Shown here: in pieces, positions 1-64,000 of the stretch
How the letters are laid out: each line of letters opens with the position of its first letter
Numbering within the stretch: the stretch's first letter is position 1
Translations under genes and position numbers: made by a program
Virus record (IMG/VR): IMGVR_UViG_3300035701_000016
Location: 1 to 64,000 of that record
Origin: a virus
Length of the DNA stretch: 64,000 bases
Reading direction: 5' to 3' (one strand)
The notes under the pieces: model-generated
Told to the model about the DNA's origin: nothing
Seen by the model: only the letters and a program-made list of their open reading frames with translations
The model's database searches: none

Positions 1-162
1 AAAGTTTGGAAACAGCAGGTAAACTCAATTATTGAGGATACTATAGGTCTCAGCTGTGATGACCTGGAAGATTGCTGTTACCGTGACTGGTTTGATGACG
101 GCGTGTCTCCCAAGACTGCTGCCAAGCGTGCCATTCAGAATTCAGGCGGTTCGGTAGCGTGA
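1..162 (+). CDS. Partial small phage protein (3' end), possibly DUF5419-like
   Basis: Frame 1 is open from the window edge: KVWKQQVNSIIEDTIGLSCDDLEDCCYRDWFDDGVSPKTAAKRAIQNSGGSVA*. Family resemblance is from memory only. Confidence 0.55.
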   Translation, partial: KVWKQQVNSIIEDTIGLSCDDLEDCCYRDWFDDGVSPKTAAKRAIQNSGGSVA

Positions 163-193
163 TAGCATTACCATATCAATTACCATCAAACAC

Positions 194-222
194 TTGTCAT
201 TACGCTTCATTCGTGCTACTAT
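194..222 (+). promoter_or_regulatory. Sigma70-type early promoter P1
   Basis: TTGTCA-17nt-TACTAT with extended TG; spacer TTCATTCGTGC is shared with other promoters. Confidence 0.75.
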
Positions 223-297
223 AAATGTAGCGGCAGCCTGCCGCGAAACGACTAGGGGTTTGAATACCCCGCCAGGACAAACCTAAAGGAGGTTTAC

Positions 298-759
298 ATG
301 TCCACACAAGCTCGGTGTTTAGTTTGTAAAAAGCCACTCACAAGTGGCGATATCGGAGGCACCTGCTCTGCTCACCAGGGCAAGATCCGCCTCTTCGCCA
401 ATACGGCGACCATTGTGCCTGAAGGGTTCCTCAAGATGTCCGTTGTTTGCCGTGCCTACGAGAAGGCTGGTTTCACCACCCGCCAGATCGTCAAAGCCTG
501 CGGCGGCGACGCCTGCACGGAGCAACCGTTCGGCGGAGAAGATCCCAAAGGGCTGTTCTACGTGACCTACGTTGGCAACCGGAAATACTTGGCTCCCGCC
601 ATTCTCACCACCGGCATGGAGCAGTTCAAGAAAGCAACTGCAGCTCCGGCCGAAGCTCCCAAGGCTTTGGTTTCCGGCAAAGACAACGGCAAGGAAGTCA
701 ACGCAATTGCCGTCGCCCTCCAGACCAAGGTTATCAAGGCTCCGGTCTCCGTCAAGTAG
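298..759 (+). CDS. Early protein, paralog of 5812-6330, possibly winged-helix DNA-binding
   Basis: SD AAGGAGG; shares PEG.L.M..VC....AG......A.GGD.C...P...F.V.YVG.RKY..P with 5812-6330. Confidence 0.75.
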   Translation: MSTQARCLVCKKPLTSGDIGGTCSAHQGKIRLFANTATIVPEGFLKMSVVCRAYEKAGFTTRQIVKACGGDACTEQPFGGEDPKGLFYVTYVGNRKYLAPAILTTGMEQFKKATAAPAEAPKALVSGKDNGKEVNAIAVALQTKVIKAPVSVK

Positions 760-761
760 CC

Positions 762-806
762 ATCCAGTATTAGTGAGGTGGGCAAGCGAATAGCCAGCCC
801 ACCTCA
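762..806 (+). ncRNA. Conserved downstream RNA element (ATCCwGTATTAGT + hairpin with GAATA loop), copy 1
   Basis: TGAGGTGGGC/GCCCACCTCA stem; second copy at 6347-6392. Confidence 0.55.
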
Positions 807-830
807 AACCATTTGTTCAAGGAGGTTATC

Positions 831-1031
831 ATGCCTTTGGATCCCAAAGTTTTAGCAGAGTTTGAAAACTCTTGCGACGAAGCAGATAACGATCTGCAAC
901 TCAAGTACGAAAAAATGACTCCTGAGCAACGACAAGGAGCCGACACCTTCCTCGCCTGGTACAAGATGTGGTTTGGGAAATGCACCTACACTCACATCGG
1001 CAAGCATCTCAAGGAGTTTAGGTTTCATTAA
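831..1031 (+). CDS. Hypothetical protein
   Basis: SD AAGGAGG before ATG at 831. Confidence 0.7.
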   Translation: MPLDPKVLAEFENSCDEADNDLQLKYEKMTPEQRQGADTFLAWYKMWFGKCTYTHIGKHLKEFRFH

Positions 1032-1230
1032 TTTGCAAGAAATCGGCGGACGCAGGGTGTCCTCCGCACCCTGAATCCGGATTTGGAGCCTACCGTCTTC
1101 CCCGCTGGCGGTAGGCTCTTCTAGTTTCCCTTTGCTGCGAGTCCCCGTCCTGCCACGAATATCCACTGGCAAGGATGCGAATTCCCAGGAGTGGGAAACA
1201 CCACTCACAATACCACAAAAGGAGGTGTTT

Positions 1231-1506
1231 ATGAGTCTTGAAGAATATAGTTCTTTTGATCTCTACCCCTGTCCAATATGCGGTCAACTGCATGACGAAT
1301 TCGAAGAGGCCTTGATCTGCTGGGATGACTACAATGATACCACCACGATGACTATTTATCTCTGGACTGAGTTTCCGTTCAAGATGGCAGAGTTTAGCAT
1401 GATCATGGCACAGGCCAGGGAAATTCGTGGAAGAGTCACGAGCTATACCACATGGGGATCCACAAATTTCTTGATAAGAACGTCAATTGTGGTAGAATCT
1501 AATTGA
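1231..1506 (+). CDS. Hypothetical protein with CxxC motif
   Basis: SD AAGGAGG before ATG at 1231; CPICG. Confidence 0.65.
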   Translation: MSLEEYSSFDLYPCPICGQLHDEFEEALICWDDYNDTTTMTIYLWTEFPFKMAEFSMIMAQAREIRGRVTSYTTWGSTNFLIRTSIVVESN

Positions 1507-1521
1507 CATGGTATCAAATAC

Positions 1522-1550
1522 TTGTCACAAAGGCTCATTTGTGCTACACT
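1522..1550 (+). promoter_or_regulatory. Sigma70-type early promoter P2
   Basis: TTGTCA-17nt-TACACT, extended TG, spacer CTCATTTGTGC. Confidence 0.75.
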
Positions 1551-1601
1551 ATAACTAGGTAGAACTATATCTGGAAACGATTACAAAGAAAGGAGGTTGC
1601 A

Positions 1602-1703
1602 ATGTTTCTTGAAGGACTTTGGTACGCATTCTGCTTATTTATTACGATAGCTTTGCTGGCATCTCTGTGGGCAGCCTTCAGCCAGCCCTATCATCGTAAA
1701 TGA
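1602..1703 (+). CDS. Small membrane peptide (33 aa)
   Basis: SD AAGGAGG; MFLEGLWYAFCFIITIALLASLWAAFSQPYHRK. Confidence 0.6.
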   Translation: MFLEGLWYAFCLFITIALLASLWAAFSQPYHRK

Positions 1704-1790
1704 TTCCTTGGTTGCATCCTACCCTAGTCCTCCTGGACTACGGTAGGCTAGAGCTAAGGAAGCTCTAAATTATCTAAAGGAGGTATCAAA

Positions 1791-3311
1791 ATGGAAAACC
1801 GAAAGGCAGAGGTTACGGTAGATCCGTCACTGTTCAGTATGGTTGCAAGAACCATGTACAGCTCAGATCCTACCATAATTGTTCCAAGAGAACTTCTGCA
1901 AAATTCTGTGGATGCTTGCAAGAGAGCGGGCGTCATACCAGAGATATCCATGATCATAGAAACTCACTGGTCTTCTACAGAAGGTGAGAGTTGGACATCC
2001 ATTGTTTGTGAAGACAATGGTTGTGGCATGGATCAGGATGAGCTGGTTGACAAATTCTTGAAGCTCGGTGCGTCTTCAAAACGTGGAGATAGCCAGTCTA
2101 CCGGAAAGTTCGGGATTGCTAAAGCGGCAATCATGTCCGGTAAGGATTGGTCTGTTGAAACTAACGAAATAGCCGTAAGTTTTGAAGATGTGCGAGAAGG
2201 CAATCTTGTAAGAGATCTTCCGGAACCCAGAGTAGGAACCAGAGTTTATGTGATGCTAGATAGATATTGCTACAGCAAACAGACAATTGTTCGTCTGATT
2301 GAATCCTCAGAAGTAGATATCAAACTTATCCTCACGGAACGCTCCGATACCTGCTACAATATTGAACACTGTGGGCTTCTGGTCAATCCTCAGAATGAAG
2401 TAGTTCTTGTAGAAGACAAGTTGTGGAAAGGTACATCCATAGAAAAGCTTCCGTCAAACGAAGCAGATGGATATACTTTTGTTCGCTTGAATGGATTGAC
2501 CCAGTTTGAATTAAAAGGCCACTGCTCGGAAAGAGAAACCAATCTTCTCATAGATATGTTTCCTTCTACCGCAGATCCTGGAAATGACGAGTATCCATTC
2601 ACAATGTCCAGAGAAAATCTTCGTGGATCTAGCAAAGACAAGATCGACTCCTGGGTTGACGAGTGCAACAGAAATCCGTACACTACCGATTCCTTGCGAG
2701 AGGATCTTACCAACCAGGAAAAGCAGAATTTCATTCCAGGATATTCTCTGAGGGGCAAACGATCCAGACTTCATGGTGGAACTGAAGAGCAGGATAATGA
2801 TCAAGATAACATTAGAGATTCGAAAATAGTAGATGCTCTAAGAAAGATCAAGAATTATCCCTACGGTACAGATGCCATGAAGTTTATTGACGAAAATGCC
2901 ATCTCTCCTATAATTCGTCTTGACAGATATACGGTAACAGATGAAACCTTCCCTCGTGATTCTAAGATCATGCAGGCATGGGCTATGATGCTAACGTATG
3001 TAGTTGACAATGAAATAAAGTTCGGAGTTGGTTTGATCGGTGCATCTCTAACGACATCTCAGTTAGACACATCTTCCGGAATGTATTTCTTCTCAATCAA
3101 TCCTGGCTTTGTCTGCTTTGAGAAAACTCCGTTCGGTAGAGCTTTGGCTATGTGGGGAATGGCTTCTCATGAAGCTTCTCATCTGCATATTCAAAACCAT
3201 AACGAAAGTTTCACGATGGCAGAGTTGATGGTTCAGCATGAATCTGCGGATGATATCTATCCAATAGTAGCTAAGGTTGCGAGAATTCTATCCGGACCTG
3301 AGTTCTTCTAG
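1791..3311 (+). CDS. GHKL (HSP90/rIIA-like) ATPase with C-terminal HExxH metallopeptidase-like motif
   Basis: RELLQNSVDA (N box), EDNGCGM (G1), GKFGIA (G2), GT (G3); C-terminal HEASHLHIQNHNESF. Confidence 0.8.
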   Translation: MENRKAEVTVDPSLFSMVARTMYSSDPTIIVPRELLQNSVDACKRAGVIPEISMIIETHWSSTEGESWTSIVCEDNGCGMDQDELVDKFLKLGASSKRGDSQSTGKFGIAKAAIMSGKDWSVETNEIAVSFEDVREGNLVRDLPEPRVGTRVYVMLDRYCYSKQTIVRLIESSEVDIKLILTERSDTCYNIEHCGLLVNPQNEVVLVEDKLWKGTSIEKLPSNEADGYTFVRLNGLTQFELKGHCSERETNLLIDMFPSTADPGNDEYPFTMSRENLRGSSKDKIDSWVDECNRNPYTTDSLREDLTNQEKQNFIPGYSLRGKRSRLHGGTEEQDNDQDNIRDSKIVDALRKIKNYPYGTDAMKFIDENAISPIIRLDRYTVTDETFPRDSKIMQAWAMMLTYVVDNEIKFGVGLIGASLTTSQLDTSSGMYFFSINPGFVCFEKTPFGRALAMWGMASHEASHLHIQNHNESFTMAELMVQHESADDIYPIVAKVARILSGPEFF

Positions 3312-3320
3312 GAGGGCAAG

Positions 3321-3416
3321 ATGAATACTAAGAACGATAGCAGATATGAGTTTATACTCATCATGCTGGCTTTGATTCTGTTGTGCTACATCGGCTGTCT
3401 GTCGGTGCATCCATGA
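3321..3416 (+). CDS. Small membrane peptide (31 aa)
   Basis: SD GGAGG; MNTKNDSRYEFILIMLALILLCYIGCLSVHP; ATGA-coupled to the next gene. Confidence 0.5.
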   Translation: MNTKNDSRYEFILIMLALILLCYIGCLSVHP

Positions 3417-3619
3417 ACGCATCAGACAAACCAGACCCAATTCTGCCAGCGGATCTGATCTACCGTGCCTTCAAGGACAAGCACACTGGATTGAACGGTA
3501 TGCCAGTCCCACTCTATAAGATCGGTCTTGAGACCATTACCAAGAGTGAATATTTCCGTAGGGTACTAGTCCTCAAAGTAGCGGCTAAACGAGCCGAACG
3601 AGAAAGAGGGATTCAATGA
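3413..3619 (+). CDS. Hypothetical protein
   Basis: ATGA-coupled on both sides. Confidence 0.6.
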   Translation: MNASDKPDPILPADLIYRAFKDKHTGLNGMPVPLYKIGLETITKSEYFRRVLVLKVAAKRAERERGIQ

Positions 3620-3825
3620 GCGGTGTAGCAGTCATAGCAATAAGAAAACAAGATCTCGAACTCCTTATAGAAAGTCTAATGATGGAATCTACGGCATTAG
3701 GTCACTTTGTAGATAATAAAGTGGGATCTGCAAAATCAATCACTGATGCCAAGGATAAATTTCGAAGAAGTATATTTCTACGGCAGGAGTTAGAGTCCCA
3801 AAGAAGATTGTGGTTTATTGACTAG
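3616..3825 (+). CDS. Hypothetical protein
   Basis: Coupled ORF with SD GAGGG. Confidence 0.6.
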   Translation: MSGVAVIAIRKQDLELLIESLMMESTALGHFVDNKVGSAKSITDAKDKFRRSIFLRQELESQRRLWFID

Positions 3826-3831
3826 ATATTC

Positions 3832-4250
3832 GGCCGGCGGAGTAGACGCAACGAGATTTTTACATCTCCTTTTTCGTAAGGACAGGGCAGGGCTGTCCTC
3901 GGCCACAATCCGGAATAAGCACGGAAGGGTAGCGTGCAGAAATCAGACTTCAATCTGGTTTTCTGACTTGATCAGTCATCTGGTTCAATTCCAGAATTCC
4001 GGTCTCGGTAGAACTGAAGACACGTGGAAATCGTAAGGTGTAACAGAGGTAGAAAAGCGGTATCCAATCCTGCTGAGTACATCGGCGACGGTAGGGATAT
4101 AAGAACCCTCAACGTGAGCGATCCACGATAAAGGACACCAGAAGGTTCTACCGGACTTGATGCGGAAGTCTCTGACTCCAAGGAGCGGAGTATGGTGCGG
4201 TCTCTGACGAGAGACTTTTACTTGATGGTGTAATTTGCACACCGCATCAA
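3832..4250 (+). ncRNA. Structured non-coding RNA block of four consecutive closed domains
   Basis: Closing helices GGCCGG/TCGGCC, CCGGAAT/ATTCCGG, CGGTAGAAC/GTTCTACCG and TTGATGC/GCATCAA; no credible ORF. Confidence 0.55.
3910..4003 (+). ncRNA. Atypical tRNA-like RNA with TCA in the anticodon-like loop
   Basis: Acceptor CCGGAAT/ATTCCGG; D stem GCACG/CGTGC; extended anticodon stem with 6-nt loop CTTCAA; variable arm TGACT/AGTCA; T arm TCTGG-TTCAATT-CCAGA. Confidence 0.65.
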
Positions 4251-4272
4251 TTATATAAGAGGAAAAAAAATT

Positions 4273-4494
4273 ATGTCCAAAAAGAAATCAAATTTGCGAA
4301 GAAAAGATCCACCATGTCTGGGATGTCTACATATGTCAGAATTAGTATGTGATATTTTAGGTATAGTGGATGAAGATTCACTGAAGATATGCAATAGAGC
4401 AGGTTACAAAGAAATTCGTAGTCTAAATAGTAGGACTGGACACTATCATGAGGGTGCTTACTGGACATCAAAAGATAGAGGATATGGACGTTAA
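4273..4494 (+). CDS. Small basic Cys-containing hypothetical protein
   Basis: SD GAGG; CxxC. Confidence 0.55.
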   Translation: MSKKKSNLRRKDPPCLGCLHMSELVCDILGIVDEDSLKICNRAGYKEIRSLNSRTGHYHEGAYWTSKDRGYGR

Positions 4495-4512
4495 ATCAAT
4501 TTATGTCGGGTA

Positions 4513-4541
4513 TTGTTCCGTCGGTTCATTTGTGCTATTAT
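4513..4541 (+). promoter_or_regulatory. Sigma70-type early promoter P3
   Basis: TTGTTC-17nt-TATTAT, spacer TTCATTTGTGC. Confidence 0.75.
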
Positions 4542-4590
4542 AAGTGTAGGCGCATAATGCCACGAAACGACTATACCAAAGGAGGTTACT

Positions 4591-4992
4591 ATGAATGATG
4601 ATCCGAGTAAAGCATGGGATCGCTACTGCCAGCAGCAAGAGGATATAGAGCTCTGGGAGAGTGTTGTAGACGTTGGTGTTGTCATGCAGGAGAGAGGTAT
4701 CGATTTCTCTCCCATAGATGCCAGTAACGACTTCATCTGGTTTATCAACGCCAAGATAACTGACTGCAAATTCTCCACCGACGTTATTACCGGAGAGCGT
4801 GTTTGCATCAACCACCCGACTCTCAAGGCTCCCTGGAACAGAAGTGATGGAGAGATTGACTTAGCTGCTACCGCTGATGCTGTTGTTGAAGCTATCTGTG
4901 TTGCTTCGGGACCTAAGACTCCACCTTTTCCTGAGAATTGGAGTTTACCTCAATCACTTCCGAATCCTCCAGATAACTACGATCCTGCCTAG
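4591..4992 (+). CDS. Hypothetical protein
   Basis: SD AAGGAGG. Confidence 0.75.
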   Translation: MNDDPSKAWDRYCQQQEDIELWESVVDVGVVMQERGIDFSPIDASNDFIWFINAKITDCKFSTDVITGERVCINHPTLKAPWNRSDGEIDLAATADAVVEAICVASGPKTPPFPENWSLPQSLPNPPDNYDPA

Positions 4993-5063
4993 ACTTCCAA
5001 TCTGTTACTGCTCCCCACCCCGAAAAGAGGTGGAGGGCAGGAAGGAGAAAGGAGGTAATTATA

Positions 5064-5441
5064 ATGTCAAGTGAAATAACCAAACTCGAGTCTTATGATG
5101 TAGGCCACCGTATCGTAGTTATGGATACAGATGGCAAGACTGTTCTGGTGATTATCAGAGTAGCTAGATTGAGCAATAGAGAGGTCAATTTGGATATTAG
5201 TTTCTCGGACGGTAGAACGGTGGAGTTTATCCAACAATGGGATAACGGTAGACCAAATCTATCTCAACTGGTGATTGAAGAGATTGTCTCCAGTGTTACT
5301 AACGGATCTCTTACCGTTCAGTCTTCAACTCCTAAGTTGAATAGTGTGATATATCAACAGGAAATTATAGACTCCGACCGAGATCAGAATAGACCTCAAT
5401 ATGGTAACGATGAAGAACGACTCTGTCCAGACTGTGACTGA
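5064..5441 (+). CDS. Hypothetical protein
   Basis: SD AAGGAGG. Confidence 0.7.
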   Translation: MSSEITKLESYDVGHRIVVMDTDGKTVLVIIRVARLSNREVNLDISFSDGRTVEFIQQWDNGRPNLSQLVIEEIVSSVTNGSLTVQSSTPKLNSVIYQQEIIDSDRDQNRPQYGNDEERLCPDCD

Positions 5442-5697
5442 CAGTCCTGGCTATGTAGGTCGTGATAAATTTGTCCAGCTCTGGGATCAGCCAGATGGCT
5501 ATGACTATCTCATGGATCCCAAGCGACGTCGTCGAGAAAGGAGATTTACATCACGGGAAGAAGCTTTACGATACCTTCGGGAAGAAATGTACTATGCGAC
5601 TGACGATATGCGATTCTTCTATTGGTTTCCATATTCTGATGACCTGCCATATCATATCTTAGACGGGTCGCCAGTCGAAAAATTGAAACCAAATTGA
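5410..5697 (+). CDS. Hypothetical protein
   Basis: Overlaps the previous ORF; start uncertain. Confidence 0.55.
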   Translation: MKNDSVQTVTDSPGYVGRDKFVQLWDQPDGYDYLMDPKRRRRERRFTSREEALRYLREEMYYATDDMRFFYWFPYSDDLPYHILDGSPVEKLKPN

Positions 5698-5710
5698 AGA
5701 AAAATAGGGC

Positions 5711-5739
5711 TTGCATTAGTCGTTCATTTGCTGTATAAT
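5711..5739 (+). promoter_or_regulatory. Sigma70-type early promoter P4
   Basis: TTGCAT-17nt-TATAAT, spacer TTCATTTG. Confidence 0.75.
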
Positions 5740-5811
5740 GTATATGTAACTGGGGAGCGACACATTCTAACCCCGACAAAAATCTTGGTTCAAAACGAAA
5801 GGAGTTTCAAA

Positions 5812-6330
5812 ATGGGTGACAATCCTGTTGTAACTGCTCCGGCTGTTGAGCAGAAAGTCGTAAAGGTAAAAGTGGCGAAACCGCCAAAAGAGGCCAAGCC
5901 GCCTCGCCTCGGTAAAGGTTGGACCGAGGAAAAATGGAAAGCACGTCTGGCCGAACTTACAGTCCCTGCAATTCCCGAGGGCTGGCTCAACATGGCCGAT
6001 GTCTGCAAAAAATTCAACGATGCTGGAGTTAAGATCTCCCGTGTGGTTTCGGCCAGCGGTGGTGATCGGTGTGCTAACGAACCCTGGGACGCTGTATTCC
6101 AGGTCAAGTACGTGGGTGGACGTAAGTATCAGTCGCCCGACGTCCTGGTGAAGGGTATGGCTCTTCTGAACGACCCCACATTCCATCCGGTCGTGAGAAT
6201 TGGTCGCAAGAAAGCCACCAACCCCGACGGTACGACCAAAGAACCTGCTCCTAAGGGAGTTAAGGTGAAGGTTGAAATGGACACTAATAAGTCCAAAGTT
6301 TGGGTTGCTCCGACCAGCGATAAGAAATAA
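5812..6330 (+). CDS. Lys-rich early protein, paralog of 298-759
   Basis: SD AAGGAG before ATG 5812; shared core domain; KVVKVKVAKPPK/KGVKVKV basic arms. Confidence 0.8.
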   Translation: MGDNPVVTAPAVEQKVVKVKVAKPPKEAKPPRLGKGWTEEKWKARLAELTVPAIPEGWLNMADVCKKFNDAGVKISRVVSASGGDRCANEPWDAVFQVKYVGGRKYQSPDVLVKGMALLNDPTFHPVVRIGRKKATNPDGTTKEPAPKGVKVKVEMDTNKSKVWVAPTSDKK

Positions 6331-6346
6331 CTGCTCCACCTGCGTG

Positions 6347-6392
6347 ATCCTGTATTAGTATCCCCACTAGCTGAATAAGCCGGTGGGGATAC
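6347..6392 (+). ncRNA. Conserved downstream RNA element, copy 2
   Basis: ATCCTGTATTAGT + GTATCCCCAC/GTGGGGATAC stem with GAATA apical loop. Confidence 0.55.
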
Positions 6393-6416
6393 GCCATTCT
6401 AGAGGAGAATGGGACT

Positions 6417-6701
6417 ATGATGGATAAAAAGACATCCAAGCATGATCTAATGGCAACCTACAATCTCTTAAAGGAAGAGGCCAAAACTAACTCCCACATT
6501 GAAGAAGGTAGGCTGAATAGGGCTTTGGGCATAGCCATGAGAAAAGAGTCGTATGAAAAATACTACACAACTTTTACAGGTTGCACATGTCCTGATCAAG
6601 CCAACAGATCTCAATTTATCTGCAAGCATCGCCTATCCTTCATGTTGGAGCATGGTGATGATATTAGCCTCATGCTATTTGAGGGAACTCCAATTTCTTA
6701 G
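6417..6701 (+). CDS. SWIM zinc-finger protein
   Basis: CTCPD...CKH motif. Confidence 0.75.
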   Translation: MMDKKTSKHDLMATYNLLKEEAKTNSHIEEGRLNRALGIAMRKESYEKYYTTFTGCTCPDQANRSQFICKHRLSFMLEHGDDISLMLFEGTPIS

Positions 6702-6709
6702 GAGGGATT

Positions 6710-6964
6710 ATGTTAATAAATGACGTTAAGAAAGGTATGAAGATCCGTACCAAGGATGGAATTACTGGTACGATGATGGATAATCAGAAGGGTATTATTA
6801 GAACTATACAGATTCCGATGATCTTTGATTCACGGCAGATGGATATAGGAAGCTGCTATGTTGATACCATCCGGTGGGTCATGGTGAAGAATGAATGGGA
6901 AAAAGTTGAGCTGTCTGAGGCTAATCGTAAACAGCTCTCCAAAATTCCATCAAGTTTTCGGTAG
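6710..6964 (+). CDS. Hypothetical protein (SH3-like beta fold suspected)
   Basis: SD GGAGG; DVKKGMKIRTKDGITG. Confidence 0.7.
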   Translation: MLINDVKKGMKIRTKDGITGTMMDNQKGIIRTIQIPMIFDSRQMDIGSCYVDTIRWVMVKNEWEKVELSEANRKQLSKIPSSFR

Positions 6965-7283
6965 GAATAACCGCAGATTCAGGATATACTTTTGGCTGAT
7001 TCTAATATTATGGGAAATAGTAATATGCTCAACCCCAAGGCAAGATGTCCGTACGGATCTGCCCCCTCCAAAAAGTACATTAGTCGCTACTGCCACGACT
7101 AATGACTGTCATAACAAACTGGATCCTCTCATATATAGTTTCCTAGCCGGTAATGGAGATAGAGGTATCTACGATGCGGCTCTTAGATGCAAGGATCCAG
7201 AAGTTGCGATAAAAGTAGAATGGGGGTTGGCGAAGAGAGATTATTTAGTTCTTCAGAGGTTGATAAAAAGACAGACTCCATGA
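6891..7283 (+). CDS. Hypothetical protein with hydrophobic segment
   Basis: Open frame; start uncertain; converges on 7183-7830. Confidence 0.4.
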   Translation: MNGKKLSCLRLIVNSSPKFHQVFGRNNRRFRIYFWLILILWEIVICSTPRQDVRTDLPPPKSTLVATATTNDCHNKLDPLIYSFLAGNGDRGIYDAALRCKDPEVAIKVEWGLAKRDYLVLQRLIKRQTP

Positions 7284-7830
7284 AATTTATGGAGTCTTTC
7301 TTTATTCTCTTGGCAAGACTTTCAATTGTCCCTTCTTCCAGACCTACGGTTTCATCAACACATGGGTCCAGAGATTGCAGATATCCATATGCGTGATCAC
7401 AACATATGTGTTCAGACTCTGTACAGTTGCGATAGTCAGGAGAAAGATCTCTTCTCCATAATCTTGAGTCACAGGGTCTACCGTTGTCTAAATCGAGTAA
7501 TGCTTGCAGTATCGTCTGGAATAGTATTTGTCTAAGAAATTCCCCATCACAATCAGTTTCTCGGCGTAAACCTGATGATGGACTTATTCCTCTCATCAAG
7601 TACCATAGATCTACTCCAAGGTTGGGACTACCGTAGAATGGAGAGATCAGATCTTGATCTTTGAGGTCATGCAGAATATCCAGGGGAGAATTCCAGCAGT
7701 TCACAAAGTTGGTTATATCTGTATGAAACGTTACTGTTCCTGCGGCAGCATTCACCATTCCTCTATTAGTTATTATCCAACAATGAAGATAGTTTAGCCT
7801 GACAGATCTCTTTTGTTTCCAGTTCAGCAT
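7183..7830 (-). CDS. Hypothetical protein
   Basis: SD AAGGAGG upstream on the minus strand; 215 aa. Confidence 0.65.
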   Translation of the reverse strand: MLNWKQKRSVRLNYLHCWIITNRGMVNAAAGTVTFHTDITNFVNCWNSPLDILHDLKDQDLISPFYGSPNLGVDLWYLMRGISPSSGLRRETDCDGEFLRQILFQTILQALLDLDNGRPCDSRLWRRDLSPDYRNCTESEHICCDHAYGYLQSLDPCVDETVGLEEGTIESLAKRIKKDSINFMESVFLSTSEELNNLSSPTPILLLSQLLDPCI

Positions 7831-7873
7831 AGTGTTTTCCTCCTTGACAATAGCCTAAAATTGGCGCACAACA

Positions 7874-7920
7874 GGCATTTCAAATGGCTACTACGAACTC
7901 TACAATGCCCCTACAACGCT
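7874..7920 (+). repeat. Phased ~10-bp CTAC(A/G)A element, copy C
   Basis: GGCATTTCAAATGGCTACTACGAACTCTACAATGCCCCTACAACG; related to 11845-11899 and 31215-31258. Confidence 0.5.
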
Positions 7921-7994
7921 TCATTTTGTATACTGGCACATAATGTACACCTAAAATACTTATCAGTTTAAACAGAATTTATATCCCAATAATT

Positions 7995-8477
7995 CTATTC
8001 ATCTTCATATCTGAAGTATATATCTTTTTCAGGATAATCTCTAAGAATCGGATCTCCAGTTTTACATGATCTGATTATTTCGGATCGATTTATTCCGGTA
8101 ATATCTGAGGCATTGTATACTGAGCTATAGATGTATCCAGTTTCCATATTTATAACCTTCTTATACTCAGTAAATCCCGATGATCTTCCTTTTCTGCTCA
8201 TATCCTGACCATTATCTTCATGAGTACCTTGAAATAGATGGGTAGGATTGACACACCAGGGATGATCACACTTATGACATACTAATAGAGTAGAATCAAA
8301 GCTCTGAATTGATAACTTGAAAGATAATACATGAGCTCTCACAACTCTTCCTTCATATCCGAAACATCCATATTCTTCCTTGAATGGTCCTATCCATTCC
8401 CAACAGTCATCAATTCCCTTTATGATAACTTTGGACCAGAATCTTTCTTCATCTTTCTCAGACAATGAAAATTTCAT
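7995..8477 (-). CDS. HNH homing endonuclease with NUMOD1-like C-terminus
   Basis: RFWSKV...CWEW...AH...VCHKCDHPWCVNPTHLFQGTHEDN; C-terminal ETGYIYSSVYNASDITG. Confidence 0.9.
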   Translation of the reverse strand: MKFSLSEKDEERFWSKVIIKGIDDCWEWIGPFKEEYGCFGYEGRVVRAHVLSFKLSIQSFDSTLLVCHKCDHPWCVNPTHLFQGTHEDNGQDMSRKGRSSGFTEYKKVINMETGYIYSSVYNASDITGINRSEIIRSCKTGDPILRDYPEKDIYFRYEDE

Positions 8478-9415
8478 TCGTACTCCACGAATCTAAAGTA
8501 CAAGAAATCCAAATCTGATATGATTCTAGGGTGGACAAATTCCACATCTCCGTAACACGACCATTTTACCCAACGTGGAGGAACTCCTGTGATCCTACCG
8601 GCAGCTTCAACACTGTCAAATATCCTGCCATTGTTGAGACATATTACAGGAAATCCTGTGTATATCAGAGATCTTACACGATAGGAAGCCTCGTCATCGT
8701 ATTTGATGACCTCTTCACGAGTTAATTCCACGGTAGGATAGAAGAATTTGCACTGAAGTTGCCAGCATGACTTTTTGGAATTGTAGACTTTTCTAAATTG
8801 AGCATTGAATAATCTTTCATATTTCATTGAATGAGATGCAATATGTTTAGATAATGACTTATTGTCCATAGTCCAGGGTTCATCGTTATACTCTTCGTGC
8901 TCTTTGTATTTATTTCCTACCACCAGATTTAGATAGTCAACTGGAATCCACAAATCAACTCCAATTTTATTTTCGTCCATCAATTCCTTGATCAGACAAG
9001 ATATGGTATACACTCTGGAAGACCACTCTAGCTTCGTTATGCCGCTATCCCGAAGATATTTTCTTTGAGACCATTCTTCAACTTTCAGTTTCTTTACGAC
9101 TATTACCTGCGGAATGGATGGAATTATTGGATTTTCAGTATTTTTCAAATAACTGCTATACCATTCAAATTCCATGTCACTACCACATTTCTTCAACCAT
9201 TTCTCGCAAACATTCACTATATCCATGTAGAATAGTTTAAGATCCAAGGAAGCACTATCAGGACCGAGATAAATTTTTCCGGTAGTAGTGCAGATAACTC
9301 TCCAGTCTCCGTCGGGTCTTCTCACCCATGATCGCGGATTGACTCTCTTGGAAAGTTTGTCTCCTCGTAACCACTCAGAGTAGTCATGACCTCTTTGGTT
9401 TCTTATCTTAGTCAT
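8474..9415 (-). CDS. Hypothetical protein with C-terminal NUMOD1-like DNA-binding motif
   Basis: VICLNNGRIFDSVEAAGRITGV...SC...FRF. Confidence 0.7.
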   Translation of the reverse strand: MTKIRNQRGHDYSEWLRGDKLSKRVNPRSWVRRPDGDWRVICTTTGKIYLGPDSASLDLKLFYMDIVNVCEKWLKKCGSDMEFEWYSSYLKNTENPIIPSIPQVIVVKKLKVEEWSQRKYLRDSGITKLEWSSRVYTISCLIKELMDENKIGVDLWIPVDYLNLVVGNKYKEHEEYNDEPWTMDNKSLSKHIASHSMKYERLFNAQFRKVYNSKKSCWQLQCKFFYPTVELTREEVIKYDDEASYRVRSLIYTGFPVICLNNGRIFDSVEAAGRITGVPPRWVKWSCYGDVEFVHPRIISDLDFLYFRFVEYE

Positions 9416-9478
9416 ACAACATCCTTCCCTCCCAAGGCACTACCCTGGGAGGGATTTGGAACCGGCTAGACCGTCACT

Positions 9479-9799
9479 CTATTTATTTTTGCTGGCGGCA
9501 GCTCTGGCCTTTTCTTCTTCCGTAATATGAGTTTTGCGGAAGTAGATGGTGGTTTCTTTGGCAGATGTCTGACACTCCAGGCGAATGCCCTGCTTGCGAT
9601 ACTTGGCCTGAGGTCCGTTCTTACCGTTGCGAATGTAGCGGGTGATGCGTTTGATTTCCGGACCGTCCAGGATTCCTCCCAGTTTGTACCATTTGTCAAA
9701 CGGCATGGGATCCAAGTACTCCCACAATTCATTGTACTCTCCATGTGGCCTGAGTTCAACAGGCGGAGCTTCAACCTCTTCAAATGTGAATTTTGGCAT
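9479..9799 (-). CDS. Hypothetical basic protein
   Basis: SD AAAGGA; promoter directly upstream. Confidence 0.75.
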   Translation of the reverse strand: MPKFTFEEVEAPPVELRPHGEYNELWEYLDPMPFDKWYKLGGILDGPEIKRITRYIRNGKNGPQAKYRKQGIRLECQTSAKETTIYFRKTHITEEEKARAAASKNK

Positions 9800-9842
9800 A
9801 TCGTTTAATCCTTTCTTTTCAATTATGGTTGCCCTACAATTT

Positions 9843-9871
9843 ATTATAGCACAGGCGAGCTACTTTTTAAT
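9843..9871 (-). promoter_or_regulatory. Extended -10 promoter
   Basis: Minus strand TGTGCTATAATAAATTGTAG; weak -35. Confidence 0.65.
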
Positions 9872-9875
9872 CATT

Positions 9876-10919
9876 TTATTTAGTCAGTTTAGTAAAGTGA
9901 TTGGTATTTTCCTCAAGATATTCTTCAACATGAGCCAGTCTATCCTCAACGGTAGGAACCCATCCGGAAGGAGACTCGGGAGATGGAGATGCTGATAAAG
10001 ATGGAGATGAAGATACTGAGGAGGATGGAGATGAAGATGGGGAAGATACGGTTGGTTCTTTGTAATTTATCCAAGAATACAGATCTTTCTTGGATAGGGT
10101 AGATATGTTCAAATCAAATCCATTATTGGGATATTTTCCGTTGGGAACTTTTATAGTTCCTCCCGAGAACTGCCAAAATACAGGATCTACAGTCATTCCC
10201 ATCCGGTTAGGTATTCCACTCGGTAGATATTTGGATCTAACTTCTTCCCATGATGCCACAACTGAAGGTGCGGTATAGCTGGCTAGATATGTTCTGACAT
10301 TGGCAGCTTGTAGATTAGGAGCCCACTGAGTAAACATATTAGTTCCATCCGTATTCATGTAAGAATTTATGAACCAAGGAGCAGAATAGACAAAGATCGG
10401 TACGGTACGAATTTCGTGAGCTTTCATTCCGGACCATAGATGCTCAACAAGCATCTTAAAGCTCGAGAATATCCAGTTGGAGGAAATGATCTCTACATTT
10501 TCCAATTTTCTATTTCCGTTGAGAAGTTCAAGATATTGGTTGTAATATCTCCAATATCGCTCAAGATCGAGAACTATACCATAGTAGAGTTTATTGCTGA
10601 GAACTTCTGCCAATTTCATATACTCTAGATCTTGTTTGGGTGGAAGATTTCTGAATCCATCCAGGGTATAATCTGCATGTAGTCCCCATGCTCCGCTATT
10701 GCAGAAGATATATGCTAGAGCCGGAATACCTGCTTTACACATTCCATCTACATTTCCTGCAAAAGTTTTATCATGCCATAAAGATGGGTCAACTTCTTCC
10801 AGAACTTCTGCACATTTGGCAATGCCAAATCTGCAATATTTGGATAAGTATTGCCAGTCAACGTCAGGTTGCCAGTGACTGACATCAGGTCCTATAGGAT
10901 TATCTCCATAAATTCCCAT
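9876..10919 (-). CDS. GH25 muramidase (endolysin) with Ser/Pro-rich C-terminal linker
   Basis: GPDVSHWQ, IAKCAE, LDLE (DxE), YSAPWF, FWQFS, FDLN; start placed at MGIYG (ORF extends to 11021). Confidence 0.8.
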   Translation of the reverse strand: MGIYGDNPIGPDVSHWQPDVDWQYLSKYCRFGIAKCAEVLEEVDPSLWHDKTFAGNVDGMCKAGIPALAYIFCNSGAWGLHADYTLDGFRNLPPKQDLEYMKLAEVLSNKLYYGIVLDLERYWRYYNQYLELLNGNRKLENVEIISSNWIFSSFKMLVEHLWSGMKAHEIRTVPIFVYSAPWFINSYMNTDGTNMFTQWAPNLQAANVRTYLASYTAPSVVASWEEVRSKYLPSGIPNRMGMTVDPVFWQFSGGTIKVPNGKYPNNGFDLNISTLSKKDLYSWINYKEPTVSSPSSSPSSSVSSSPSLSASPSPESPSGWVPTVEDRLAHVEEYLEENTNHFTKLTK

Positions 10920-10959
10920 AGCCTGTATTCTTCCCGAAAGTTTCGACAGAGGAGATTGA

Positions 10960-11223
10960 TTAGTTCTTCTCTGAACTTCCTGTCGATGAAGTTGGTACAT
11001 TTCTTGGCTCGTAAACATCATCTTTCTCCAATCTTATCATGAATAATATGGTAACTCCCTTGGCATCATTCTTTGCGAACAAGTTCATGATCATATCGTG
11101 CATAGCCACTTCGGATACCTTGGGAATCTCCACGATGCCGTTGCTGAATATGGTTCTACCATCTTTGGTGTTGATCAGGTAGGTTATGAAATATCTTCTC
11201 TTATCTCCGTTATTGCTGCTCAT
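10960..11223 (-). CDS. Hypothetical protein
   Basis: ATGA-coupled to the upstream gene. Confidence 0.6.
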   Translation of the reverse strand: MSSNNGDKRRYFITYLINTKDGRTIFSNGIVEIPKVSEVAMHDMIMNLFAKNDAKGVTILFMIRLEKDDVYEPRNVPTSSTGSSEKN

Positions 11224-11681
11224 GTTAGATCTATTTCTCCTGTTTTCTCCAAATATTCGATTATAAGATTCTCTGCTTCCAAAGCATTCTTTGGATACTT
11301 ATTTCCATTACCTACGGTACGACATTCGGCTAGAAGCTGCTTTACCTCCATCAGTACTTCCACTGAGGGATCCATCAAACCTGAACCAGGAGTCTTCAGC
11401 CACATTTTCCATTTGAGAGAAGATATCGGATCACCATCCTCGGCTACACCTGCCATGATCAACATCATGATCGCATCACCCAGTTCTTCTTGAAGTTTTT
11501 TATTATTTACTTCTTTGTGATCATCAGGATTGTTACGAACCCATCCGCCCATCTGAGCTAATTTTATCTCATAAGCTTCTGCAATCTCGGTATGAGCCCA
11601 CATCATAGCTTCCTGAAAATTGGGTTTCTTGAGTTGCCTCAACTCCCAGTACTTCTTAATCATTTCAGTTAAAGAATCCAT
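11220..11681 (-). CDS. MazG-like nucleotide pyrophosphohydrolase
   Basis: TEIAEAYE ... LQEELGD all-alpha NTP-PPase motifs. Confidence 0.7.
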   Translation of the reverse strand: MDSLTEMIKKYWELRQLKKPNFQEAMMWAHTEIAEAYEIKLAQMGGWVRNNPDDHKEVNNKKLQEELGDAIMMLIMAGVAEDGDPISSLKWKMWLKTPGSGLMDPSVEVLMEVKQLLAECRTVGNGNKYPKNALEAENLIIEYLEKTGEIDLT

Positions 11682-11793
11682 ATACTACTCCTATTAGCTT
11701 TACCACAGCCCAAACTATGAGAATGACTAATGCCCAAGATCCGATCAATCCGAATGACCAAACTAGACAAATATCCCAGCGAAAATTCTTCAT
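11665..11793 (-). CDS. Small membrane peptide (42 aa)
   Basis: MKNFRWDICLVWSFGLIGSWALVILIVWAVVKLIGVVYGFFN; SD-like AAGGTAGG. Confidence 0.5.
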   Translation of the reverse strand: MKNFRWDICLVWSFGLIGSWALVILIVWAVVKLIGVVYGFFN

Positions 11794-11844
11794 GAAAACC
11801 TACCTTGCACCAACTAACAAAACCGAAGCAAAATAGGGTACTGT

Positions 11845-11899
11845 GGCATTCTAAATGCCCCTACGAGGCACTACAACGTTCGACAACAAACGCCCTACG
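11845..11899 (+). repeat. Phased 10-bp CTAC/CGAC element, copy A
   Basis: CTAAA 11851, CTACG 11861, CTACA 11871, CGACA 11881, CTACG 11895. Confidence 0.55.
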
Positions 11900-11939
11900 T
11901 TTACCCATACTAGGTCGCCTTGGGCAAAGAATTACAGAA

Positions 11940-12260
11940 CTATAATAACCTTCTCATTTCCTTTGAAGACTTGATCTTAGACTTACTTTTCTTCTTGCCA
12001 GGATTTACGGGAATATGATGATAAGGATTGCAACAGACACTAGTCTCACAAGTATGCACAAGATCAAATCCATGAGGAATAGGTCCAACGGTAAGCTCAT
12101 AAGCGAGTCTGTTACCCGCCATGAGCTTACCGTTGACTGCTACCGAGCCTATTCTGGTATGACTTCCACTCCAGGATATCCAAGGCCAACACTTGTCCTT
12201 ATCCTGGACATAGATGTGTCTCCAAAATCTACGGATTTCCTGCTCGGTCATCTGGATCAT
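11940..12260 (-). CDS. HNH endonuclease (short, possibly degenerate)
   Basis: RFWRH...CWPW...RLAYELTVGPIP...LVHTCETSVCCNPYH. Confidence 0.8.
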   Translation of the reverse strand: MIQMTEQEIRRFWRHIYVQDKDKCWPWISWSGSHTRIGSVAVNGKLMAGNRLAYELTVGPIPHGFDLVHTCETSVCCNPYHHIPVNPGKKKSKSKIKSSKEMRRLL

Positions 12261-12499
12261 TTTGCTACGGGATTTACCTCGATCAAAAACTTTTCCATAG
12301 ATATTTCATCATATCCAGGCTTGGATCTATTCCACATGAAGATCCTTTCTCCTACCGAGAGGAAGACTGGAATTACCAAAGCATAATTCCAACCTTCGTT
12401 GTTGGCAACGACTTCGATATGCTGGAGAAGATCCAGTACGGGATCGACTACTTCAACAATCTTATAATCTTTCTTTTCAGGAACTGGTGAATGATTCAT
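12257..12499 (-). CDS. Hypothetical protein
   Basis: Coupled ORF. Confidence 0.6.
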   Translation of the reverse strand: MNHSPVPEKKDYKIVEVVDPVLDLLQHIEVVANNEGWNYALVIPVFLSVGERIFMWNRSKPGYDEISMEKFLIEVNPVAK

Positions 12500-12882
12500 T
12501 TCTTGTATCCTTTGGAGGAAAAATATCCTAGAATGATTATGAATATTACCATTAGACAGACTAATCCCAATGGTAGAAACCAGTCAGGAATGTAATACCA
12601 GATGTTGGGATTTCCACCGCCAGTATCTGGTAAAGTTTCTACAGCATTACCGGCATCATCACCTTTCGGACCAGCTTTTCCTCCCTTACGAGGAGGAACC
12701 TTAATGCCATCAATCACGGTAGGAGTGGTGACTGGTTCTACCGTATCCGTCGGAGATGGAGGAGAAACTGTATCTGTAGGAGGAATTGCTGTCTCTGTAG
12801 GTTCAGGTGGTGGAGGACAATTCACTACTGCCATGCCGAGCAAGGCTAAAACAAATATGAGTACAAATGAAACTCTTAACAT
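12496..12882 (-). CDS. Secreted Pro/Thr-rich protein with LPxTG-type sorting signal
   Basis: N-terminal hydrophobic signal, PTETAIPPTDT linker, LPDTG, C-terminal TM helix and basic tail KGYKK. Confidence 0.7.
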   Translation of the reverse strand: MLRVSFVLIFVLALLGMAVVNCPPPPEPTETAIPPTDTVSPPSPTDTVEPVTTPTVIDGIKVPPRKGGKAGPKGDDAGNAVETLPDTGGGNPNIWYYIPDWFLPLGLVCLMVIFIIILGYFSSKGYKK

Positions 12883-12883
12883 A

Positions 12884-13774
12884 TTACTTTCCCCATTCTG
12901 TGTGAAATACACACTCTTCTTTTCTTTTATCTTCTCTTAGCCAGCCACGTTTTTGATCAATGGCTGGATGACGTAAGGCTCCGGTAGAGAATCTTACCTT
13001 ACCGTAGACTTTCATTACACGACCCATGAGCTGATCACGATTTGCCCAGACCCAGGCTCTCAAACCATCATCAAATCCACCTCCTACAGTACAGACTGGT
13101 GTTAAAGAACCGTTGATATAAAGACCGCCAATGATGGATCCCAGGGTTCCGTCAAGTCTATTCTTGCCTTCGTTAAATCCAATTATAACATAGTCCATGT
13201 CGACTTCTTTCTTCATTCTACCGAGGGACATTCCTGGGGAAAGAAAGTCACTTTCCTTCTTCCAGACAATTCCTTCGAATCCATCCTCAATATTTACCAT
13301 GGAATTCCAGATCTCATCAAATTCCTCTAATTTCCAGTTGTTTATTGCCATAAAAATTTGACCGAGATTTTTGCCTTCTCTCTCAATGAAATCTGCTATC
13401 ATAATATTTCTAGCACTAAGACAGTGAATACTTACCACTATTCCATCAATCTCAAATGCATCAAATATTATAAATTTTCCTTTTCTACCAGGTTTCTGAG
13501 ACCAGTTTGTTCCGTACATCCATTCGCACAAGAACAGAGATGTACCCCTATAGTCAACATTCTGAGCAAGACGAATGTCACCACCTGAGGTCATTACTCT
13601 CATTATGCCATCGCAGAAATCAACAAGAGTAAACCAACCGTCATATTTGAGTTGAAATGTATCATAAGTAAGTGAGAGATGGATCAGATGCTGTATGGAT
13701 ACATCTGGTTCTATATCTTGCATAGACATCTTGTATGTCCCCAACAGTTCTCTTAACTGATCTTCAGTTCTCAT
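12884..13774 (-). CDS. lig: ATP-dependent DNA ligase
   Basis: LKYDG (motif I), FDAF, FEGIVWK, RMKK, OB-domain VGGGF, LRHP. Confidence 0.9.
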   Translation of the reverse strand: MRTEDQLRELLGTYKMSMQDIEPDVSIQHLIHLSLTYDTFQLKYDGWFTLVDFCDGIMRVMTSGGDIRLAQNVDYRGTSLFLCEWMYGTNWSQKPGRKGKFIIFDAFEIDGIVVSIHCLSARNIMIADFIEREGKNLGQIFMAINNWKLEEFDEIWNSMVNIEDGFEGIVWKKESDFLSPGMSLGRMKKEVDMDYVIIGFNEGKNRLDGTLGSIIGGLYINGSLTPVCTVGGGFDDGLRAWVWANRDQLMGRVMKVYGKVRFSTGALRHPAIDQKRGWLREDKRKEECVFHTEWGK

Positions 13775-14304
13775 TTTAGCATCTCCAGCATTCTCTTGAA
13801 TAACCTCATGGTAAGCATAGCATCAACATGAGCACCATGTAATTCATCTCTGCTATATTGTATTCTCAATGATTCGCAGGCATCTGATAGAGTTAACCAT
13901 CTCTTTGATCCAGTAACGTATTGAAGATACTGCATTACGTCGATGACCAGGACAGGAGCCAGATATCTCTTCAACTCTTTGAATCTGTAGGAGGATTGGT
14001 TCAATACCCTCAGATCAAAATGGACATTATATCCTAACACAATATTTTCTCCGACGAGCTTACCGGTTATATATGACCAGAAGTAGCGAATATCTCTGCA
14101 TCTTACCACCATCTCATCGGTTATGTGGTGGATATGAGAGACCTCTTCCGATATAGGATCTACCGGTTTTATCAACTCATTGAAGATAAGTCTCTCATCC
14201 CACGATACCACAGCCAATTGGATAACCTCAGCCTGAGAATCAATTCCGGTAGTCTCAGTGTCTATGAAAACTATTTTATCCGTATTGAGATAGAAAGGAA
14301 TCAT
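13771..14304 (-). CDS. DEDDh 3'-5' exonuclease (DnaQ-like)
   Basis: FIDTETTG, GYNVHFD, LHGAHVDA. Confidence 0.9.
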   Translation of the reverse strand: MIPFYLNTDKIVFIDTETTGIDSQAEVIQLAVVSWDERLIFNELIKPVDPISEEVSHIHHITDEMVVRCRDIRYFWSYITGKLVGENIVLGYNVHFDLRVLNQSSYRFKELKRYLAPVLVIDVMQYLQYVTGSKRWLTLSDACESLRIQYSRDELHGAHVDAMLTMRLFKRMLEMLK

Positions 14305-14456
14305 TTGCCCTCCTTGCTAGGCGGGGCATTCGCATAAAGTGCTTTCTGTTGATCTTGTGCATCCTTACGAGTAGGATGAGTTCCATAAACTTTTCCGGTA
14401 TCTGGATTATAGACTATCCATTTTCCTGTTTTTAATTTCTTAATATTATATGGCAT
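14301..14456 (-). CDS. Small hypothetical protein
   Basis: MPYNIKK...GTHPTRKDAQDQQKALYAN; SD GAGG. Confidence 0.65.
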   Translation of the reverse strand: MPYNIKKLKTGKWIVYNPDTGKVYGTHPTRKDAQDQQKALYANAPPSKEGK

Positions 14457-14469
14457 GATAATATCCTCG

Positions 14470-14970
14470 CTATAGGAATGAAAAATTATGAGGTGTGAGG
14501 TCAACTGATCTTATCCATTCTCCGGTATTGCAAGAATATGCAATCATAGATCGGTATAATCCTGTACTGGTAGAAGCTTCATTTATAGAATTGAATATAT
14601 CTCCTGTAACATTATCTAACACTTTCTTTCTTTTTCCTCCGTTATGATGAATTTTTCCTCTGGCTCTTCCTTTACTAACCATATCCTGACCATTATCTTT
14701 TTGGGTTCCCGGAAATAGGTGATTGGGATTAACACAACAAGGATTATCACATTTGTGAAGAATACCTTTTCTTTCTGGTATAATTCCTACATATATTTGA
14801 TATGATATTCTATGAGCATAATCTCTATAACCTCTGAAGTAGAATTGACCATATCCTGCTCTAGTTCTGCCACCAGACCATTCCCAGCACTCATCGTCAT
14901 CTTTCCTCACAAATTTTTGCTCGAAATTCAAAACGTCAATAACTAAAATATCATACATTTTATTAGTCAT
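14470..14970 (-). CDS. HNH homing endonuclease with NUMOD1-like C-terminus
   Basis: CWEW...AHRISY...LHKCDNPCCVNPNHLFPGTQKDN. Confidence 0.9.
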   Translation of the reverse strand: MTNKMYDILVIDVLNFEQKFVRKDDDECWEWSGGRTRAGYGQFYFRGYRDYAHRISYQIYVGIIPERKGILHKCDNPCCVNPNHLFPGTQKDNGQDMVSKGRARGKIHHNGGKRKKVLDNVTGDIFNSINEASTSTGLYRSMIAYSCNTGEWIRSVDLTPHNFSFL

Positions 14971-15325
14971 TTCCTCCTTTATTCCCCATGTTTAGAGTTA
15001 TCATTGCCGAGAACTGTTCAGATGCAGATGAATTTTCATTGAAAGCTTTCATGACTATAGCCTGAAGATTTTCTACAGCCTCTGCTATATATTTCTGATC
15101 TGGCAATTCGGCTAGAAACAGGGCTTGAGCTATCATAGAGGCAATACCGATCATACAGATATTGCCATAGCAGTTGTCGGAAAGAAGTTGTACTCTCTCC
15201 AGAAGTATTTCTCTGGACTCAATAAATATATTCATGGATTTTACCATGTCTTCAGGAGATATTCCGAAGGAAGCTCCTGCATCTACCCATTCTTGCTCTA
15301 GATTCTTTCTTTCGAATTCGTTCAT
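14963..15325 (-). CDS. Hypothetical protein
   Basis: SD AAGGAG. Confidence 0.7.
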   Translation of the reverse strand: MNEFERKNLEQEWVDAGASFGISPEDMVKSMNIFIESREILLERVQLLSDNCYGNICMIGIASMIAQALFLAELPDQKYIAEAVENLQAIVMKAFNENSSASEQFSAMITLNMGNKGGND

Positions 15326-15355
15326 TTTAACTCCTTACTAACAGATTTGTTACAG

Positions 15356-15429
15356 TGTCCCCGGTGAGACTCGAACTCACAACCTACAGATTAGAAGTCT
15401 GTTGATCTATCCAGTTGATCTACAAGGAC
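15356..15429 (-). tRNA. tRNA-Arg (anticodon TCT)
   Basis: Canonical cloverleaf: GTCCTTG/CGGGGAC, GATC/GATC D arm, ACAGA-CTTCTAA-TCTGT, GTGAG-TTCGAGT-CTCAC; CCA not encoded. Confidence 0.95.
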
Positions 15430-15488
15430 AAACCGGTTACTACGCACTTGACAGCCTATGCACCGGAAACAGTCAGTTGGGCATTAAC

Positions 15489-16076
15489 CTAAGTATTACA
15501 CTTAGGATTTAACGAGTTAGGGCAGGCATCTGGAAACATCTGTATGTTGATAGAGTCCAGTATTTCCTGATTGAGATCATTGACATCAGTTATCGGTAGA
15601 TAGAGAAGACTAATAAGACCAGGATTCTTGGTGACGGCAGCAAGACCTACAACTATAATCTTGTATCCATTTCCCGGAGATTGTAGAACCTCCTTGAATC
15701 TTTCTGCCAATTCATTGCTTACTCTGAAGGCATAACCTGAGGATCCTTCCTTTAGCAAATGTCCAGTGGAATTGGCAAACATTACCGTCTTCTGCCCCTG
15801 TCCAGACTCCCAGAAATAAGCCCATCTTCCTAGTACTTCGCTGCGCATGGCAAAGTTACCAGGAACTCCCGTTCTTATGGCTTCAACTGCTTGCTCAATT
15901 TCTGCCTGAGATACTGCTCCTCTGGACTCCAGAAGTGGCTTGATTATAGGAGCACCAGCTCTTTCGACTTGAGTAAGCCCCTGCGAGCTTTCCTGAATGG
16001 CGGCACAACCTGTCGAAAGTAACAGGGTGATTAGCAGAGCTAATCTGAATACAAATGACACGTATTGCTGAATCAT
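15489..16076 (-). CDS. Putative lipoprotein
   Basis: Signal peptide ending in lipobox-like LSTG-C; SD GGGAG. Confidence 0.65.
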   Translation of the reverse strand: MIQQYVSFVFRLALLITLLLSTGCAAIQESSQGLTQVERAGAPIIKPLLESRGAVSQAEIEQAVEAIRTGVPGNFAMRSEVLGRWAYFWESGQGQKTVMFANSTGHLLKEGSSGYAFRVSNELAERFKEVLQSPGNGYKIIVVGLAAVTKNPGLISLLYLPITDVNDLNQEILDSINIQMFPDACPNSLNPKCNT

Positions 16077-16077
16077 A

Positions 16078-16287
16078 TTAAGTCTCCCTTTTGTTGCTTG
16101 GAATTTTGAATACCCACCTTCGGAAATCATCAAGAGTTTCAAACCCATGTTGTTTTCCTTGGTATGATGCCACGAAATATCTTTTGCCGTCTTTTCCTGT
16201 AACTCGGACAGGGTTGAATAGAACTTCTATACTTTCACAATATCTTTCCAACTGACGTTTTCCCAACCTTTTCTTATGACTCTTCAT
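16078..16287 (-). CDS. Hypothetical basic protein
   Basis: SD GGAG; directly downstream of a promoter. Confidence 0.65.
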   Translation of the reverse strand: MKSHKKRLGKRQLERYCESIEVLFNPVRVTGKDGKRYFVASYQGKQHGFETLDDFRRWVFKIPSNKRET

Positions 16288-16350
16288 TATGTCTCCATAC
16301 CCTAGTCGTTTTTATCCGGTATTATTTCAAACCTGTTTGGCTACAATTTT

Positions 16351-16379
16351 AGTGTAGCACTAATGAAGGTATTTTGCAA
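16351..16379 (-). promoter_or_regulatory. Sigma70-type promoter of the same family as P1-P4
   Basis: TTGCAA-17nt-TACACT with spacer TTCATTAGTGC. Confidence 0.75.
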
Positions 16380-16388
16380 TCATTTGAG

Positions 16389-16850
16389 TTAATCAATTTT
16401 TGGTCGGTTTACATCTGGTCTCTTATCTTTATTTCTCATCATGAAACCTAGATATGAACTGCTAACTCCATACTTCTTTCCCAAAGTATAGTAACTAATT
16501 CCTCCCCTAGAATATTCTTCAAGAATTTTCTCCAGCAAATCTTTGGATAAGGTAATAGATCTAAATTTTCTGCTCATGTCATCCATGTTATCCTGGTCAG
16601 TTCCCTTAAATAGATGATTGGGATTACAGCAAGAGTGATTATCACATTTGTGAAGAACGCATAGATTATCATCTATATCCTCTACATACCATTCATATAC
16701 TATTCTATTGCATCTAGCCATTTTCCCGTTAACTCTGAATAATCCGTATCCGTCGGTATTAGTTCCTAACCAGTTCCAACAATCATCAATTCCCCTAATA
16801 TCTACTTTTCTCCAGAATCTATCCAGATCATTCTGAGTCATGTCTATCAT
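16389..16850 (-). CDS. HNH homing endonuclease with C-terminal HTH
   Basis: RFWRKV...CWNW...VLHKCDNHSCCNPNHLFKGTDQDN; SYYTLGKKYGVS. Confidence 0.9.
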   Translation of the reverse strand: MIDMTQNDLDRFWRKVDIRGIDDCWNWLGTNTDGYGLFRVNGKMARCNRIVYEWYVEDIDDNLCVLHKCDNHSCCNPNHLFKGTDQDNMDDMSRKFRSITLSKDLLEKILEEYSRGGISYYTLGKKYGVSSSYLGFMMRNKDKRPDVNRPKID

Positions 16851-16860
16851 ATCTAATCTC

Positions 16861-19350
16861 CTACATGCGTACTCTGAATCTAATTTTAGTCATATCTTTT
16901 CCAGTGCTGGCAGAGAACTTCTCATCGAATTCAGCGTTAAAATCCTGCTCGAGACGAGATCTGAGAGTAGATAGATGTCTACCGAGAGCAACTGCATTTC
17001 TCCATTTAAAGTCATTTCTTTGTGCAGATGCTATGCCTTGCAAGTATTGATATAATTCTTGATATGTATGCCATTGTTCTGCCTCATCTGGTCTTATTGA
17101 TATCCATTCCTCAAGAAAAGTTATTGCCTGAGAAGATTCCTTCAGCTGTCTTAGCTGAGCATCCACCATGCTAAGAAGTCCAAGATTTAGTTTCTCTCCA
17201 TCTACTGCGGTAGATGTTCTTATTCTGGCGCAGAATACATTAAAGTCAACCAACCTACTCTTGGTGGGAGGAAGAACTACTCTATTTTTCTTCAGATTAA
17301 CAATTACATCATTCAGTTTACGCATGATATCCGCCCAGATAGCCGGACCGAATTCTCGTATCTTTCTCTGTATGATATGTTCGGCTATGGGATTTTGTAG
17401 CTGTGCCATTTCAAGAACCAACAATCTGGAGAACAAAGTTTCATCACTGAATGGCATATTGACTGCGGTACATGCCACAAAACATCTAGGAATGATTGTG
17501 TGTTTGGCATTAGTCTTATATAGTTCTCTCAGCTCTATATTATTTCCCGTGGCTAGTTTATTAAGAATATCTACCATCCACCAGGACCCTGACTTCTCAA
17601 GATTGTCCAATACTAACAGTCTGTGAGATGCTATGCTGGCTCTGAAAGCATCCTGCTTATCGGTAGGAATACCCAATACATCGGCGTCGGGATTTTCAAA
17701 TATTCTAAGAACTCTTCGTATAGCTGTAGTCTTTCCGCTACCGGCAGCTCCTAACATGCTGAGAATAGGTTTCGTTGGCATCAATTCCTGGAAGAAGAAT
17801 GCTAGAAGCCATGCCTTCAATAACTCACGTTGCTCCTCAGGCTGAGACGGGGCTTCTATAGAGGATGTAAATGACAGATCATTAACTAGATAATCCCACG
17901 CATCTATACGAGGAGCTGTAAAATCTGGAACCATATACTTGCCATTTTCATTGGTTATGAACATATAACCACATTCACCGTTATGACTTATTTCTACCTC
18001 ATCTCCATCTAAAATATATACCTCAGGTCCTCCAAGATTTATGAATAATTTTGCACTCTCATCACTCCAGTAGGATCTATTCTGAACAGGAATTATGGGA
18101 GCTTCTCTGACTATTCTTAATCTCAATTCAGTAGTTACCAGTCTACTAAAACTATCGCACGGATTCATACCGAACATGCCGTTTAGAATAGATTTCCAGA
18201 ACTCTGTTCCTTCCTGAGTTACGGTAAAATCCTTAGAATTATACCAGTAAGCATCATTGAAGTCAGTCTGAAATAGTTTACTACCCTCATCATTAAGAAT
18301 ACTCCATATCGTATTGCTGGCTAATCTGGCATTATCCAGCGGAGACTTTCCTGACGTATATCTAATCTCATCTATTTGTGCTACCGTATCTGGAGTTCTC
18401 ATGCTGGAGGCTAACTCGGTTAATCTCTGCATGGCACTTACGGGAAGCATTTCTCCTAGACCCTGTCTACCTCTTACACTTTTTCCTTCGCTCAATTTCT
18501 GAAACGTAGAATTTACTGTTTCATCCCTATTGTAGGGATCATCATCTCCAGCGGCTACCACAATCTTAGCAACGAGTTCTCTTACAGCATCTACACCCCA
18601 TCCCTCGTGAGCAAGAAAACCGCTGAGAAACAATGCCATCTCATGGCGATTTCCTGATTTCCAGAATGGAGTAAGTAGCTGAATTAGTTGATCTGCTGCG
18701 GTAGGACCGGCTTCCGATACTACGGTAAGAGAATCCAAGGATGCACGAGACTGAAGAGATAATATGGGATCAAATTCAGGACCCTCTTCCCAACCATTGA
18801 AGGGATCTACGAACTTAGATCTTCTCTCAGTTCTAGCATGTATGCCCAGAGGAATCTTTAGAAGACTTCCCTTAGGACGAGCTTTGGATAGTTTGTCCTG
18901 TTTAGGAAAACATTCCACATGAGAGTCACCGATAGAAGAGTGACCCTCACGTTCTCGTATAGCATCAACTATCTTCTTAGCTTTGAAAGCTGGAACAGGT
19001 ATATCAAGAAATACCAGAACGTGATATCCTTTTCCTCCAGAGAATTCTACAGAATAAGGAACACGATCCAAATGCTTTATAATTGATAGAACTATGGCTC
19101 TTGCAACAGTTATATCTGTGCTATCTACATCCCAACCTATCCATTTTACTGCATCAGATCCCATCAGTAACTGGTAGGATCCTAGAATTATATTTCCCTC
19201 AAGATGATTATGTATGTCGTTTAGACTTAACGACACCTCAATGGGAGAGTAGTAAATATCTTTCTCATGCCTGTTGCATCGTGCATGATAAGGATTTCCT
19301 CCGAATATCTCGAGAAGTAACTCTTCAACCTTCTGTGTGTTGGTTATCAT
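16861..19350 (-). CDS. AEP primase(-polymerase) fused to P-loop helicase
   Basis: WDVD, FSGGKGYHV, LKIPLG; PriCT-like GNRHEMALFLSG; Walker A GAAGSGKTT. Confidence 0.85.
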   Translation of the reverse strand: MITNTQKVEELLLEIFGGNPYHARCNRHEKDIYYSPIEVSLSLNDIHNHLEGNIILGSYQLLMGSDAVKWIGWDVDSTDITVARAIVLSIIKHLDRVPYSVEFSGGKGYHVLVFLDIPVPAFKAKKIVDAIREREGHSSIGDSHVECFPKQDKLSKARPKGSLLKIPLGIHARTERRSKFVDPFNGWEEGPEFDPILSLQSRASLDSLTVVSEAGPTAADQLIQLLTPFWKSGNRHEMALFLSGFLAHEGWGVDAVRELVAKIVVAAGDDDPYNRDETVNSTFQKLSEGKSVRGRQGLGEMLPVSAMQRLTELASSMRTPDTVAQIDEIRYTSGKSPLDNARLASNTIWSILNDEGSKLFQTDFNDAYWYNSKDFTVTQEGTEFWKSILNGMFGMNPCDSFSRLVTTELRLRIVREAPIIPVQNRSYWSDESAKLFINLGGPEVYILDGDEVEISHNGECGYMFITNENGKYMVPDFTAPRIDAWDYLVNDLSFTSSIEAPSQPEEQRELLKAWLLAFFFQELMPTKPILSMLGAAGSGKTTAIRRVLRIFENPDADVLGIPTDKQDAFRASIASHRLLVLDNLEKSGSWWMVDILNKLATGNNIELRELYKTNAKHTIIPRCFVACTAVNMPFSDETLFSRLLVLEMAQLQNPIAEHIIQRKIREFGPAIWADIMRKLNDVIVNLKKNRVVLPPTKSRLVDFNVFCARIRTSTAVDGEKLNLGLLSMVDAQLRQLKESSQAITFLEEWISIRPDEAEQWHTYQELYQYLQGIASAQRNDFKWRNAVALGRHLSTLRSRLEQDFNAEFDEKFSASTGKDMTKIRFRVRM

Positions 19351-19507
19351 CAGGATCCTCTGCAATCCAGAAAAGAAAAGATGTTGGCATTTTCTCGAAA
19401 TACTCCCCGAGAGATATTATCTGCCCCTCCATCCCACAATAGGGGCATCGGTCATCGGTAGGAATAGTAACAAAGATGGAGAAACAGAAGGTGCAGATTA
19501 CCATCAT
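19325..19507 (-). CDS. Small zinc-ribbon protein
   Basis: CTFC...CPYC. Confidence 0.55.
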   Translation of the reverse strand: MMVICTFCFSIFVTIPTDDRCPYCGMEGQIISLGEYFEKMPTSFLFWIAEDPDDNQHTEG

Positions 19508-20124
19508 TCCTCCGAGTCTTCGTCGTCTATATCCTCAAATTCTGCATCTATGATATCATCTTTTTCTTCTGGCTCTTTCAGCCCTGCCTGTTCATCATGA
19601 ATGAATGCTTGGAGAGGAATCTCTTTATCCTCCAGCAATGACTCTTTTGGAATCTTAAACATTTCTCCGTAGGAAGGTCCAACCTTGGCATCAGTAGCGA
19701 ACGGTATACCCACCAGATCAGGAACCTGCATAATGGTAGATATATTCTTCGCATTGTAGATTATCTTATCCCAAGGAATTTCGGTAATAGTTTCGTCGTG
19801 TACAAGACTGACAAGAGATGATCCTGGACTGTTCCCTATAATCCAATCAGTAACTCGTATAGCCGCAATTGACAGAAGGTCTGCACAACCTCCCTGAATG
19901 AGAGCGTTACAACCCTTGTAGCAATCTATAGGATTATCCTCTCTCCATATACGACCACTCCAGTATTTGACATATCCATCCATCTTGCAAGAATTTATGA
20001 CCTCTGACATCCAGGGCTTTATTCTAGGAAACTGCGCCCAATATTGATCAGTTACCCTTGAAGCCTGCATTCTGTTCATATTCAATTTGTACATTAAACT
20101 ACCGATTGTCATTCCATATATTAG
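19504..20124 (-). CDS. polA: Family A DNA polymerase, exon 2
   Basis: LIYGM (end of motif B), NALIQGGCAD, LVHDET (motif C). Confidence 0.9.
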   Translation of the reverse strand, partial: LIYGMTIGSLMYKLNMNRMQASRVTDQYWAQFPRIKPWMSEVINSCKMDGYVKYWSGRIWREDNPIDCYKGCNALIQGGCADLLSIAAIRVTDWIIGNSPGSSLVSLVHDETITEIPWDKIIYNAKNISTIMQVPDLVGIPFATDAKVGPSYGEMFKIPKESLLEDKEIPLQAFIHDEQAGLKEPEEKDDIIDAEFEDIDDEDSEE

Positions 20125-20875
20125 CATGTTGTTCACATCTTTCGATGTGCATGGACTATACCTTCAATTTGGTAAATCTTCCACTAGAGTCTACGCAACT
20201 GTGATTAAGTTGATGACAACTTTTGCACAAGAGAGTAAGATTGGAGACGTCGTTATTTGCATGATCTCCATCCTCATGATGAACACACCATAAGTTAGTC
20301 ATCTCAGGATCTGCAATTATTTCAGTCAAATCCTTTCCACAATATTCGCAGTTGAACTTTTCCATGGAAGACAACTTTATTTCGCGGAACTTTGTTACTC
20401 CGCCTTTCCAGTTGTTGTTGAGTTCTCCTGACTGATATCTACCAGTCATTCCTGTATAGGAAGAATCCGTAATATATCGTGGAAGACTACAAGTTTTACA
20501 GATAACTTGCCAATATCTTACTGGTTTGAATTCATTTCCGCATCTTGAGCAAATAGCTGACTCGGGAGCTTTCTGATGGACTACTCTGCAGTTAGGACAA
20601 TTTTTCACAGTTTGATAAGAAGGTACGAACATCTTGCCACATTTTCTGCATGATATTTCAGGGAATTTTCCATCAGAATCTAGTTTCATAACTTACCTCA
20701 TGCTCGCTTGGTTATACCGATTGGTATCCCAGACCGTAACCGTTCTGGTTACGCTGTGAGTCTCTGAACCATTTATTCTCATTCCTGAGAATTCTGGCTG
20801 CTGATTGCCATGCGACTTGTCGTTTAGGTTTCCAGCAATTGAGCGAGTTTTATTTTGGCCTGACTTTACAGGTTG
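20125..20875 (-). mobile_element. Group I self-splicing intron (IA2-like) in the DNA polymerase gene
   Basis: P AATTGCTGGAAA, Q AATCAGCAG, R GTTCAGAGACT, S AAGGTATAGTCC, P1 TTTGGT/GCCAAA with U.G, P9 CACATC-GAAA-GATGTG, terminal G; splicing restores KTISFG|LIYG. Confidence 0.92.
20156..20689 (-). CDS. Intron-encoded HNH endonuclease with N-terminal Zn fingers
   Basis: CxxC repeats; NNNWKGG; CEYCG...VHHEDGDHANNDVSNLTLLCKSCHQLNH. Confidence 0.9.
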   Translation of the reverse strand: MKLDSDGKFPEISCRKCGKMFVPSYQTVKNCPNCRVVHQKAPESAICSRCGNEFKPVRYWQVICKTCSLPRYITDSSYTGMTGRYQSGELNNNWKGGVTKFREIKLSSMEKFNCEYCGKDLTEIIADPEMTNLWCVHHEDGDHANNDVSNLTLLCKSCHQLNHSCVDSSGRFTKLKV

Positions 20876-22279
20876 ACCAAAGCTTATCGTTTTAGACCAC
20901 TCTCTGTGAACTTGATTCATGTCATAACCACAATCACCCCAGACCTTCAATGCAATTTCCAGATGGACATCTTTACCTGCCAACAAAGCATCCAACATGA
21001 AGGGATCTCTGGATAGAACTCCAAACATTCTCATTTCCATCTGCTTGTAATCTATGCTTAGGAATAGCATACCCTTTCTTGGGATGATAGCCTTTCTCAT
21101 GTTATACTCATCGGTTCTTTTCACCGAGCCGGTATATACTGATTGAGTAAACCTACCGCGAACATTAGAGGCTACATTCTGCAGATTTGGTTTGGAGGAA
21201 CTTAGTCTACCGGTTCTTGTACCGGTGATATTGAAGCTGGTATGCAATACTTCATCGTCATCTATCTGATCTAACCATTTGAGATAATTACGTCTCAACT
21301 TATCCGCTTCTCTTAGTGCAGATATCAATTCACCAAGGGGATGATGGATTTTTTCGGTGAGAATAAATGTAGCTGTGCAAGTTGACTTATACTTGCCAGC
21401 ATCAGCAAATCTTGATCTATCCACACCATCTGCATCAGCAAATGGATTCTTGGGTTTGGGAATTCCTAGACCTGCATAGATTGCGTTACTAAGTTGCTGA
21501 GGACTACGCCAGTTGAACTCGTTACCGCACGAATCCCATAGGGTTTCCTCCATGGTTTGAATATGTTCATGCAATCTGTGCTCAGCCCAATCTGTAAAAT
21601 CTACGTCGAGACTAACTCCATGTTCCTCTGCATCGTACAGAGTTTTTATGTAGTTCATATCCTTCCAGAATAAATCTTCCAAACCTATTTTGCATAAGGT
21701 GGGAAAAAGTTTTTCGGCAAGTTGATAGGTGACCATACAGTCATTGGCGCAGTACGCACTTACTAGATGAAGAGGCCAGTCCCATATTTTGGTTCTTGCA
21801 GGTCCTTGATCAACAAAAGATCTCTTGGATGACGATCCCAGAAATCTTGTTTCAGCATCTTTCAGATTCTTCTTATATCTACTGTCTAACAGATGGATCA
21901 TAACGGTAGTATCCATTATAGTCCAGCCACCCGCACGAGGATCCATCTTCATGAAGTGAAGATCGAATTTGGAATTGTGCATGAGTATGGTGGTATCAGA
22001 TGATAGACTGTTTACTGCATTGATTACATCTATTCTGTCTTTGTCATCAAGAGTGGGAATATATCCTATCTTACCGTTGGATTTGCAGAAGAATCCAACT
22101 CCTATGATGTGATTTTGCCACGGATTGAGTCCCGTGGTTTCCGTATCCAGTGCAACCATTCTACCCTCACAGGACATCAAATCCTGGATGGTAGCAATAT
22201 AATTATGATCTACGCTTAGAACAGGATAATCGTCATCCTGTATTCGAGCCAGCTGAGTTATCGGGACAATTTCGTCCAT
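20876..22279 (-). CDS. polA: Family A DNA polymerase, exon 1 (3'-5' exonuclease + polymerase)
   Basis: LDTETTG, HNSKFD, YCAND, TRTGRLSS..PNLQN, DYKQMEMR (motif A); SD GGAGG before ATG 22279. Confidence 0.92.
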
Positions 22280-22721
22280 CTGTAGTTTCCTCCACATGAG
22301 TTATTATGACATCCACCTGAACTAATTTTGTTTCATGAAGTTCTATCTCACGACCACAATTTTCACAGGTGAATTGATGAAGTTTTCCTCCGCATATTAT
22401 ATGCTCGGAATCGCAATACCTACATTTCAAAACAATCATTATTTCGTCATCCTTTCTTAATCTGACATTATTCTTCAGCAGATTGTAGCTCATTTGCAAC
22501 ATTTTGACGGTCCATCCTAACTCATAATTTTCACGAGTATAGTCAGACAGTGCTTCTCTAACATTACCTATGGCGGATTCCAATTCTTTTATTTCCGTTT
22601 CTTTTCTATCAACCATATATATCAGATCTTGATAGGATTTTATAGCAGACTCAGGAATTTCTCTTCCGTCTGCCATCAATGCACAAGTATCGTGTATTGC
22701 TTCCTTCAGGTTTTCTTTCAT
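22233..22721 (-). CDS. Hypothetical coiled-coil + Zn-ribbon protein
   Basis: CRYC...CENC. Confidence 0.65.
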   Translation of the reverse strand: MKENLKEAIHDTCALMADGREIPESAIKSYQDLIYMVDRKETEIKELESAIGNVREALSDYTRENYELGWTVKMLQMSYNLLKNNVRLRKDDEIMIVLKCRYCDSEHIICGGKLHQFTCENCGREIELHETKLVQVDVIITHVEETTDGRNCPDNSAGSNTG

Positions 22722-23467
22722 TTCTTATTCTTCCATATACAGGGACGATCTGTTCTTGAATGATATCCACAATCCTCACCTCTTTCAAAAGGAGCTTCCA
22801 ATAAGACTACACCGTATTGATTGGTCAGTAGATCTTTTATTTTTTTCATCACTACCTGCCACTCTCCTCTTTGGGCTTCGCAGCACATACGTTGAGCATA
22901 CATTCTTTGAAGTGTGCTGAGAGCTGCTCCAAAGAATACACTGGTCATAATATTGGTAGGAAGAATTCCTCTTGCCTCTTCAGATGAAACTCCTGCGTAT
23001 AGCAATTCTTCATAGGCATCTATGGAGTCTATTACTGATTTTTTGTACTCTTCCAACCTTACCGGAATTGATGGGTCCAGGATTTCCTTCCCCACAAGAA
23101 CTCTGTAGACATCTTTAGATCCCAGAAATCTCATAGATTGTTGTACGAAAGATGCTCCTACCCTAGTACGAACCAGTTGATGAGTAAATGCTCTGCTAAC
23201 ATTGGATATCAGGAATACGAAATACTGCATCTCGAATGGAGTTTGTAATTTCGTTGAGTTGAGATCCTTGATAGCCATAACAACTTCTTCGTCGGTAATA
23301 TCGTCATTGGTGTAGATGCCACTATATCCACGAGTGACTTTACCGATGGTCTGTAGAGGTTGCATCGGTCCATCAATAAATTCAACGGTAGCACAAGGAT
23401 TAGAATGAAGTTCAATGATGAACTTATGCTGTCCAACCTTCCATTTGATCTCCTCTATACAAGTCAT
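22718..23467 (-). CDS. Divergent ThyX-like flavin-dependent enzyme
   Basis: TPFE, VSRAFTHQLVRTR-x-SFVQQSMRF, EEARGILP; RHR replaced by RTR. Confidence 0.8.
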   Translation of the reverse strand: MTCIEEIKWKVGQHKFIIELHSNPCATVEFIDGPMQPLQTIGKVTRGYSGIYTNDDITDEEVVMAIKDLNSTKLQTPFEMQYFVFLISNVSRAFTHQLVRTRVGASFVQQSMRFLGSKDVYRVLVGKEILDPSIPVRLEEYKKSVIDSIDAYEELLYAGVSSEEARGILPTNIMTSVFFGAALSTLQRMYAQRMCCEAQRGEWQVVMKKIKDLLTNQYGVVLLEAPFERGEDCGYHSRTDRPCIWKNKK

Positions 23468-23471
23468 AGTA

Positions 23472-23969
23472 TCATTCCTTATCTACGAATCTGAAGTTTG
23501 AAATATGTCCAAGAGTTACGTTATCTCTTCTGCACGACATGGAGATGGCGGTACAACTTACTCCAGTAATAATTGAGGCTTCCTTTACAGATTCGAATAT
23601 AATTCCGGTATTCATGTCAAGAACTCTCTTTGCTCTGTTAGATTTCTTTCCAAGATGAGAAATACTCATTCTTTCTCTTGAGTCATCTGATATAATTTTT
23701 CCTACCAACTCATTTCTTGTTTTTAAGGAATGATTAAAAGATATGAATCCTCCACTCTGAAGATTGAATCCATTCGGATGGAGTGAATTGTATTTTAATA
23801 TGTAGAGTCTTTCCATCTCATCAAGATGATCATAAAATCTTACATCCTTAGCTATTAGTATATTTCTCGATAGAAGAGTATGAATTCTATTGCTCAATTT
23901 TGCTTGAGTTTGACCGATGTAAGACTTTCCTGTGCTAGTATTGTAGAATCTATATATTATTCTAGTCAT
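23472..23969 (-). CDS. GIY-YIG-family homing endonuclease with NUMOD motifs
   Basis: IIY...YIGQT...R...E...I..YNS..PNGFN; NUMOD1-like C-terminus. Confidence 0.8.
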   Translation of the reverse strand: MTRIIYRFYNTSTGKSYIGQTQAKLSNRIHTLLSRNILIAKDVRFYDHLDEMERLYILKYNSLHPNGFNLQSGGFISFNHSLKTRNELVGKIISDDSRERMSISHLGKKSNRAKRVLDMNTGIIFESVKEASIITGVSCTAISMSCRRDNVTLGHISNFRFVDKE

Positions 23970-24751
23970 AATGTTCTTCCCCTACTGTCACTATATCCCA
24001 GAACTTTTCCAAATCTTTTGATCGGATATTGTATCATTTTATTCCAATCATATCGGGTCGTGAAGGTTCTATTGGAACTTCCCATCGTTATTGAAGTGAC
24101 GATATCACCATGAAGACTGGCAAACTCTACCAAAGCTTCATATAATCTTTCATCTCTACCGGACTTTTCTTGACCACCATCTGAGTTACCAGTACGAGCA
24201 ATAAATGGATTATGGGTCAAATTAATATCAATTTGAAGATTACCTATTGCATAACCCGACTTCCATAGTCTTGCTCCAAATTCCCTATCCTCCAGATATT
24301 CTAGAGTCCATGGACCTATTTCTGCCATGACTGCAGTACGAGCCGCCCAGAGCTGCGCTCCGCATGGAGAAAGAACAAAATTCTTAGTTGACTGTAATTT
24401 CTCTGACCAATGGAAATATGCTCGTGATGAGCTGGCAATTGTACCGAGAGTTTGATTGTCAACAACTTCCTTTACCATAGCCTCAACAATCTCAGGACGG
24501 TAAGCAAGATCATCATCACTTTGAATTATGATATCGAAGTCATGGACAATAGCATACTGAGCAATACAGTTTCTAGCCGGAACTAGACCATAATTTACAT
24601 TTCGCTCCAGTATCTTAACCTTGCTGGAGTTAGCATGAACTTCAGCACCCTGCGATACCACGATAACTTCATCGCAAACTTCAGCAAGAACGTCAGCAAT
24701 CTTACCGGATGTGTTACGCAGTCTGGTCGGTATACCGCCTAGAATTCTCAT
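23966..24751 (-). CDS. GT-A fold glycosyltransferase (candidate DNA/nucleotide-modifying)
   Basis: GLVPARN, QSDDD (DxD), LEDREFGARL; located in the replication region. Confidence 0.75.
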   Translation of the reverse strand: MRILGGIPTRLRNTSGKIADVLAEVCDEVIVVSQGAEVHANSSKVKILERNVNYGLVPARNCIAQYAIVHDFDIIIQSDDDLAYRPEIVEAMVKEVVDNQTLGTIASSSRAYFHWSEKLQSTKNFVLSPCGAQLWAARTAVMAEIGPWTLEYLEDREFGARLWKSGYAIGNLQIDINLTHNPFIARTGNSDGGQEKSGRDERLYEALVEFASLHGDIVTSITMGSSNRTFTTRYDWNKMIQYPIKRFGKVLGYSDSRGRTL

Positions 24752-25041
24752 TCACGATCCTTTCCCAACCAGTTTTCTTCTTCCATCATCATGAGAGCAA
24801 TATTCGCATAATTATGCACATCCACGAATAGATTTCGTAAACTCTTAGGATCAGCACCCTTACCGCCATCTCCGGTAGATAATACCATCTGCCTCAGTCT
24901 GGCTATTGCTCCTACTAACTCTACGCTGGCTCCTAGAACACCAGTCTCAACTATAGCATCTCCATATTCCTGATTCTTCTTGACGAATACTGCTGTTGCT
25001 CTACCGCATTCCATATTGAAGTGCATTCTTCTTTCGTCCAT
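24748..25041 (-). CDS. DUF1599-like nucleotide-modification-associated protein
   Basis: FVKKNQEYGD ... DVHNYANIA. Confidence 0.65.
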   Translation of the reverse strand: MDERRMHFNMECGRATAVFVKKNQEYGDAIVETGVLGASVELVGAIARLRQMVLSTGDGGKGADPKSLRNLFVDVHNYANIALMMMEEENWLGKDRE

Positions 25042-25043
25042 TT

Positions 25044-25979
25044 TTACTCCAGATATTTTTCCAGATCTATATCAGTGAATTTATTCACTATTTTCACATT
25101 GCCATTCACAATGTTTTGATTATAGTTATGTCTTCTAACGAAAACTCTGAATCCTGAATTGGCTCCTCTGAGAATCAAACCAGGATCGTCCTCGAGAAGT
25201 ATAATCTTTTGATTGCTACCTTTTCTTAGTTTATCAGCTAACAATAATCTTGGTTCTGCTGTTATGATTAATTTATCTATACAAAGTTTGTTATCCTCTA
25301 TCCATTCCCATGTGTCAAGCCATATTCTCTTATACTTGTCCGCAGGTCTAGCGGTAACTGCTATGATATAGGCGTCCAAATCCTTCAAACTTTCCAAGAG
25401 AAGTGCTGCGTCAGGATATACCGGAATATTACGATATCCTCCACTTCGTTCAAATTCATCTTTAAGCTCATAATAGTCTGGGAATCTCATGGAAAGATCC
25501 GTGTCCATCGCCAAAGAAGTTTCGGGAATTTCGGTAAGAGCCGTAACTCCTTTGTTCATAATGAAATTCATGAAAGCCCATCTCCAGTTTCCAACAGTTC
25601 CATCTAGATCAGTTATCACAACAGATCTATCTTTTGGAATCTCAGCAAATTCTTGATCATATCGTAATTTAAGAATGTCATTCTTTTGACCGACATAGAA
25701 TAGTAAATCCTCTGCAGTGAAACCCCACAATTCCCACAGAGAAAAAGCGTATTTTGTCAGATCGGCCAACTCCATTGCCATGGAAACTTTGTCGAATCTT
25801 CTTGGAATATCAGATTTACGATGACGTTTCCAATTTATTTCCCGAAGAACCTCATCAACTTCTGCTATCATTCCTAGAAGATATTTTTCAGTCCAGTGAT
25901 CCTTGTTCTCGAATCCTTTATTTCGTATTTCTTCATTGTACTCAATCTGCTCAGCAAAGATATCGTAGAGATTTTTCAT
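25044..25979 (-). CDS. All-alpha dNTP pyrophosphatase (dimeric dUTPase/MazG-like) fused to HAD 5'-nucleotidase
   Basis: AEVDEVLREINWKRH, MELAD; DLDGTV, VTAR, LLEDD. Confidence 0.8.
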   Translation of the reverse strand: MKNLYDIFAEQIEYNEEIRNKGFENKDHWTEKYLLGMIAEVDEVLREINWKRHRKSDIPRRFDKVSMAMELADLTKYAFSLWELWGFTAEDLLFYVGQKNDILKLRYDQEFAEIPKDRSVVITDLDGTVGNWRWAFMNFIMNKGVTALTEIPETSLAMDTDLSMRFPDYYELKDEFERSGGYRNIPVYPDAALLLESLKDLDAYIIAVTARPADKYKRIWLDTWEWIEDNKLCIDKLIITAEPRLLLADKLRKGSNQKIILLEDDPGLILRGANSGFRVFVRRHNYNQNIVNGNVKIVNKFTDIDLEKYLE

Positions 25980-26785
25980 AATTCCCTCAATATTTCTTCT
26001 ACCAGATAATAGGTATCATGAGCCAACACGGTACGATCAAACCTACCAAGTCTTCCTATAGGAATGATATTATAGGCAAGATATGGAACAGTATATGTAA
26101 GATTGGTAGGTTTAAGATCATCTATGTATACTACATTGTCATGTTTAGAAAATTTATTAGTTTTAGCATCCAAATCTTTAGAGTCCATATAGTGAGCTGA
26201 ATATTCTGTAGATTTCTTTCCGAAGAGATAGGATACCCTTACCACCATATCCTTTTCCCTACCGTTATAGATCACACGATTACCCTGTTTGACATCATAG
26301 GTTGATACTGATACGGGAATCTTCGCCATCATATATCCCAAATGTTTTCTACCTAATTCAGAAGGAAAAGAATGAAATACCAACTCAGCTTGTTTCGATC
26401 TAGTTATTATTTCCTTATCCGTTAAGTTACCACAAGGAAAGTGTTCGAAATCGCATTTGGACAGAATGTAGGGAATGGTATGTTGAGGATTGTAACCATA
26501 TTCTACATGCTCATATTCTGGAAATGATGACTTATATCCCCTAGGAAATTCTCCCCACTGTTTCTTGATGTAATTTTCTCTTTCCCCTACTCTGGTTACA
26601 ACTATTCTTTCCTGTTTTGATCCCTCAGCGAATCTTTCAGGTATTGAATGAAGCCACATGGCTCCGGGATTTAGATTGATACCAGAGGACAGAACGGTAG
26701 GAACTATACCGTAATCATTACAAGCGACTATGGCATATACAGCAGACGGACCGCCTCCAATTATGGTTACTCTTTTGAGGGGCAT
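25976..26785 (-). CDS. FAD-dependent oxidoreductase (UDP-galactopyranose-mutase-like architecture)
   Basis: IIGGGPSA dinucleotide-binding motif; C-terminal IGRLGRF. Confidence 0.65.
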   Translation of the reverse strand: MPLKRVTIIGGGPSAVYAIVACNDYGIVPTVLSSGINLNPGAMWLHSIPERFAEGSKQERIVVTRVGERENYIKKQWGEFPRGYKSSFPEYEHVEYGYNPQHTIPYILSKCDFEHFPCGNLTDKEIITRSKQAELVFHSFPSELGRKHLGYMMAKIPVSVSTYDVKQGNRVIYNGREKDMVVRVSYLFGKKSTEYSAHYMDSKDLDAKTNKFSKHDNVVYIDDLKPTNLTYTVPYLAYNIIPIGRLGRFDRTVLAHDTYYLVEEILREL

Positions 26786-27183
26786 AATAAATCCTTTTTC
26801 CAGGTTTTCCAAATATAATATCGTAATAAAAGATAGGCATCAGATTCATGAACGGTAGAGGCCTCTTTGAAACTCCATTCTCTTGCCTTAGCCACAGGTT
26901 TCCATTCAGAGGGAGCAACATATTTGAACTCAACACCTAGAACAGATATACTTATCAATATAGTTCTTTCAATAAGAACCATATCCTGACTTTTTTCTGC
27001 GGGAAGTCTCTCAAGAATTGCCAAATCACAGATAGTCAGTTCATCCGGAACTTTGAGTTCATGAGCTTTAACCGTTCTATGCGAGATGATATTTCCCGGA
27101 TAGAAATATTCAAGATCCTCCGGAAATATTTCCGCACTTACTATTCCTGTTAACCATCCGGTATCAAACGCTACAATATTCAT
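26767..27183 (-). CDS. RuvC-like Holliday junction resolvase
   Basis: IVAFDTG..TG, AILE, PSEWK, HESDA. Confidence 0.7.
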   Translation of the reverse strand: MNIVAFDTGWLTGIVSAEIFPEDLEYFYPGNIISHRTVKAHELKVPDELTICDLAILERLPAEKSQDMVLIERTILISISVLGVEFKYVAPSEWKPVAKAREWSFKEASTVHESDAYLLLRYYIWKTWKKDLLCPSKE

Positions 27184-27195
27184 ATCTACTCCAAC

Positions 27196-27230
27196 GACTT
27201 TAGTCCCCATATTGCTATGGGGACTAAAGT
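27196..27230. repeat. 15-bp perfect inverted repeat (RNA hairpin)
   Basis: ACTTTAGTCCCCATA-TTGC-TATGGGGACTAAAGT; no U tract. Confidence 0.7.
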
Positions 27231-27248
27231 AGTGTATTGAATACTATA

Positions 27249-27692
27249 CTAACCGCTGAAGGTTACTTTTCCTGGCTTGGAAGCATCAGCAGGAATACCA
27301 GTGTTTCCACCAGAAAGAGCAGGCTTCTGGGGAGCTTGAGCTCCTGGAGCAAGATAGCGATTGATTTCTGATCGTTCAGTTCCTTCGAACTGACCGGTGG
27401 TAACTACTCCTCGGAAGGTTGATCCGACGAACTTCTCACAACTCCACTCACCCTTGCGGGGCGCACCGATCGCGTCGAGAAGAGCATCAACCTTGAATCT
27501 TGCCTGGGGAGTAAGAGATACAAACATGGTAATTGTTCTTCCCTGATCCTCACCTGCATCCTGGCAAGTGGCGGTAAGAACATACATCTCGTTACCTGTT
27601 CCGCTCAACTGCTCCTTGGAGGCTGTAATCTTGAAGGTATGAGTTCCTTCTGATACCAAACCTGACGTTCTATTGAGATCTAACTTAGGCAT
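27249..27692 (-). CDS. Putative single-stranded DNA-binding protein (DUF669-like)
   Basis: EGTH.F.I...S.TGNEM; follows the Sak4-like gene. Confidence 0.7.
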   Translation of the reverse strand: MPKLDLNRTSGLVSEGTHTFKITASKEQLSGTGNEMYVLTATCQDAGEDQGRTITMFVSLTPQARFKVDALLDAIGAPRKGEWSCEKFVGSTFRGVVTTGQFEGTERSEINRYLAPGAQAPQKPALSGGNTGIPADASKPGKVTFSG

Positions 27693-27695
27693 AGT

Positions 27696-28445
27696 CTAAC
27701 TCCTTATAGATGACTGACTCCAATACTTGTAGAGTTCCTCATAAGTCGGATCCTCTACGATTGGTGGAAGTAACCAAGAACGATCCTTGGTCACGTGGTT
27801 CACTGCATCAAATGTCATAAATCTTGTCTTGCTGTTGTTTCCTCCTTCCGAACTATCCTTCTTGTCAAGATAGCCAATTTCATCCATCATTCGACTCAGA
27901 TTACGAGCTGTCTGCTTACCTGTGAGTTGAGGTTGTACGGGATCAGTTTCGTATGCTCTGGGAGCAACCTGAGCAATTAAGATGACATTCAAGGGAAGAC
28001 TCTTCAAATCTCTTATCTTCTTCTCAAAGTCATCCATCATCTTCCCATAATCGGCCAAAGCTGGTAAACTATCATATGGTCTTCTAACCTGGAAGGTATT
28101 CACCACATGTCTCATGGTAAGATACTGTAACTCATTAAGAGAATCCAACACAACAGTTTTAAACGGATGCTGTCCTGACATCAACCAATCTAAAGACTGA
28201 AGAAGAGATTCCCAAGAATCTATATCCAATCTGTGTACTGTTCTTCTTACCGAGGCCATACCATGATCTATATCCAGAAATACAGGCGTAGGCCATGTTG
28301 ATGCGAATACTGTTTTACCCACACCACTTTCTCCATACACTAGGAATTTAACTTGCTCAGGATTGAATTTTCCTTCCATAACTGAGAACTTCTCTTCCAG
28401 AGAAACTGGAATTTCAAACGGATCCATCATATTAGGTTCTGCCAT
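27696..28445 (-). CDS. Sak4-like AAA_24 ATPase / single-strand annealing protein
   Basis: YGESGVGKT, LDIDHG, TVVLDS, TKDR. Confidence 0.85.
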   Translation of the reverse strand: MAEPNMMDPFEIPVSLEEKFSVMEGKFNPEQVKFLVYGESGVGKTVFASTWPTPVFLDIDHGMASVRRTVHRLDIDSWESLLQSLDWLMSGQHPFKTVVLDSLNELQYLTMRHVVNTFQVRRPYDSLPALADYGKMMDDFEKKIRDLKSLPLNVILIAQVAPRAYETDPVQPQLTGKQTARNLSRMMDEIGYLDKKDSSEGGNNSKTRFMTFDAVNHVTKDRSWLLPPIVEDPTYEELYKYWSQSSIRS

Positions 28446-28447
28446 AG

Positions 28448-29290
28448 TTACTCCTCTGCCTTCTCTTGAATAGGCTCTTCCACTCTAGGAATTATTGGAA
28501 ACTGCCTCAAAACAGGTTCCGGATTACCGTCATCATTTATTGCCAGACACGCTCCGTAGAAGGGACAATCCCAACTGCAATCCTTGGTTTCGTTACGGTA
28601 GATGAAACCTCCATTGGTATGAAAGTTTGCCATTTCAGTAACCTGATTGGCTACTTCTCTTTCTATAGCAACCAGACCCTCTTGATTGCGATATACCTTG
28701 GTTCTCACTACCGGCTCTGTTGCAGCTATCCCACCTTCAGCAACCCTGATTACATTGAACAAAACTCCCCTGACGTCTATTCCCAACTTGTAGGCTGCCA
28801 ACAGATACAGGCTCATTTGGGGATCCAGATCTATATGACCCAGGGAGACACGTTTATTGAACTTATGTTCCATAAGCCACAATGACTCGCCTACTCTGAC
28901 GACACCATCAATGTAGCCTATGACTCGTTGACCACCGATTTCAACTTCGAATTTCTGCTCGAGAGATATAATCTCTTCAATACTCTCGTGCATCCTTGCC
29001 CAGTCAAAGTATCTTCGAATGATCAGCTCGGTAAGTTCCCAGTAATCGGAACAATCGTCTCCCGTATTTATTTCGTACTGATTGTAAACCTCAGCAGCAG
29101 ATTTCATGGCAAGTTCGTCTGCTTCCTCGGTACAACCATTCCCGTACCAGGTCGCCAAAGCCGCATGACCGGCTGATCCACGATTCTGTCCAGGTCCTGA
29201 GAAGGGTGCATAGTTATCTACATACTGAAGCTTGTACTTATATCTGCAACGTCTCCATGTGTACATGGAAGAGTGCGAGAATGCTCTCAT
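28448..29290 (-). CDS. Cas4-like PD-(D/E)XK exonuclease
   Basis: SHS...C; GSAGH; GYIDG..EHK; QMSLY; CSWDCPF..C. Confidence 0.85.
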   Translation of the reverse strand: MRAFSHSSMYTWRRCRYKYKLQYVDNYAPFSGPGQNRGSAGHAALATWYGNGCTEEADELAMKSAAEVYNQYEINTGDDCSDYWELTELIIRRYFDWARMHESIEEIISLEQKFEVEIGGQRVIGYIDGVVRVGESLWLMEHKFNKRVSLGHIDLDPQMSLYLLAAYKLGIDVRGVLFNVIRVAEGGIAATEPVVRTKVYRNQEGLVAIEREVANQVTEMANFHTNGGFIYRNETKDCSWDCPFYGACLAINDDGNPEPVLRQFPIIPRVEEPIQEKAEE

Positions 29291-29601
29291 TAGATATTCT
29301 CCAATTCTATAAATTGATATTTTTCGTTACCGTATATTCCTACGGTTACTCCAATACTAGGAAACATTTTTCCAAGAACTACTCCGGTTACGAATGATAC
29401 CACAACTTTTCCCATAGGAATTATGGCATCACATGCCGGATCAAAGTCAGCTAAGGACTTGACTATAGTTTCCTCTATATCCTCAGATCTTTCGTCCCCT
29501 CTGGTTATCAACTTAATCTCTGACGTATGCTGTTTCAACTTTGACACGTCATGAGAAGGGTCGATCACAAATATTCTTCTGAACTGATCTACTCTATCCA
29601 T
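29290..29601 (-). CDS. Hypothetical protein
   Basis: SD GGAGG; coupled. Confidence 0.7.
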   Translation of the reverse strand: MDRVDQFRRIFVIDPSHDVSKLKQHTSEIKLITRGDERSEDIEETIVKSLADFDPACDAIIPMGKVVVSFVTGVVLGKMFPSIGVTVGIYGNEKYQFIELENI

Positions 29602-31510
29602 TTAGACCTCCTTTCTTTAGGACTTCTCTAACCAGAGAGGAAGTAATCTGAATCGCACTTTCTCTTCTGTAATCTAACACTTGATGAATTACATGATCTA
29701 TAGTCTGTCCGCCATCTTCTCTGCAAGCCAGCAAGTGAATTACAGTTGGCGATTGAGTAGTACCTATTCTACGAATACGGTAGAGACTCTGATAATAGTC
29801 ATCTCCGTTGAATGAGCGTTCAAGATAGACTGCAGTCCTTGCTTTTGTTAGCGTAAGACCGAACTTGCCTACTCCAGGATGTGCTACGATAACACTAAGC
29901 TCACCATTCTGAAACATGTCCACTATGGTCTGTCTATCATCTGTTGAAGTGCTTCCGGTAAGAGCAGCCACCTTTATATTCTTTTCCTCAAGAATGGCAG
30001 CTATGTAGTGTGCAGTCTTGATAAAGTTTGTCCATATTATGATGGGAAATTCTACCCACTGTAGCATTTCCTCCAAAGCCTTCCATTTAGCTCCATCGTT
30101 AGCTCCACCTATAAGAATGGGATTGCTGGCAATCTGTACCAACCTTAGCATCTGACTCAACACATTAGGAGAAAGAACTTCATCTCCATCTGGTAGGGAC
30201 GCTACAAATTCTCTTTCCATCTGAGCGTACAGTTCATCCTGTCCATTACCCATCTGTATTTCTATGTCCTGGAATATCCAGGGTGGAAGATCTAAGTCCT
30301 CCTCCCCAGGAATAGTAAAGTAGATATCCCTAAAGTTTTCCATGATGCGGCTATACGCATCTGGTTGATTTCCTACTACAGCTGTCCCCCACTGATTAGT
30401 TTCCAAAGAGCAATAGGATCTGGCAAATTTCCAGTAGGATGAAAATCTGCCGTGATCCAATATGTTGAGCTGAGCCCACATGTCGTCATAGAATTTGGTT
30501 ATGGGACTACCGGATAGAAACCATACATATCTGGGATTCTTGCATACTTTCTTAATCTGCTTTACTCTGCTCGTATCCCTATTCTTGAGCAGAACAGATT
30601 CATCGCATATTACTACATCAAAATTTTGATTGATGATATCTTCATAGTTATTGACAACTGTATTATAGTTCGTTACTACCCATCTGTCATATGAGTCCCA
30701 GGTATTAACAGATCCATGCCAAATCACGGCTGGCCTACCGCACCACTTATTGATTTCTTTCTTCCAGTTGAGACAGAGAGAAAGAGGACAGATTACCAGG
30801 ATTCTTTGAGCCTGTAAATCTTCTGCTGCCAGAATAGCTGCCGCTGATTTACCCCTTCCTGGTTTCAATCCGACTAATACTCTCTCGTAATGGGTCATGA
30901 AGGCTGAGCCTTTCTTTTGAAAGGCATATAATGGACTTTCCGCAACCACATCTGATAACTCCAACGGTTTTGATAGTGTGGCTAGATATTCATCCACGGT
31001 AGGATCTGCCATCAAGTCGGAAAACATAGCCTTAACTCCGGATATATTCTCCAATGAGATCTTTCCTATCCAACCTACATCGTTTCCTCCCCATGTAAAT
31101 CCTAACGTTTTTATCTGGGCAGATGGATAAACGTTAGGTTTGAAAAGTAACTTTCCATGTGCTACCCGCAACGTTCCAGAGCTCTTTGGTGCGGCATGAC
31201 CAATGCCCACTACCCGTAGGTCGTTTAATGTCGAATGTTGTAGGGGTTCGTATGGGGCTAAAGACTCTAGTTGGGATTTATATTTAATCAAAACTTGCTT
31301 TGCTACCCCCACCTGTTTCATGGTGATAAAATTCTTCTCAAGAATTTGTTCCGCGATACTGGACATGAATGGAGCATCAACAGCATTGAACCCAACTCCG
31401 TTCAATTCCCTAGTCGTTTCTGTATACTTTTCATCCTGGGTTTGTAGACCATAGAGGGTGAGAATCTTGAGTGCTACTTCTTTGGCATTTTCCAAATCGT
31501 CTTCTTGCAT
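29594..31510 (-). CDS. SNF2-family SF2 helicase
   Basis: LYAFQ, PGRGKS, ICP, DES, LSGSP, GLTLT, QSLYRIRRIG. Confidence 0.88.
   Translation of the reverse strand: MQEDDLENAKEVALKILTLYGLQTQDEKYTETTRELNGVGFNAVDAPFMSSIAEQILEKNFITMKQVGVAKQVLIKYKSQLESLAPYEPLQHSTLNDLRVVGIGHAAPKSSGTLRVAHGKLLFKPNVYPSAQIKTLGFTWGGNDVGWIGKISLENISGVKAMFSDLMADPTVDEYLATLSKPLELSDVVAESPLYAFQKKGSAFMTHYERVLVGLKPGRGKSAAAILAAEDLQAQRILVICPLSLCLNWKKEINKWCGRPAVIWHGSVNTWDSYDRWVVTNYNTVVNNYEDIINQNFDVVICDESVLLKNRDTSRVKQIKKVCKNPRYVWFLSGSPITKFYDDMWAQLNILDHGRFSSYWKFARSYCSLETNQWGTAVVGNQPDAYSRIMENFRDIYFTIPGEEDLDLPPWIFQDIEIQMGNGQDELYAQMEREFVASLPDGDEVLSPNVLSQMLRLVQIASNPILIGGANDGAKWKALEEMLQWVEFPIIIWTNFIKTAHYIAAILEEKNIKVAALTGSTSTDDRQTIVDMFQNGELSVIVAHPGVGKFGLTLTKARTAVYLERSFNGDDYYQSLYRIRRIGTTQSPTVIHLLACREDGGQTIDHVIHQVLDYRRESAIQITSSLVREVLKKGGLNG
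31215..31258 (-). repeat. Phased 10-bp element, copy B (inside the helicase ORF)
   Basis: Minus strand GCCCCATACGAACCCCTACAACATTCGACATTAAACGACCTACG aligns with copy A. Confidence 0.55.
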
Positions 31511-31540
31511 TCTTTAATCCTTATTTTAGGTTGTAATTTT

Positions 31541-31569
31541 ATTATAGCACAACGGAACCAATTGAACAA
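31541..31569 (-). promoter_or_regulatory. Promoter of the replication operon
   Basis: TTGTTC-17nt-TATAAT with TGTGC extension. Confidence 0.75.
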
Positions 31570-31600
31570 CAGCCAATATGTATCAATTTACTTCCAGATG

Positions 31601-31630
31601 AAAGTAGGCGGAGGTTCGGCTCCGCCTACT
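31601..31630 (-). terminator. Putative terminator of the structural operon
   Basis: AGTAGGCGGAG/CTCCGCCTACT hairpin followed by a short T run. Confidence 0.6.
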
Positions 31631-31660
31631 CAGGCTCTGTTGTTACCGATAAACTGAAAT

Positions 31661-32035
31661 CTATTTGAGAGCCTGCTTCCTAAGAGCCAGGGCTTTATCG
31701 TATGAAAATGATTTACCTACCATAGGAATACCCTTAACGGCGAAATGCGTTACCTTAGAAACGAGCAGTTGGCTCACATAGGCAAGAATAAAGGTCGCTA
31801 CGGTAGCAGCCTCAGCTGCGATAGGATTTAGGGTAGTGAAGTCAAACTCAGGTTTGAAAATCCGGAGTCCGTACATTACCAGAATACAAATCAAGTTGGC
31901 ACCTCCAACCCAGAGCGGAGCTTGATCTTCTTTCACCAGATTGAAAATTTTGAGAATATTCACGACTACCGCAATAAGAGCGGAAAACCCTGCGAGGGCT
32001 GCGAACTGAGCAACAACATCTAGAAACATGGTCAT
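31661..32035 (-). CDS. Holin-like membrane protein
   Basis: About 3 TM helices, basic C-terminus, at the end of the tail module. Confidence 0.55.
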   Translation of the reverse strand: MTMFLDVVAQFAALAGFSALIAVVVNILKIFNLVKEDQAPLWVGGANLICILVMYGLRIFKPEFDFTTLNPIAAEAATVATFILAYVSQLLVSKVTHFAVKGIPMVGKSFSYDKALALRKQALK

Positions 32036-32451
32036 TCTCCTTTTAAGGGAGTTGTTATCTCCCCATCAACTAAAATCTGCTGAATTTTGGATTTTAGATT
32101 CCAGTCAGCAGCTAAACATTCGGAACATCCAGGAATATTATGAAGTTTTACCTGTCTTTCCTTAAGATAGTCGTCAATGGCTTTCACCAGTTGAGTTTGT
32201 CTATTAGAATAAATTCTTAATTCTAATTTAGATCTTCCCAGTTCTAATCTTAGAGGATCCATCAATTCTTTTGCAGCATTCACAATGGAATCCATATCGG
32301 ATCTACCGGAGTTTTTATTCTCCAATCTCAATCTTTCTTTATTCAAAATATCTTCATTCTTTCTGGCTTCTCTGGTGTTGACATATACAAGATATCCAAG
32401 AATAAATGACGATACTATAGAAACTATAGCCGTTATTCCTGACCAGTCCAT
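32032..32451 (-). CDS. Membrane-anchored coiled-coil protein (lysis accessory?)
   Basis: N-terminal TM then coiled coil; SD AAAGGTGG. Confidence 0.55.
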   Translation of the reverse strand: MDWSGITAIVSIVSSFILGYLVYVNTREARKNEDILNKERLRLENKNSGRSDMDSIVNAAKELMDPLRLELGRSKLELRIYSNRQTQLVKAIDDYLKERQVKLHNIPGCSECLAADWNLKSKIQQILVDGEITTPLKGE

Positions 32452-32452
32452 T

Positions 32453-32773
32453 TTAGTGTATTCCACCTTTTGGTCCAAAGTATATGATCCATGCTCTAGA
32501 AGCACTAAGAACAGAATAGAGTAATACAATAGGTCTTCCAAGAATTCTTCCGATATCTGGAGGTGCGACGAAAGAATTTATTTGAGGTTGGAAAAATATA
32601 TAGATATAAACAATCATGGTGGCAAGATTTACTACGGTAGAAGCCACATAGAGAAAATTCCAATTATTGGGATAGGAGTTTCTTTTCATGATCATTGCGT
32701 ATATTATCGTAGATAGTGTAGAGAAGAATAATATCATTATAGTTATGATCGTACCAAGAATAGAATCTATCAT
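32453..32773 (-). CDS. Membrane protein (3 TM)
   Basis: Hydrophobic segments. Confidence 0.6.
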   Translation of the reverse strand: MIDSILGTIITIMILFFSTLSTIIYAMIMKRNSYPNNWNFLYVASTVVNLATMIVYIYIFFQPQINSFVAPPDIGRILGRPIVLLYSVLSASRAWIIYFGPKGGIH

Positions 32774-33852
32774 TTTGCTACTCCTGCTACCGTTCTTATG
32801 TCAGATGTCATATCCTCTTCCATAATATTGTGAATATCCGTAGATAAATACCAGTCTACATCAGAGACCTTTTTTATTATTCCTCCCCTTAATCCCGTAT
32901 ATAATCTTCCGTTACGATAATCTATAACTACAAATTCTCCTGAAGCACTCATATCACAACCTCTCCAGGCTAGATCAATATTTCCAGCCGGTTGTGTTTC
33001 ATACCAATTAGATCCAGAATCTTCTGAGTAGTGAACTCTTCCACTATATATAGCATGGATTAAATTTACTCCCAACGCATCGCAACATATTATCTGATGA
33101 TTCTCATCCTGAAATATACCCGTAGGAGCAATCTCTGTCCAATTAGCTCCTGAATCTGTAGATTTCCATGCTCTTCCTTGACTGGCAACTGCGAACATTT
33201 TACTTCCATCTGCACTGACTGCAGCCTCTATCCAGTAACAATCTGTATCTCCAGCAGGTTGTCTTTCAGTCCAATTTGCTCCCGAATTAGATGAGGTATA
33301 TAATCTTCCAGATCCTGCAGATATACCATATTCACCTACTATGAGATTAGTTCCTGTAGAATCACATGCCAATAGAGACCAATTTCTCTCAACATTTCCT
33401 GCAGGTTGAGTTTCTGACCAGTTAGCTCCAGAATCAGTAGTAAGATATAGTCTAGCCAAAGCAGGAAGAATACGCTTGGCGATAGCCATCATGAAACTTG
33501 CATCACTATCACAACATACTCCTACCCAGTCAAAAGTGGATCCCCATCCTGACGGATCAATTTGAGTCCATCCTGCTCCATAATTGCTTGATACATACAG
33601 TTTTCCCTGAGCTAGAGTATTCTGTTCTCCCAATATTATAAAAGATCCACTATCGGTACAATCTACCTGGAATGATCTATGATCTGCCGCAGGTTCTATT
33701 CCACCCCAGTTAGCTCCTGAATTTACCGATATCTGTAAATCACTTCCAGGAACCGTAGCAACTATAGTAGATCCATCGTAATCGCAACATGGATGTTCCC
33801 ATGCTTTGTTTATATCTCCAAATGGTCTTCTCTCAGTCCAATAGTAACCCAT
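32770..33852 (-). CDS. BNR/Asp-box beta-propeller protein (tail-associated)
   Basis: Repeated S/TxDSGANWxExQPAG blades. Confidence 0.75.
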   Translation of the reverse strand: MGYYWTERRPFGDINKAWEHPCCDYDGSTIVATVPGSDLQISVNSGANWGGIEPAADHRSFQVDCTDSGSFIILGEQNTLAQGKLYVSSNYGAGWTQIDPSGWGSTFDWVGVCCDSDASFMMAIAKRILPALARLYLTTDSGANWSETQPAGNVERNWSLLACDSTGTNLIVGEYGISAGSGRLYTSSNSGANWTERQPAGDTDCYWIEAAVSADGSKMFAVASQGRAWKSTDSGANWTEIAPTGIFQDENHQIICCDALGVNLIHAIYSGRVHYSEDSGSNWYETQPAGNIDLAWRGCDMSASGEFVVIDYRNGRLYTGLRGGIIKKVSDVDWYLSTDIHNIMEEDMTSDIRTVAGVAK

Positions 33853-34766
33853 TATACATGCTCCACTTGGACTAGTTGAGGATTCCAGAATATTCTGGTA
33901 ACATCTATGGCAACCCCAAGAATTTGAATAACATCATCCGTACCTGAAGGTCTAACCTGGGTGAGAGTATTTCCTGTAGTTCCCACTACAGATAGATAGA
34001 TCAAACCTCCTACAGTCCATGACCAACCAGAATCTCTAGCAAATCCATACAATAGATACAATCCAGGAGTGTCATGATCTATAGATTCCAATGCCAATCC
34101 AAAAGAACTGGAGGTAGCAATACCATTAGCATCAGCTATTGCCATCTCACCAGTAGAATTTATTCTGCAAGCATCTCCGAACCCTTGTACATCGTGAGCT
34201 GTAAAAGTTGCCGAGAGCCCACTGTAATCATGATCTGCAGGAGATGGATTCAATTCGATCTGATCTCCACCGACACCACCTGCGATTGTTACGACAGTCT
34301 CTCCAGCACCTCCATCATCAGTAACAGCTACCCCGGAACCTTCAAAATGAATAATGGCCTCATAAGGCATTAACGATCCACCTTCATCATAAATATCGTG
34401 AGGAGGAAGAATATCAACCGTAGTAAGAGTATTACCAGGATCATCAGCAACAGTAACTCCTGATCCACTAAAATTCAAAATGGGTTGTTGAGGAAAAGGA
34501 ACATAATTTCCCTCTATTATGTGACCTCCGCTAGAAGCATCAGCCCATTCTACTCCATTCGGAAGTGAAGAATTAACGGTAAGAACCTGAGCGTCTATAC
34601 CCAACGGAAGAACTACAGCCGTATTAAGACCAGTACCTACCGCAGTATCTCCCTTATTCTTCCAAATAAGATCATTGGCAATAGTAACTCTCGGAAGAGC
34701 CTCTATTGTTCTTATCCTTTTGGAAATAGCAACTAATGTTTCGGCAAGTTCTAGGAGAATATTCAT
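33852..34766 (-). CDS. Tail fibre-like protein
   Basis: KGD...LPLGIDAQVLTVNS; repeated NFSGSGVTVADD/FEGSGVAVTDD; position in the tail module. Confidence 0.65.
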   Translation of the reverse strand: MNILLELAETLVAISKRIRTIEALPRVTIANDLIWKNKGDTAVGTGLNTAVVLPLGIDAQVLTVNSSLPNGVEWADASSGGHIIEGNYVPFPQQPILNFSGSGVTVADDPGNTLTTVDILPPHDIYDEGGSLMPYEAIIHFEGSGVAVTDDGGAGETVVTIAGGVGGDQIELNPSPADHDYSGLSATFTAHDVQGFGDACRINSTGEMAIADANGIATSSSFGLALESIDHDTPGLYLLYGFARDSGWSWTVGGLIYLSVVGTTGNTLTQVRPSGTDDVIQILGVAIDVTRIFWNPQLVQVEHV

Positions 34767-35644
34767 TATGATGGACCGATTGCTAACCAACTGACTAATC
34801 TAGCTATTCTTATTCCAGATCCTGCTGGAGTAGATTCCCAACCCCAGACCTCCAATTCATTACCAGGAGTAAGGTCATGTCTTACCATTAGAAAACTATT
34901 GTAGTCATCACTCAGTATATCGTAGTCTCCGGTTATAAAACACAGAGGATCTCCGGAAAAATGCTCAGAAAATGCTGCATACGCATGAGTATACATATCT
35001 CCTGAACCCCCCTCATTGGTAACAAAATATCCGCACTGAATTTTCATTCCAGAAGGAGTATATGTAGTAACTCCGGTAGAACGCCAATCTGTAGAACTTC
35101 CTCCCTGTCTCTTTTCTACGAAGGATTTAAATGCAGCTATTGCTCCACTACTAATTGGAATCTGTCCCTCAGATCCTGCAGGTTTTATATCCTCAGCTTT
35201 TGGACGATTGGAAAACTTACAGAATGTTCTCAGATCGGTTACGGTAGCAACTCCAGCAGCTACGGTAACAGAAGCTAACAAAACTTCCCATGTAACTCCT
35301 GGAGTTTGAACCAACGGTAGAGCATGAGCGGTTGCAGTAATAGTTTTTCCTGCATAATCTATTTTCAATACCACGATATAATTATTCAATACAGCTACAG
35401 GTTTTGATGCGGTATTGATGTATAATCTTCCATTCACCAGAGCTGATCCTGTATCTACCAGAACTTCAGATGAGGCTATTCCTCGGTCAGTTACAATAAG
35501 CTCATTGGCTTTTCCAGTAAGAACGGAATCAAGAGTTATGTCATTGTTGAGAAGTCTAGCCATATTCTCAGCAAATGTATTGCTGTGATAACTACCGTGA
35601 TCTCCATGAGTAACTCCTCCCCAGAAGAATGAAATTTCTGTCAT
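34766..35644 (-). CDS. Minor tail/baseplate protein, paralog B
   Basis: Paralog of 35648-36511; IQCG...WLAIG C-terminal domain. Confidence 0.75.
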   Translation of the reverse strand: MTEISFFWGGVTHGDHGSYHSNTFAENMARLLNNDITLDSVLTGKANELIVTDRGIASSEVLVDTGSALVNGRLYINTASKPVAVLNNYIVVLKIDYAGKTITATAHALPLVQTPGVTWEVLLASVTVAAGVATVTDLRTFCKFSNRPKAEDIKPAGSEGQIPISSGAIAAFKSFVEKRQGGSSTDWRSTGVTTYTPSGMKIQCGYFVTNEGGSGDMYTHAYAAFSEHFSGDPLCFITGDYDILSDDYNSFLMVRHDLTPGNELEVWGWESTPAGSGIRIARLVSWLAIGPS

Positions 35645-35647
35645 AAT

Positions 35648-36511
35648 TTACCTCGGACCGATAGCCATCCAGAATACGACTCTGTCAGTATCCACTGACT
35701 GTTTGATATCAATTACAAATGTAGTCGTAGTTATAGTATTCACTCCGAAAGAAACATGAGTAACGTCAGACGAAGCAAAATTTCCCACCGTAATCAAAAC
35801 AATGGGAGCAAAAGCAAATGCCTCCGGAAATGTTACAGTAGCAGTTCCCAAATGAGTTCCGTTATCTACAACAACTGCCTTGGATCCGCATTGAATTAGG
35901 CATCCTACAGGAGTGTAGTCAGTATCTCCTTCAGTACTCCAAACGGTAGCAGATCCACCCTGTCTCTTGTCAATTATAGGAGCCCATGCAGAAGCTAAGC
36001 CGTCAGATTTTATGATCTGACCATTGGATCCTACGGGGCTTATATCTCCTACGGATACCTCGGTTGAGAAATTGCAGAAATCTCGAGCGTCTAGAGTCAA
36101 GGCACGAACTCCGGCAGCAGTCACAGTAGCTCTAGCAATCTCAATCTCCCAAGTTGCTCCAGGAGTATGCGTAGTGGCTACATATCCTGCGGCATTCGTG
36201 AGAAGAGCGGCTCTTACCGTTTGAGTTCCAAAATCTTTTCTCAGAACTACTGTATGATAATATATTCCTACTGCCGGAGTAGTAAGAGCTACAGATAGAG
36301 GAGCATCATTCACATAGATCTTTCCGTCAACTAGAGCAACTCCACTCTGTATTACTATATTGGATCCTACCAGAGATGGTGCTAATTCATTTAGTTGACC
36401 TACAAGAACTCCTTCTGTATCGAGATCTCGTTGAAACAGATATCTGAAGATATCTGAGAATTGATCGTCACTGTAAGCGGGTCCATTCCAATAGTATGAT
36501 AACTCAGCCAT
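35648..36511 (-). CDS. Minor tail/baseplate protein, paralog A
   Basis: GVALVDG..YVND; VTFPEAF..AP.V; WMAIG. Confidence 0.75.
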   Translation of the reverse strand: MAELSYYWNGPAYSDDQFSDIFRYLFQRDLDTEGVLVGQLNELAPSLVGSNIVIQSGVALVDGKIYVNDAPLSVALTTPAVGIYYHTVVLRKDFGTQTVRAALLTNAAGYVATTHTPGATWEIEIARATVTAAGVRALTLDARDFCNFSTEVSVGDISPVGSNGQIIKSDGLASAWAPIIDKRQGGSATVWSTEGDTDYTPVGCLIQCGSKAVVVDNGTHLGTATVTFPEAFAFAPIVLITVGNFASSDVTHVSFGVNTITTTTFVIDIKQSVDTDRVVFWMAIGPR

Positions 36512-36520
36512 AATAATCTC

Positions 36521-37666
36521 CTACGTATTCATATCCGAGAATGTAACGGATAAACTATCAATAGATGATTTCACATCGTTACCGATCTCAACTACTCTCA
36601 TGGTAACAGATTCTTCGTCATCTATCATAGTAATTTTATCTCCGAGAAAGAAATGTTTGCCATAACAACATGAAGGTTGCATAAGAGGAGTAAAAGTAAC
36701 TTTCTTCTTCGGAGACTCCTCATTCAGGACACCATCTCCAAATGTTTCCATTTCTGATTCAAACCCATCCTGAGATCTAGATATTTCTATTCTATTCCAC
36801 GGAGAGTCCAGTACAGAAGGTTTGTATCTTGCAATCTTTTCTCTGGTAGATTCATCCCCACTTCCCAGAACAGTAATGACATTATGTTCAGATATTCTGT
36901 CATATGTATTGTTAAGATCAGAGATATTTCCTCTGTCAAGAGAGAATATGACAGGAAAATTTCCTGCCGTATTCAAACCAGTGGTATGATCTAATCCTGA
37001 AGTAGTTCTATTTTCACCCAATTGATCTGTATAGGTTTGAAATACAAATTCGTTGGAAGTCCAATCGAAGTATACTGCAAAATCTATAGATGAGAAGTCG
37101 GCTATTTCTGACACTACATCAAGCAGATTAGCGTAGGCTCTGTCACCTTCCCATACAATTCCAAGTCCGGTAGTAGGTTCTACACGAAAGTTAGGAAGAA
37201 CACCCGATATCACTCTACCATTTGCTACAGTAGCTGAAGGACCGCAGTTTTCTTCCACATACTCCTTCATAGCGGTCTCAGAATACTGGTATTTATAAGA
37301 TCTAATGGTAGCGGCAGGATAATTTATAATTGTTCTAGCTAGTAAATCATTCAATCCTACCCCGGAACTCTCGAATGTAACCACTCCAGTACTACTCACA
37401 TCTCTTGATCTTTTTCTATGGAATCCTAGAAATTCTTCGTAGAAATCAATACCAAGTCCCGGAAGAGATCTTAGTACTTGAATAGTACCATCTAGTTCGA
37501 ATAGAAATCTTCTCTGATCATCTCCGGATATTTTGAAGGAATATGATCCAACGCCATTTACCTGCTTCTTGTACGAAAGATATTCCCAGGAATCAAATAC
37601 AGCCACTACATTAAAGGACTGATTCCTGAGAACAACTTTGCATTTTGAAGCAATAGAATCCATCAT
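36521..37666 (-). CDS. Siphovirus Gp37-like minor tail (hub) protein
   Basis: NGVGSY, VIFSLDRGNI, YGKHFFLGDKIT; follows the distal tail gene. Confidence 0.75.
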   Translation of the reverse strand: MMDSIASKCKVVLRNQSFNVVAVFDSWEYLSYKKQVNGVGSYSFKISGDDQRRFLFELDGTIQVLRSLPGLGIDFYEEFLGFHRKRSRDVSSTGVVTFESSGVGLNDLLARTIINYPAATIRSYKYQYSETAMKEYVEENCGPSATVANGRVISGVLPNFRVEPTTGLGIVWEGDRAYANLLDVVSEIADFSSIDFAVYFDWTSNEFVFQTYTDQLGENRTTSGLDHTTGLNTAGNFPVIFSLDRGNISDLNNTYDRISEHNVITVLGSGDESTREKIARYKPSVLDSPWNRIEISRSQDGFESEMETFGDGVLNEESPKKKVTFTPLMQPSCCYGKHFFLGDKITMIDDEESVTMRVVEIGNDVKSSIDSLSVTFSDMNT

Positions 37667-38607
37667 ATTCCTATGTATCTAACGTAGTATTCAAGAGTGA
37701 CGGTAGAAGTAATGGTTGTACCGGAACCCGATATGGTAAAATCGTTACGACCACCGGTAGAAGCTGGTAGTGGAGCCTCCGGATCCGGAGCTATGTGGAA
37801 AGTGGTTATACTACTTTCCTCAGTTATAGATCCCATAAGATTTATGCCGAGATCATTGACGACCGATTTGTTACCGTAGGGTAGATCAATATAAATAGTC
37901 TCTCCAGACATAATAGCATAATTCAACTCAATAAATTCACCTGTGGTAACGTTAGTGATCTTGAATCCAGTCATAGGTCCTGTGATTATTATCTTGGGAT
38001 AAGATAACCAGGATCCAGGATATATCACGTATTTTGAGTCAGAGTATGATTCTTCTGACAGAGTAAATGAGAAGGTGAAAGGAAGAATCCAGAATGATGA
38101 CAATGCCGGATCGTATAGTAATGACCATGACAGTCGGTCAATATCCGGATCAAAGAATACGGGATCATGAGCTACAAATCTTAGAGTCTCCGCATAACCG
38201 AACTCATCCCATCGATCAAGATTTCTTGCATTGAATATTGGACCCTGCTCTATGAAAACATAAATATCTCTCATGGAACCGTCAGGAAATTTCTTTCTGA
38301 GAACTCCTGTATTCATCTTATGGATAAGATTTCTGTTGGGTCTGATGGCGTTAAGTAGAGCAGTTCTATTGATCCAGAACTCATCTCGTGAACAACTATT
38401 CTGTCTTACCAGCATTTGTATTGTTCTCTTACCAAGTCTATAGTCTAGAACAGTTTCTCCATGCTGATATGGACCCTGTTGAGTAATATACTCAATAGGT
38501 GGCATTCCCAAACCCTCTTCGGTAAGAAGGAATCTGGTACTGGTATCGAAGTGGTACTCCTTGCCGTCAGGAGATATGTATGAGGTAAATTCTAATACAT
38601 CTGTCAT
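37663..38607 (-). CDS. Distal tail protein (Dit)
   Basis: GLGMPP...GP.QHG, DPVFF, YPKIIITGP; directly after the tape measure gene. Confidence 0.8.
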   Translation of the reverse strand: MTDVLEFTSYISPDGKEYHFDTSTRFLLTEEGLGMPPIEYITQQGPYQHGETVLDYRLGKRTIQMLVRQNSCSRDEFWINRTALLNAIRPNRNLIHKMNTGVLRKKFPDGSMRDIYVFIEQGPIFNARNLDRWDEFGYAETLRFVAHDPVFFDPDIDRLSWSLLYDPALSSFWILPFTFSFTLSEESYSDSKYVIYPGSWLSYPKIIITGPMTGFKITNVTTGEFIELNYAIMSGETIYIDLPYGNKSVVNDLGINLMGSITEESSITTFHIAPDPEAPLPASTGGRNDFTISGSGTTITSTVTLEYYVRYIGI

Positions 38608-41600
38608 TAAGACCTCGCTAATGCCAAAGCCGCTCTAACGTCATAATATACAGATGATGGAGATTGCATATTTTCGTAGTTGGCATTCATGCTGACAAAT
38701 GTTCTATTGTCATTACTCACATTGGTGATCTGAGACATCACTCCACCTATGGCAGATATCGGAGAATAAGCATTGTCTCTAATTCCCTGATACATTCCTT
38801 CCATTATGTTAGCACCTATGTCGTAGAATACTCTAGATGGAGATCCCATGTCTAGGATCTTATTTACTTGAGCTATAATTCCATGCCAGAAATCTGAAAG
38901 ATTGGTAACAATCCAATCTTTAGCGGACAGTACTCCATCCCATAATCCATGAACCATATTCGCACCAGCATCAAAGAAACCTTTGATCCAGGTGGATATC
39001 GTACCTTTATCTCCGAATAGATAATTAACAAATCCATCTATTACTAAACGTAATCCACCTTTTTCACCAAATAGGAAATCCCAATTTTCCCTGAATGTTT
39101 TTACAAATTCCTCTACTTTCCACTTCAACTTATCAAACTCCATATACATAATTCCTCCCATATCCATTATGGTTCTCCACGCCTGAGGTCCTGCATTCTT
39201 AATGGTATATACTAGAAGAATTATAGCTCCAACTAATGCTAGAACCTCGAAGGCAGCTCCGGCAATGAGCAAAACCCAAGGATTCATAGACAGGATTAAT
39301 GCTGTGAAATCTATTCCAACGAATCCGCTCAAGAAATTCATGATGGATACAAATATGGTAGACTTTCCTATTATTTCAAATGCTTTCACAACGATCATAA
39401 TCAAACCTGCAGTCTTCAGCATATCTCCGAATAACTTTCCTGCAGCTCCGAACAATGACTGAAGACCTCCGATGGCAAGAATAACTCCTATTATGGTGGG
39501 AGCATTTTTTACGATATATCCTAGAAAATCCATGAGTGGAGGAATTGCTTTTATAACCAGATCCATGATGGCAGGAATCAACTTTTCAGTTACATTAGTT
39601 ATGACTCCTTTTATCATGGGAAAGAAATCCTCAGAGAAGAAATTTGTAATGGAATCAATAACAGAAACTATTCCATCCTTATTCTTACTCAGAGTTTCCC
39701 CGAAGGTTACGAATCCTTCAGCTAACAACTGAATCACACTTTTATCTCCCGGTTTAGTAAGAAACAAATTTTCAACTATAGTTCCTATTACTGCTCCAAC
39801 TGATTTAGCTATCCTACTTCCATCTTCCTCCCAGAATTTTCTGAGCTGAAGCATACCTTTTCCGATGGTATCTTTTAGAAGATCCCAGGAATACTGTAGT
39901 TTTGGAGTAAGATTTTTGAATGAATTTACGAGATTATCCCACAAACCTTTGAGAGGAGAAAATTTATCTCCTAACTGACCCCAGAATTCCTTAGCCTTAT
40001 CAAGAACGTTATCCCATAGATCCTGCATGGCTTTCTGAATCTCTCCGGTCTTGTCCTTGATACCTTGAGTTATTCCGGTAACAATACTTTTTCCAGCCTT
40101 AACACCATAGTCTTCAAATCCCAGAGCTGACGCAGTAAGATCCTCATTGGCTCCAGCAGCTTTCTTGGCTTCCTTCTCTGCATCAGCTTTGGCTTTGTCG
40201 GCCAGATCTTTCTGTCTCTTTAGTTCATTATTCATGTCAATTTGAGCCTGCAAAGTCTGCTTCAACGCTTCTGCCTGAGCTTTAGCAGCATCTGCATTAG
40301 CCTGAGCAATCTCTTTTATCTGTTGTTTCTCTAACTCAACTCTTTCCTTCAGAGCCTTTTGTTCCTCTTGATATCCTTCTATCTTAGCCTTTATCATATC
40401 CAAAGCAGCTTCTTTTTCTAATTCTTTATCCCTAATCTGCCTCTCAACCATGATTTGGGCTCTTTCATTTATTAATCTTTCCTTTTCCTTCTCTGTAAGA
40501 ATCTTAGTAGCCAAAGCATTATCTATATCCTGAACTCTAGTCATGTCAACTTGCTGATCTTTCAACTTTGTTAGTTGACCATTAAGTAGTCCAAGAATTG
40601 CATCATACATGCTCATAGTACGATTCAATTCTGCCTGAGCAGCAGCAAGTTTCTTGTCAACGGCAGCCAGACGAAGAGAATCAGAGGCATAATTGGATAT
40701 TAAATTGGATAGACCACCAAACATAGAAGCTATATTTTTGATATCTCCGAATGATGATATTCCTTTTCCAAATACATTCACAGATCCGGAACCTGAGAAT
40801 TTCAGCATGGAATTAACAGCCTCTAGGATATTGGCTGCTTTAGTGTACTGAACGGTAGCAAGTATGAAATTACTCATTTCCTGGGATGCGAATCCAGCGG
40901 CATTCATAATGCCATTTATTGCTTCTACCGTTATGTTTCCGAAATGAGAAAACTGATCAACAGCTTGAGCTATAAGTTTTTCAGTTTTTATAATTCTACC
41001 GGAAATTTCTACATCGGTAAGAATGCTTCCCCATGATTTTATAGCTTTAGACATCATGTCAGATATATCAGTAAATACAGAGAAGTCCTGAACTTTCCAT
41101 CCTTCCATGTAAGATGCCATAGCCTGCGTTCCCCATAAGGTAAGTTCAGGTAGAATCTTCGGAGGACTTCCTGCTTGAAGCCAATAAGTAATAGTATCAG
41201 CTACTGATGTAAGAGCATCAACTACGAATATTAACGCATTAGCCATTCCATCGGCAAAAGCTAGAATAATATTCTCTCCCCAGGTGAACATATTCGTCGT
41301 AAGATCAGTAAAGGAAGTTCCGAAGAATCCTAGGACATCTCCTATGAACTGGGTTACTCCGGACAATCCTGCGGATGCATTTTCTGCCAGAAGCTTTATG
41401 TTAGCCGCAAGAGTTAGAACAACCTTGGAGACATCATAGGTGGTAGGTCTACCTATACCTATCATAGCAAAAAATTCACCGAAGGCTGGAACTACTACGG
41501 ATTGAACGGTAGCAGCCAATTTGTCGAATCCGAATAGCAGAGTCTGCCCCAAATTTCCGGCTATTGCATAGTTTTCCGGAGTTAAGACAGATTGCAACAT

Positions 41601-42533
41601 ATCCTGCATTGTTCCAGCAATTCTATCCGCTATAGGACCTAGAACTTCGTATCCTAACAAGGACTGGATTAGATCTTTGATATTATTCTGAACTGCTAGA
41701 AATGTTCTTGACATTCTAGTCATAGCATTGGGAAAATCTTCGTCAACCATTTTCACGAATTCTGCCACGAATGCCTTCGCAGAAATCTTTCCGGTAGAGA
41801 ACATTTTGAGAATTTCTGCTCTTGCGACTCCCATTTGTTTTCCAAATCTGTCGGCAATAGTTCCTATTGGAACGAAACTGTTGGACAGGTCACGCAACTC
41901 ACGACCGGTTGGCTTTCCCTGAGCTACCATCTGACCCATATTATAGATAATTCTTCTAAGAACCTCATCTCCTAGACCCATAGCCGCAGTGAAGTTACCT
42001 ACAGATTCAGTAAGTTTCTTAGATTCAGGAACAGTAAATCCATATGCTTGTGCAAGAGCCAGAACATGACCTACATCCTCTACGGAGAAAGGAGTAGTGA
42101 CAGCTAATTGCCTGACCCAATACAGTAAGTCCTGAGCTTGACCTGCCGTTTCTCTTAGAGCAGTTGCGATGGGAACTCCGAATTGTCTGGCATAGTCTCT
42201 AGCTGCAAGAGTATCAAACTGAATTTTCATAGTTTGAAATACAGATACAGCAGCAACAGCCTCGTTCGCAACTCCTACTATAGCTTTCTCTATATCTCTA
42301 AAAGTATCAGCCACTAGAATACTGAAAGTTACGTCACGAATTCTCTTCAGAGCAGAATCGAGACCTCCCATACTAGCTCCGGCATTCGTCATGCCTTTAG
42401 ACACGGAGTCAGCAAAGGATTTGGTTACAGTGTACATTCCAGATAGTATAGAATTATAGTTCTTAGAATTTTGCTGGACATTAGTTATGTCCATCATAGC
42501 TTTAAGAACGGTTGCTACTTCCTCAATAGCCAT
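38607..42533 (-). CDS. Tape measure protein
   Basis: 1308 aa, helical; LAVTTPF..., GQMVAQGK tape-measure domain; GSPSRVF near the C-terminus. Confidence 0.92.
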   Translation of the reverse strand: MAIEEVATVLKAMMDITNVQQNSKNYNSILSGMYTVTKSFADSVSKGMTNAGASMGGLDSALKRIRDVTFSILVADTFRDIEKAIVGVANEAVAAVSVFQTMKIQFDTLAARDYARQFGVPIATALRETAGQAQDLLYWVRQLAVTTPFSVEDVGHVLALAQAYGFTVPESKKLTESVGNFTAAMGLGDEVLRRIIYNMGQMVAQGKPTGRELRDLSNSFVPIGTIADRFGKQMGVARAEILKMFSTGKISAKAFVAEFVKMVDEDFPNAMTRMSRTFLAVQNNIKDLIQSLLGYEVLGPIADRIAGTMQDMLQSVLTPENYAIAGNLGQTLLFGFDKLAATVQSVVVPAFGEFFAMIGIGRPTTYDVSKVVLTLAANIKLLAENASAGLSGVTQFIGDVLGFFGTSFTDLTTNMFTWGENIILAFADGMANALIFVVDALTSVADTITYWLQAGSPPKILPELTLWGTQAMASYMEGWKVQDFSVFTDISDMMSKAIKSWGSILTDVEISGRIIKTEKLIAQAVDQFSHFGNITVEAINGIMNAAGFASQEMSNFILATVQYTKAANILEAVNSMLKFSGSGSVNVFGKGISSFGDIKNIASMFGGLSNLISNYASDSLRLAAVDKKLAAAQAELNRTMSMYDAILGLLNGQLTKLKDQQVDMTRVQDIDNALATKILTEKEKERLINERAQIMVERQIRDKELEKEAALDMIKAKIEGYQEEQKALKERVELEKQQIKEIAQANADAAKAQAEALKQTLQAQIDMNNELKRQKDLADKAKADAEKEAKKAAGANEDLTASALGFEDYGVKAGKSIVTGITQGIKDKTGEIQKAMQDLWDNVLDKAKEFWGQLGDKFSPLKGLWDNLVNSFKNLTPKLQYSWDLLKDTIGKGMLQLRKFWEEDGSRIAKSVGAVIGTIVENLFLTKPGDKSVIQLLAEGFVTFGETLSKNKDGIVSVIDSITNFFSEDFFPMIKGVITNVTEKLIPAIMDLVIKAIPPLMDFLGYIVKNAPTIIGVILAIGGLQSLFGAAGKLFGDMLKTAGLIMIVVKAFEIIGKSTIFVSIMNFLSGFVGIDFTALILSMNPWVLLIAGAAFEVLALVGAIILLVYTIKNAGPQAWRTIMDMGGIMYMEFDKLKWKVEEFVKTFRENWDFLFGEKGGLRLVIDGFVNYLFGDKGTISTWIKGFFDAGANMVHGLWDGVLSAKDWIVTNLSDFWHGIIAQVNKILDMGSPSRVFYDIGANIMEGMYQGIRDNAYSPISAIGGVMSQITNVSNDNRTFVSMNANYENMQSPSSVYYDVRAALALARS

Positions 42534-42539
42534 ATAATC

Positions 42540-42780
42540 CTACTTCTTTACTTCCATCTCAAAACCTTGCATCATTCCTGATGCTTCAGTCTCAGCTATA
42601 AGAAGTTCCCTGAAGAACTTCGGAAGATTCCAAAACATTCTCGGGTCATGTATTCCCCAAGATTTCATAACCTCGAGATCCCTGAATAGTTCAGAGTATT
42701 CCCAGGATCCATTCTTTATCTTCAAATTTTCTAACTTAGTTCCCTTACCAGCCTGATGCTCAGGATTCCATTCTATCCTG
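42540..42780 (-). CDS. Tail assembly chaperone C-terminal extension (frameshift product)
   Basis: Open +1 frame from the end of 42760-43320 to 42540; WGIHDPRMFWNLP. Confidence 0.65.
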
Positions 42781-43320
42781 AAAGGAGTTCTTAATCTTGT
42801 TCAGATCCTCCCGATTAACTCCGGTAAGACCTAAAACCAACTCCATTATCTTTGCCATGTCATCAGGATTGCCCAGAAGTTCAGTTTTCTTATACATGAG
42901 AAGTCTATCCTCTGGATCCTCGGGAACGGTGATACCCATCAGGGACATCTTTTTGAGCCATCTATTCTCGTCAGGAATCTCAACATCAACTCCATCAATG
43001 AGAACGATGGTCATAAGTTGTTCCGATGCTTTTGAAGCGGCAGCGTTTACCTTCTCCGTATATTCAATCCACGTAGCCTGCTCCTCCGGAGAGGATTGAG
43101 CTATAGACGCTTCGTCATGCTTATGAACCTCTATGCCTCCACCCTCGGTTTGTACGGTATAGGTAGGAGGCTCGGGCATTTCAAATGACGATGATGTCAT
43201 CTGGATCAAATAGGGAGGAATTGGTCTTAACTTGATCTCAATTCCTCTTGATGTGATATAGGTACTGTTTGAACTTCCATCAATTCTTCGATGAAGTTCA
43301 TCGACATCTTTTCTAGACAT
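42760..43320 (-). CDS. Tail assembly chaperone
   Basis: Between the major tail and tape measure genes. Confidence 0.75.
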   Translation of the reverse strand: MSRKDVDELHRRIDGSSNSTYITSRGIEIKLRPIPPYLIQMTSSSFEMPEPPTYTVQTEGGGIEVHKHDEASIAQSSPEEQATWIEYTEKVNAAASKASEQLMTIVLIDGVDVEIPDENRWLKKMSLMGITVPEDPEDRLLMYKKTELLGNPDDMAKIMELVLGLTGVNREDLNKIKNSFQDRMES

Positions 43321-43334
43321 AACTAATCTCCCCG

Positions 43335-43388
43335 AGTCTCGAATTCATGGGGGATCGGGGAGTAATCCTTATCCATGAATTCGAGACT
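43335..43388 (-). promoter_or_regulatory. 16-bp inverted repeat with anti-SD loop upstream of the chaperone gene
   Basis: AGTCTCGAATTCATGG/CCATGAATTCGAGACT; loop CTCCCCGA is complementary to TCGGGGAG. Confidence 0.6.
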
Positions 43389-43415
43389 ATTGAAATGTTT
43401 AAAAGATCTCCCCAA

Positions 43416-44879
43416 TTAGGATACTGGTTGGACTTTCCCAATGAAGCCAGTACCGCCAGAAATTTTTCCGACAACATAAGCCAGTTTGGATGAAACTACC
43501 TTGACGTCCAGAAATCCTGCATTAGTAATGGCAGGAAGAGCCATCCAGGAATATCCACCATCAATGGTCATCCAGATAGGAGCACTAGCTGCTGAACCAG
43601 CCGCAACTCCGAATAACTCTCCGTAGAAATCTATAGCAGCTACCACATTGGAGTTACGTTTTGTCCAGACGTCACCACCGTCCAGAGTGCAGAACATTCC
43701 ATCCGTACCCACCACGAAGGCATCCAACGAGGAGGTCATCTTGACATCCATAGCAACTGCGGAACCGGAAACAGCTCCGGCAGCTGACCAGGAAGTTCCA
43801 TCCGAGGTTACAGCAACCTGACCACCGGTATAGACAGCCATACCGTTGTATTCGTCATACATGCTGATGCCCTTGATAGCTGTCGCTGAGATAACTGCGG
43901 CTTCTTGCAAAGTCCAGGTTTCTCCAGCATCAGACGAGAAGTAAATCCTTCCCATATTGCTTCCGACCCAGATATGATAGCGATCAAGAGCAAACAAGGA
44001 ATGAGCTGACGAAACAAATTCCGTATTAACACTTCCAACAGCTACAAGACTCCAGGTTACTCCACCATTGTCTGAATAGGCAATATCCAGAGGACCAGCA
44101 TCGGTAGTACCACGAGCTACGATGATTCGGGTATCGTCTCTGCTCAACTTAAAGCAGACAACACCCTGAATATCCATGGCAGCAGCAAATGGATCAGCAG
44201 CAGCAGAAGCCCATGCACCTTCGTACAAGGAACGAAGAACATTGGCTTTGTTAGACGTGCTGCCTACCAGGAACTTGGATGAAGCCCACAAAGAATCTTC
44301 AGGACTCTGCTCTGCACCGCAGGAACCTTCGCAACGATCCTCTCCGCAGGTGGAGATACCCGTGATGTCTTCCGTATCCGAAATGGAGATTCTGGAGCAC
44401 TCCATGTTGAATACACGAAGAACTTCCTGGACAGATACTGCAAAGGACTGGGTTGATTCGCCCTCATCGGTAGGATTGCGGGATGCAAGTTTCGCAAGAG
44501 TGGCGGTAGTAATTTCAACACCGCCGAGCACGAAGGACCGATCAAAGTTGGTAAACACATCTCTACGACCGCAACTTACCTTGTGTACGAACAAGGTAAA
44601 CGGACACCCCTTGGCAGCAAGATCCTCGAGGTAGTCTGCGGTTGCACGAAGGTCGGTTTCAATGGTGGTTGTGATAGTTCCCGGAGCTCCCTTGAAGCTG
44701 TTCTTGACCTTGAACTTGCCTACCTGGGAAGGATCGGGACAATATAGGAGAGTTGAATCTCCCTTGGGTTCAGCAATATCGGCAACACTGTGACAGCCTA
44801 GATACCGAGTAATAGAGTTAGGACCGTTAGGCTGAACCCATAAAGACGCTTGACCTGCTAAGAAATTAACATCGGACAT
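43416..44879 (-). CDS. Major tail protein fused to BNR beta-propeller
   Basis: Position; N-terminal tube-like domain; SDNGGVTW, SSDAGETW, TLDGGDVW, TIDGGYSW. Confidence 0.7.
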   Translation of the reverse strand: MSDVNFLAGQASLWVQPNGPNSITRYLGCHSVADIAEPKGDSTLLYCPDPSQVGKFKVKNSFKGAPGTITTTIETDLRATADYLEDLAAKGCPFTLFVHKVSCGRRDVFTNFDRSFVLGGVEITTATLAKLASRNPTDEGESTQSFAVSVQEVLRVFNMECSRISISDTEDITGISTCGEDRCEGSCGAEQSPEDSLWASSKFLVGSTSNKANVLRSLYEGAWASAAADPFAAAMDIQGVVCFKLSRDDTRIIVARGTTDAGPLDIAYSDNGGVTWSLVAVGSVNTEFVSSAHSLFALDRYHIWVGSNMGRIYFSSDAGETWTLQEAAVISATAIKGISMYDEYNGMAVYTGGQVAVTSDGTSWSAAGAVSGSAVAMDVKMTSSLDAFVVGTDGMFCTLDGGDVWTKRNSNVVAAIDFYGELFGVAAGSAASAPIWMTIDGGYSWMALPAITNAGFLDVKVVSSKLAYVVGKISGGTGFIGKVQPVS

Positions 44880-44881
44880 GG

Positions 44882-45271
44882 TTATTTCTCCTTCTTGCTG
44901 AACTCGTTAGCCAAAGCAAGTAAATCAGATAAAGATATTCCAAAAGCTGACATTAAAGAGGATATTACAGCTTGCTGATTCCTCAGTATATCCTCTGAAA
45001 TCCATATACCATTTCTATGAAGAGCATTGGCAACATCCATGGGAGTTACCGTATGCTCTCTCAATCTATACTCAAAAGGAATACCATAAGATATTCCCAG
45101 TTCAAAATCTGAGAGTGAAATTTTTGCTCTGGTATCATCACCATACGGGATAACAGATTCGGTAGGAACTGACTTACGAACAGGATTTCCCTCCGGATCT
45201 GTGAACTCCACGAGAGTTGCAGAACCTTTTCCAAATATGATTGACACGTCTATAAGATTGGATTTTGCCAT
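44882..45271 (-). CDS. Hypothetical protein (tail/neck region)
   Basis: SD GAGG; in operon. Confidence 0.7.
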   Translation of the reverse strand: MAKSNLIDVSIIFGKGSATLVEFTDPEGNPVRKSVPTESVIPYGDDTRAKISLSDFELGISYGIPFEYRLREHTVTPMDVANALHRNGIWISEDILRNQQAVISSLMSAFGISLSDLLALANEFSKKEK

Positions 45272-45280
45272 AATTTCCTC

Positions 45281-45874
45281 TTAACTGAAGAACTTTAGAG
45301 TCTGACTGTCTTCAGCTTTCTTTAATTCCTCATTAATCTGATCTGCAAGAGATTTTTCTTCCTCTAGTTTAGTTTGTATTGACGTAGAAAAATCTCTAGC
45401 TTCAATTCCCGGCCAGTTTATATCCTGATTGAGGCTAAGATAGAACTCTCTAAATTTACTCTGCGAAGAAACCACCGTCAAAGAACCAGGACTGGATCCA
45501 GCTTTGAATGAGGCGTCTATACCATGCTTGAATTTCCATTGCGTTCCAGATTTCCTGGCATCTGCTCTCATCTTACCAGTAACGAAAGGTTTCTTAGACT
45601 TTATTACGTGTGCTGGAACACCTTTGTCAACATAATGAAATACAGGATCTTCCGTTCTTACTGTTACCATTACATATTCAGATCCTGCTCCAGTTCCCGA
45701 TAATTCAAAAGTAAATTGAGGTTTGTTTGTTGTATTCCAAGGTTTTACAATCTTTTCAAATTCTCTAACGGAACGAACTCCATACTTTCTCATTCCCTGA
45801 AGCATATAGAGTCTTCCATTCTCGATCTTAAAGCTAGGAGGTTTGTATGATATGAAACTAATAAGGGAAGCCAT
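45281..45874 (-). CDS. Putative neck/tail-completion protein
   Basis: YVDKGVPAHVI..K, WPGIEARDF; position. Confidence 0.6.
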   Translation of the reverse strand: MASLISFISYKPPSFKIENGRLYMLQGMRKYGVRSVREFEKIVKPWNTTNKPQFTFELSGTGAGSEYVMVTVRTEDPVFHYVDKGVPAHVIKSKKPFVTGKMRADARKSGTQWKFKHGIDASFKAGSSPGSLTVVSSQSKFREFYLSLNQDINWPGIEARDFSTSIQTKLEEEKSLADQINEELKKAEDSQTLKFFS

Positions 45875-46907
45875 GATAAGGTCCTATCAGAGCAGACATT
45901 CTAACCAGAGCCATGCCACAAGCCCACTTCCAAGCAATCCATGCTCCGTCAGATAAACCAAACGGACAATTCAATCTCTCAGCTGTAAGTATCTGAGGAG
46001 TAGTGTTGTCTCTTCTCCACATACTCTTAACAATATCACAACCACATGGTTCAGACGGCATCTTGGTATGAGCCAATCTTACTATGGTCATTTCAGCCTG
46101 TCGGGTCAATTTAGTTAGTCCCGAGTAATAATTCAATAACGAATGAGAATAATTTCTGCAACACGAACTAGAATTTGAATGAATTCCCACTTTTCCAATC
46201 TCTGCATCTTCTATTCTGATACAACCTGAATCATAGTCCGTGAGACAAAAGGATGTACAGTTATCTGAATTGAAATACACAAATTTTGCCTGAACAGAAT
46301 CATCATTGTGAATCCAGTGAACATCCACGGTATCCTGGAAGTTGGCATTATCACTGTAGTCTAAACCTTCTGGAGGATTATCCTGTAGCAGATAGTCTAC
46401 CAATCTACACTTAGGAATTGTGATCACAAGATTACCGCCAGCATAGGTTATATTCTTTACCGTAATCTCCTGATCAGTACCAGGATAGAATACATGAACT
46501 TCGCTCAAATCTGAAGGTACGGAGGCGGTAGCGATAGTAATTGTGCAGGGATCAGTAGCAAGACTGACGGCAGCACCATTTGAGATCACCTCCTCTTTCT
46601 GAACTCCGGCAGATATAAGTTTGCCCCACTTCGTAATAGCTGGAAAATTCAAACCTGATTGTTCATCAGTTGTCCACCTGGGCTTCAGAAAATATCCTAG
46701 AATTTCTTCAATTTCATCCTGAGCCTCAGAAAGATAATACTGAGCATCATCTCTTTGCTTCTTAGTCCATATTTCTCTACAGGCATACTGAATATTGGAG
46801 GGGTGAGAAACGCCGAAGAAGGCACACTCAGTATATCCTATGATCTGAGAATACCTTACTAATGATACAGCACCAGAAATTACTTCCTCACCAAATATAT
46901 CAGTCAT
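45858..46907 (-). CDS. Putative head-tail adaptor
   Basis: LSEAQDEIEEILGYF; YYSG; position after the capsid gene. Confidence 0.6.
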   Translation of the reverse strand: MTDIFGEEVISGAVSLVRYSQIIGYTECAFFGVSHPSNIQYACREIWTKKQRDDAQYYLSEAQDEIEEILGYFLKPRWTTDEQSGLNFPAITKWGKLISAGVQKEEVISNGAAVSLATDPCTITIATASVPSDLSEVHVFYPGTDQEITVKNITYAGGNLVITIPKCRLVDYLLQDNPPEGLDYSDNANFQDTVDVHWIHNDDSVQAKFVYFNSDNCTSFCLTDYDSGCIRIEDAEIGKVGIHSNSSSCCRNYSHSLLNYYSGLTKLTRQAEMTIVRLAHTKMPSEPCGCDIVKSMWRRDNTTPQILTAERLNCPFGLSDGAWIAWKWACGMALVRMSALIGPYHGFPY

Positions 46908-47220
46908 TTCTATTACCTGATCTTGACTCCAAAAAGCACTGAATCCCAGTTATTGCAAAGAATCCTAGGATCACATCTCCAACAACAGAAGGTACAAACA
47001 CTAGATAACATAACGGTATCGCAAACCATATTCCCAAGCAGAATGGACAGTTTATAAGTTTTGCGAAACTTACGATGAATCTGTTATCACTAACAGATGC
47101 ATGTCTTCCAGATACTATCCTGAGATTACTGAATATGTCAATCGGTCCTTCATCCAAACTTATCAACTCAGCCAAACGGTAGCAAGCGAGACCAGCAAGA
47201 ATTATTCTTACTATATCCAT
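46900..47220 (-). CDS. DUF1360-like membrane protein
   Basis: LACYRLAELISLD, LINCPFCLGIW. Confidence 0.7.
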   Translation of the reverse strand: MDIVRIILAGLACYRLAELISLDEGPIDIFSNLRIVSGRHASVSDNRFIVSFAKLINCPFCLGIWFAIPLCYLVFVPSVVGDVILGFFAITGIQCFLESRSGNRND

Positions 47221-47221
47221 T

Positions 47222-48523
47222 CTACTCTGTTAATGCCTTCTTTATATCCTCAATCTTGGACTCGGTCATGCCAGTAGTAACGGATAGAAATAAATTATCG
47301 GTTGACATGAATTTCTCCCAGGTATCAATTCCTGTAAATTTCAACTTATCAACTGATTTCTTTCCTACTCCTTCTACATCACCTGGATTAATCGGATGAG
47401 CCACAATATCTTCCACCGGTTTTTCTACAGGTTTCAGAGGAGTCTCCTTGACATTGGATTGAGCAGGAACAGGAACAGGAGCGGGACTCGACATATGTCT
47501 TTCCTGAATCTCAAATAAAGGTTTCTGATACTGCATAAGATCCATGATTCCTGTGTTCTTGTTTGTACTCAGATCCCTGTTGTCAATATTTCCTAGATTC
47601 TTGCTCTTACTGAATGTATAAGCAGCTCCGGTAACAGCACCGAAGAAAGTTTGCTTTCCGTCATTCTCTCCCATGTATCTTACAAGAGTCATTCCCTGAG
47701 ATCCGGCTAACCTCATAGGAGAATTCGCATCATACGATGACGGATTGCTACCGGAACTATTTCTGCTTCTTGCTCTACCACCACAGCAACTCATACTAAA
47801 CCTCCCCGAATAAAGATCAGGAAATTCCTCACGCATTAGAAGATGAAATCTTTCCTGCCATTCTGGCGATGTGTTCGTCAGAGTTCTATTCTGTTTCTCT
47901 CTACGGTAGAGATAACCCGCACCTTCTATGTGCAAACCACAGCAACCGACTGATCCTAGTGCTACATTGAATGACCAGTCATCTCTACCAATTCCAAACT
48001 TTTCTCGATAACCGCCACAAAGTTCCCATGCTTTTCTGGGAAACATTATTCCTGAATGTATTATATTTCTCTCCAAAAGCATGTAAAAGTCATAGTCATG
48101 AAATTTCCATTCCTTCTCTACTCTTGCTCCATCATGAAATACTCTCATGTTGTCATAGATTAGATTGGTAGGATTTTTTGACTGTTCCTCATACATCCTT
48201 TCAAGAGACCACCATTCTCTCATGTCATCTGCATCTATTCTGGCTATAAATTCACATTGTGTATTCTGTATCGCCAGATTGCAGGCGGCAGCAGATCCCG
48301 AGTTTACTGGAGTTCTCAGATATTTTACTGAAGAATATTTCTTGACTATTTCCTCAGTATTGTCAGTTGAACAGTCGTCAACAACTATGACTTCCGTGGG
48401 TAACAGATTTTGTACCGGAAGATCACCCAGGGAAGATACCCCACCAAACAATGATGCAAACAAATCTGGAAGATAGATTGCATGATTGTATGACGGAACT
48501 ATAACGGCTAGGGACACATCCAT
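47222..48523 (-). CDS. GT2 glycosyltransferase fused to a C-terminal domain with HhH-like end
   Basis: VIVPSYN, VVDDCSTD, RIDADD, DDW; internal SD+ATG at 47794. Confidence 0.85.
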   Translation of the reverse strand: MDVSLAVIVPSYNHAIYLPDLFASLFGGVSSLGDLPVQNLLPTEVIVVDDCSTDNTEEIVKKYSSVKYLRTPVNSGSAAACNLAIQNTQCEFIARIDADDMREWWSLERMYEEQSKNPTNLIYDNMRVFHDGARVEKEWKFHDYDFYMLLERNIIHSGIMFPRKAWELCGGYREKFGIGRDDWSFNVALGSVGCCGLHIEGAGYLYRREKQNRTLTNTSPEWQERFHLLMREEFPDLYSGRFSMSCCGGRARSRNSSGSNPSSYDANSPMRLAGSQGMTLVRYMGENDGKQTFFGAVTGAAYTFSKSKNLGNIDNRDLSTNKNTGIMDLMQYQKPLFEIQERHMSSPAPVPVPAQSNVKETPLKPVEKPVEDIVAHPINPGDVEGVGKKSVDKLKFTGIDTWEKFMSTDNLFLSVTTGMTESKIEDIKKALTE

Positions 48524-48538
48524 GAGAAATTCCACCTT

Positions 48539-48567
48539 ATGAGTGGGATAACTAATATCCCACTCAT
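48539..48567. repeat. Inverted repeat after the capsid gene
   Basis: ATGAGTGGGATA-ACTAA-TATCCCACTCAT, extendable into the SD of the next gene. Confidence 0.65.
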
Positions 48568-48589
48568 ATAAGGAGGAGACTATGGAACT

Positions 48590-49951
48590 CTATGATCCTA
48601 ATCCGGCATAGTGATAATCCGGAGAATCTTCATCACACGTAATTGTGCAGAAGCTGGTCTCTGGATAGAAGCTGGTAGCCCAAGGATCAGGGCTCAGAAT
48701 CTTTCCGATAACATCGCAACCAACGTCCATAAATCTTGCTTGAGCCCAAGGAGCCCACATCAAGAGACGAGGTTGCATTTCAACTTCTCGGGAAACGCAG
48801 GTCTGAGTTCTGTTGAGCCAGGTGAGCAGACGACCGCCATCAGTATATGAGTACGCAGCTTCCGGATAACTGGCCGGAACACCGGTAAGATCAAGATACT
48901 GACCGGAGATGGTTTTGACGTTGCCAACTCTACCGGTAAGGACATATAGATCGCCATGTCCAGTGACGGCATTGATCATATTCCACTCATATGCTACGAG
49001 AGGAATTTCAAAACCGTCGATGAAGATCTTTCCGTCTCCAAACATACCGCCCATGATGGAGTCACGGAATCGACGACCTTCGTACGAATTCAGAGTAACG
49101 AGAAGATTACCGCTGCTGAAATCTCCAGGACAAACACTCCAGCAGGTGTAAGCATCCAAGAGGCATCGCAGAAGATGCTGAGGAGCCATAATGATGATAT
49201 CACCAACTGACAGAGGCTGTGCAGCCAGAGCAGGAGCCATGCGAATTCTGTCTTTAATCTGACGAACAACCGCGATCAGAACATCAACAAAACCGTAAGT
49301 ATTTCCTACCGGCTTACCGTTCCAAGTAATACCAGCACCGCCAGAAAAATCACGATCATTCCAGTCAATGACGATTGAATCCATTGACCGACAGTGATGT
49401 CCCTTTGAACTATGGTATCCAGTCTTTACCAGAGCCTGGAGTCCGTCGAATTGACCGGTAGTTAGAATACTACCATCAATTAGTTCACGTTTCAGATCCT
49501 GAAGAATGGCTTCGGTAGCAAGCCGCATATCAAACTCAACATCGCTGACGATGGGAGTACCGTCAAGACGATAACGAGGCTGGATCTCACAGAGTTTCAA
49601 ACCTGATCCGGTTCTGGTGGCATTTCGTTCTGGACCGTGACGCCTCAGAAGACCGAAGTCCTCCAGAGTAAAGTCGCAGAAACCCCACTCTACACCATTG
49701 GATTCACCGCACGGATCTGCAATATAGCCGTGTGAACGACCATGCTGAGCAGTTTCCTCTGGCCGGATCCAGGTAATGAAATTCTTTTTGATGATACAAA
49801 CGTTGGTTCTTTCCCATCCTATCCAGTCCATAAACTTGCTGGTTCCCTCGAATGAGAGACTCATCAGGTCCTGGTCTGAGCAGAGATCGAAAAGACCGCA
49901 GCAACCATAGATGGTTGGCAGGGTAGATAAGGTGGTGATTTCGTCGGTCAT
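48590..49951 (-). CDS. Major capsid protein
   Basis: Follows protease/scaffold; GQFDGL motif; SD AGAGGAG before ATG 49951. Confidence 0.75.
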   Translation of the reverse strand: MTDEITTLSTLPTIYGCCGLFDLCSDQDLMSLSFEGTSKFMDWIGWERTNVCIIKKNFITWIRPEETAQHGRSHGYIADPCGESNGVEWGFCDFTLEDFGLLRRHGPERNATRTGSGLKLCEIQPRYRLDGTPIVSDVEFDMRLATEAILQDLKRELIDGSILTTGQFDGLQALVKTGYHSSKGHHCRSMDSIVIDWNDRDFSGGAGITWNGKPVGNTYGFVDVLIAVVRQIKDRIRMAPALAAQPLSVGDIIIMAPQHLLRCLLDAYTCWSVCPGDFSSGNLLVTLNSYEGRRFRDSIMGGMFGDGKIFIDGFEIPLVAYEWNMINAVTGHGDLYVLTGRVGNVKTISGQYLDLTGVPASYPEAAYSYTDGGRLLTWLNRTQTCVSREVEMQPRLLMWAPWAQARFMDVGCDVIGKILSPDPWATSFYPETSFCTITCDEDSPDYHYAGLGS

Positions 49952-50003
49952 TGGTTCTCCTCTACTATTTAAATAAGCACGATTAATTGGTTTCATAGCA
50001 AAC

Positions 50004-51389
50004 CTACTTTATTCTTGACAGGGTATCTTCTGCAATATCATTAAGAGCAGGTTTCTCACCATCATCAGATGTCAATACTGCCGTTCCTGTTTGACGAGGA
50101 CGATACTGAACTCTGGTAACGGGACGACGTGGCATATCATTTTCTACTTCTTTCTTATCCTGTTCCTGAGTTTTCTTGATCTGATCAACAGTTTCGTTGA
50201 ACTTGTTACTAGCAGCTTGACTGGCAGCTCTGAAATCATTGAACTCTTGGTGAAGATCATTCATCATCTTGAGTGCATCATTGAACTGCTCAATCAACGG
50301 AGCAAGTGCCGCAGTAATCTTTCCAGTAACGTCAGCTTTCTCAACTACAGCTGAAACTACTTCCTCATCAATAATCACCGAGTGTTCTTCTTGAACCGGT
50401 TCTACAACCTGCTCAACAATAGGTTCGGTGGGAGGAGTAACGGATTCGATAGCAGCAGGAGCCGGTGTCTCTGTGGCAGTCCTTCTCACCATATCCTGCT
50501 GGATAATCTCATCATTGACTCCGTCGGCCAGGGCAATGAATCGATCAGCCAATTCCGTGTCATCTCCTGCTAACTTTTTGATTGCATCCTTTACTCTTTG
50601 ATCCATATTGATAATCCTCTCTTTTGACTGAAGTGCAGTCAATATACAACAAGCGATTTCTTTCGGAGCTATAGTTATTTCTTCAAATTCTCCATCTGTA
50701 TAGACGGGAACTACCACATCTTTAGCAATTTCTTCCATATGACCTTCAAGAGGCCAGAATGAAATGGAAGCTCCCCAATAATTAGGATCTGCAGCATAAG
50801 CTCTCTGCATGGCATCTCCTAACTCTGAATTATCATACATACCAGATGCTAACAGAACGAATCCATCCCTGGCAACCCAATCAACCGTTCCCATCTTCAG
50901 ATTGTGTTGATGACAGAAGGCAAGATAGGGAAGTTTTTTATCTTCTTCTGTATGACGAATTAGGTTATCATACAACTGAGTAGAGTCAATTGCCCCGTTT
51001 CTGTTAATCACGGCAGTAGATGAAATCATGAACCATCTTGAGCTGCCGTCTTCCATACGTTTGACCATGAATCTGTTTGCCACTGGTTGGAAGACCTCTT
51101 GTACCTGAATAAATGCCCCTATCGTTATTCCAGACGGATCGACAAGGACATCTGCTTTGTACAGAAGACCATCTTTGGCTACTACGCAGTATATCTGCTT
51201 AGTAGAATCATCAACGTAGGCATCAATCAACCAATACCATTCATCCATTTCTTGAAGTTTGGATGAAATTTGCTGATAAATCATGGGCATACTGATTTGT
51301 TCCTGAGGACGAATACTTTTCCAGATCTCGTTGAGAGATCTTTTTATGAACAAACTAAGCTTCGTAAATATTTCCATGTCCTTATCCAT
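50004..51389 (-). CDS. Prohead protease-scaffold fusion
   Basis: NRNGAID, FCHQH..MG, GASISF, EEITI; acidic coiled-coil C-terminus. Confidence 0.7.
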   Translation of the reverse strand: MDKDMEIFTKLSLFIKRSLNEIWKSIRPQEQISMPMIYQQISSKLQEMDEWYWLIDAYVDDSTKQIYCVVAKDGLLYKADVLVDPSGITIGAFIQVQEVFQPVANRFMVKRMEDGSSRWFMISSTAVINRNGAIDSTQLYDNLIRHTEEDKKLPYLAFCHQHNLKMGTVDWVARDGFVLLASGMYDNSELGDAMQRAYAADPNYWGASISFWPLEGHMEEIAKDVVVPVYTDGEFEEITIAPKEIACCILTALQSKERIINMDQRVKDAIKKLAGDDTELADRFIALADGVNDEIIQQDMVRRTATETPAPAAIESVTPPTEPIVEQVVEPVQEEHSVIIDEEVVSAVVEKADVTGKITAALAPLIEQFNDALKMMNDLHQEFNDFRAASQAASNKFNETVDQIKKTQEQDKKEVENDMPRRPVTRVQYRPRQTGTAVLTSDDGEKPALNDIAEDTLSRIK

Positions 51390-51412
51390 AGTTTACTCCT
51401 ATTTATACCTAC

Positions 51413-51441
51413 ATTATACCACTTCAGTATGATACAGACTA
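51413..51441 (-). promoter_or_regulatory. Promoter upstream of the head/tail operon
   Basis: TAGTCT-17nt-TATAAT with extended TG. Confidence 0.55.
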
Positions 51442-51443
51442 GC

Positions 51444-53156
51444 TCAACTTTTTTCCTTTTTGTATTCGTCTATCATGATCTGAAGTTCCTCGACCCTTCT
51501 CTTGAAGGAATGATTATCATCCGTAAATCTTTTTCCTTGTCTTGCTATTATTTCTCGCTCTCTTTCTTTGGGAAGCCACTCTCTGATCTTTTCACCCAGA
51601 TCATCAAAATCTTCCCATACTACCAGATGAACTCCATCTTCAAAACCCATGAAATATTCCATTCCTTCTATCTTTTGTTGGAATACAAAAGCTCCTGCAT
51701 GAAGCATTTGGAATAATCTATTAGACACATAACCTATCGATTTTGGAAATAAATTGTCACCTATAGCAATCTTGGAAGAACGGTAGAGAACGTCTCCTGC
51801 AGAGAAGTCATATATGGTATTTCCGTCTGATCCTATATGAGAAGGCCACTGACCGAATAGACCTACCTTCAGATCCTTTTGTCTTCTCAACAATTCAGCC
51901 ATCTTCTGTCTTCTAGGGTCATAACAATTCCCTAAAAATACAATGTCATATCTGTTCTTATTTATTTCTGAATCGGGAACCCTATTGTAATCCTCATATC
52001 CTATCTGCCAGTATTTATAGTTGATGCCATAATCGACATAATCTTTGGCTATGTCGCCTATGGCAAATGATGCAAGATCGAACATTTTGCATATTTCTTT
52101 GTACTCTTTAGATCCATGAACATTCTCATGATAATCACCGCTCCATGACATGAATATTGTATTCTTATATTCATCTTTCATTCTCATCATGAAGTCATAA
52201 GTAAATATCTTGGGATGTTGGAATTGAACCAAGCAAATATCAGGATTGAAATTATCAATATCATATTCCAATAAATCCAAATGACCCTGATAATTTATTT
52301 CAGATACCAAATATTTCTCTGACAAAGCTTTTCTCAATCCAATCTTGGTTTTTAGCTGATGAGGAAATACTTTATCTTCGTACAGTGGAGCATAGGTAAT
52401 TCTTGGAATTCTTTTGCATGGATTGGTAACGGTAGGAGAAAACTTGATGACTGGACCCAGAACACCATTCCTTGTCCATTTATTTCTCCACTTAGCAGAA
52501 TCAGGATGACCTCCGGTAAGATGGTCAACAGGATTATTTAATTTTCTAAGGTCGTCATCTATCTGGAAATCATTAATACAAGCGCAAGGAATTCCTTCAA
52601 CCTTAAATCCCATCTCTAGAACCTGACAGCTTAAATCTGAATCTCCACCATAGGATACATAATCATTCCATCCGCCACATTTTGTGAGTAACCATCTTGG
52701 AATGATACATACTTGACCATATACTGTAGAAACCTTCTTACCGTTCCTAATAGCTGGCATACTGTCAAGGGTATATTCAGCAGAATGTCTATTTTGATAG
52801 AAACAACCAATTCCTACATCCAGATGATCGTCCATGTAGGCTATGGCAAGTCTTATCCCCTCAAATCTGAACTCAACATCGTCATTCGGCATAATGACAT
52901 ATTTGCCCCTTGACCTATTGAATCCAACATTATATGCCTGAATTAGTCCTAACAAAGCACCCTGCTCTATTAGAACTATGTCATCTTGTTCTCTCATCCA
53001 CTCCAAACTTCCGTCATTGCTTCCACCATCTACCATAACAATCTCGTACGGTATTCCTATACCGACGGATGATCTAACACTATAGATCATTCTCTTAAGA
53101 GATTCAAATCTGTTATATGTTCCTGATACTATTGACACGTATGGATTTTCAATCAT
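51444..53156 (-). CDS. Bifunctional glycosyltransferase (GT2 + GT-B CgeB/Glyco_trans_1_2-like)
   Basis: VDGGSNDGS, NDD, GDSDL; YDIVFLGN, YRSSKIAIG, SNRLFQ. Confidence 0.88.
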   Translation of the reverse strand: MIENPYVSIVSGTYNRFESLKRMIYSVRSSVGIGIPYEIVMVDGGSNDGSLEWMREQDDIVLIEQGALLGLIQAYNVGFNRSRGKYVIMPNDDVEFRFEGIRLAIAYMDDHLDVGIGCFYQNRHSAEYTLDSMPAIRNGKKVSTVYGQVCIIPRWLLTKCGGWNDYVSYGGDSDLSCQVLEMGFKVEGIPCACINDFQIDDDLRKLNNPVDHLTGGHPDSAKWRNKWTRNGVLGPVIKFSPTVTNPCKRIPRITYAPLYEDKVFPHQLKTKIGLRKALSEKYLVSEINYQGHLDLLEYDIDNFNPDICLVQFQHPKIFTYDFMMRMKDEYKNTIFMSWSGDYHENVHGSKEYKEICKMFDLASFAIGDIAKDYVDYGINYKYWQIGYEDYNRVPDSEINKNRYDIVFLGNCYDPRRQKMAELLRRQKDLKVGLFGQWPSHIGSDGNTIYDFSAGDVLYRSSKIAIGDNLFPKSIGYVSNRLFQMLHAGAFVFQQKIEGMEYFMGFEDGVHLVVWEDFDDLGEKIREWLPKEREREIIARQGKRFTDDNHSFKRRVEELQIMIDEYKKEKS

Positions 53157-53926
53157 GGAAGCTCCCTCTCTTCATCATGCTTAGGTCCGGTAAGAAAATC
53201 ACGATATCTTGTAGTAAGAATTGGAATATTTTTGACCCAACTTTCCTGTGCTATATTCCCACTATTGGTTCTGTGAGAAGTACCCCACTCCCATCTTGAG
53301 AAATTTGGAAGACAATACAAACCTGACAACCAACCATGATTAATATATCCCTTTATGCACAAATCAACTTCCTCAGTATTTAGTGGAGCATATATCTCGT
53401 CAAAATAACCCAAAGTTTCCACCATGCTATGTCTCCACATCAAAGGTCCACGATTTACTGCATCTTTTATGTAGAATATATTTCTCTCGGCATCTTGTCT
53501 TTCAATCAATGATTTTCTCCATCCTATCATACCGTTATCTTCCAAATAGAAATTGAAACATGCCTGAGCAGATACGGCAAGAACTTCACTCCATCTAATG
53601 AATGGTTTAAGTAATCTTTCATCAAAATTTTCCTCCACAGCAATCATATCATCTTGCATGTTGAGTATGAACGGTTCTCTGCATACCCTGTATCCAAGAT
53701 TGCACGCTTTATTCTCGAAAACTCCGTTGGATACTAAGATATTGTAATTGAATTTCTTTTCCGTAGATTCTATGAATTCCCCGGTAATTTCCTGAGATCT
53801 ATCCGTACATCCGTCAAATACTATAACTAATTCTTTAACCAATGGAGAACAGTTATAGTATATTCCATTAAGAACATTTAAAATAATGTCCTCATGATTG
53901 AAAACTGTTAGAACAATGCTAATCAT
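53153..53926 (-). CDS. GT2 glycosyltransferase
   Basis: ISIVLTVFN, FDGCTDRS, MQDD, GYFDE, EEVDL. Confidence 0.88.
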   Translation of the reverse strand: MISIVLTVFNHEDIILNVLNGIYYNCSPLVKELVIVFDGCTDRSQEITGEFIESTEKKFNYNILVSNGVFENKACNLGYRVCREPFILNMQDDMIAVEENFDERLLKPFIRWSEVLAVSAQACFNFYLEDNGMIGWRKSLIERQDAERNIFYIKDAVNRGPLMWRHSMVETLGYFDEIYAPLNTEEVDLCIKGYINHGWLSGLYCLPNFSRWEWGTSHRTNSGNIAQESWVKNIPILTTRYRDFLTGPKHDEERELP

Positions 53927-54554
53927 AGATAGTGTTTGCCAAGAGAGCATCTCCGCAGACGCCCCCAGGATAGTCCTCTACCACTCTAAATGACGGTAGT
54001 AGCTCAAGAATTCTAGGGAGGGTACAGAATCCTTTGTATAGCTCAACATTCTCATATTCCGTGAAGAAACCCTTTACCTTGGTTCTGAATATCTCGAGAC
54101 CTCCCATAATCATACGTTCTTCAGCCCCTTGTATGTCAGACCATACAAAGTCTATCACGTCAATTCTATGCAAAGCACAAAATGTGTCCAATCGTATAGT
54201 TGGAACTACATATTCTTCAACAAATGGAATCTGATCGAATACAGTTTTATGCAGCATGGGAACTTGAATAGATCCGGAAGCATCTCCATATCTATTAGGA
54301 TTGGAAGATAATCCACCTGCAACATAAAAAGTAGCTTCACCATCCTCATCAGATATTGCTCCCTCGAATAGTGTAGCTTTAAGATTTAGAGCTCTAATCT
54401 TTTTTATGTTCTCTCTATCAGGCTCGAATAGATACAAATGAACATTAGGCCACATAAGGGAGAAATGTTGTGAATCCTCACCATAATGAGAACCAGCTTC
54501 TACTATGGTAGGATCTGATCTCTTTACAAATTGACGAATCAAATCTTTGTTCAT
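53919..54554 (-). CDS. FkbM-family methyltransferase
   Basis: IVEAGSHYG, FEP, RLDTF, DIQGAE. Confidence 0.88.
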   Translation of the reverse strand: MNKDLIRQFVKRSDPTIVEAGSHYGEDSQHFSLMWPNVHLYLFEPDRENIKKIRALNLKATLFEGAISDEDGEATFYVAGGLSSNPNRYGDASGSIQVPMLHKTVFDQIPFVEEYVVPTIRLDTFCALHRIDVIDFVWSDIQGAEERMIMGGLEIFRTKVKGFFTEYENVELYKGFCTLPRILELLPSFRVVEDYPGGVCGDALLANTIYD

Positions 54555-55192
54555 AGTTTATCCGTTATGTAGATGGCATTCACTCCATCATTTTGAATCA
54601 TATCGTACAAATGAGATTTAGTCCAATTTGTAATCCAATCAAAATTGAATGCAGATTCAATGATCATCATCTTTGGTCTCCAGATATCTGCATTGAATCC
54701 CGAAAGAACAGAAGGTTCACCACCCTCAACATCTATAACGATTAGATCCAGATTGGCTGGAACTTTATGCTGACAAAGTATGGTATCCAATTTCATACCA
54801 TAAGCCTCTATAAATTTTTCTGGAGAATATTTCCAACCCCATCCTCTGGCAAGTTCATTGGCAGCTATACTTTCATTCAGAGTGCAAGCATCATAGAAAT
54901 CTGCGTCACTAAGCCAGAGTTTCACCATTCCTTCGTGATCGGTAGCGGCACATTCAAGAACGATAACTTTATTATTCTTGTGCATTTCTTTGCAATCTTC
55001 CGCCAACTGATGTATGGGCTCAATATAGATACCGTTCCAACCAGCCTCAGCCAATCCCCAAGTATTAGACCAGTTGAAACCATTATGAGCTCCGATCTCC
55101 ACGAAATATCCATCAACCTTATCATTGAAATATTTCGTGTAGAGTTCAAAAAGATTCGTTATCTGACAATCTTTGGCAGATTTATAGCTCAT
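54551..55192 (-). CDS. FkbM-family methyltransferase
   Basis: FVEIGAHNG...SNT, GWNGIYIEP, IDVEGGE. Confidence 0.88.
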   Translation of the reverse strand: MSYKSAKDCQITNLFELYTKYFNDKVDGYFVEIGAHNGFNWSNTWGLAEAGWNGIYIEPIHQLAEDCKEMHKNNKVIVLECAATDHEGMVKLWLSDADFYDACTLNESIAANELARGWGWKYSPEKFIEAYGMKLDTILCQHKVPANLDLIVIDVEGGEPSVLSGFNADIWRPKMMIIESAFNFDWITNWTKSHLYDMIQNDGVNAIYITDKL

Positions 55193-55722
55193 AGCAGATC
55201 CTCACGGTAGGCAACAAATAGATCTCTGGGCTCGGCATGTTCGTTATTCTCCAGAATAATTTTGAACAGTGGATCGATTTCATGGACAGCTTCTATGATA
55301 TCGTCTACCGTAACATCTACCCAATGTTGAAATCCCATCAGACGCATATCATCTGCAAGAATTGTTACTGGAAATCTATGGAGATCTCTGATTGCTCCTA
55401 TCTCTTCAAGTATAGGAGTACCGGCAGTCCAATGTCCCTCATGAGCATCTAACCAGAACATAGTAGGATACTCTAGATAAGGAATTAGCTCCATTAGAAC
55501 TGAAACAGAATCTCCGGTCAGAAGAGTTACCTGGGGATAATCTTTCAATCTATCCAGGGCAAATTGATGCCATTCTGTACTGATATCGATAGAGTAGATT
55601 GTGTCAAATCCTGCATCAACGGCGGTTTGTACCGTATTTCCGGTCTCTGTTCCAGTTTCCACAAAAATCTTGGACTGCCCTTTATATTTCAACAAAATAT
55701 CCAGAGGAAGACTTGCTGACAT
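55189..55722 (-). CDS. Class I SAM-dependent methyltransferase-like protein
   Basis: FVETGTETG, GDS, FWLDAH, ADDMR. Confidence 0.78.
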   Translation of the reverse strand: MSASLPLDILLKYKGQSKIFVETGTETGNTVQTAVDAGFDTIYSIDISTEWHQFALDRLKDYPQVTLLTGDSVSVLMELIPYLEYPTMFWLDAHEGHWTAGTPILEEIGAIRDLHRFPVTILADDMRLMGFQHWVDVTVDDIIEAVHEIDPLFKIILENNEHAEPRDLFVAYREDLL

Positions 55723-55734
55723 TTTATTTCTCCC

Positions 55735-55767
55735 CGTACTGGTCGGCCTGGATAGACCGACCAGTAC
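55735..55767. repeat. 11-bp inverted repeat
   Basis: GTACTGGTCGG/CCGACCAGTAC. Confidence 0.6.
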
Positions 55768-55778
55768 ATATATCCCGA

Positions 55779-56105
55779 CTAAACCGGAGGTTCCACCGGA
55801 GGAGGAACAGGATTGGCTAAAACAGCAGCCTGAATAGCGGCACTTTTCTTATCCAGATCGTCAGCAAGTTTCAGCATCAAGATAGGATCGTAGGCATTGT
55901 TCTTGATGTAAATTGACAGATCTGTAACGAGAGTGATGATACTATCAGCAGCACCCTCAATTGCCGTAACACGAGTAACTAGAAGATCTACTTCACCAGC
56001 CATTTTTCTAATCTCCTTTGCCATAAAAGAAATATTGGTTTCAATTCGATCCAATTCATTGAGGATCTTACGAATCTTTTCGTACAACCATATTTTCATC
56101 ATCAC
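55779..56105 (-). CDS. Hypothetical coiled-coil protein
   Basis: SD GGAGG; second possible start at 56003. Confidence 0.7.
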   Translation of the reverse strand: MMMKIWLYEKIRKILNELDRIETNISFMAKEIRKMAGEVDLLVTRVTAIEGAADSIITLVTDLSIYIKNNAYDPILMLKLADDLDKKSAAIQAAVLANPVPPPVEPPV

Positions 56106-56112
56106 CTCCTGT

Positions 56113-56229
56113 TCAATCAGGTTCTACATTATCATCCTCAAACTGATCATCACCACAGTAATCATCATTCTCGGAGTCTACGGTAGAACACTCGTCAAGA
56201 TCAGTCTGGGAAGAATCATTCGGACCCAT
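56113..56229 (-). CDS. Small highly acidic peptide (38 aa)
   Basis: SD GGAG; MGPNDSSQTDLDECSTVDSENDDYCGDDQFEDDNVEPD; fills the gap in the operon. Confidence 0.55.
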   Translation of the reverse strand: MGPNDSSQTDLDECSTVDSENDDYCGDDQFEDDNVEPD

Positions 56230-56231
56230 AG

Positions 56232-59198
56232 CTACTCCCATAAATTTGCCGAGATTAGTAATACTTCTTCATCATCATTTCTTCTCTTCTTCTTCTCCCA
56301 CCAGAATGGTTCCGCATGTCCAGGAGTTACTGCTACGATAGGAGCAGAAGGTGAAGGAGATGCGCTCATGGAAGAAGATATGGACGGTGATGCACTGACA
56401 CTAGCAGAGATGGATGAACTTATCGATGGAGATGCACTTACCGAAGCACTCTTAGAAGAAGATATGGATGGAGAGGCAGAAATTGAAGCACTAATGGAAG
56501 CACTAACAGAAGCACTCTTAGAGGCACTAATTGATACACTTACAGAAGCACTAATAGAAGCACTCAGAGAAGCACTGACAGAAGCACTTATGCTAGGTGA
56601 GGCAGATATTGAGGCAGACATGCTAGCTGATTTGGAAGCACTTATCGATGCACTTACAGAAACAGAAATGCTAGCAGAAATACTAGAAGAAATACTTTCA
56701 GAAATACTAGGTGAAGCACTAACAGATGCAGAAATAGAAGGACTAGCTGAAATTGAAGAAGATAAACTAGCTGAAACAGAGGCTGAAATAGATGGACTAG
56801 CAGATATACTCGCAGATATACTTGCACTTATTGATACTGAAACTGAAGCTGACTCTGATGCTGATACACTAGCACTAATAGATGCACTTTCACTGGTGGA
56901 TACAGAAGCAGAAACCGATGCGGAAATAGAAGCACTAATTGAGGGTGATGCAGAAATTGAAGCCGATTCACTAGACGATACACTGGCTGAGACACTAGCA
57001 CCAATACTAGGTGAAGAACTAACACTAGAAGAAATACTAGGAGAAGCAGATACACTAGCAGAAATAGAGGCACTTATACTCGCAGATACCGAAGCACTAA
57101 TACTTGGTGAAGCCGAGATAGATGCTGAAACAGAAGCACTTACAGAAGCTGAAATACTAAGACTCGCACTAACTGATGAAGATACACTGGCACTAACACT
57201 AGCAGACTTAGATGATGATACAGAAGAGGATATTGAGGGAGAAGCACTAAGTGAAGCACTTAGTGATGCTGATACGGAAGCTGATATACTAAGACTAGCT
57301 GAAACAGAAGAAGAAATAGAAGCGCTTACTGAAGCACTTATACTCAGACTTGCAGAGATAGATGTACTGACCGAAGCGGATATACTAGCACTTATACTGG
57401 GAGAAGCGGATATACTAGCACTAAGAGAAGCACTAACAGAAGAGGATATAGAAGGAGATGATGATACTGATGAACTAACAGAGGAACTCACACTAGCAGA
57501 AATAGAGGGTGAGGCTGATACGGAAGCACTAACACTAGCACTTGTGGAAGCACTTATTGATGGAGAAGCTGAAACTGATCCAGAAACAGACGATGAAATA
57601 CTAGCTGATAAAGATGCAGATACAGATGCACTGATTGAAGGAGATGCAGATACTGATGCACTAATTGATGGACTTGCACTGATACTTGCACTGATGCTAG
57701 GACTAGCTGAAATACTTGCACTCTCAGAAGCACTTTCGGAAGCTGAGATAGAAGGAGATGCACTGATACTAGCAGAGACGGATGCAGATATGGAAGCAGA
57801 TATACTAGCACTTTTCGAAGCTGATATAGAAGCCGAAATTGAAGCACTTTCTGATGCACTGATTGATGGGGAAGCCGAAATAGATGCGCTCTCACTTGCT
57901 GATACTGAAGCGGATATACTGGGACTAGCACTTATTGATGCGCTTTCACTTGCAGATATAGAAGAACTTATACTAGGACTTGCTGACACTGAAGCTGAGA
58001 TGGAAGCACTTACTGAGGCGCTTATACTTGGAGATGCTGAGATACTGGCGCTTTCAGAAGCAGAAATAGAAGCACTAATTGAAAGTGAAGCAGAAATACT
58101 GGCCGAGACTGATGCACTTACGCTGGACGAGATACTTGGGCTGGCACTGATACTTGCAGAAATAGATGCACTAATACTTGCACTTATAGATAGACTAGCA
58201 CTAACACTAGCAGATACTGACGCTGATATTGAAGCACTTATACTAGCCGAAATACTCGGACTTGCCGATACACTAGCACTCACTGAAGCACTAACTGACG
58301 CCGAGATGGAAGGACTTGCACTTACTGACGCCGATTTCGAAGAAGAAACTGAGGAAGATATACTAGGAGAAGCAGAAATTGAAGAGGATACCGAAGAACT
58401 TATTGAAGGTGATGAAGATACAGATGATGAAACTGAAGCACTAATACTAGGAGATGCACTTACGGATTTACTTTCACTTGCTGATACTGAAGATGATGCA
58501 CTTCCCACCACTCCCTTGAATGACTTCTTCATCATGTGGGGGAAGAATATCCTAGGATGGCTGGCAATCGGAACAGTCCCCTGCTCAACCATCTTAGCCC
58601 CGTTCATCAGATCGGGTTCATCCCCACTACTATCCCCACGAATTAGGGGATAGTAGGCGACCAGACTTTCGGGTTTGACAAATAGCGGAGAGTAACCTAC
58701 TGCTAGTTGCTTAATATCCGCCAAGGTTAAAGCCACATTCCAGAAACCGACTTCGGCCAAAATCGCTTCTGCCGCCACTTTCCAATGAGAAGAGGTCGAA
58801 TACAACATAGTACCAAGTGTAGTTCTGCTTACAGTTGTGGCCGGAACTCGACTGGTAGTTTCATCCCCACCGCCTACTCCATTTGTATAACCAGTTCGTA
58901 AAGTAGCAGAGCTAAATACTGCGGCTGCATGATTCCACGCATTAACATTTGTAGCAGGCCCATAAGACGAACTGCTCGCACCTGCCGCCCAAGTTGTCGC
59001 TCCTACTGTTCCCGTTGTTGTTATAAGTCTAAGGCCAAACCCATCAGGGGCAGCATTTGTCGAAGTCAGATATACCAAGGACTGTTCTTGTGTGAATCCT
59101 GATGGATATACCCAACACGCCATAGTCAGCGGCGTGGCTGTAATTAAGCCAGTCGCATTAAGAAAATAATTCGAGGTACTATGAACACCTCGTGCCAT
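56232..59198 (-). CDS. LamG/concanavalin-like domain + ~720-aa serine-rich repeat protein
   Basis: [34 protein letters not shown]; then (S-x) dipeptide repeats [13 protein letters not shown]. Confidence 0.85.
56345..58500 (-). repeat. Degenerate Ser-X coding repeat
   Basis: Continuous SAS[I/V/P/E/K/L] units with diversified codons. Confidence 0.9.
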
Positions 59199-59698
59199 TA
59201 TGTTTCCTTGACTTCTACTGCAAGCAATTCGGCATCCGTAGTTACGTCATCCGTACCTGCTGACCCATCCGCATCCCGGCGAACTTTCAGGCGGAACATT
59301 TCACCAGCCGCCAAACTATCCATTTGTGCCCCATTGGTGAATGTGATTGTTACGAGAGTTGTAACTCCACTTGTTCCGTTTGGATTACCTGCCGCACTCT
59401 GAACTGCGGCAAAACTATCCGCATCCATATCCAGAGAAGCATCATCCATACGCTCAATAGATACCGACCAATAGGCGCTGCCCGATGTGGCCGATGAGAA
59501 CATGACATGCAAGTAGACTGTCAGTCCTCCACCCGCATAATTACGTGGCAGGATACCGGAGAAAACCGCTTCTTCGTCCGCCGCACCATCAAAGTCAAGA
59601 ACTGGATGATAGTTACGTAAATCCAGTGTGGCATAGATAGTTGCCGGAGGTTCATTACAATAAGGATTAAATACTGCTAAAGTATCACCGCTTGCCAT
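59198..59698 (-). CDS. Hypothetical beta-rich protein (virion-associated?)
   Basis: TAATG-coupled; [18 protein letters not shown]. Confidence 0.7.
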
Positions 59699-59985
59699 TA
59701 GTCTACCTCCCCGAATACCTGTTTGAGGATATTCAGATTAAAACGCATGAGAATTACCGCTACCAACAACAGCGACTTTTGAGAAGTAGTTGCAACGGTA
59801 CGAAATGGGGTTGGAAGAGTGTTATTATAACTGACTGAGTTGGCATCCACCCAGGCATCCGCCGCCACAATCGCCGCCGTGAATTGGGTCTTTGTAAATG
59901 CTCCAGTCTGTTCGCGCAGGTTGGACCAATAACGTGAAAGACCTCGTTTTATTCTATCAATATCCACAGTTGATAATGTTGCCAT
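59698..59985 (-). CDS. Hypothetical protein
   Basis: SD GGAG before ATG 59985. Confidence 0.7.
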   Translation of the reverse strand: MATLSTVDIDRIKRGLSRYWSNLREQTGAFTKTQFTAAIVAADAWVDANSVSYNNTLPTPFRTVATTSQKSLLLVAVILMRFNLNILKQVFGEVD

Positions 59986-60127
59986 TGTATCATCTCCATA
60001 TGCTGATTGAACGACTTCTTGAAGTGTGTCTCCACGAGTATGACAATCCAAGTATAAGATATTAATTACCGATGTTTGTTCTGGACGATAATATCCAGTT
60101 TTCCAATAATGATCCCAACTGAACCTC

Positions 60128-61042
60128 CTATGGAATAGATTCCCATCCAGGAACAGGCCAGAACTTCTCTACCAACCATGATAGAGAATGAATTTGTTTA
60201 TCCCATTTTCCTTCGAAAAATAATTCTCTACATTGTTTCTTCGAGCGATTTACCTGTTTCTGCGACATATCGTACGGAAAACTGAAGTCTCCACCTTGAG
60301 TTCTAAACAGATGAGCATAATATGTTTTGTGATCAACCATGACCCTTCCACCACTAAGCCACGTCTTAGCAGCTACTTCTATGCCCTGAGATCCCCATGA
60401 TCCAAAACCTTCATCACATATATTCAAATCAAACCACTTATCTTTTGTCAACATAAAACATGATCCCTGAAGAGACATGGTCTCGGTAAGATCTCCTTGT
60501 CCCTCAGGTCTCTTTTTAAAATCATTAAAGTACTGGAAATGCGGTTCTGAATCGAAACAATACGAAGTAGACTGAGGATTCTCTTTAGCCTTCCAAATAA
60601 TCTTTCTGTAAAGATTTGTACCACCACAAACTTCACACTTCTCAGGGGTAGGACCCTGATATGTTCTTTTTCCACATTTCCTACACTTCCAGTCGAAAGC
60701 CCATAAGTTACGCATGATCGGAACTATTGTCCAATCATCCTGTATATCCTCTAACAATACTCTATCAAAACCCTGGGCAAACGAGCAATGAGCATCAGCT
60801 TTCATGATATATTTGGAATCAGCCAACTTAACTCCATCGTTACAGGCTGCTCTCTGTCCTATAGATACGGGATGAAAGAGTACGGTAACATCAGCATTCT
60901 GATCGATAGGAGGATCCGCCCATTGTCCATCCAGAACTACTATCACTTCAGTATTGGCTTCCTTGTGCTGAAGGATATCCTGAACAGTTTTAGCCACAAA
61001 CATTTCGTTTCTGGACGGAATAACTACACTCAAATCATGCAT
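60128..61042 (-). CDS. GT2 glycosyltransferase (ppGalNAc-T-like motifs) with Zn-ribbon insert
   Basis: LSVVIPSRNE, DAHC (DxH), WGSQGIE, AHLFR; CRKC...CEVC. Confidence 0.85.
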   Translation of the reverse strand: MHDLSVVIPSRNEMFVAKTVQDILQHKEANTEVIVVLDGQWADPPIDQNADVTVLFHPVSIGQRAACNDGVKLADSKYIMKADAHCSFAQGFDRVLLEDIQDDWTIVPIMRNLWAFDWKCRKCGKRTYQGPTPEKCEVCGGTNLYRKIIWKAKENPQSTSYCFDSEPHFQYFNDFKKRPEGQGDLTETMSLQGSCFMLTKDKWFDLNICDEGFGSWGSQGIEVAAKTWLSGGRVMVDHKTYYAHLFRTQGGDFSFPYDMSQKQVNRSKKQCRELFFEGKWDKQIHSLSWLVEKFWPVPGWESIP

Positions 61043-61640
61043 CTTTCCTCAGTTTGGAAATGATAACTTTTCCGGGATAATCTTCTGTAACATAATTTGT
61101 GAATTTTTCGAATAACGGATCAATAAGCGTAGCATGTCTACTCCATATGAAAAACATACCTCCTGAGATGGGAGATATATTCCATCTATGTTCATTAGCA
61201 TAGTTATGAAGTTTACCGTTATCTACATAGTGTCTAAGATATATCCAACCTCCAACTTTGCAAACTCTATACATTTCTCTAATAGCCAGAAGAGGATTTC
61301 CACAATGATCCAGAGAATTTACGCAATGAACTATGTCAAATTGTTCATTATCATACGTCAATAGTCTCATATCCTGCTTCTCTATCCTAATCTCAGGAAT
61401 AACTCCCTTTTCAACCAGCATAGAATTATATTCATCTGCTAGAAGATCGGATGGATACAGATGAATTTCTGTCTCAGGCCAAGTTGATCCAGTAGTAGAA
61501 AACATACCAGCTCCAAGATCAGCAATATCTACTATCTTCTTATTTCCTATCATCTCCCCGAAATAATAGTCCAACTGAAATATTTTATTGAATTGCTTCT
61601 CTTTGTAAGGAAGCTTATTTCTGTAGAATCTTAAGGTCAT
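61035..61640 (-). CDS. Class I SAM-dependent methyltransferase
   Basis: IADLGAG, FDIVHCVNSLDH, EMYRVCKVGG. Confidence 0.85.
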   Translation of the reverse strand: MTLRFYRNKLPYKEKQFNKIFQLDYYFGEMIGNKKIVDIADLGAGMFSTTGSTWPETEIHLYPSDLLADEYNSMLVEKGVIPEIRIEKQDMRLLTYDNEQFDIVHCVNSLDHCGNPLLAIREMYRVCKVGGWIYLRHYVDNGKLHNYANEHRWNISPISGGMFFIWSRHATLIDPLFEKFTNYVTEDYPGKVIISKLRKDA

Positions 61641-62124
61641 TCAAGAACTCCAGAGAACACATCTTACTTATGACAGTGGTATGAGGATTGAATATATTAT
61701 AGTCAAATCTATATTTAAATCTTGAGTATATTCCGGAATAATGATAGAAATTATCTTCCTTAGGATTGGAATCATGCAGAACTATGTAATCTACCAAGTC
61801 TTCTATCCTTACAGCTAGATAGGATCTAAATTCCATAGGATTTACATCTATAATTCCTATATCAAAATGTCTACTAAGATCAATAGTTGTCCAATCAGCG
61901 ATTAAATGAGTTTCATGATGAGTATTATTATTTTTTCCGAATAAATTTAAGTATTTCTCATAATTCTCATATGAAACCAAATCCCTATCCTGAGAAACAC
62001 AAGCCCAGAATAGAAGTGGTGTACTATATAATCCCATACCTAATTCAAGAACATTTCCAGTAGTATGCTCTAGAAGTTTTAAAAGAACGGGTATGTGAGA
62101 ACCCCACCTCATTGTAATTTTCAT
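61615..62124 (-). CDS. Methyltransferase-like protein
   Basis: VLELGMGLYST, IVLHDS. Confidence 0.72.
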   Translation of the reverse strand: MKITMRWGSHIPVLLKLLEHTTGNVLELGMGLYSTPLLFWACVSQDRDLVSYENYEKYLNLFGKNNNTHHETHLIADWTTIDLSRHFDIGIIDVNPMEFRSYLAVRIEDLVDYIVLHDSNPKEDNFYHYSGIYSRFKYRFDYNIFNPHTTVISKMCSLEFLNDLKILQK

Positions 62125-62771
62125 ACTAGACCTAACTTTGTTCTAACAACTCTGGTCGTGCCCCAATACGGTAGGGATCTGGTGGTTTCACCCGCGATAG
62201 TCAGAGTATTGGCTCGCAATCCCAGTCCAGTCTTTATACTCACTACGGGAATATCCGTACCATACCAATTCCAATTCTGATTCAAATTCCTGAAAGGATT
62301 GGTAGGATAATGTCCATTCAACCACAGAGGCTTTCCTTCCAATTCCTTTTCCAACAGATCCAAATAGTATTCTCTGCCTATAATTTGAGCTCCTTCACAC
62401 CATCTCTTCTTGAAGAAGTATCCTCTATGATGCTTCAGAATCCAAACATTACTATATCTATATATTGAATCTAGTTTGCTTGGTTCTATGTCAAAATAGT
62501 CTCTGGGATAAAGATTGTCTGCCTCTGCTGATATAACAAATGGAGTAAATATACTTTGACAGGCTATCTGAATTTGTCTGTATAGATTATGATCATTGGC
62601 TCCAACATCTCCCACACAGATATTTTCTCCGAAATCAATCTGTTTCTGAGATACTGACAGAATAGGAAATCCGGGATTCATTCTCATGAGAACTTTTTGT
62701 ATTTTTTTCTCGAAATTTTCATCCTCTCTGTTGGATGTATAGTAGATAATAGTTGCGTCGTTCTTATTCAT
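62121..62771 (-). CDS. GT-A-like glycosyltransferase (putative), paralog of 62768-63526
   Basis: TIIYYTSN, DFGENICVGDVG, AEAD.LYP. Confidence 0.62.
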   Translation of the reverse strand: MNKNDATIIYYTSNREDENFEKKIQKVLMRMNPGFPILSVSQKQIDFGENICVGDVGANDHNLYRQIQIACQSIFTPFVISAEADNLYPRDYFDIEPSKLDSIYRYSNVWILKHHRGYFFKKRWCEGAQIIGREYYLDLLEKELEGKPLWLNGHYPTNPFRNLNQNWNWYGTDIPVVSIKTGLGLRANTLTIAGETTRSLPYWGTTRVVRTKLGLV

Positions 62772-63526
62772 ATAGAGTGACCGCAATAAGGACACTGATT
62801 GACCATATGATTTTCATCATATAATTTCATAACCTGATCAGCTGTACCCCACGGAACCAACTCAGTTCCTCTCAACGGACCGAGAGCCTTATTTTCACCA
62901 ACCGGATGCTCTCTACCTACCGGAGTAGATACATATCCAAGAGCAAGTGGATGAGAGAAGACAACCATTGGTCGTCCACCCCAACCTTCCTCGGTAGAAA
63001 TTGGTTTCAATCCTAACTTTCTATCGTATCGTCCTGGTTCTCCACAGAATTGGGTGTCATAGGCAGGAAATTTTTCAAGACGTTCAGTTAGAGATCTTAC
63101 CAAAAGATCTCTGGTACATATTAGACTAAATATTATCATTCTGTGTCGCCATGAGAATACCATAGGTTTTGACCATGTGAATATACTCCACTTATTCATA
63201 TCGTACCATAAAGTATCGTCACTGATTGGTCTTCCCTGAAAATGCTGTCTAGGATATAGAACATCATCTTCAGCCATAGCCACATATTTCGTTTTTGCAG
63301 CAATCGCACCTGTAAGGATCTGCCAGTAGATATTGCGATTGGATCTACCGATATCTCCTACGCAGATGTTTTCTCCGAAATCCATAGGTTTATGAGATAC
63401 AGATATCAAAGGAGTATCCTGTATAGCTTCCTTTAGAACCCTTTTAGTATTATCTACAAAGTAGGGATTGTGTTCATCCAGATAATTACTGGTATAATAT
63501 ATGATTGTTAGATCAGTATGTATCAT
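62768..63526 (-). CDS. GT-A-like glycosyltransferase (putative)
   Basis: TIIYYTSN, DFGENICVGDIG, AEDDVLYP. Confidence 0.65.
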   Translation of the reverse strand: MIHTDLTIIYYTSNYLDEHNPYFVDNTKRVLKEAIQDTPLISVSHKPMDFGENICVGDIGRSNRNIYWQILTGAIAAKTKYVAMAEDDVLYPRQHFQGRPISDDTLWYDMNKWSIFTWSKPMVFSWRHRMIIFSLICTRDLLVRSLTERLEKFPAYDTQFCGEPGRYDRKLGLKPISTEEGWGGRPMVVFSHPLALGYVSTPVGREHPVGENKALGPLRGTELVPWGTADQVMKLYDENHMVNQCPYCGHSI

Positions 63527-63999
63527 AATTTAATCCAGAACCAACTTGGAACTCTTTCCTTCGTAAGATACCAGGGATCAATTCTGTGTTCCTTGACATA
63601 GGCATCCACAGCAGTTATTACTCCAAATTCCTGTCTATTGAAGTAGTCATGTCCAGACACTATTCCACCAGATCTTACTTTCCTATTCCATTGAATGATA
63701 TCTGTAACAGCATAGTCAAACGTATGATTGGCATCTATGTAAACAAAATCTAAACTACCATCCTCAAACTCAGGAATGGCATCCATGCTACTACATTTCA
63801 TGAAAGTAACGTTATGATGTCTAAGTAACTTCCTAGCCTGATGAAAATGCTCATCATGAAAACCACTGTAGTCCCAGGGATCATTTTCGTCATCTTCCCA
63901 CAAATCTATACAATACAATTTAACTCCTGGTACACTATCGCAAATATATCGTGAGAATTTACCTTTGGCTACACCAATCTCAACTCCAGTCTTGTATCC
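63523..63999 (-). CDS. Class I SAM methyltransferase (Methyltransf_24-like), 5' end outside the window
   Basis: Frame open to the edge: GVEIGVAKG ... LDFVYIDANH ... GGIVSGHDY. Confidence 0.85.
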   Translation of the reverse strand, partial: GYKTGVEIGVAKGKFSRYICDSVPGVKLYCIDLWEDDENDPWDYSGFHDEHFHQARKLLRHHNVTFMKCSSMDAIPEFEDGSLDFVYIDANHTFDYAVTDIIQWNRKVRSGGIVSGHDYFNRQEFGVITAVDAYVKEHRIDPWYLTKERVPSWFWIKL

Positions 64000-64000
64000 C

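Follow-up and report, generated by a model that had tools for sequence, protein, structure and literature searches.

An uncultivated phage was found to encode a 988-residue protein in which an N-terminal LamG/ConA-like lectin domain is followed by a (Ser-X)360 stalk and a short charged tail. Within the window, that is, the whole 64,000-nucleotide stretch that was analysed, the gene is accompanied by a 166-aa partner gene and by a glycosyltransferase gene whose product resembles the enzymes that initiate mucin-type O-glycosylation (Table 1). The combination of a lectin and a Ser-X stalk beside mucin-initiation-like enzymes is therefore probably a sugar-coated fibre, and we lean slightly towards a reading in which a lectin knob made of two proteins is joined to the virion by an O-glycosylated, mucin-like tether. 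A wider proposal is offered more tentatively, at somewhat less than an even chance, namely that Patescibacteria and their phages share a cytoplasmic mucin-type O-glycosylation acting on (Ser-X)n, with which the phage would build a helix-docked lectin-knob tether of about 200 nm.

Table 1. Positions of the lectin–stalk gene, its parts and the neighbouring cassette and glycan genes
Feature	Position	Strand	Remarks
LamG-(Ser-X)360-tail gene	56232..59198	(-)	988 aa, 93.5 kDa unmodified, 408 Ser
LamG/ConA-like lectin domain, aa 1-225	58524..59198	(-)	PF13385; includes family HPRIF/YP end motif
(Ser-X)360 stalk, aa 232-951, 720 aa	56346..58505	(-)	SASx tetrapeptides with interspersed SASPSI; probable acceptor of O-glycans
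C-terminal tail, aa 952-988	56235..56345	(-)	Pro-rich exit, [21 protein letters not shown]; candidate docking/oligomerisation helix
166-aa jelly-roll partner gene	59198..59698	(-)	TAA stop overlaps LamG ATG (TAATG)
95-aa helical protein, third cassette gene	59698..59985	(-)	common to 11 loci
GT-A glycosyltransferase GT2b, GT27-like	60128..61042	(-)	Pfam GT2; candidate initiating peptide O-glycosyltransferase
SAM methyltransferase	61035-61640	(-)	upstream cassette part (61035..64000)
169-aa gene	within 61035..64000	(-)	upstream cassette part
Two paralogous GT-like genes	62121-62795, 62768-63526	(-)	upstream cassette part
Methyltransf_24	63523 onward	(-)	upstream cassette part
Second Methyltransf_24 and GT2a	beyond window, L002:1053-2478		cassette continuation
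Two FkbM methyltransferases	53919-54554, 54551-55192	(-)	downstream glycan genes (51444..55192)
GT2	53153-53950	(-)	downstream glycan gene
GT2+GT-B fusion	51444-53156	(-)	downstream glycan gene

The lectin domain, the Ser-X stalk and the charged tail

The frame proposed in the first-pass annotation proved to be a real gene. Repeats are often mishandled by short-read assemblies, and an antisense frame of 906 aa is likewise open, but the chance that a low-complexity repeat was mis-assembled or misannotated as an open frame is next to negligible: the frame continues from a LamG domain with thousands of homologues, the serine register is kept over 360 dipeptides, the longest exact DNA word repeated in the 2.16 kb repeat is only 20 nt, and identical pieces of the gene are present, without differences, on contigs from two separate sediment-metagenome studies. 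No RNA data were among the listed sequencing runs matching the gene, and promoter and terminator scans around it gave scores no better than those of shuffles.

Pfam assigned aa 9–163 to Laminin_G_3 (PF13385) with an E-value of 2.9e-12 and 47.4 bits, exceeding the curated cut-off of 27.6 and placing the domain in the ConA-like lectin superfamily. Searched against the PDB, the family profile matched S-layer LamG, pentraxins and the lectin domain of a sialidase, so that the lectin-like N-terminus read from the translation could be confirmed. The domain is a member of a very large family in phages (7323 clusters at E<=1e-3), most members of which are stand-alone LamG proteins of 210–250 aa; the LamG domain is conserved across the family, and the C-terminal extensions are highly variable. 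Neither LamG nor the 166-aa protein gave a tblastn match among 50,697 GenBank phage records, and the relatives are accordingly unstudied. Megablast of 53000–62000 against GenBank phages gave no match either, and PHROGs yielded nothing for the LamG, 166-aa or 95-aa proteins. A single-sequence scan of viral contigs for relatives returned only 2 distant loci, and a metagenome scan returned 8 that were distant or short, a close relative with its context being absent.

The protein was also found to be free of a signal peptide, a transmembrane helix and a sortase motif, as had been claimed: no LPxTG-like motif was present, the best 19-residue Kyte–Doolittle mean was 1.46, too low for a transmembrane helix, and the N-terminus is the conserved LamG start, with neither a twin-arginine nor any other export signal.

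Serine occupies 359 of the 360 positions of one phase of the stalk, bearing out the near-unbroken Ser-X run of about 720 residues that had been described. The X positions are mainly Ala (128), Ile (80), Val (58), Pro (32) and Ser (26), followed by Glu and Leu (11 each) and Lys (7), and SPSI ends 31 of the units; in most relatives' Ser-X ORFs, X is Pro (SPSx). The first-pass annotation had further described an alternation of AGY and TCN serine codons, which the counts contradict. With 140 AGY and 219 TCN codons, the transitions between successive serines (aa 52, at 88, ta 87, tt 131; a, AGY; t, TCN) match the expectation under independence, and the two codon types are thus randomly mixed. The accompanying idea of an old, diversified repeat stood up better, given the short exact words noted above and the output of TRF, which reported only short arrays of 70–90% identity. 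The 906-aa ORF at 55933–58653 on the plus strand is an antisense by-product of the Ser-X repeat. Joints inside the repeat seen in sequencing runs at 90% likeness had sides of <30 nt and probably derive from other Ser-X genes.

As expected from the earlier translation, the protein ends in a short charged tail of about 41 aa, with basic, acidic and hydrophobic parts (...[24 protein letters not shown]). Comparison showed the acidic/hydrophobic C-terminus to be a recurrent element of long LamG proteins: a terminal [DE]3-5-hydrophobic motif occurred in 9 of 44 long members among those listed and also in one further long relative, the LamG of L022. Carriers include P0004, P0005, P0033, P0045, P0047, P0050, P0108 and P0143, and looser forms were seen in L080 and L084. 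The spacers preceding it are unrelated to one another, being helical, Gly/Thr-repeat or Ser-X. In its strict form the motif was confined to 3 of the 6175 ORFs in the loci retrieved, the L022 LamG being among the three, and it is unique within the phage's own genome. No correlation was seen between the gene at position -2 and the tail motif. A foldon-like beta-hairpin was set aside as a structure for the tail because in related proteins the tail comes after extended regions of helical appearance, as judged by eye.

A portable lectin cassette in a siphovirus genome

The genome is that of a complete 75-kb siphovirus with direct terminal repeats, TerL, a tape measure, Dit and a tail protein resembling Gp37, and a sediment-dwelling member of the Patescibacteria (CPR) is its probable host. 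The LamG gene lies inside the late structural module, between putative portal and tail genes and far from the tail-tip genes. Pfam and PHROGs gave no identification of the major capsid and portal proteins, and "head module" therefore describes gene order only.

In about 73 of 80 IMG/VR loci, the gene directly preceding LamG was a homologue of the 166-aa gene, of 40–83% identity, and the loci had no other structural gene in common. Here too LamG lies directly downstream of the 166-aa homologue, the arrangement that marks this unnamed cassette family, and the pair recurs beside fibre-like genes in hundreds of phage contigs. LamG thus belongs to a cassette of two to three genes that is mobile. 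The AF2 model of the 166-aa protein (pLDDT 91.5) resembles a CBM-like jelly roll (Eph-LBD/CBM36/CBM22) and also matches the C-terminal ends of long collagen proteins of phages and giant viruses. Its profile had no significant match among PDB sequences. In two loci the domain itself forms the C-terminal end of a longer protein, namely the 2148-aa collagen-repeat protein L079 and the phage-tail-repeat protein L068. The 95-aa protein was modelled as a helical bundle (pLDDT 87.9), for which Foldseek gave no match at E<=0.001 and VIA only Z<=5.0, the noise level for helical models.

Long extensions were carried by either the 166-aa protein or LamG: a fibre on the 166 gene was combined with a short LamG in 28 loci and a short 166 with a long LamG in 14, both were short in 31, and both were long in none (Fisher p 5e-4, a value that overstates independence as the loci are mutually related). 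Such mutual exclusivity fits one tether per knob.

The first-pass annotation had placed the stalk on the head. This finds no support in the mobility of the cassette, in a partner that caps collagen-like and phage-tail-repeat fibres, or in one long fusion, L057, where a region similar to a baseplate hub comes after LamG (Phage_GPD, E 7e-7, narrowly short of the cut-off). The relatives of the cassette rather suggest tail fibres, making the tail a more likely location than the head.

Glycosyltransferase genes beside Ser-X proteins

GT2b is a soluble protein of 304 aa with a GT2 domain as its only Pfam domain. When compared with PDB sequences, 14 of its 15 matches were polypeptide GalNAc-transferases (GT27), with only modest similarity (E 1.7e-7 across some 90 residues). 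The DAHC of GT2b, carrying the DxH motif, aligned with the DAHC of GalNAc-T1, and WGsqgiE and HlFR aligned with WGGENlE and HvFR. GT2b thus has the GT-A domain, the DxH motif and the Gal/GalNAc-T motif of GT27. Its best solved relatives (PDB 1xhb, 8v9q, 6e4r) connect it with mucin-type O-glycosylation, as does the nature of the putative acceptor, a Ser-rich, Pro-containing unstructured tract. Unlike GT27 enzymes, it has neither a ricin-type lectin domain nor a type II membrane anchor.

The cassette order GT2a-MT-MT-GT-like-GT-like-(169 aa)-(MT)-GT2b is conserved, and the PHROG matches of the glycosyltransferases in the module were weak and GtrB-like. Same-strand Ser-X ORFs occurred beside GT2b homologues in 49 of 59 viral loci, compared to 2 of 80 control loci (p 6e-25), and in 20 of 34 genome loci. 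As the counted loci are mutually related, Fisher p-values imply more independence than there is. The two exceptions among the controls were both fusions of LamG with Ser-X, and L052, at least, carries these glycosyltransferase and methyltransferase genes as well. The confidently named genomes among the 20 positive genome loci were all Patescibacteria, whose chromosomes carry genes for giant Ser-X proteins together with this glycosyltransferase cassette. These giants are likewise without Sec signals, and in at least three of five Patescibacteria genomes the only tatC lies just downstream of the giant Ser-X gene. The co-occurrence lends support to the glycosylated stalk of the first-pass annotation, on which the glycosyltransferases encoded around it are likely to act.

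The putative tether, its alternatives and known systems

In the tether reading, LamG would pair with the product of the translationally coupled 166-aa gene into a carbohydrate-binding knob, a two-gene unit that would travel among unrelated phages as a cassette. The stalk would be O-glycosylated in the cytoplasm, the adjacent GT27-like transferase starting a glycan that roughly seven other glycosyltransferase domains and at least six methyltransferases could extend and O-methylate. The resulting mucin-like rod, which at full extension would measure something like 200 nm, would be tied to the virion, more likely at the tail than at the head, by the C-terminal tail acting as a docking or oligomerisation helix, and the knob, held out on a long flexible tether, may make the first contact with glycans on the host surface.

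Counting against this reading, the gene is placed between the putative portal and tail genes, at a distance from the tail-tip genes. A portable LamG cassette also needs a docking target that is universal or co-carried, and none was identified. In phage receptor-binding proteins it is moreover usually the conserved N-terminus that is anchored, which favours the opposite orientation. LamG, here the conserved part preceding variable extensions, would with its 166-aa partner then be a virion-proximal anchor in the tail or baseplate, as the L057 fusion might suggest, and the glycosylated stalk would project as a shielding or host-mimicking brush; a host-like coat is conceivable in view of the giant Ser-X proteins and shared glycosyltransferase cassette of Patescibacteria chromosomes. 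We regard this reversed arrangement as unlikely, because collagen and tail-repeat fibres carry the 166-aa domain at their C-terminus, which is normally the distal end, because a conserved end-helix motif following interchangeable spacers resembles a docking element and not a free end, and because the stand-alone LamG proteins that make up most of the family would have nothing to present.

The protein might alternatively be displayed on the host surface through the route used by the host's own Ser-X glycoproteins, where it would alter partner adhesion or exclude other phages. ConA-like lectin genes of groundwater Patescibacteria phages have indeed been read as auxiliary host-adhesion genes (PMC12911398), and the proximity of tatC to the Sec-less Patescibacteria giants points in the same direction. 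A position within the late structural module, translational coupling to a fibre-knob gene, the recurrence of the pair beside fibre-like genes and the absence of any export signal make such a role quite unlikely. It is very unlikely, finally, that the stalk is unglycosylated and serves as a flexible linker or silk-like beta structure, the glycosyltransferases and methyltransferases acting on cell-wall glycans or DNA. The strict polar/hydrophobic alternation, with Ser on one face and Ala, Ile or Val on the other, favours beta strands, a beta-rich structure is conceivable with Ile and Val frequent at X, and phage glycosyltransferases often act on DNA or O-antigen, in line with the weak GtrB-like matches. 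GT2b, however, resembles peptide-acting GT27 and not DNA- or lipid-linked glycosyltransferases, it is found together with Ser-X ORFs in phages that are unrelated and in host genomes, and the Pro-dominated X of the relatives is incompatible with beta sheets and typical of O-glycosylated linkers.

The tether reading has few precedents. To our knowledge, glycosylation of phage-particle proteins is documented only for a few mycobacteriophages, and candidate phyla radiation phages are almost unstudied. Our search of the literature on phage and CPR Ser-repeat glycoproteins returned only Gram-positive SRR and SDR proteins, the glycosylation of mycobacteriophages and, in general terms, ConA-like genes of Patescibacteria phages, and no paper found described a lectin-tipped Ser-X glycoprotein fibre of a phage or its Ser-X and GT27-like system. 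The LamG/166-aa linkage, the GT27-like neighbour with its Ser-X association and the recurrent tail motif were newly brought out here. Under the wider proposal, the fibre would represent a new class and, among viruses of prokaryotes, the first equivalent to mucins and SRR adhesins. If the reading is correct, it would serve as a model of modular fibre assembly from lectin knob, interchangeable spacer and portable docking helix. A large environmental phage group and its ultra-small hosts would then rely on a mucin-like sequence dedicated to accepting sugars and on an enzyme akin to those that initiate mucin glycosylation in animals. Glycosylated virion proteins could be sought in metagenomes by a simple rule, a Ser-X register next to a GT27-like gene, and the enzyme and substrate would form a testable pair for glyco-engineering.

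The first-pass annotation had called the protein a viral analogue of bacterial SRR adhesins (GspB, Fap1, PsrP, SraP), whose glycosylation takes place in the cytoplasm, through enzymes with genes next to that of the substrate (PMC7948813, PMC6973325). As an analogy this is fair: the SAS[IVPELK] units place Ser at every second position as in SASx-type repeats, and a non-repeat binding domain is borne on a long stalk. Membership in the class does not follow. The long aSec signal peptide and LPxTG are absent, a single repeat with the binding domain at the extreme N-terminus replaces the SRR1-BR-SRR2 arrangement, and the protein is phage-encoded, with no need of export. No Sec component of a GtfA/GtfB and SecA2/SecY2-type locus was detected by Pfam in the approximately 40 ORFs scanned, the neighbours being GT2, methyltransferases and one GT2+GT-B fusion. 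In place of GtfA/GtfB, the candidate initiator is GT-A/GT27-like, and X is rich in Ile and Val.

Staphylococcal SDR proteins, glycosylated by SdgA/SdgB (PMC3794999), share the strict dipeptide repeat with alternate Ser and the stalk below a binding domain, glycosylated there and putatively so here; they differ in having Asp as X, in being sortase-anchored and in their enzymes. Virion proteins are also glycosylated in the mycobacteriophages Che8, Corndog and Myrna (Freeman et al. 2023, as cited in PMC11600133). Tandem glycosyltransferase genes and an O-methyltransferase gene in a siphovirus structural operon are common to both. In the mycobacteriophages, capsid and tail-tube subunits are modified, whereas the present phage would have a dedicated 720-residue acceptor stalk on a lectin protein, a far larger enzyme set, other glycosyltransferase families and a host of another phylum.

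The cassette has a parallel in classical tail fibres, whose tip is paired with a downstream adhesin or chaperone. T-even gp37-gp38, lambda Stf-Tfa and Mu S-U exchange a fibre C-terminal domain and the next gene as a unit. No relation in sequence or Pfam was found between these pairs and LamG/166, but in both a conserved fibre-end domain and the downstream gene swap together between phages. The difference lies in the downstream partner, which here is a LamG lectin that is itself able to bear long extensions.

Make-up of the LamG–Ser-X gene and its surroundings

The product of the LamG–Ser-X gene contains the three parts ascribed to it in the first-pass annotation, namely an N-terminal LamG domain, a Ser-X run and a short tail. 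Residues 9–163 matched Laminin_G_3 in Pfam above the cut-off (E 2.9e-12), and a profile built from relatives had PDB matches to pentraxins, an S-layer LamG protein and the pneumococcal sialidase B lectin domain. Residues 232–951 form a dipeptide repeat in which one phase is serine at 359 of 360 positions and the second is mixed (A128, I80, V58, P32, S26, E11, L11, K7), the units being SASx tetrapeptides punctuated by SASPSI (n = 31). A Pro-rich exit from the repeat opens the final 41 residues, which carry the C-terminal DDEEVLL motif described in the first-pass annotation. The reported lack of a signal peptide, transmembrane helix and LPxTG was confirmed: hydrophobicity is nowhere high enough for the former two, and LPxTG is absent from the 988 residues.

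The repeat DNA is strongly diversified, as the first-pass annotation had stated, with a longest exact repeated word of 20 nt and short tandem-repeat arrays of 70–90% identity. The alternation of AGY and TCN serine codons proposed there was not borne out, as the 140 AGY and 219 TCN codons are interspersed as expected under independence. Identical pieces of the gene on contigs from two sediment-metagenome studies indicate that it is real and stable, and a plus-strand 906-aa ORF overlying it is an antisense by-product. The sole further Ser-X-like tract in the phage genome is a Ser/Pro linker of approximately 30 aa before the C-terminal part of an endolysin-like protein (9879–11033, minus strand, weak GH25 match).

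The source record (75,103 bp with direct terminal repeats, rated complete in IMG/VR; the window covers bases 1–64000) belongs to a siphovirus. Downstream of the tape measure lie Dit, a tail protein like Gp37 and a fibre end like gp53. The genes of the large terminase and of a putative portal of 712 aa are just outside the window. The late operon between portal and tail is dense in glycan genes, and the module also includes two Methyltransf_24 genes, one further SAM methyltransferase and two FkbM methyltransferases. A DUF1360 membrane-protein-like gene (46900–47220, minus strand) lies between a GT2 gene and a 349-aa head-region gene.

Features of the phage genome (L002, stretch of the same genome beyond the window)
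Feature	Position	Strand	Remarks
LamG–Ser-X gene	56232-59198	minus	single ORF, 988 aa
Jelly-roll partner gene	59198-59698		166 aa
Helical gene	59698-59985		95 aa
Tape measure	38607-42533		1308 aa
GT2 domain (GT2a)	L002:1576-2478
GT2 domain (GT2b)	60128-61042
GT2 domain	53153-53950
GT2 domain fused to GT-B domain	51444-53156
GT2 domain	47222-48535
Two paralogous GT-like genes	62121-62795, 62768-63526		ESM Atlas lead only

Association of Ser-X proteins with GT2b

When GT2b was compared with PDB sequences, polypeptide GalNAc-transferases made up 14 of 15 matches (best 1xhb, E 1.7e-7). The alignment shows an identical DxH motif (DAHC) and also covers the WG..E and H.FR segments. Among 59 IMG/VR loci encoding homologues at 47–72% identity, 49 contained at least one Ser-X ORF (same strand, with a Ser-X stretch of 30 aa or more). 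These ORFs usually lie immediately downstream, a phage often has several of them, and X is mostly Pro, Val, Ile or Leu (SPSx). In the control set of 80 LamG loci, on the other hand, Ser-X ORFs were found in only two (p 6e-25), and both exceptions (L052 and L056) were LamG+Ser-X fusions, the former with homologues of GT2a, Methyltransf_24 (MT24) and GT2b a few kb downstream. The order GT2a–MT24–(MT24)–GT-like–GT-like–(169 aa)–(MT)–GT2b is kept in 47–59 loci. Judged from sequence, the Ser-X stalk is a likely substrate of the neighbouring enzymes. On the 113-kb L052 phage contig (L052:11506-15018, L052:15018-18891), a second Ser-X ORF of 1171 aa accompanies the fusion, and GT2b is fused with a domain homologous to the two paralogous GT-like genes.

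The LamG and jelly-roll cassette and its proposed tethers

An exhaustive HMMER search with residues 1–235 (E ≤ 1e-3) yielded 7323 clusters of LamG relatives, mostly stand-alone proteins of 210–250 aa, with C-terminal extensions of all kinds in a minority. Across the 80 LamG loci, all from IMG/VR, a homologue of the 166-aa gene lay directly upstream of LamG in approximately 73 (40–83% identity) and was more conserved than LamG itself, the 95-aa gene was common to 11, and further structural genes of this phage gave no blastp match. In the window, the 166-aa stop and the LamG start overlap (TAATG). To judge from these neighbourhoods, the LamG end is part of a mobile cassette.

The 166-aa protein was modelled (pLDDT 91.5) as a jelly roll resembling Eph ligand-binding and CBM36/CBM22 domains, and the viral proteins that matched it best are long ones, among them collagen-repeat proteins of giant viruses, with the match at their C-terminal ends. 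The domain closes a long fibre C-terminally in many loci, such as a 2148-aa fibre with 22 collagen stretches (L079) and a phage-tail-repeat protein (L068), and one long LamG relative (L057) runs on into a baseplate-hub-like region, slightly below the Pfam cut-off. Extensions were mutually exclusive (p 5e-4, kinship among loci ignored): in 28 loci the 166-gene was long and LamG short, in 14 the reverse held, in 31 neither was long and in none were both. LamG and the 166-aa protein are accordingly read as a putative two-protein carbohydrate-binding knob tethered once, either by a shaft on the N-terminal side of the jelly roll or by an extension on the C-terminal side of LamG. In several phages (L012, L023, L035, L042, L050, L051, L061, L062), two or three genes end in such a jelly roll, so several knob-bearing fibres are possible in one phage. 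A segment of approximately 70 aa in a tail-fibre-region protein (33852–34790, minus strand) shares 41–45% identity with the shafts of long 166-domain fibres (L045, L046, L054, L083), and this protein also matches ORFs in Patescibacteria loci L169 and L171.

Nine of 44 listed long LamG proteins have a C-terminus in which a short hydrophobic stretch comes after an acidic cluster, often with a basic run ahead of it (for example RARLDDEEVIMAVIQEF and RKEDEEILLQFIL), and the L022 LamG, outside these 44, ends similarly in DDEEALMLLL. The preceding spacers are unrelated, being Gly/Thr repeats, Ser-X or regions that by eye look helical. The strict motif ends 3 of 6175 ORFs across all fetched loci, one being the L022 LamG, and is present once in the phage's own genome. 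Conserved ends around an exchangeable middle are what a tether would look like. Other endings also recur. Two to three copies of a beta-strand-like [ED][NG]R.[IY].[IV] follow long spacers on LamG and non-LamG Ser-X proteins alike (L085:1517-3487, L123:5628-6881, L124:2989-5730; LamG relatives P0002, P0003 and P0135; L018 LamG) and may be a further docking or trimerisation element. A conserved domain of approximately 131 aa (...DSDN.S..DTDF.LT....L.NYK....ISCRVYQ) lies at the C-terminus of many Ser-X proteins from phages that carry GT2b (e.g. L135:10961-12427, L112:11544-13865, L122:7360-11700), and WN..GRP....G..GFN..T..LE is common to phage and Patescibacteria Ser-X proteins.

In the proposed mechanism, the stalk would hold the lectin knob, its approximately 360 in-register serines would be glycosylated in the cytoplasm, with the GT27-like GT2b starting the glycan and the remaining glycosyltransferases and O-methyltransferases elaborating it, and docking of the far end would fall to a candidate C-terminal helix. 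We estimate the stalk length at approximately 180–250 nm (0.25–0.35 nm per residue), which is comparable to the tail set by the 1308-aa tape measure. The sequence evidence makes glycosylation of the stalk probable, and a place in the virion is favoured nearly as strongly. C-terminal anchoring with a distal knob is a tentative proposal, and it seems unlikely that the head, as originally suggested, and not the tail is the attachment site.

The functional part of the earlier analogy with SRR adhesins stands, since the protein resembles the SRR and SDR adhesins of Gram-positives, as well as animal mucins. Membership does not, as SRR adhesins have an aSec signal and LPxTG, which the phage protein lacks, and differ from it in domain order and enzymes. 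Among phages, the closest precedent is the glycosylation of mycobacteriophage virions (Freeman et al. 2023, via PMC11600133), which lacks a dedicated acceptor stalk. Ser-X glycoproteins of phages or Patescibacteria were not described in the literature searched; new here are the LamG/jelly-roll cassette, a composition of SASx in place of SPSx, and a portable motif at the C-terminus.

GT2b loci in Patescibacteria

GTDB contigs, with one genome per species, contained 34 GT2b homologue loci at 49–67% identity. Trusted taxon names were in large majority Patescibacteria (WWE3, Daviesbacteria, Woesebacteria, including a complete 917-kb chromosome, Levybacteria, Roizmanbacteria, Microgenomatus, Yanofskybacteria, Nomurabacteria and Saccharibacteria). 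The other labels ('uncultured Gammaproteobacteria' for approximately 14 co-assembled MAGs, Pseudomonadales, a Thermoplasmatales archaeon, Proteobacteria and 'uncultured bacterium') were judged unreliable; one record labelled Gammaproteobacteria is a Patescibacteria-sized chromosome of 938 kb. Of the 34 loci, 20 contained Ser-X ORFs, the longest of 2467 aa.

Chromosomal loci are flanked by methyltransferases, GT2s, sugar epimerases and dehydratases, and TatC. A search for Terminase_3 and TMP_3 in five genomes with such loci found none in four, and the sole Terminase_3 match in the fifth lay on a different contig; the loci look cellular rather than prophage. Since GT2b and Ser-X proteins occur together in Patescibacteria chromosomes, the phage probably infects a bacterium of this type and shares the Ser-X/GT system with its host. 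ConA-like lectin genes of Patescibacteria phages have been classed as auxiliary genes (PMC12911398).

The giant Ser-X proteins of host-type genomes are without Sec signals (L161:12436-17641, L162:11125-19728, L173:13102-19046). In three of five genomes the only tatC lies directly downstream of the giant Ser-X genes, and in a fourth (L146) it lies approximately 2.8 kb past the downstream end of the fetched locus; this adjacency may reflect an export route reserved for stalk proteins glycosylated in the cytoplasm.
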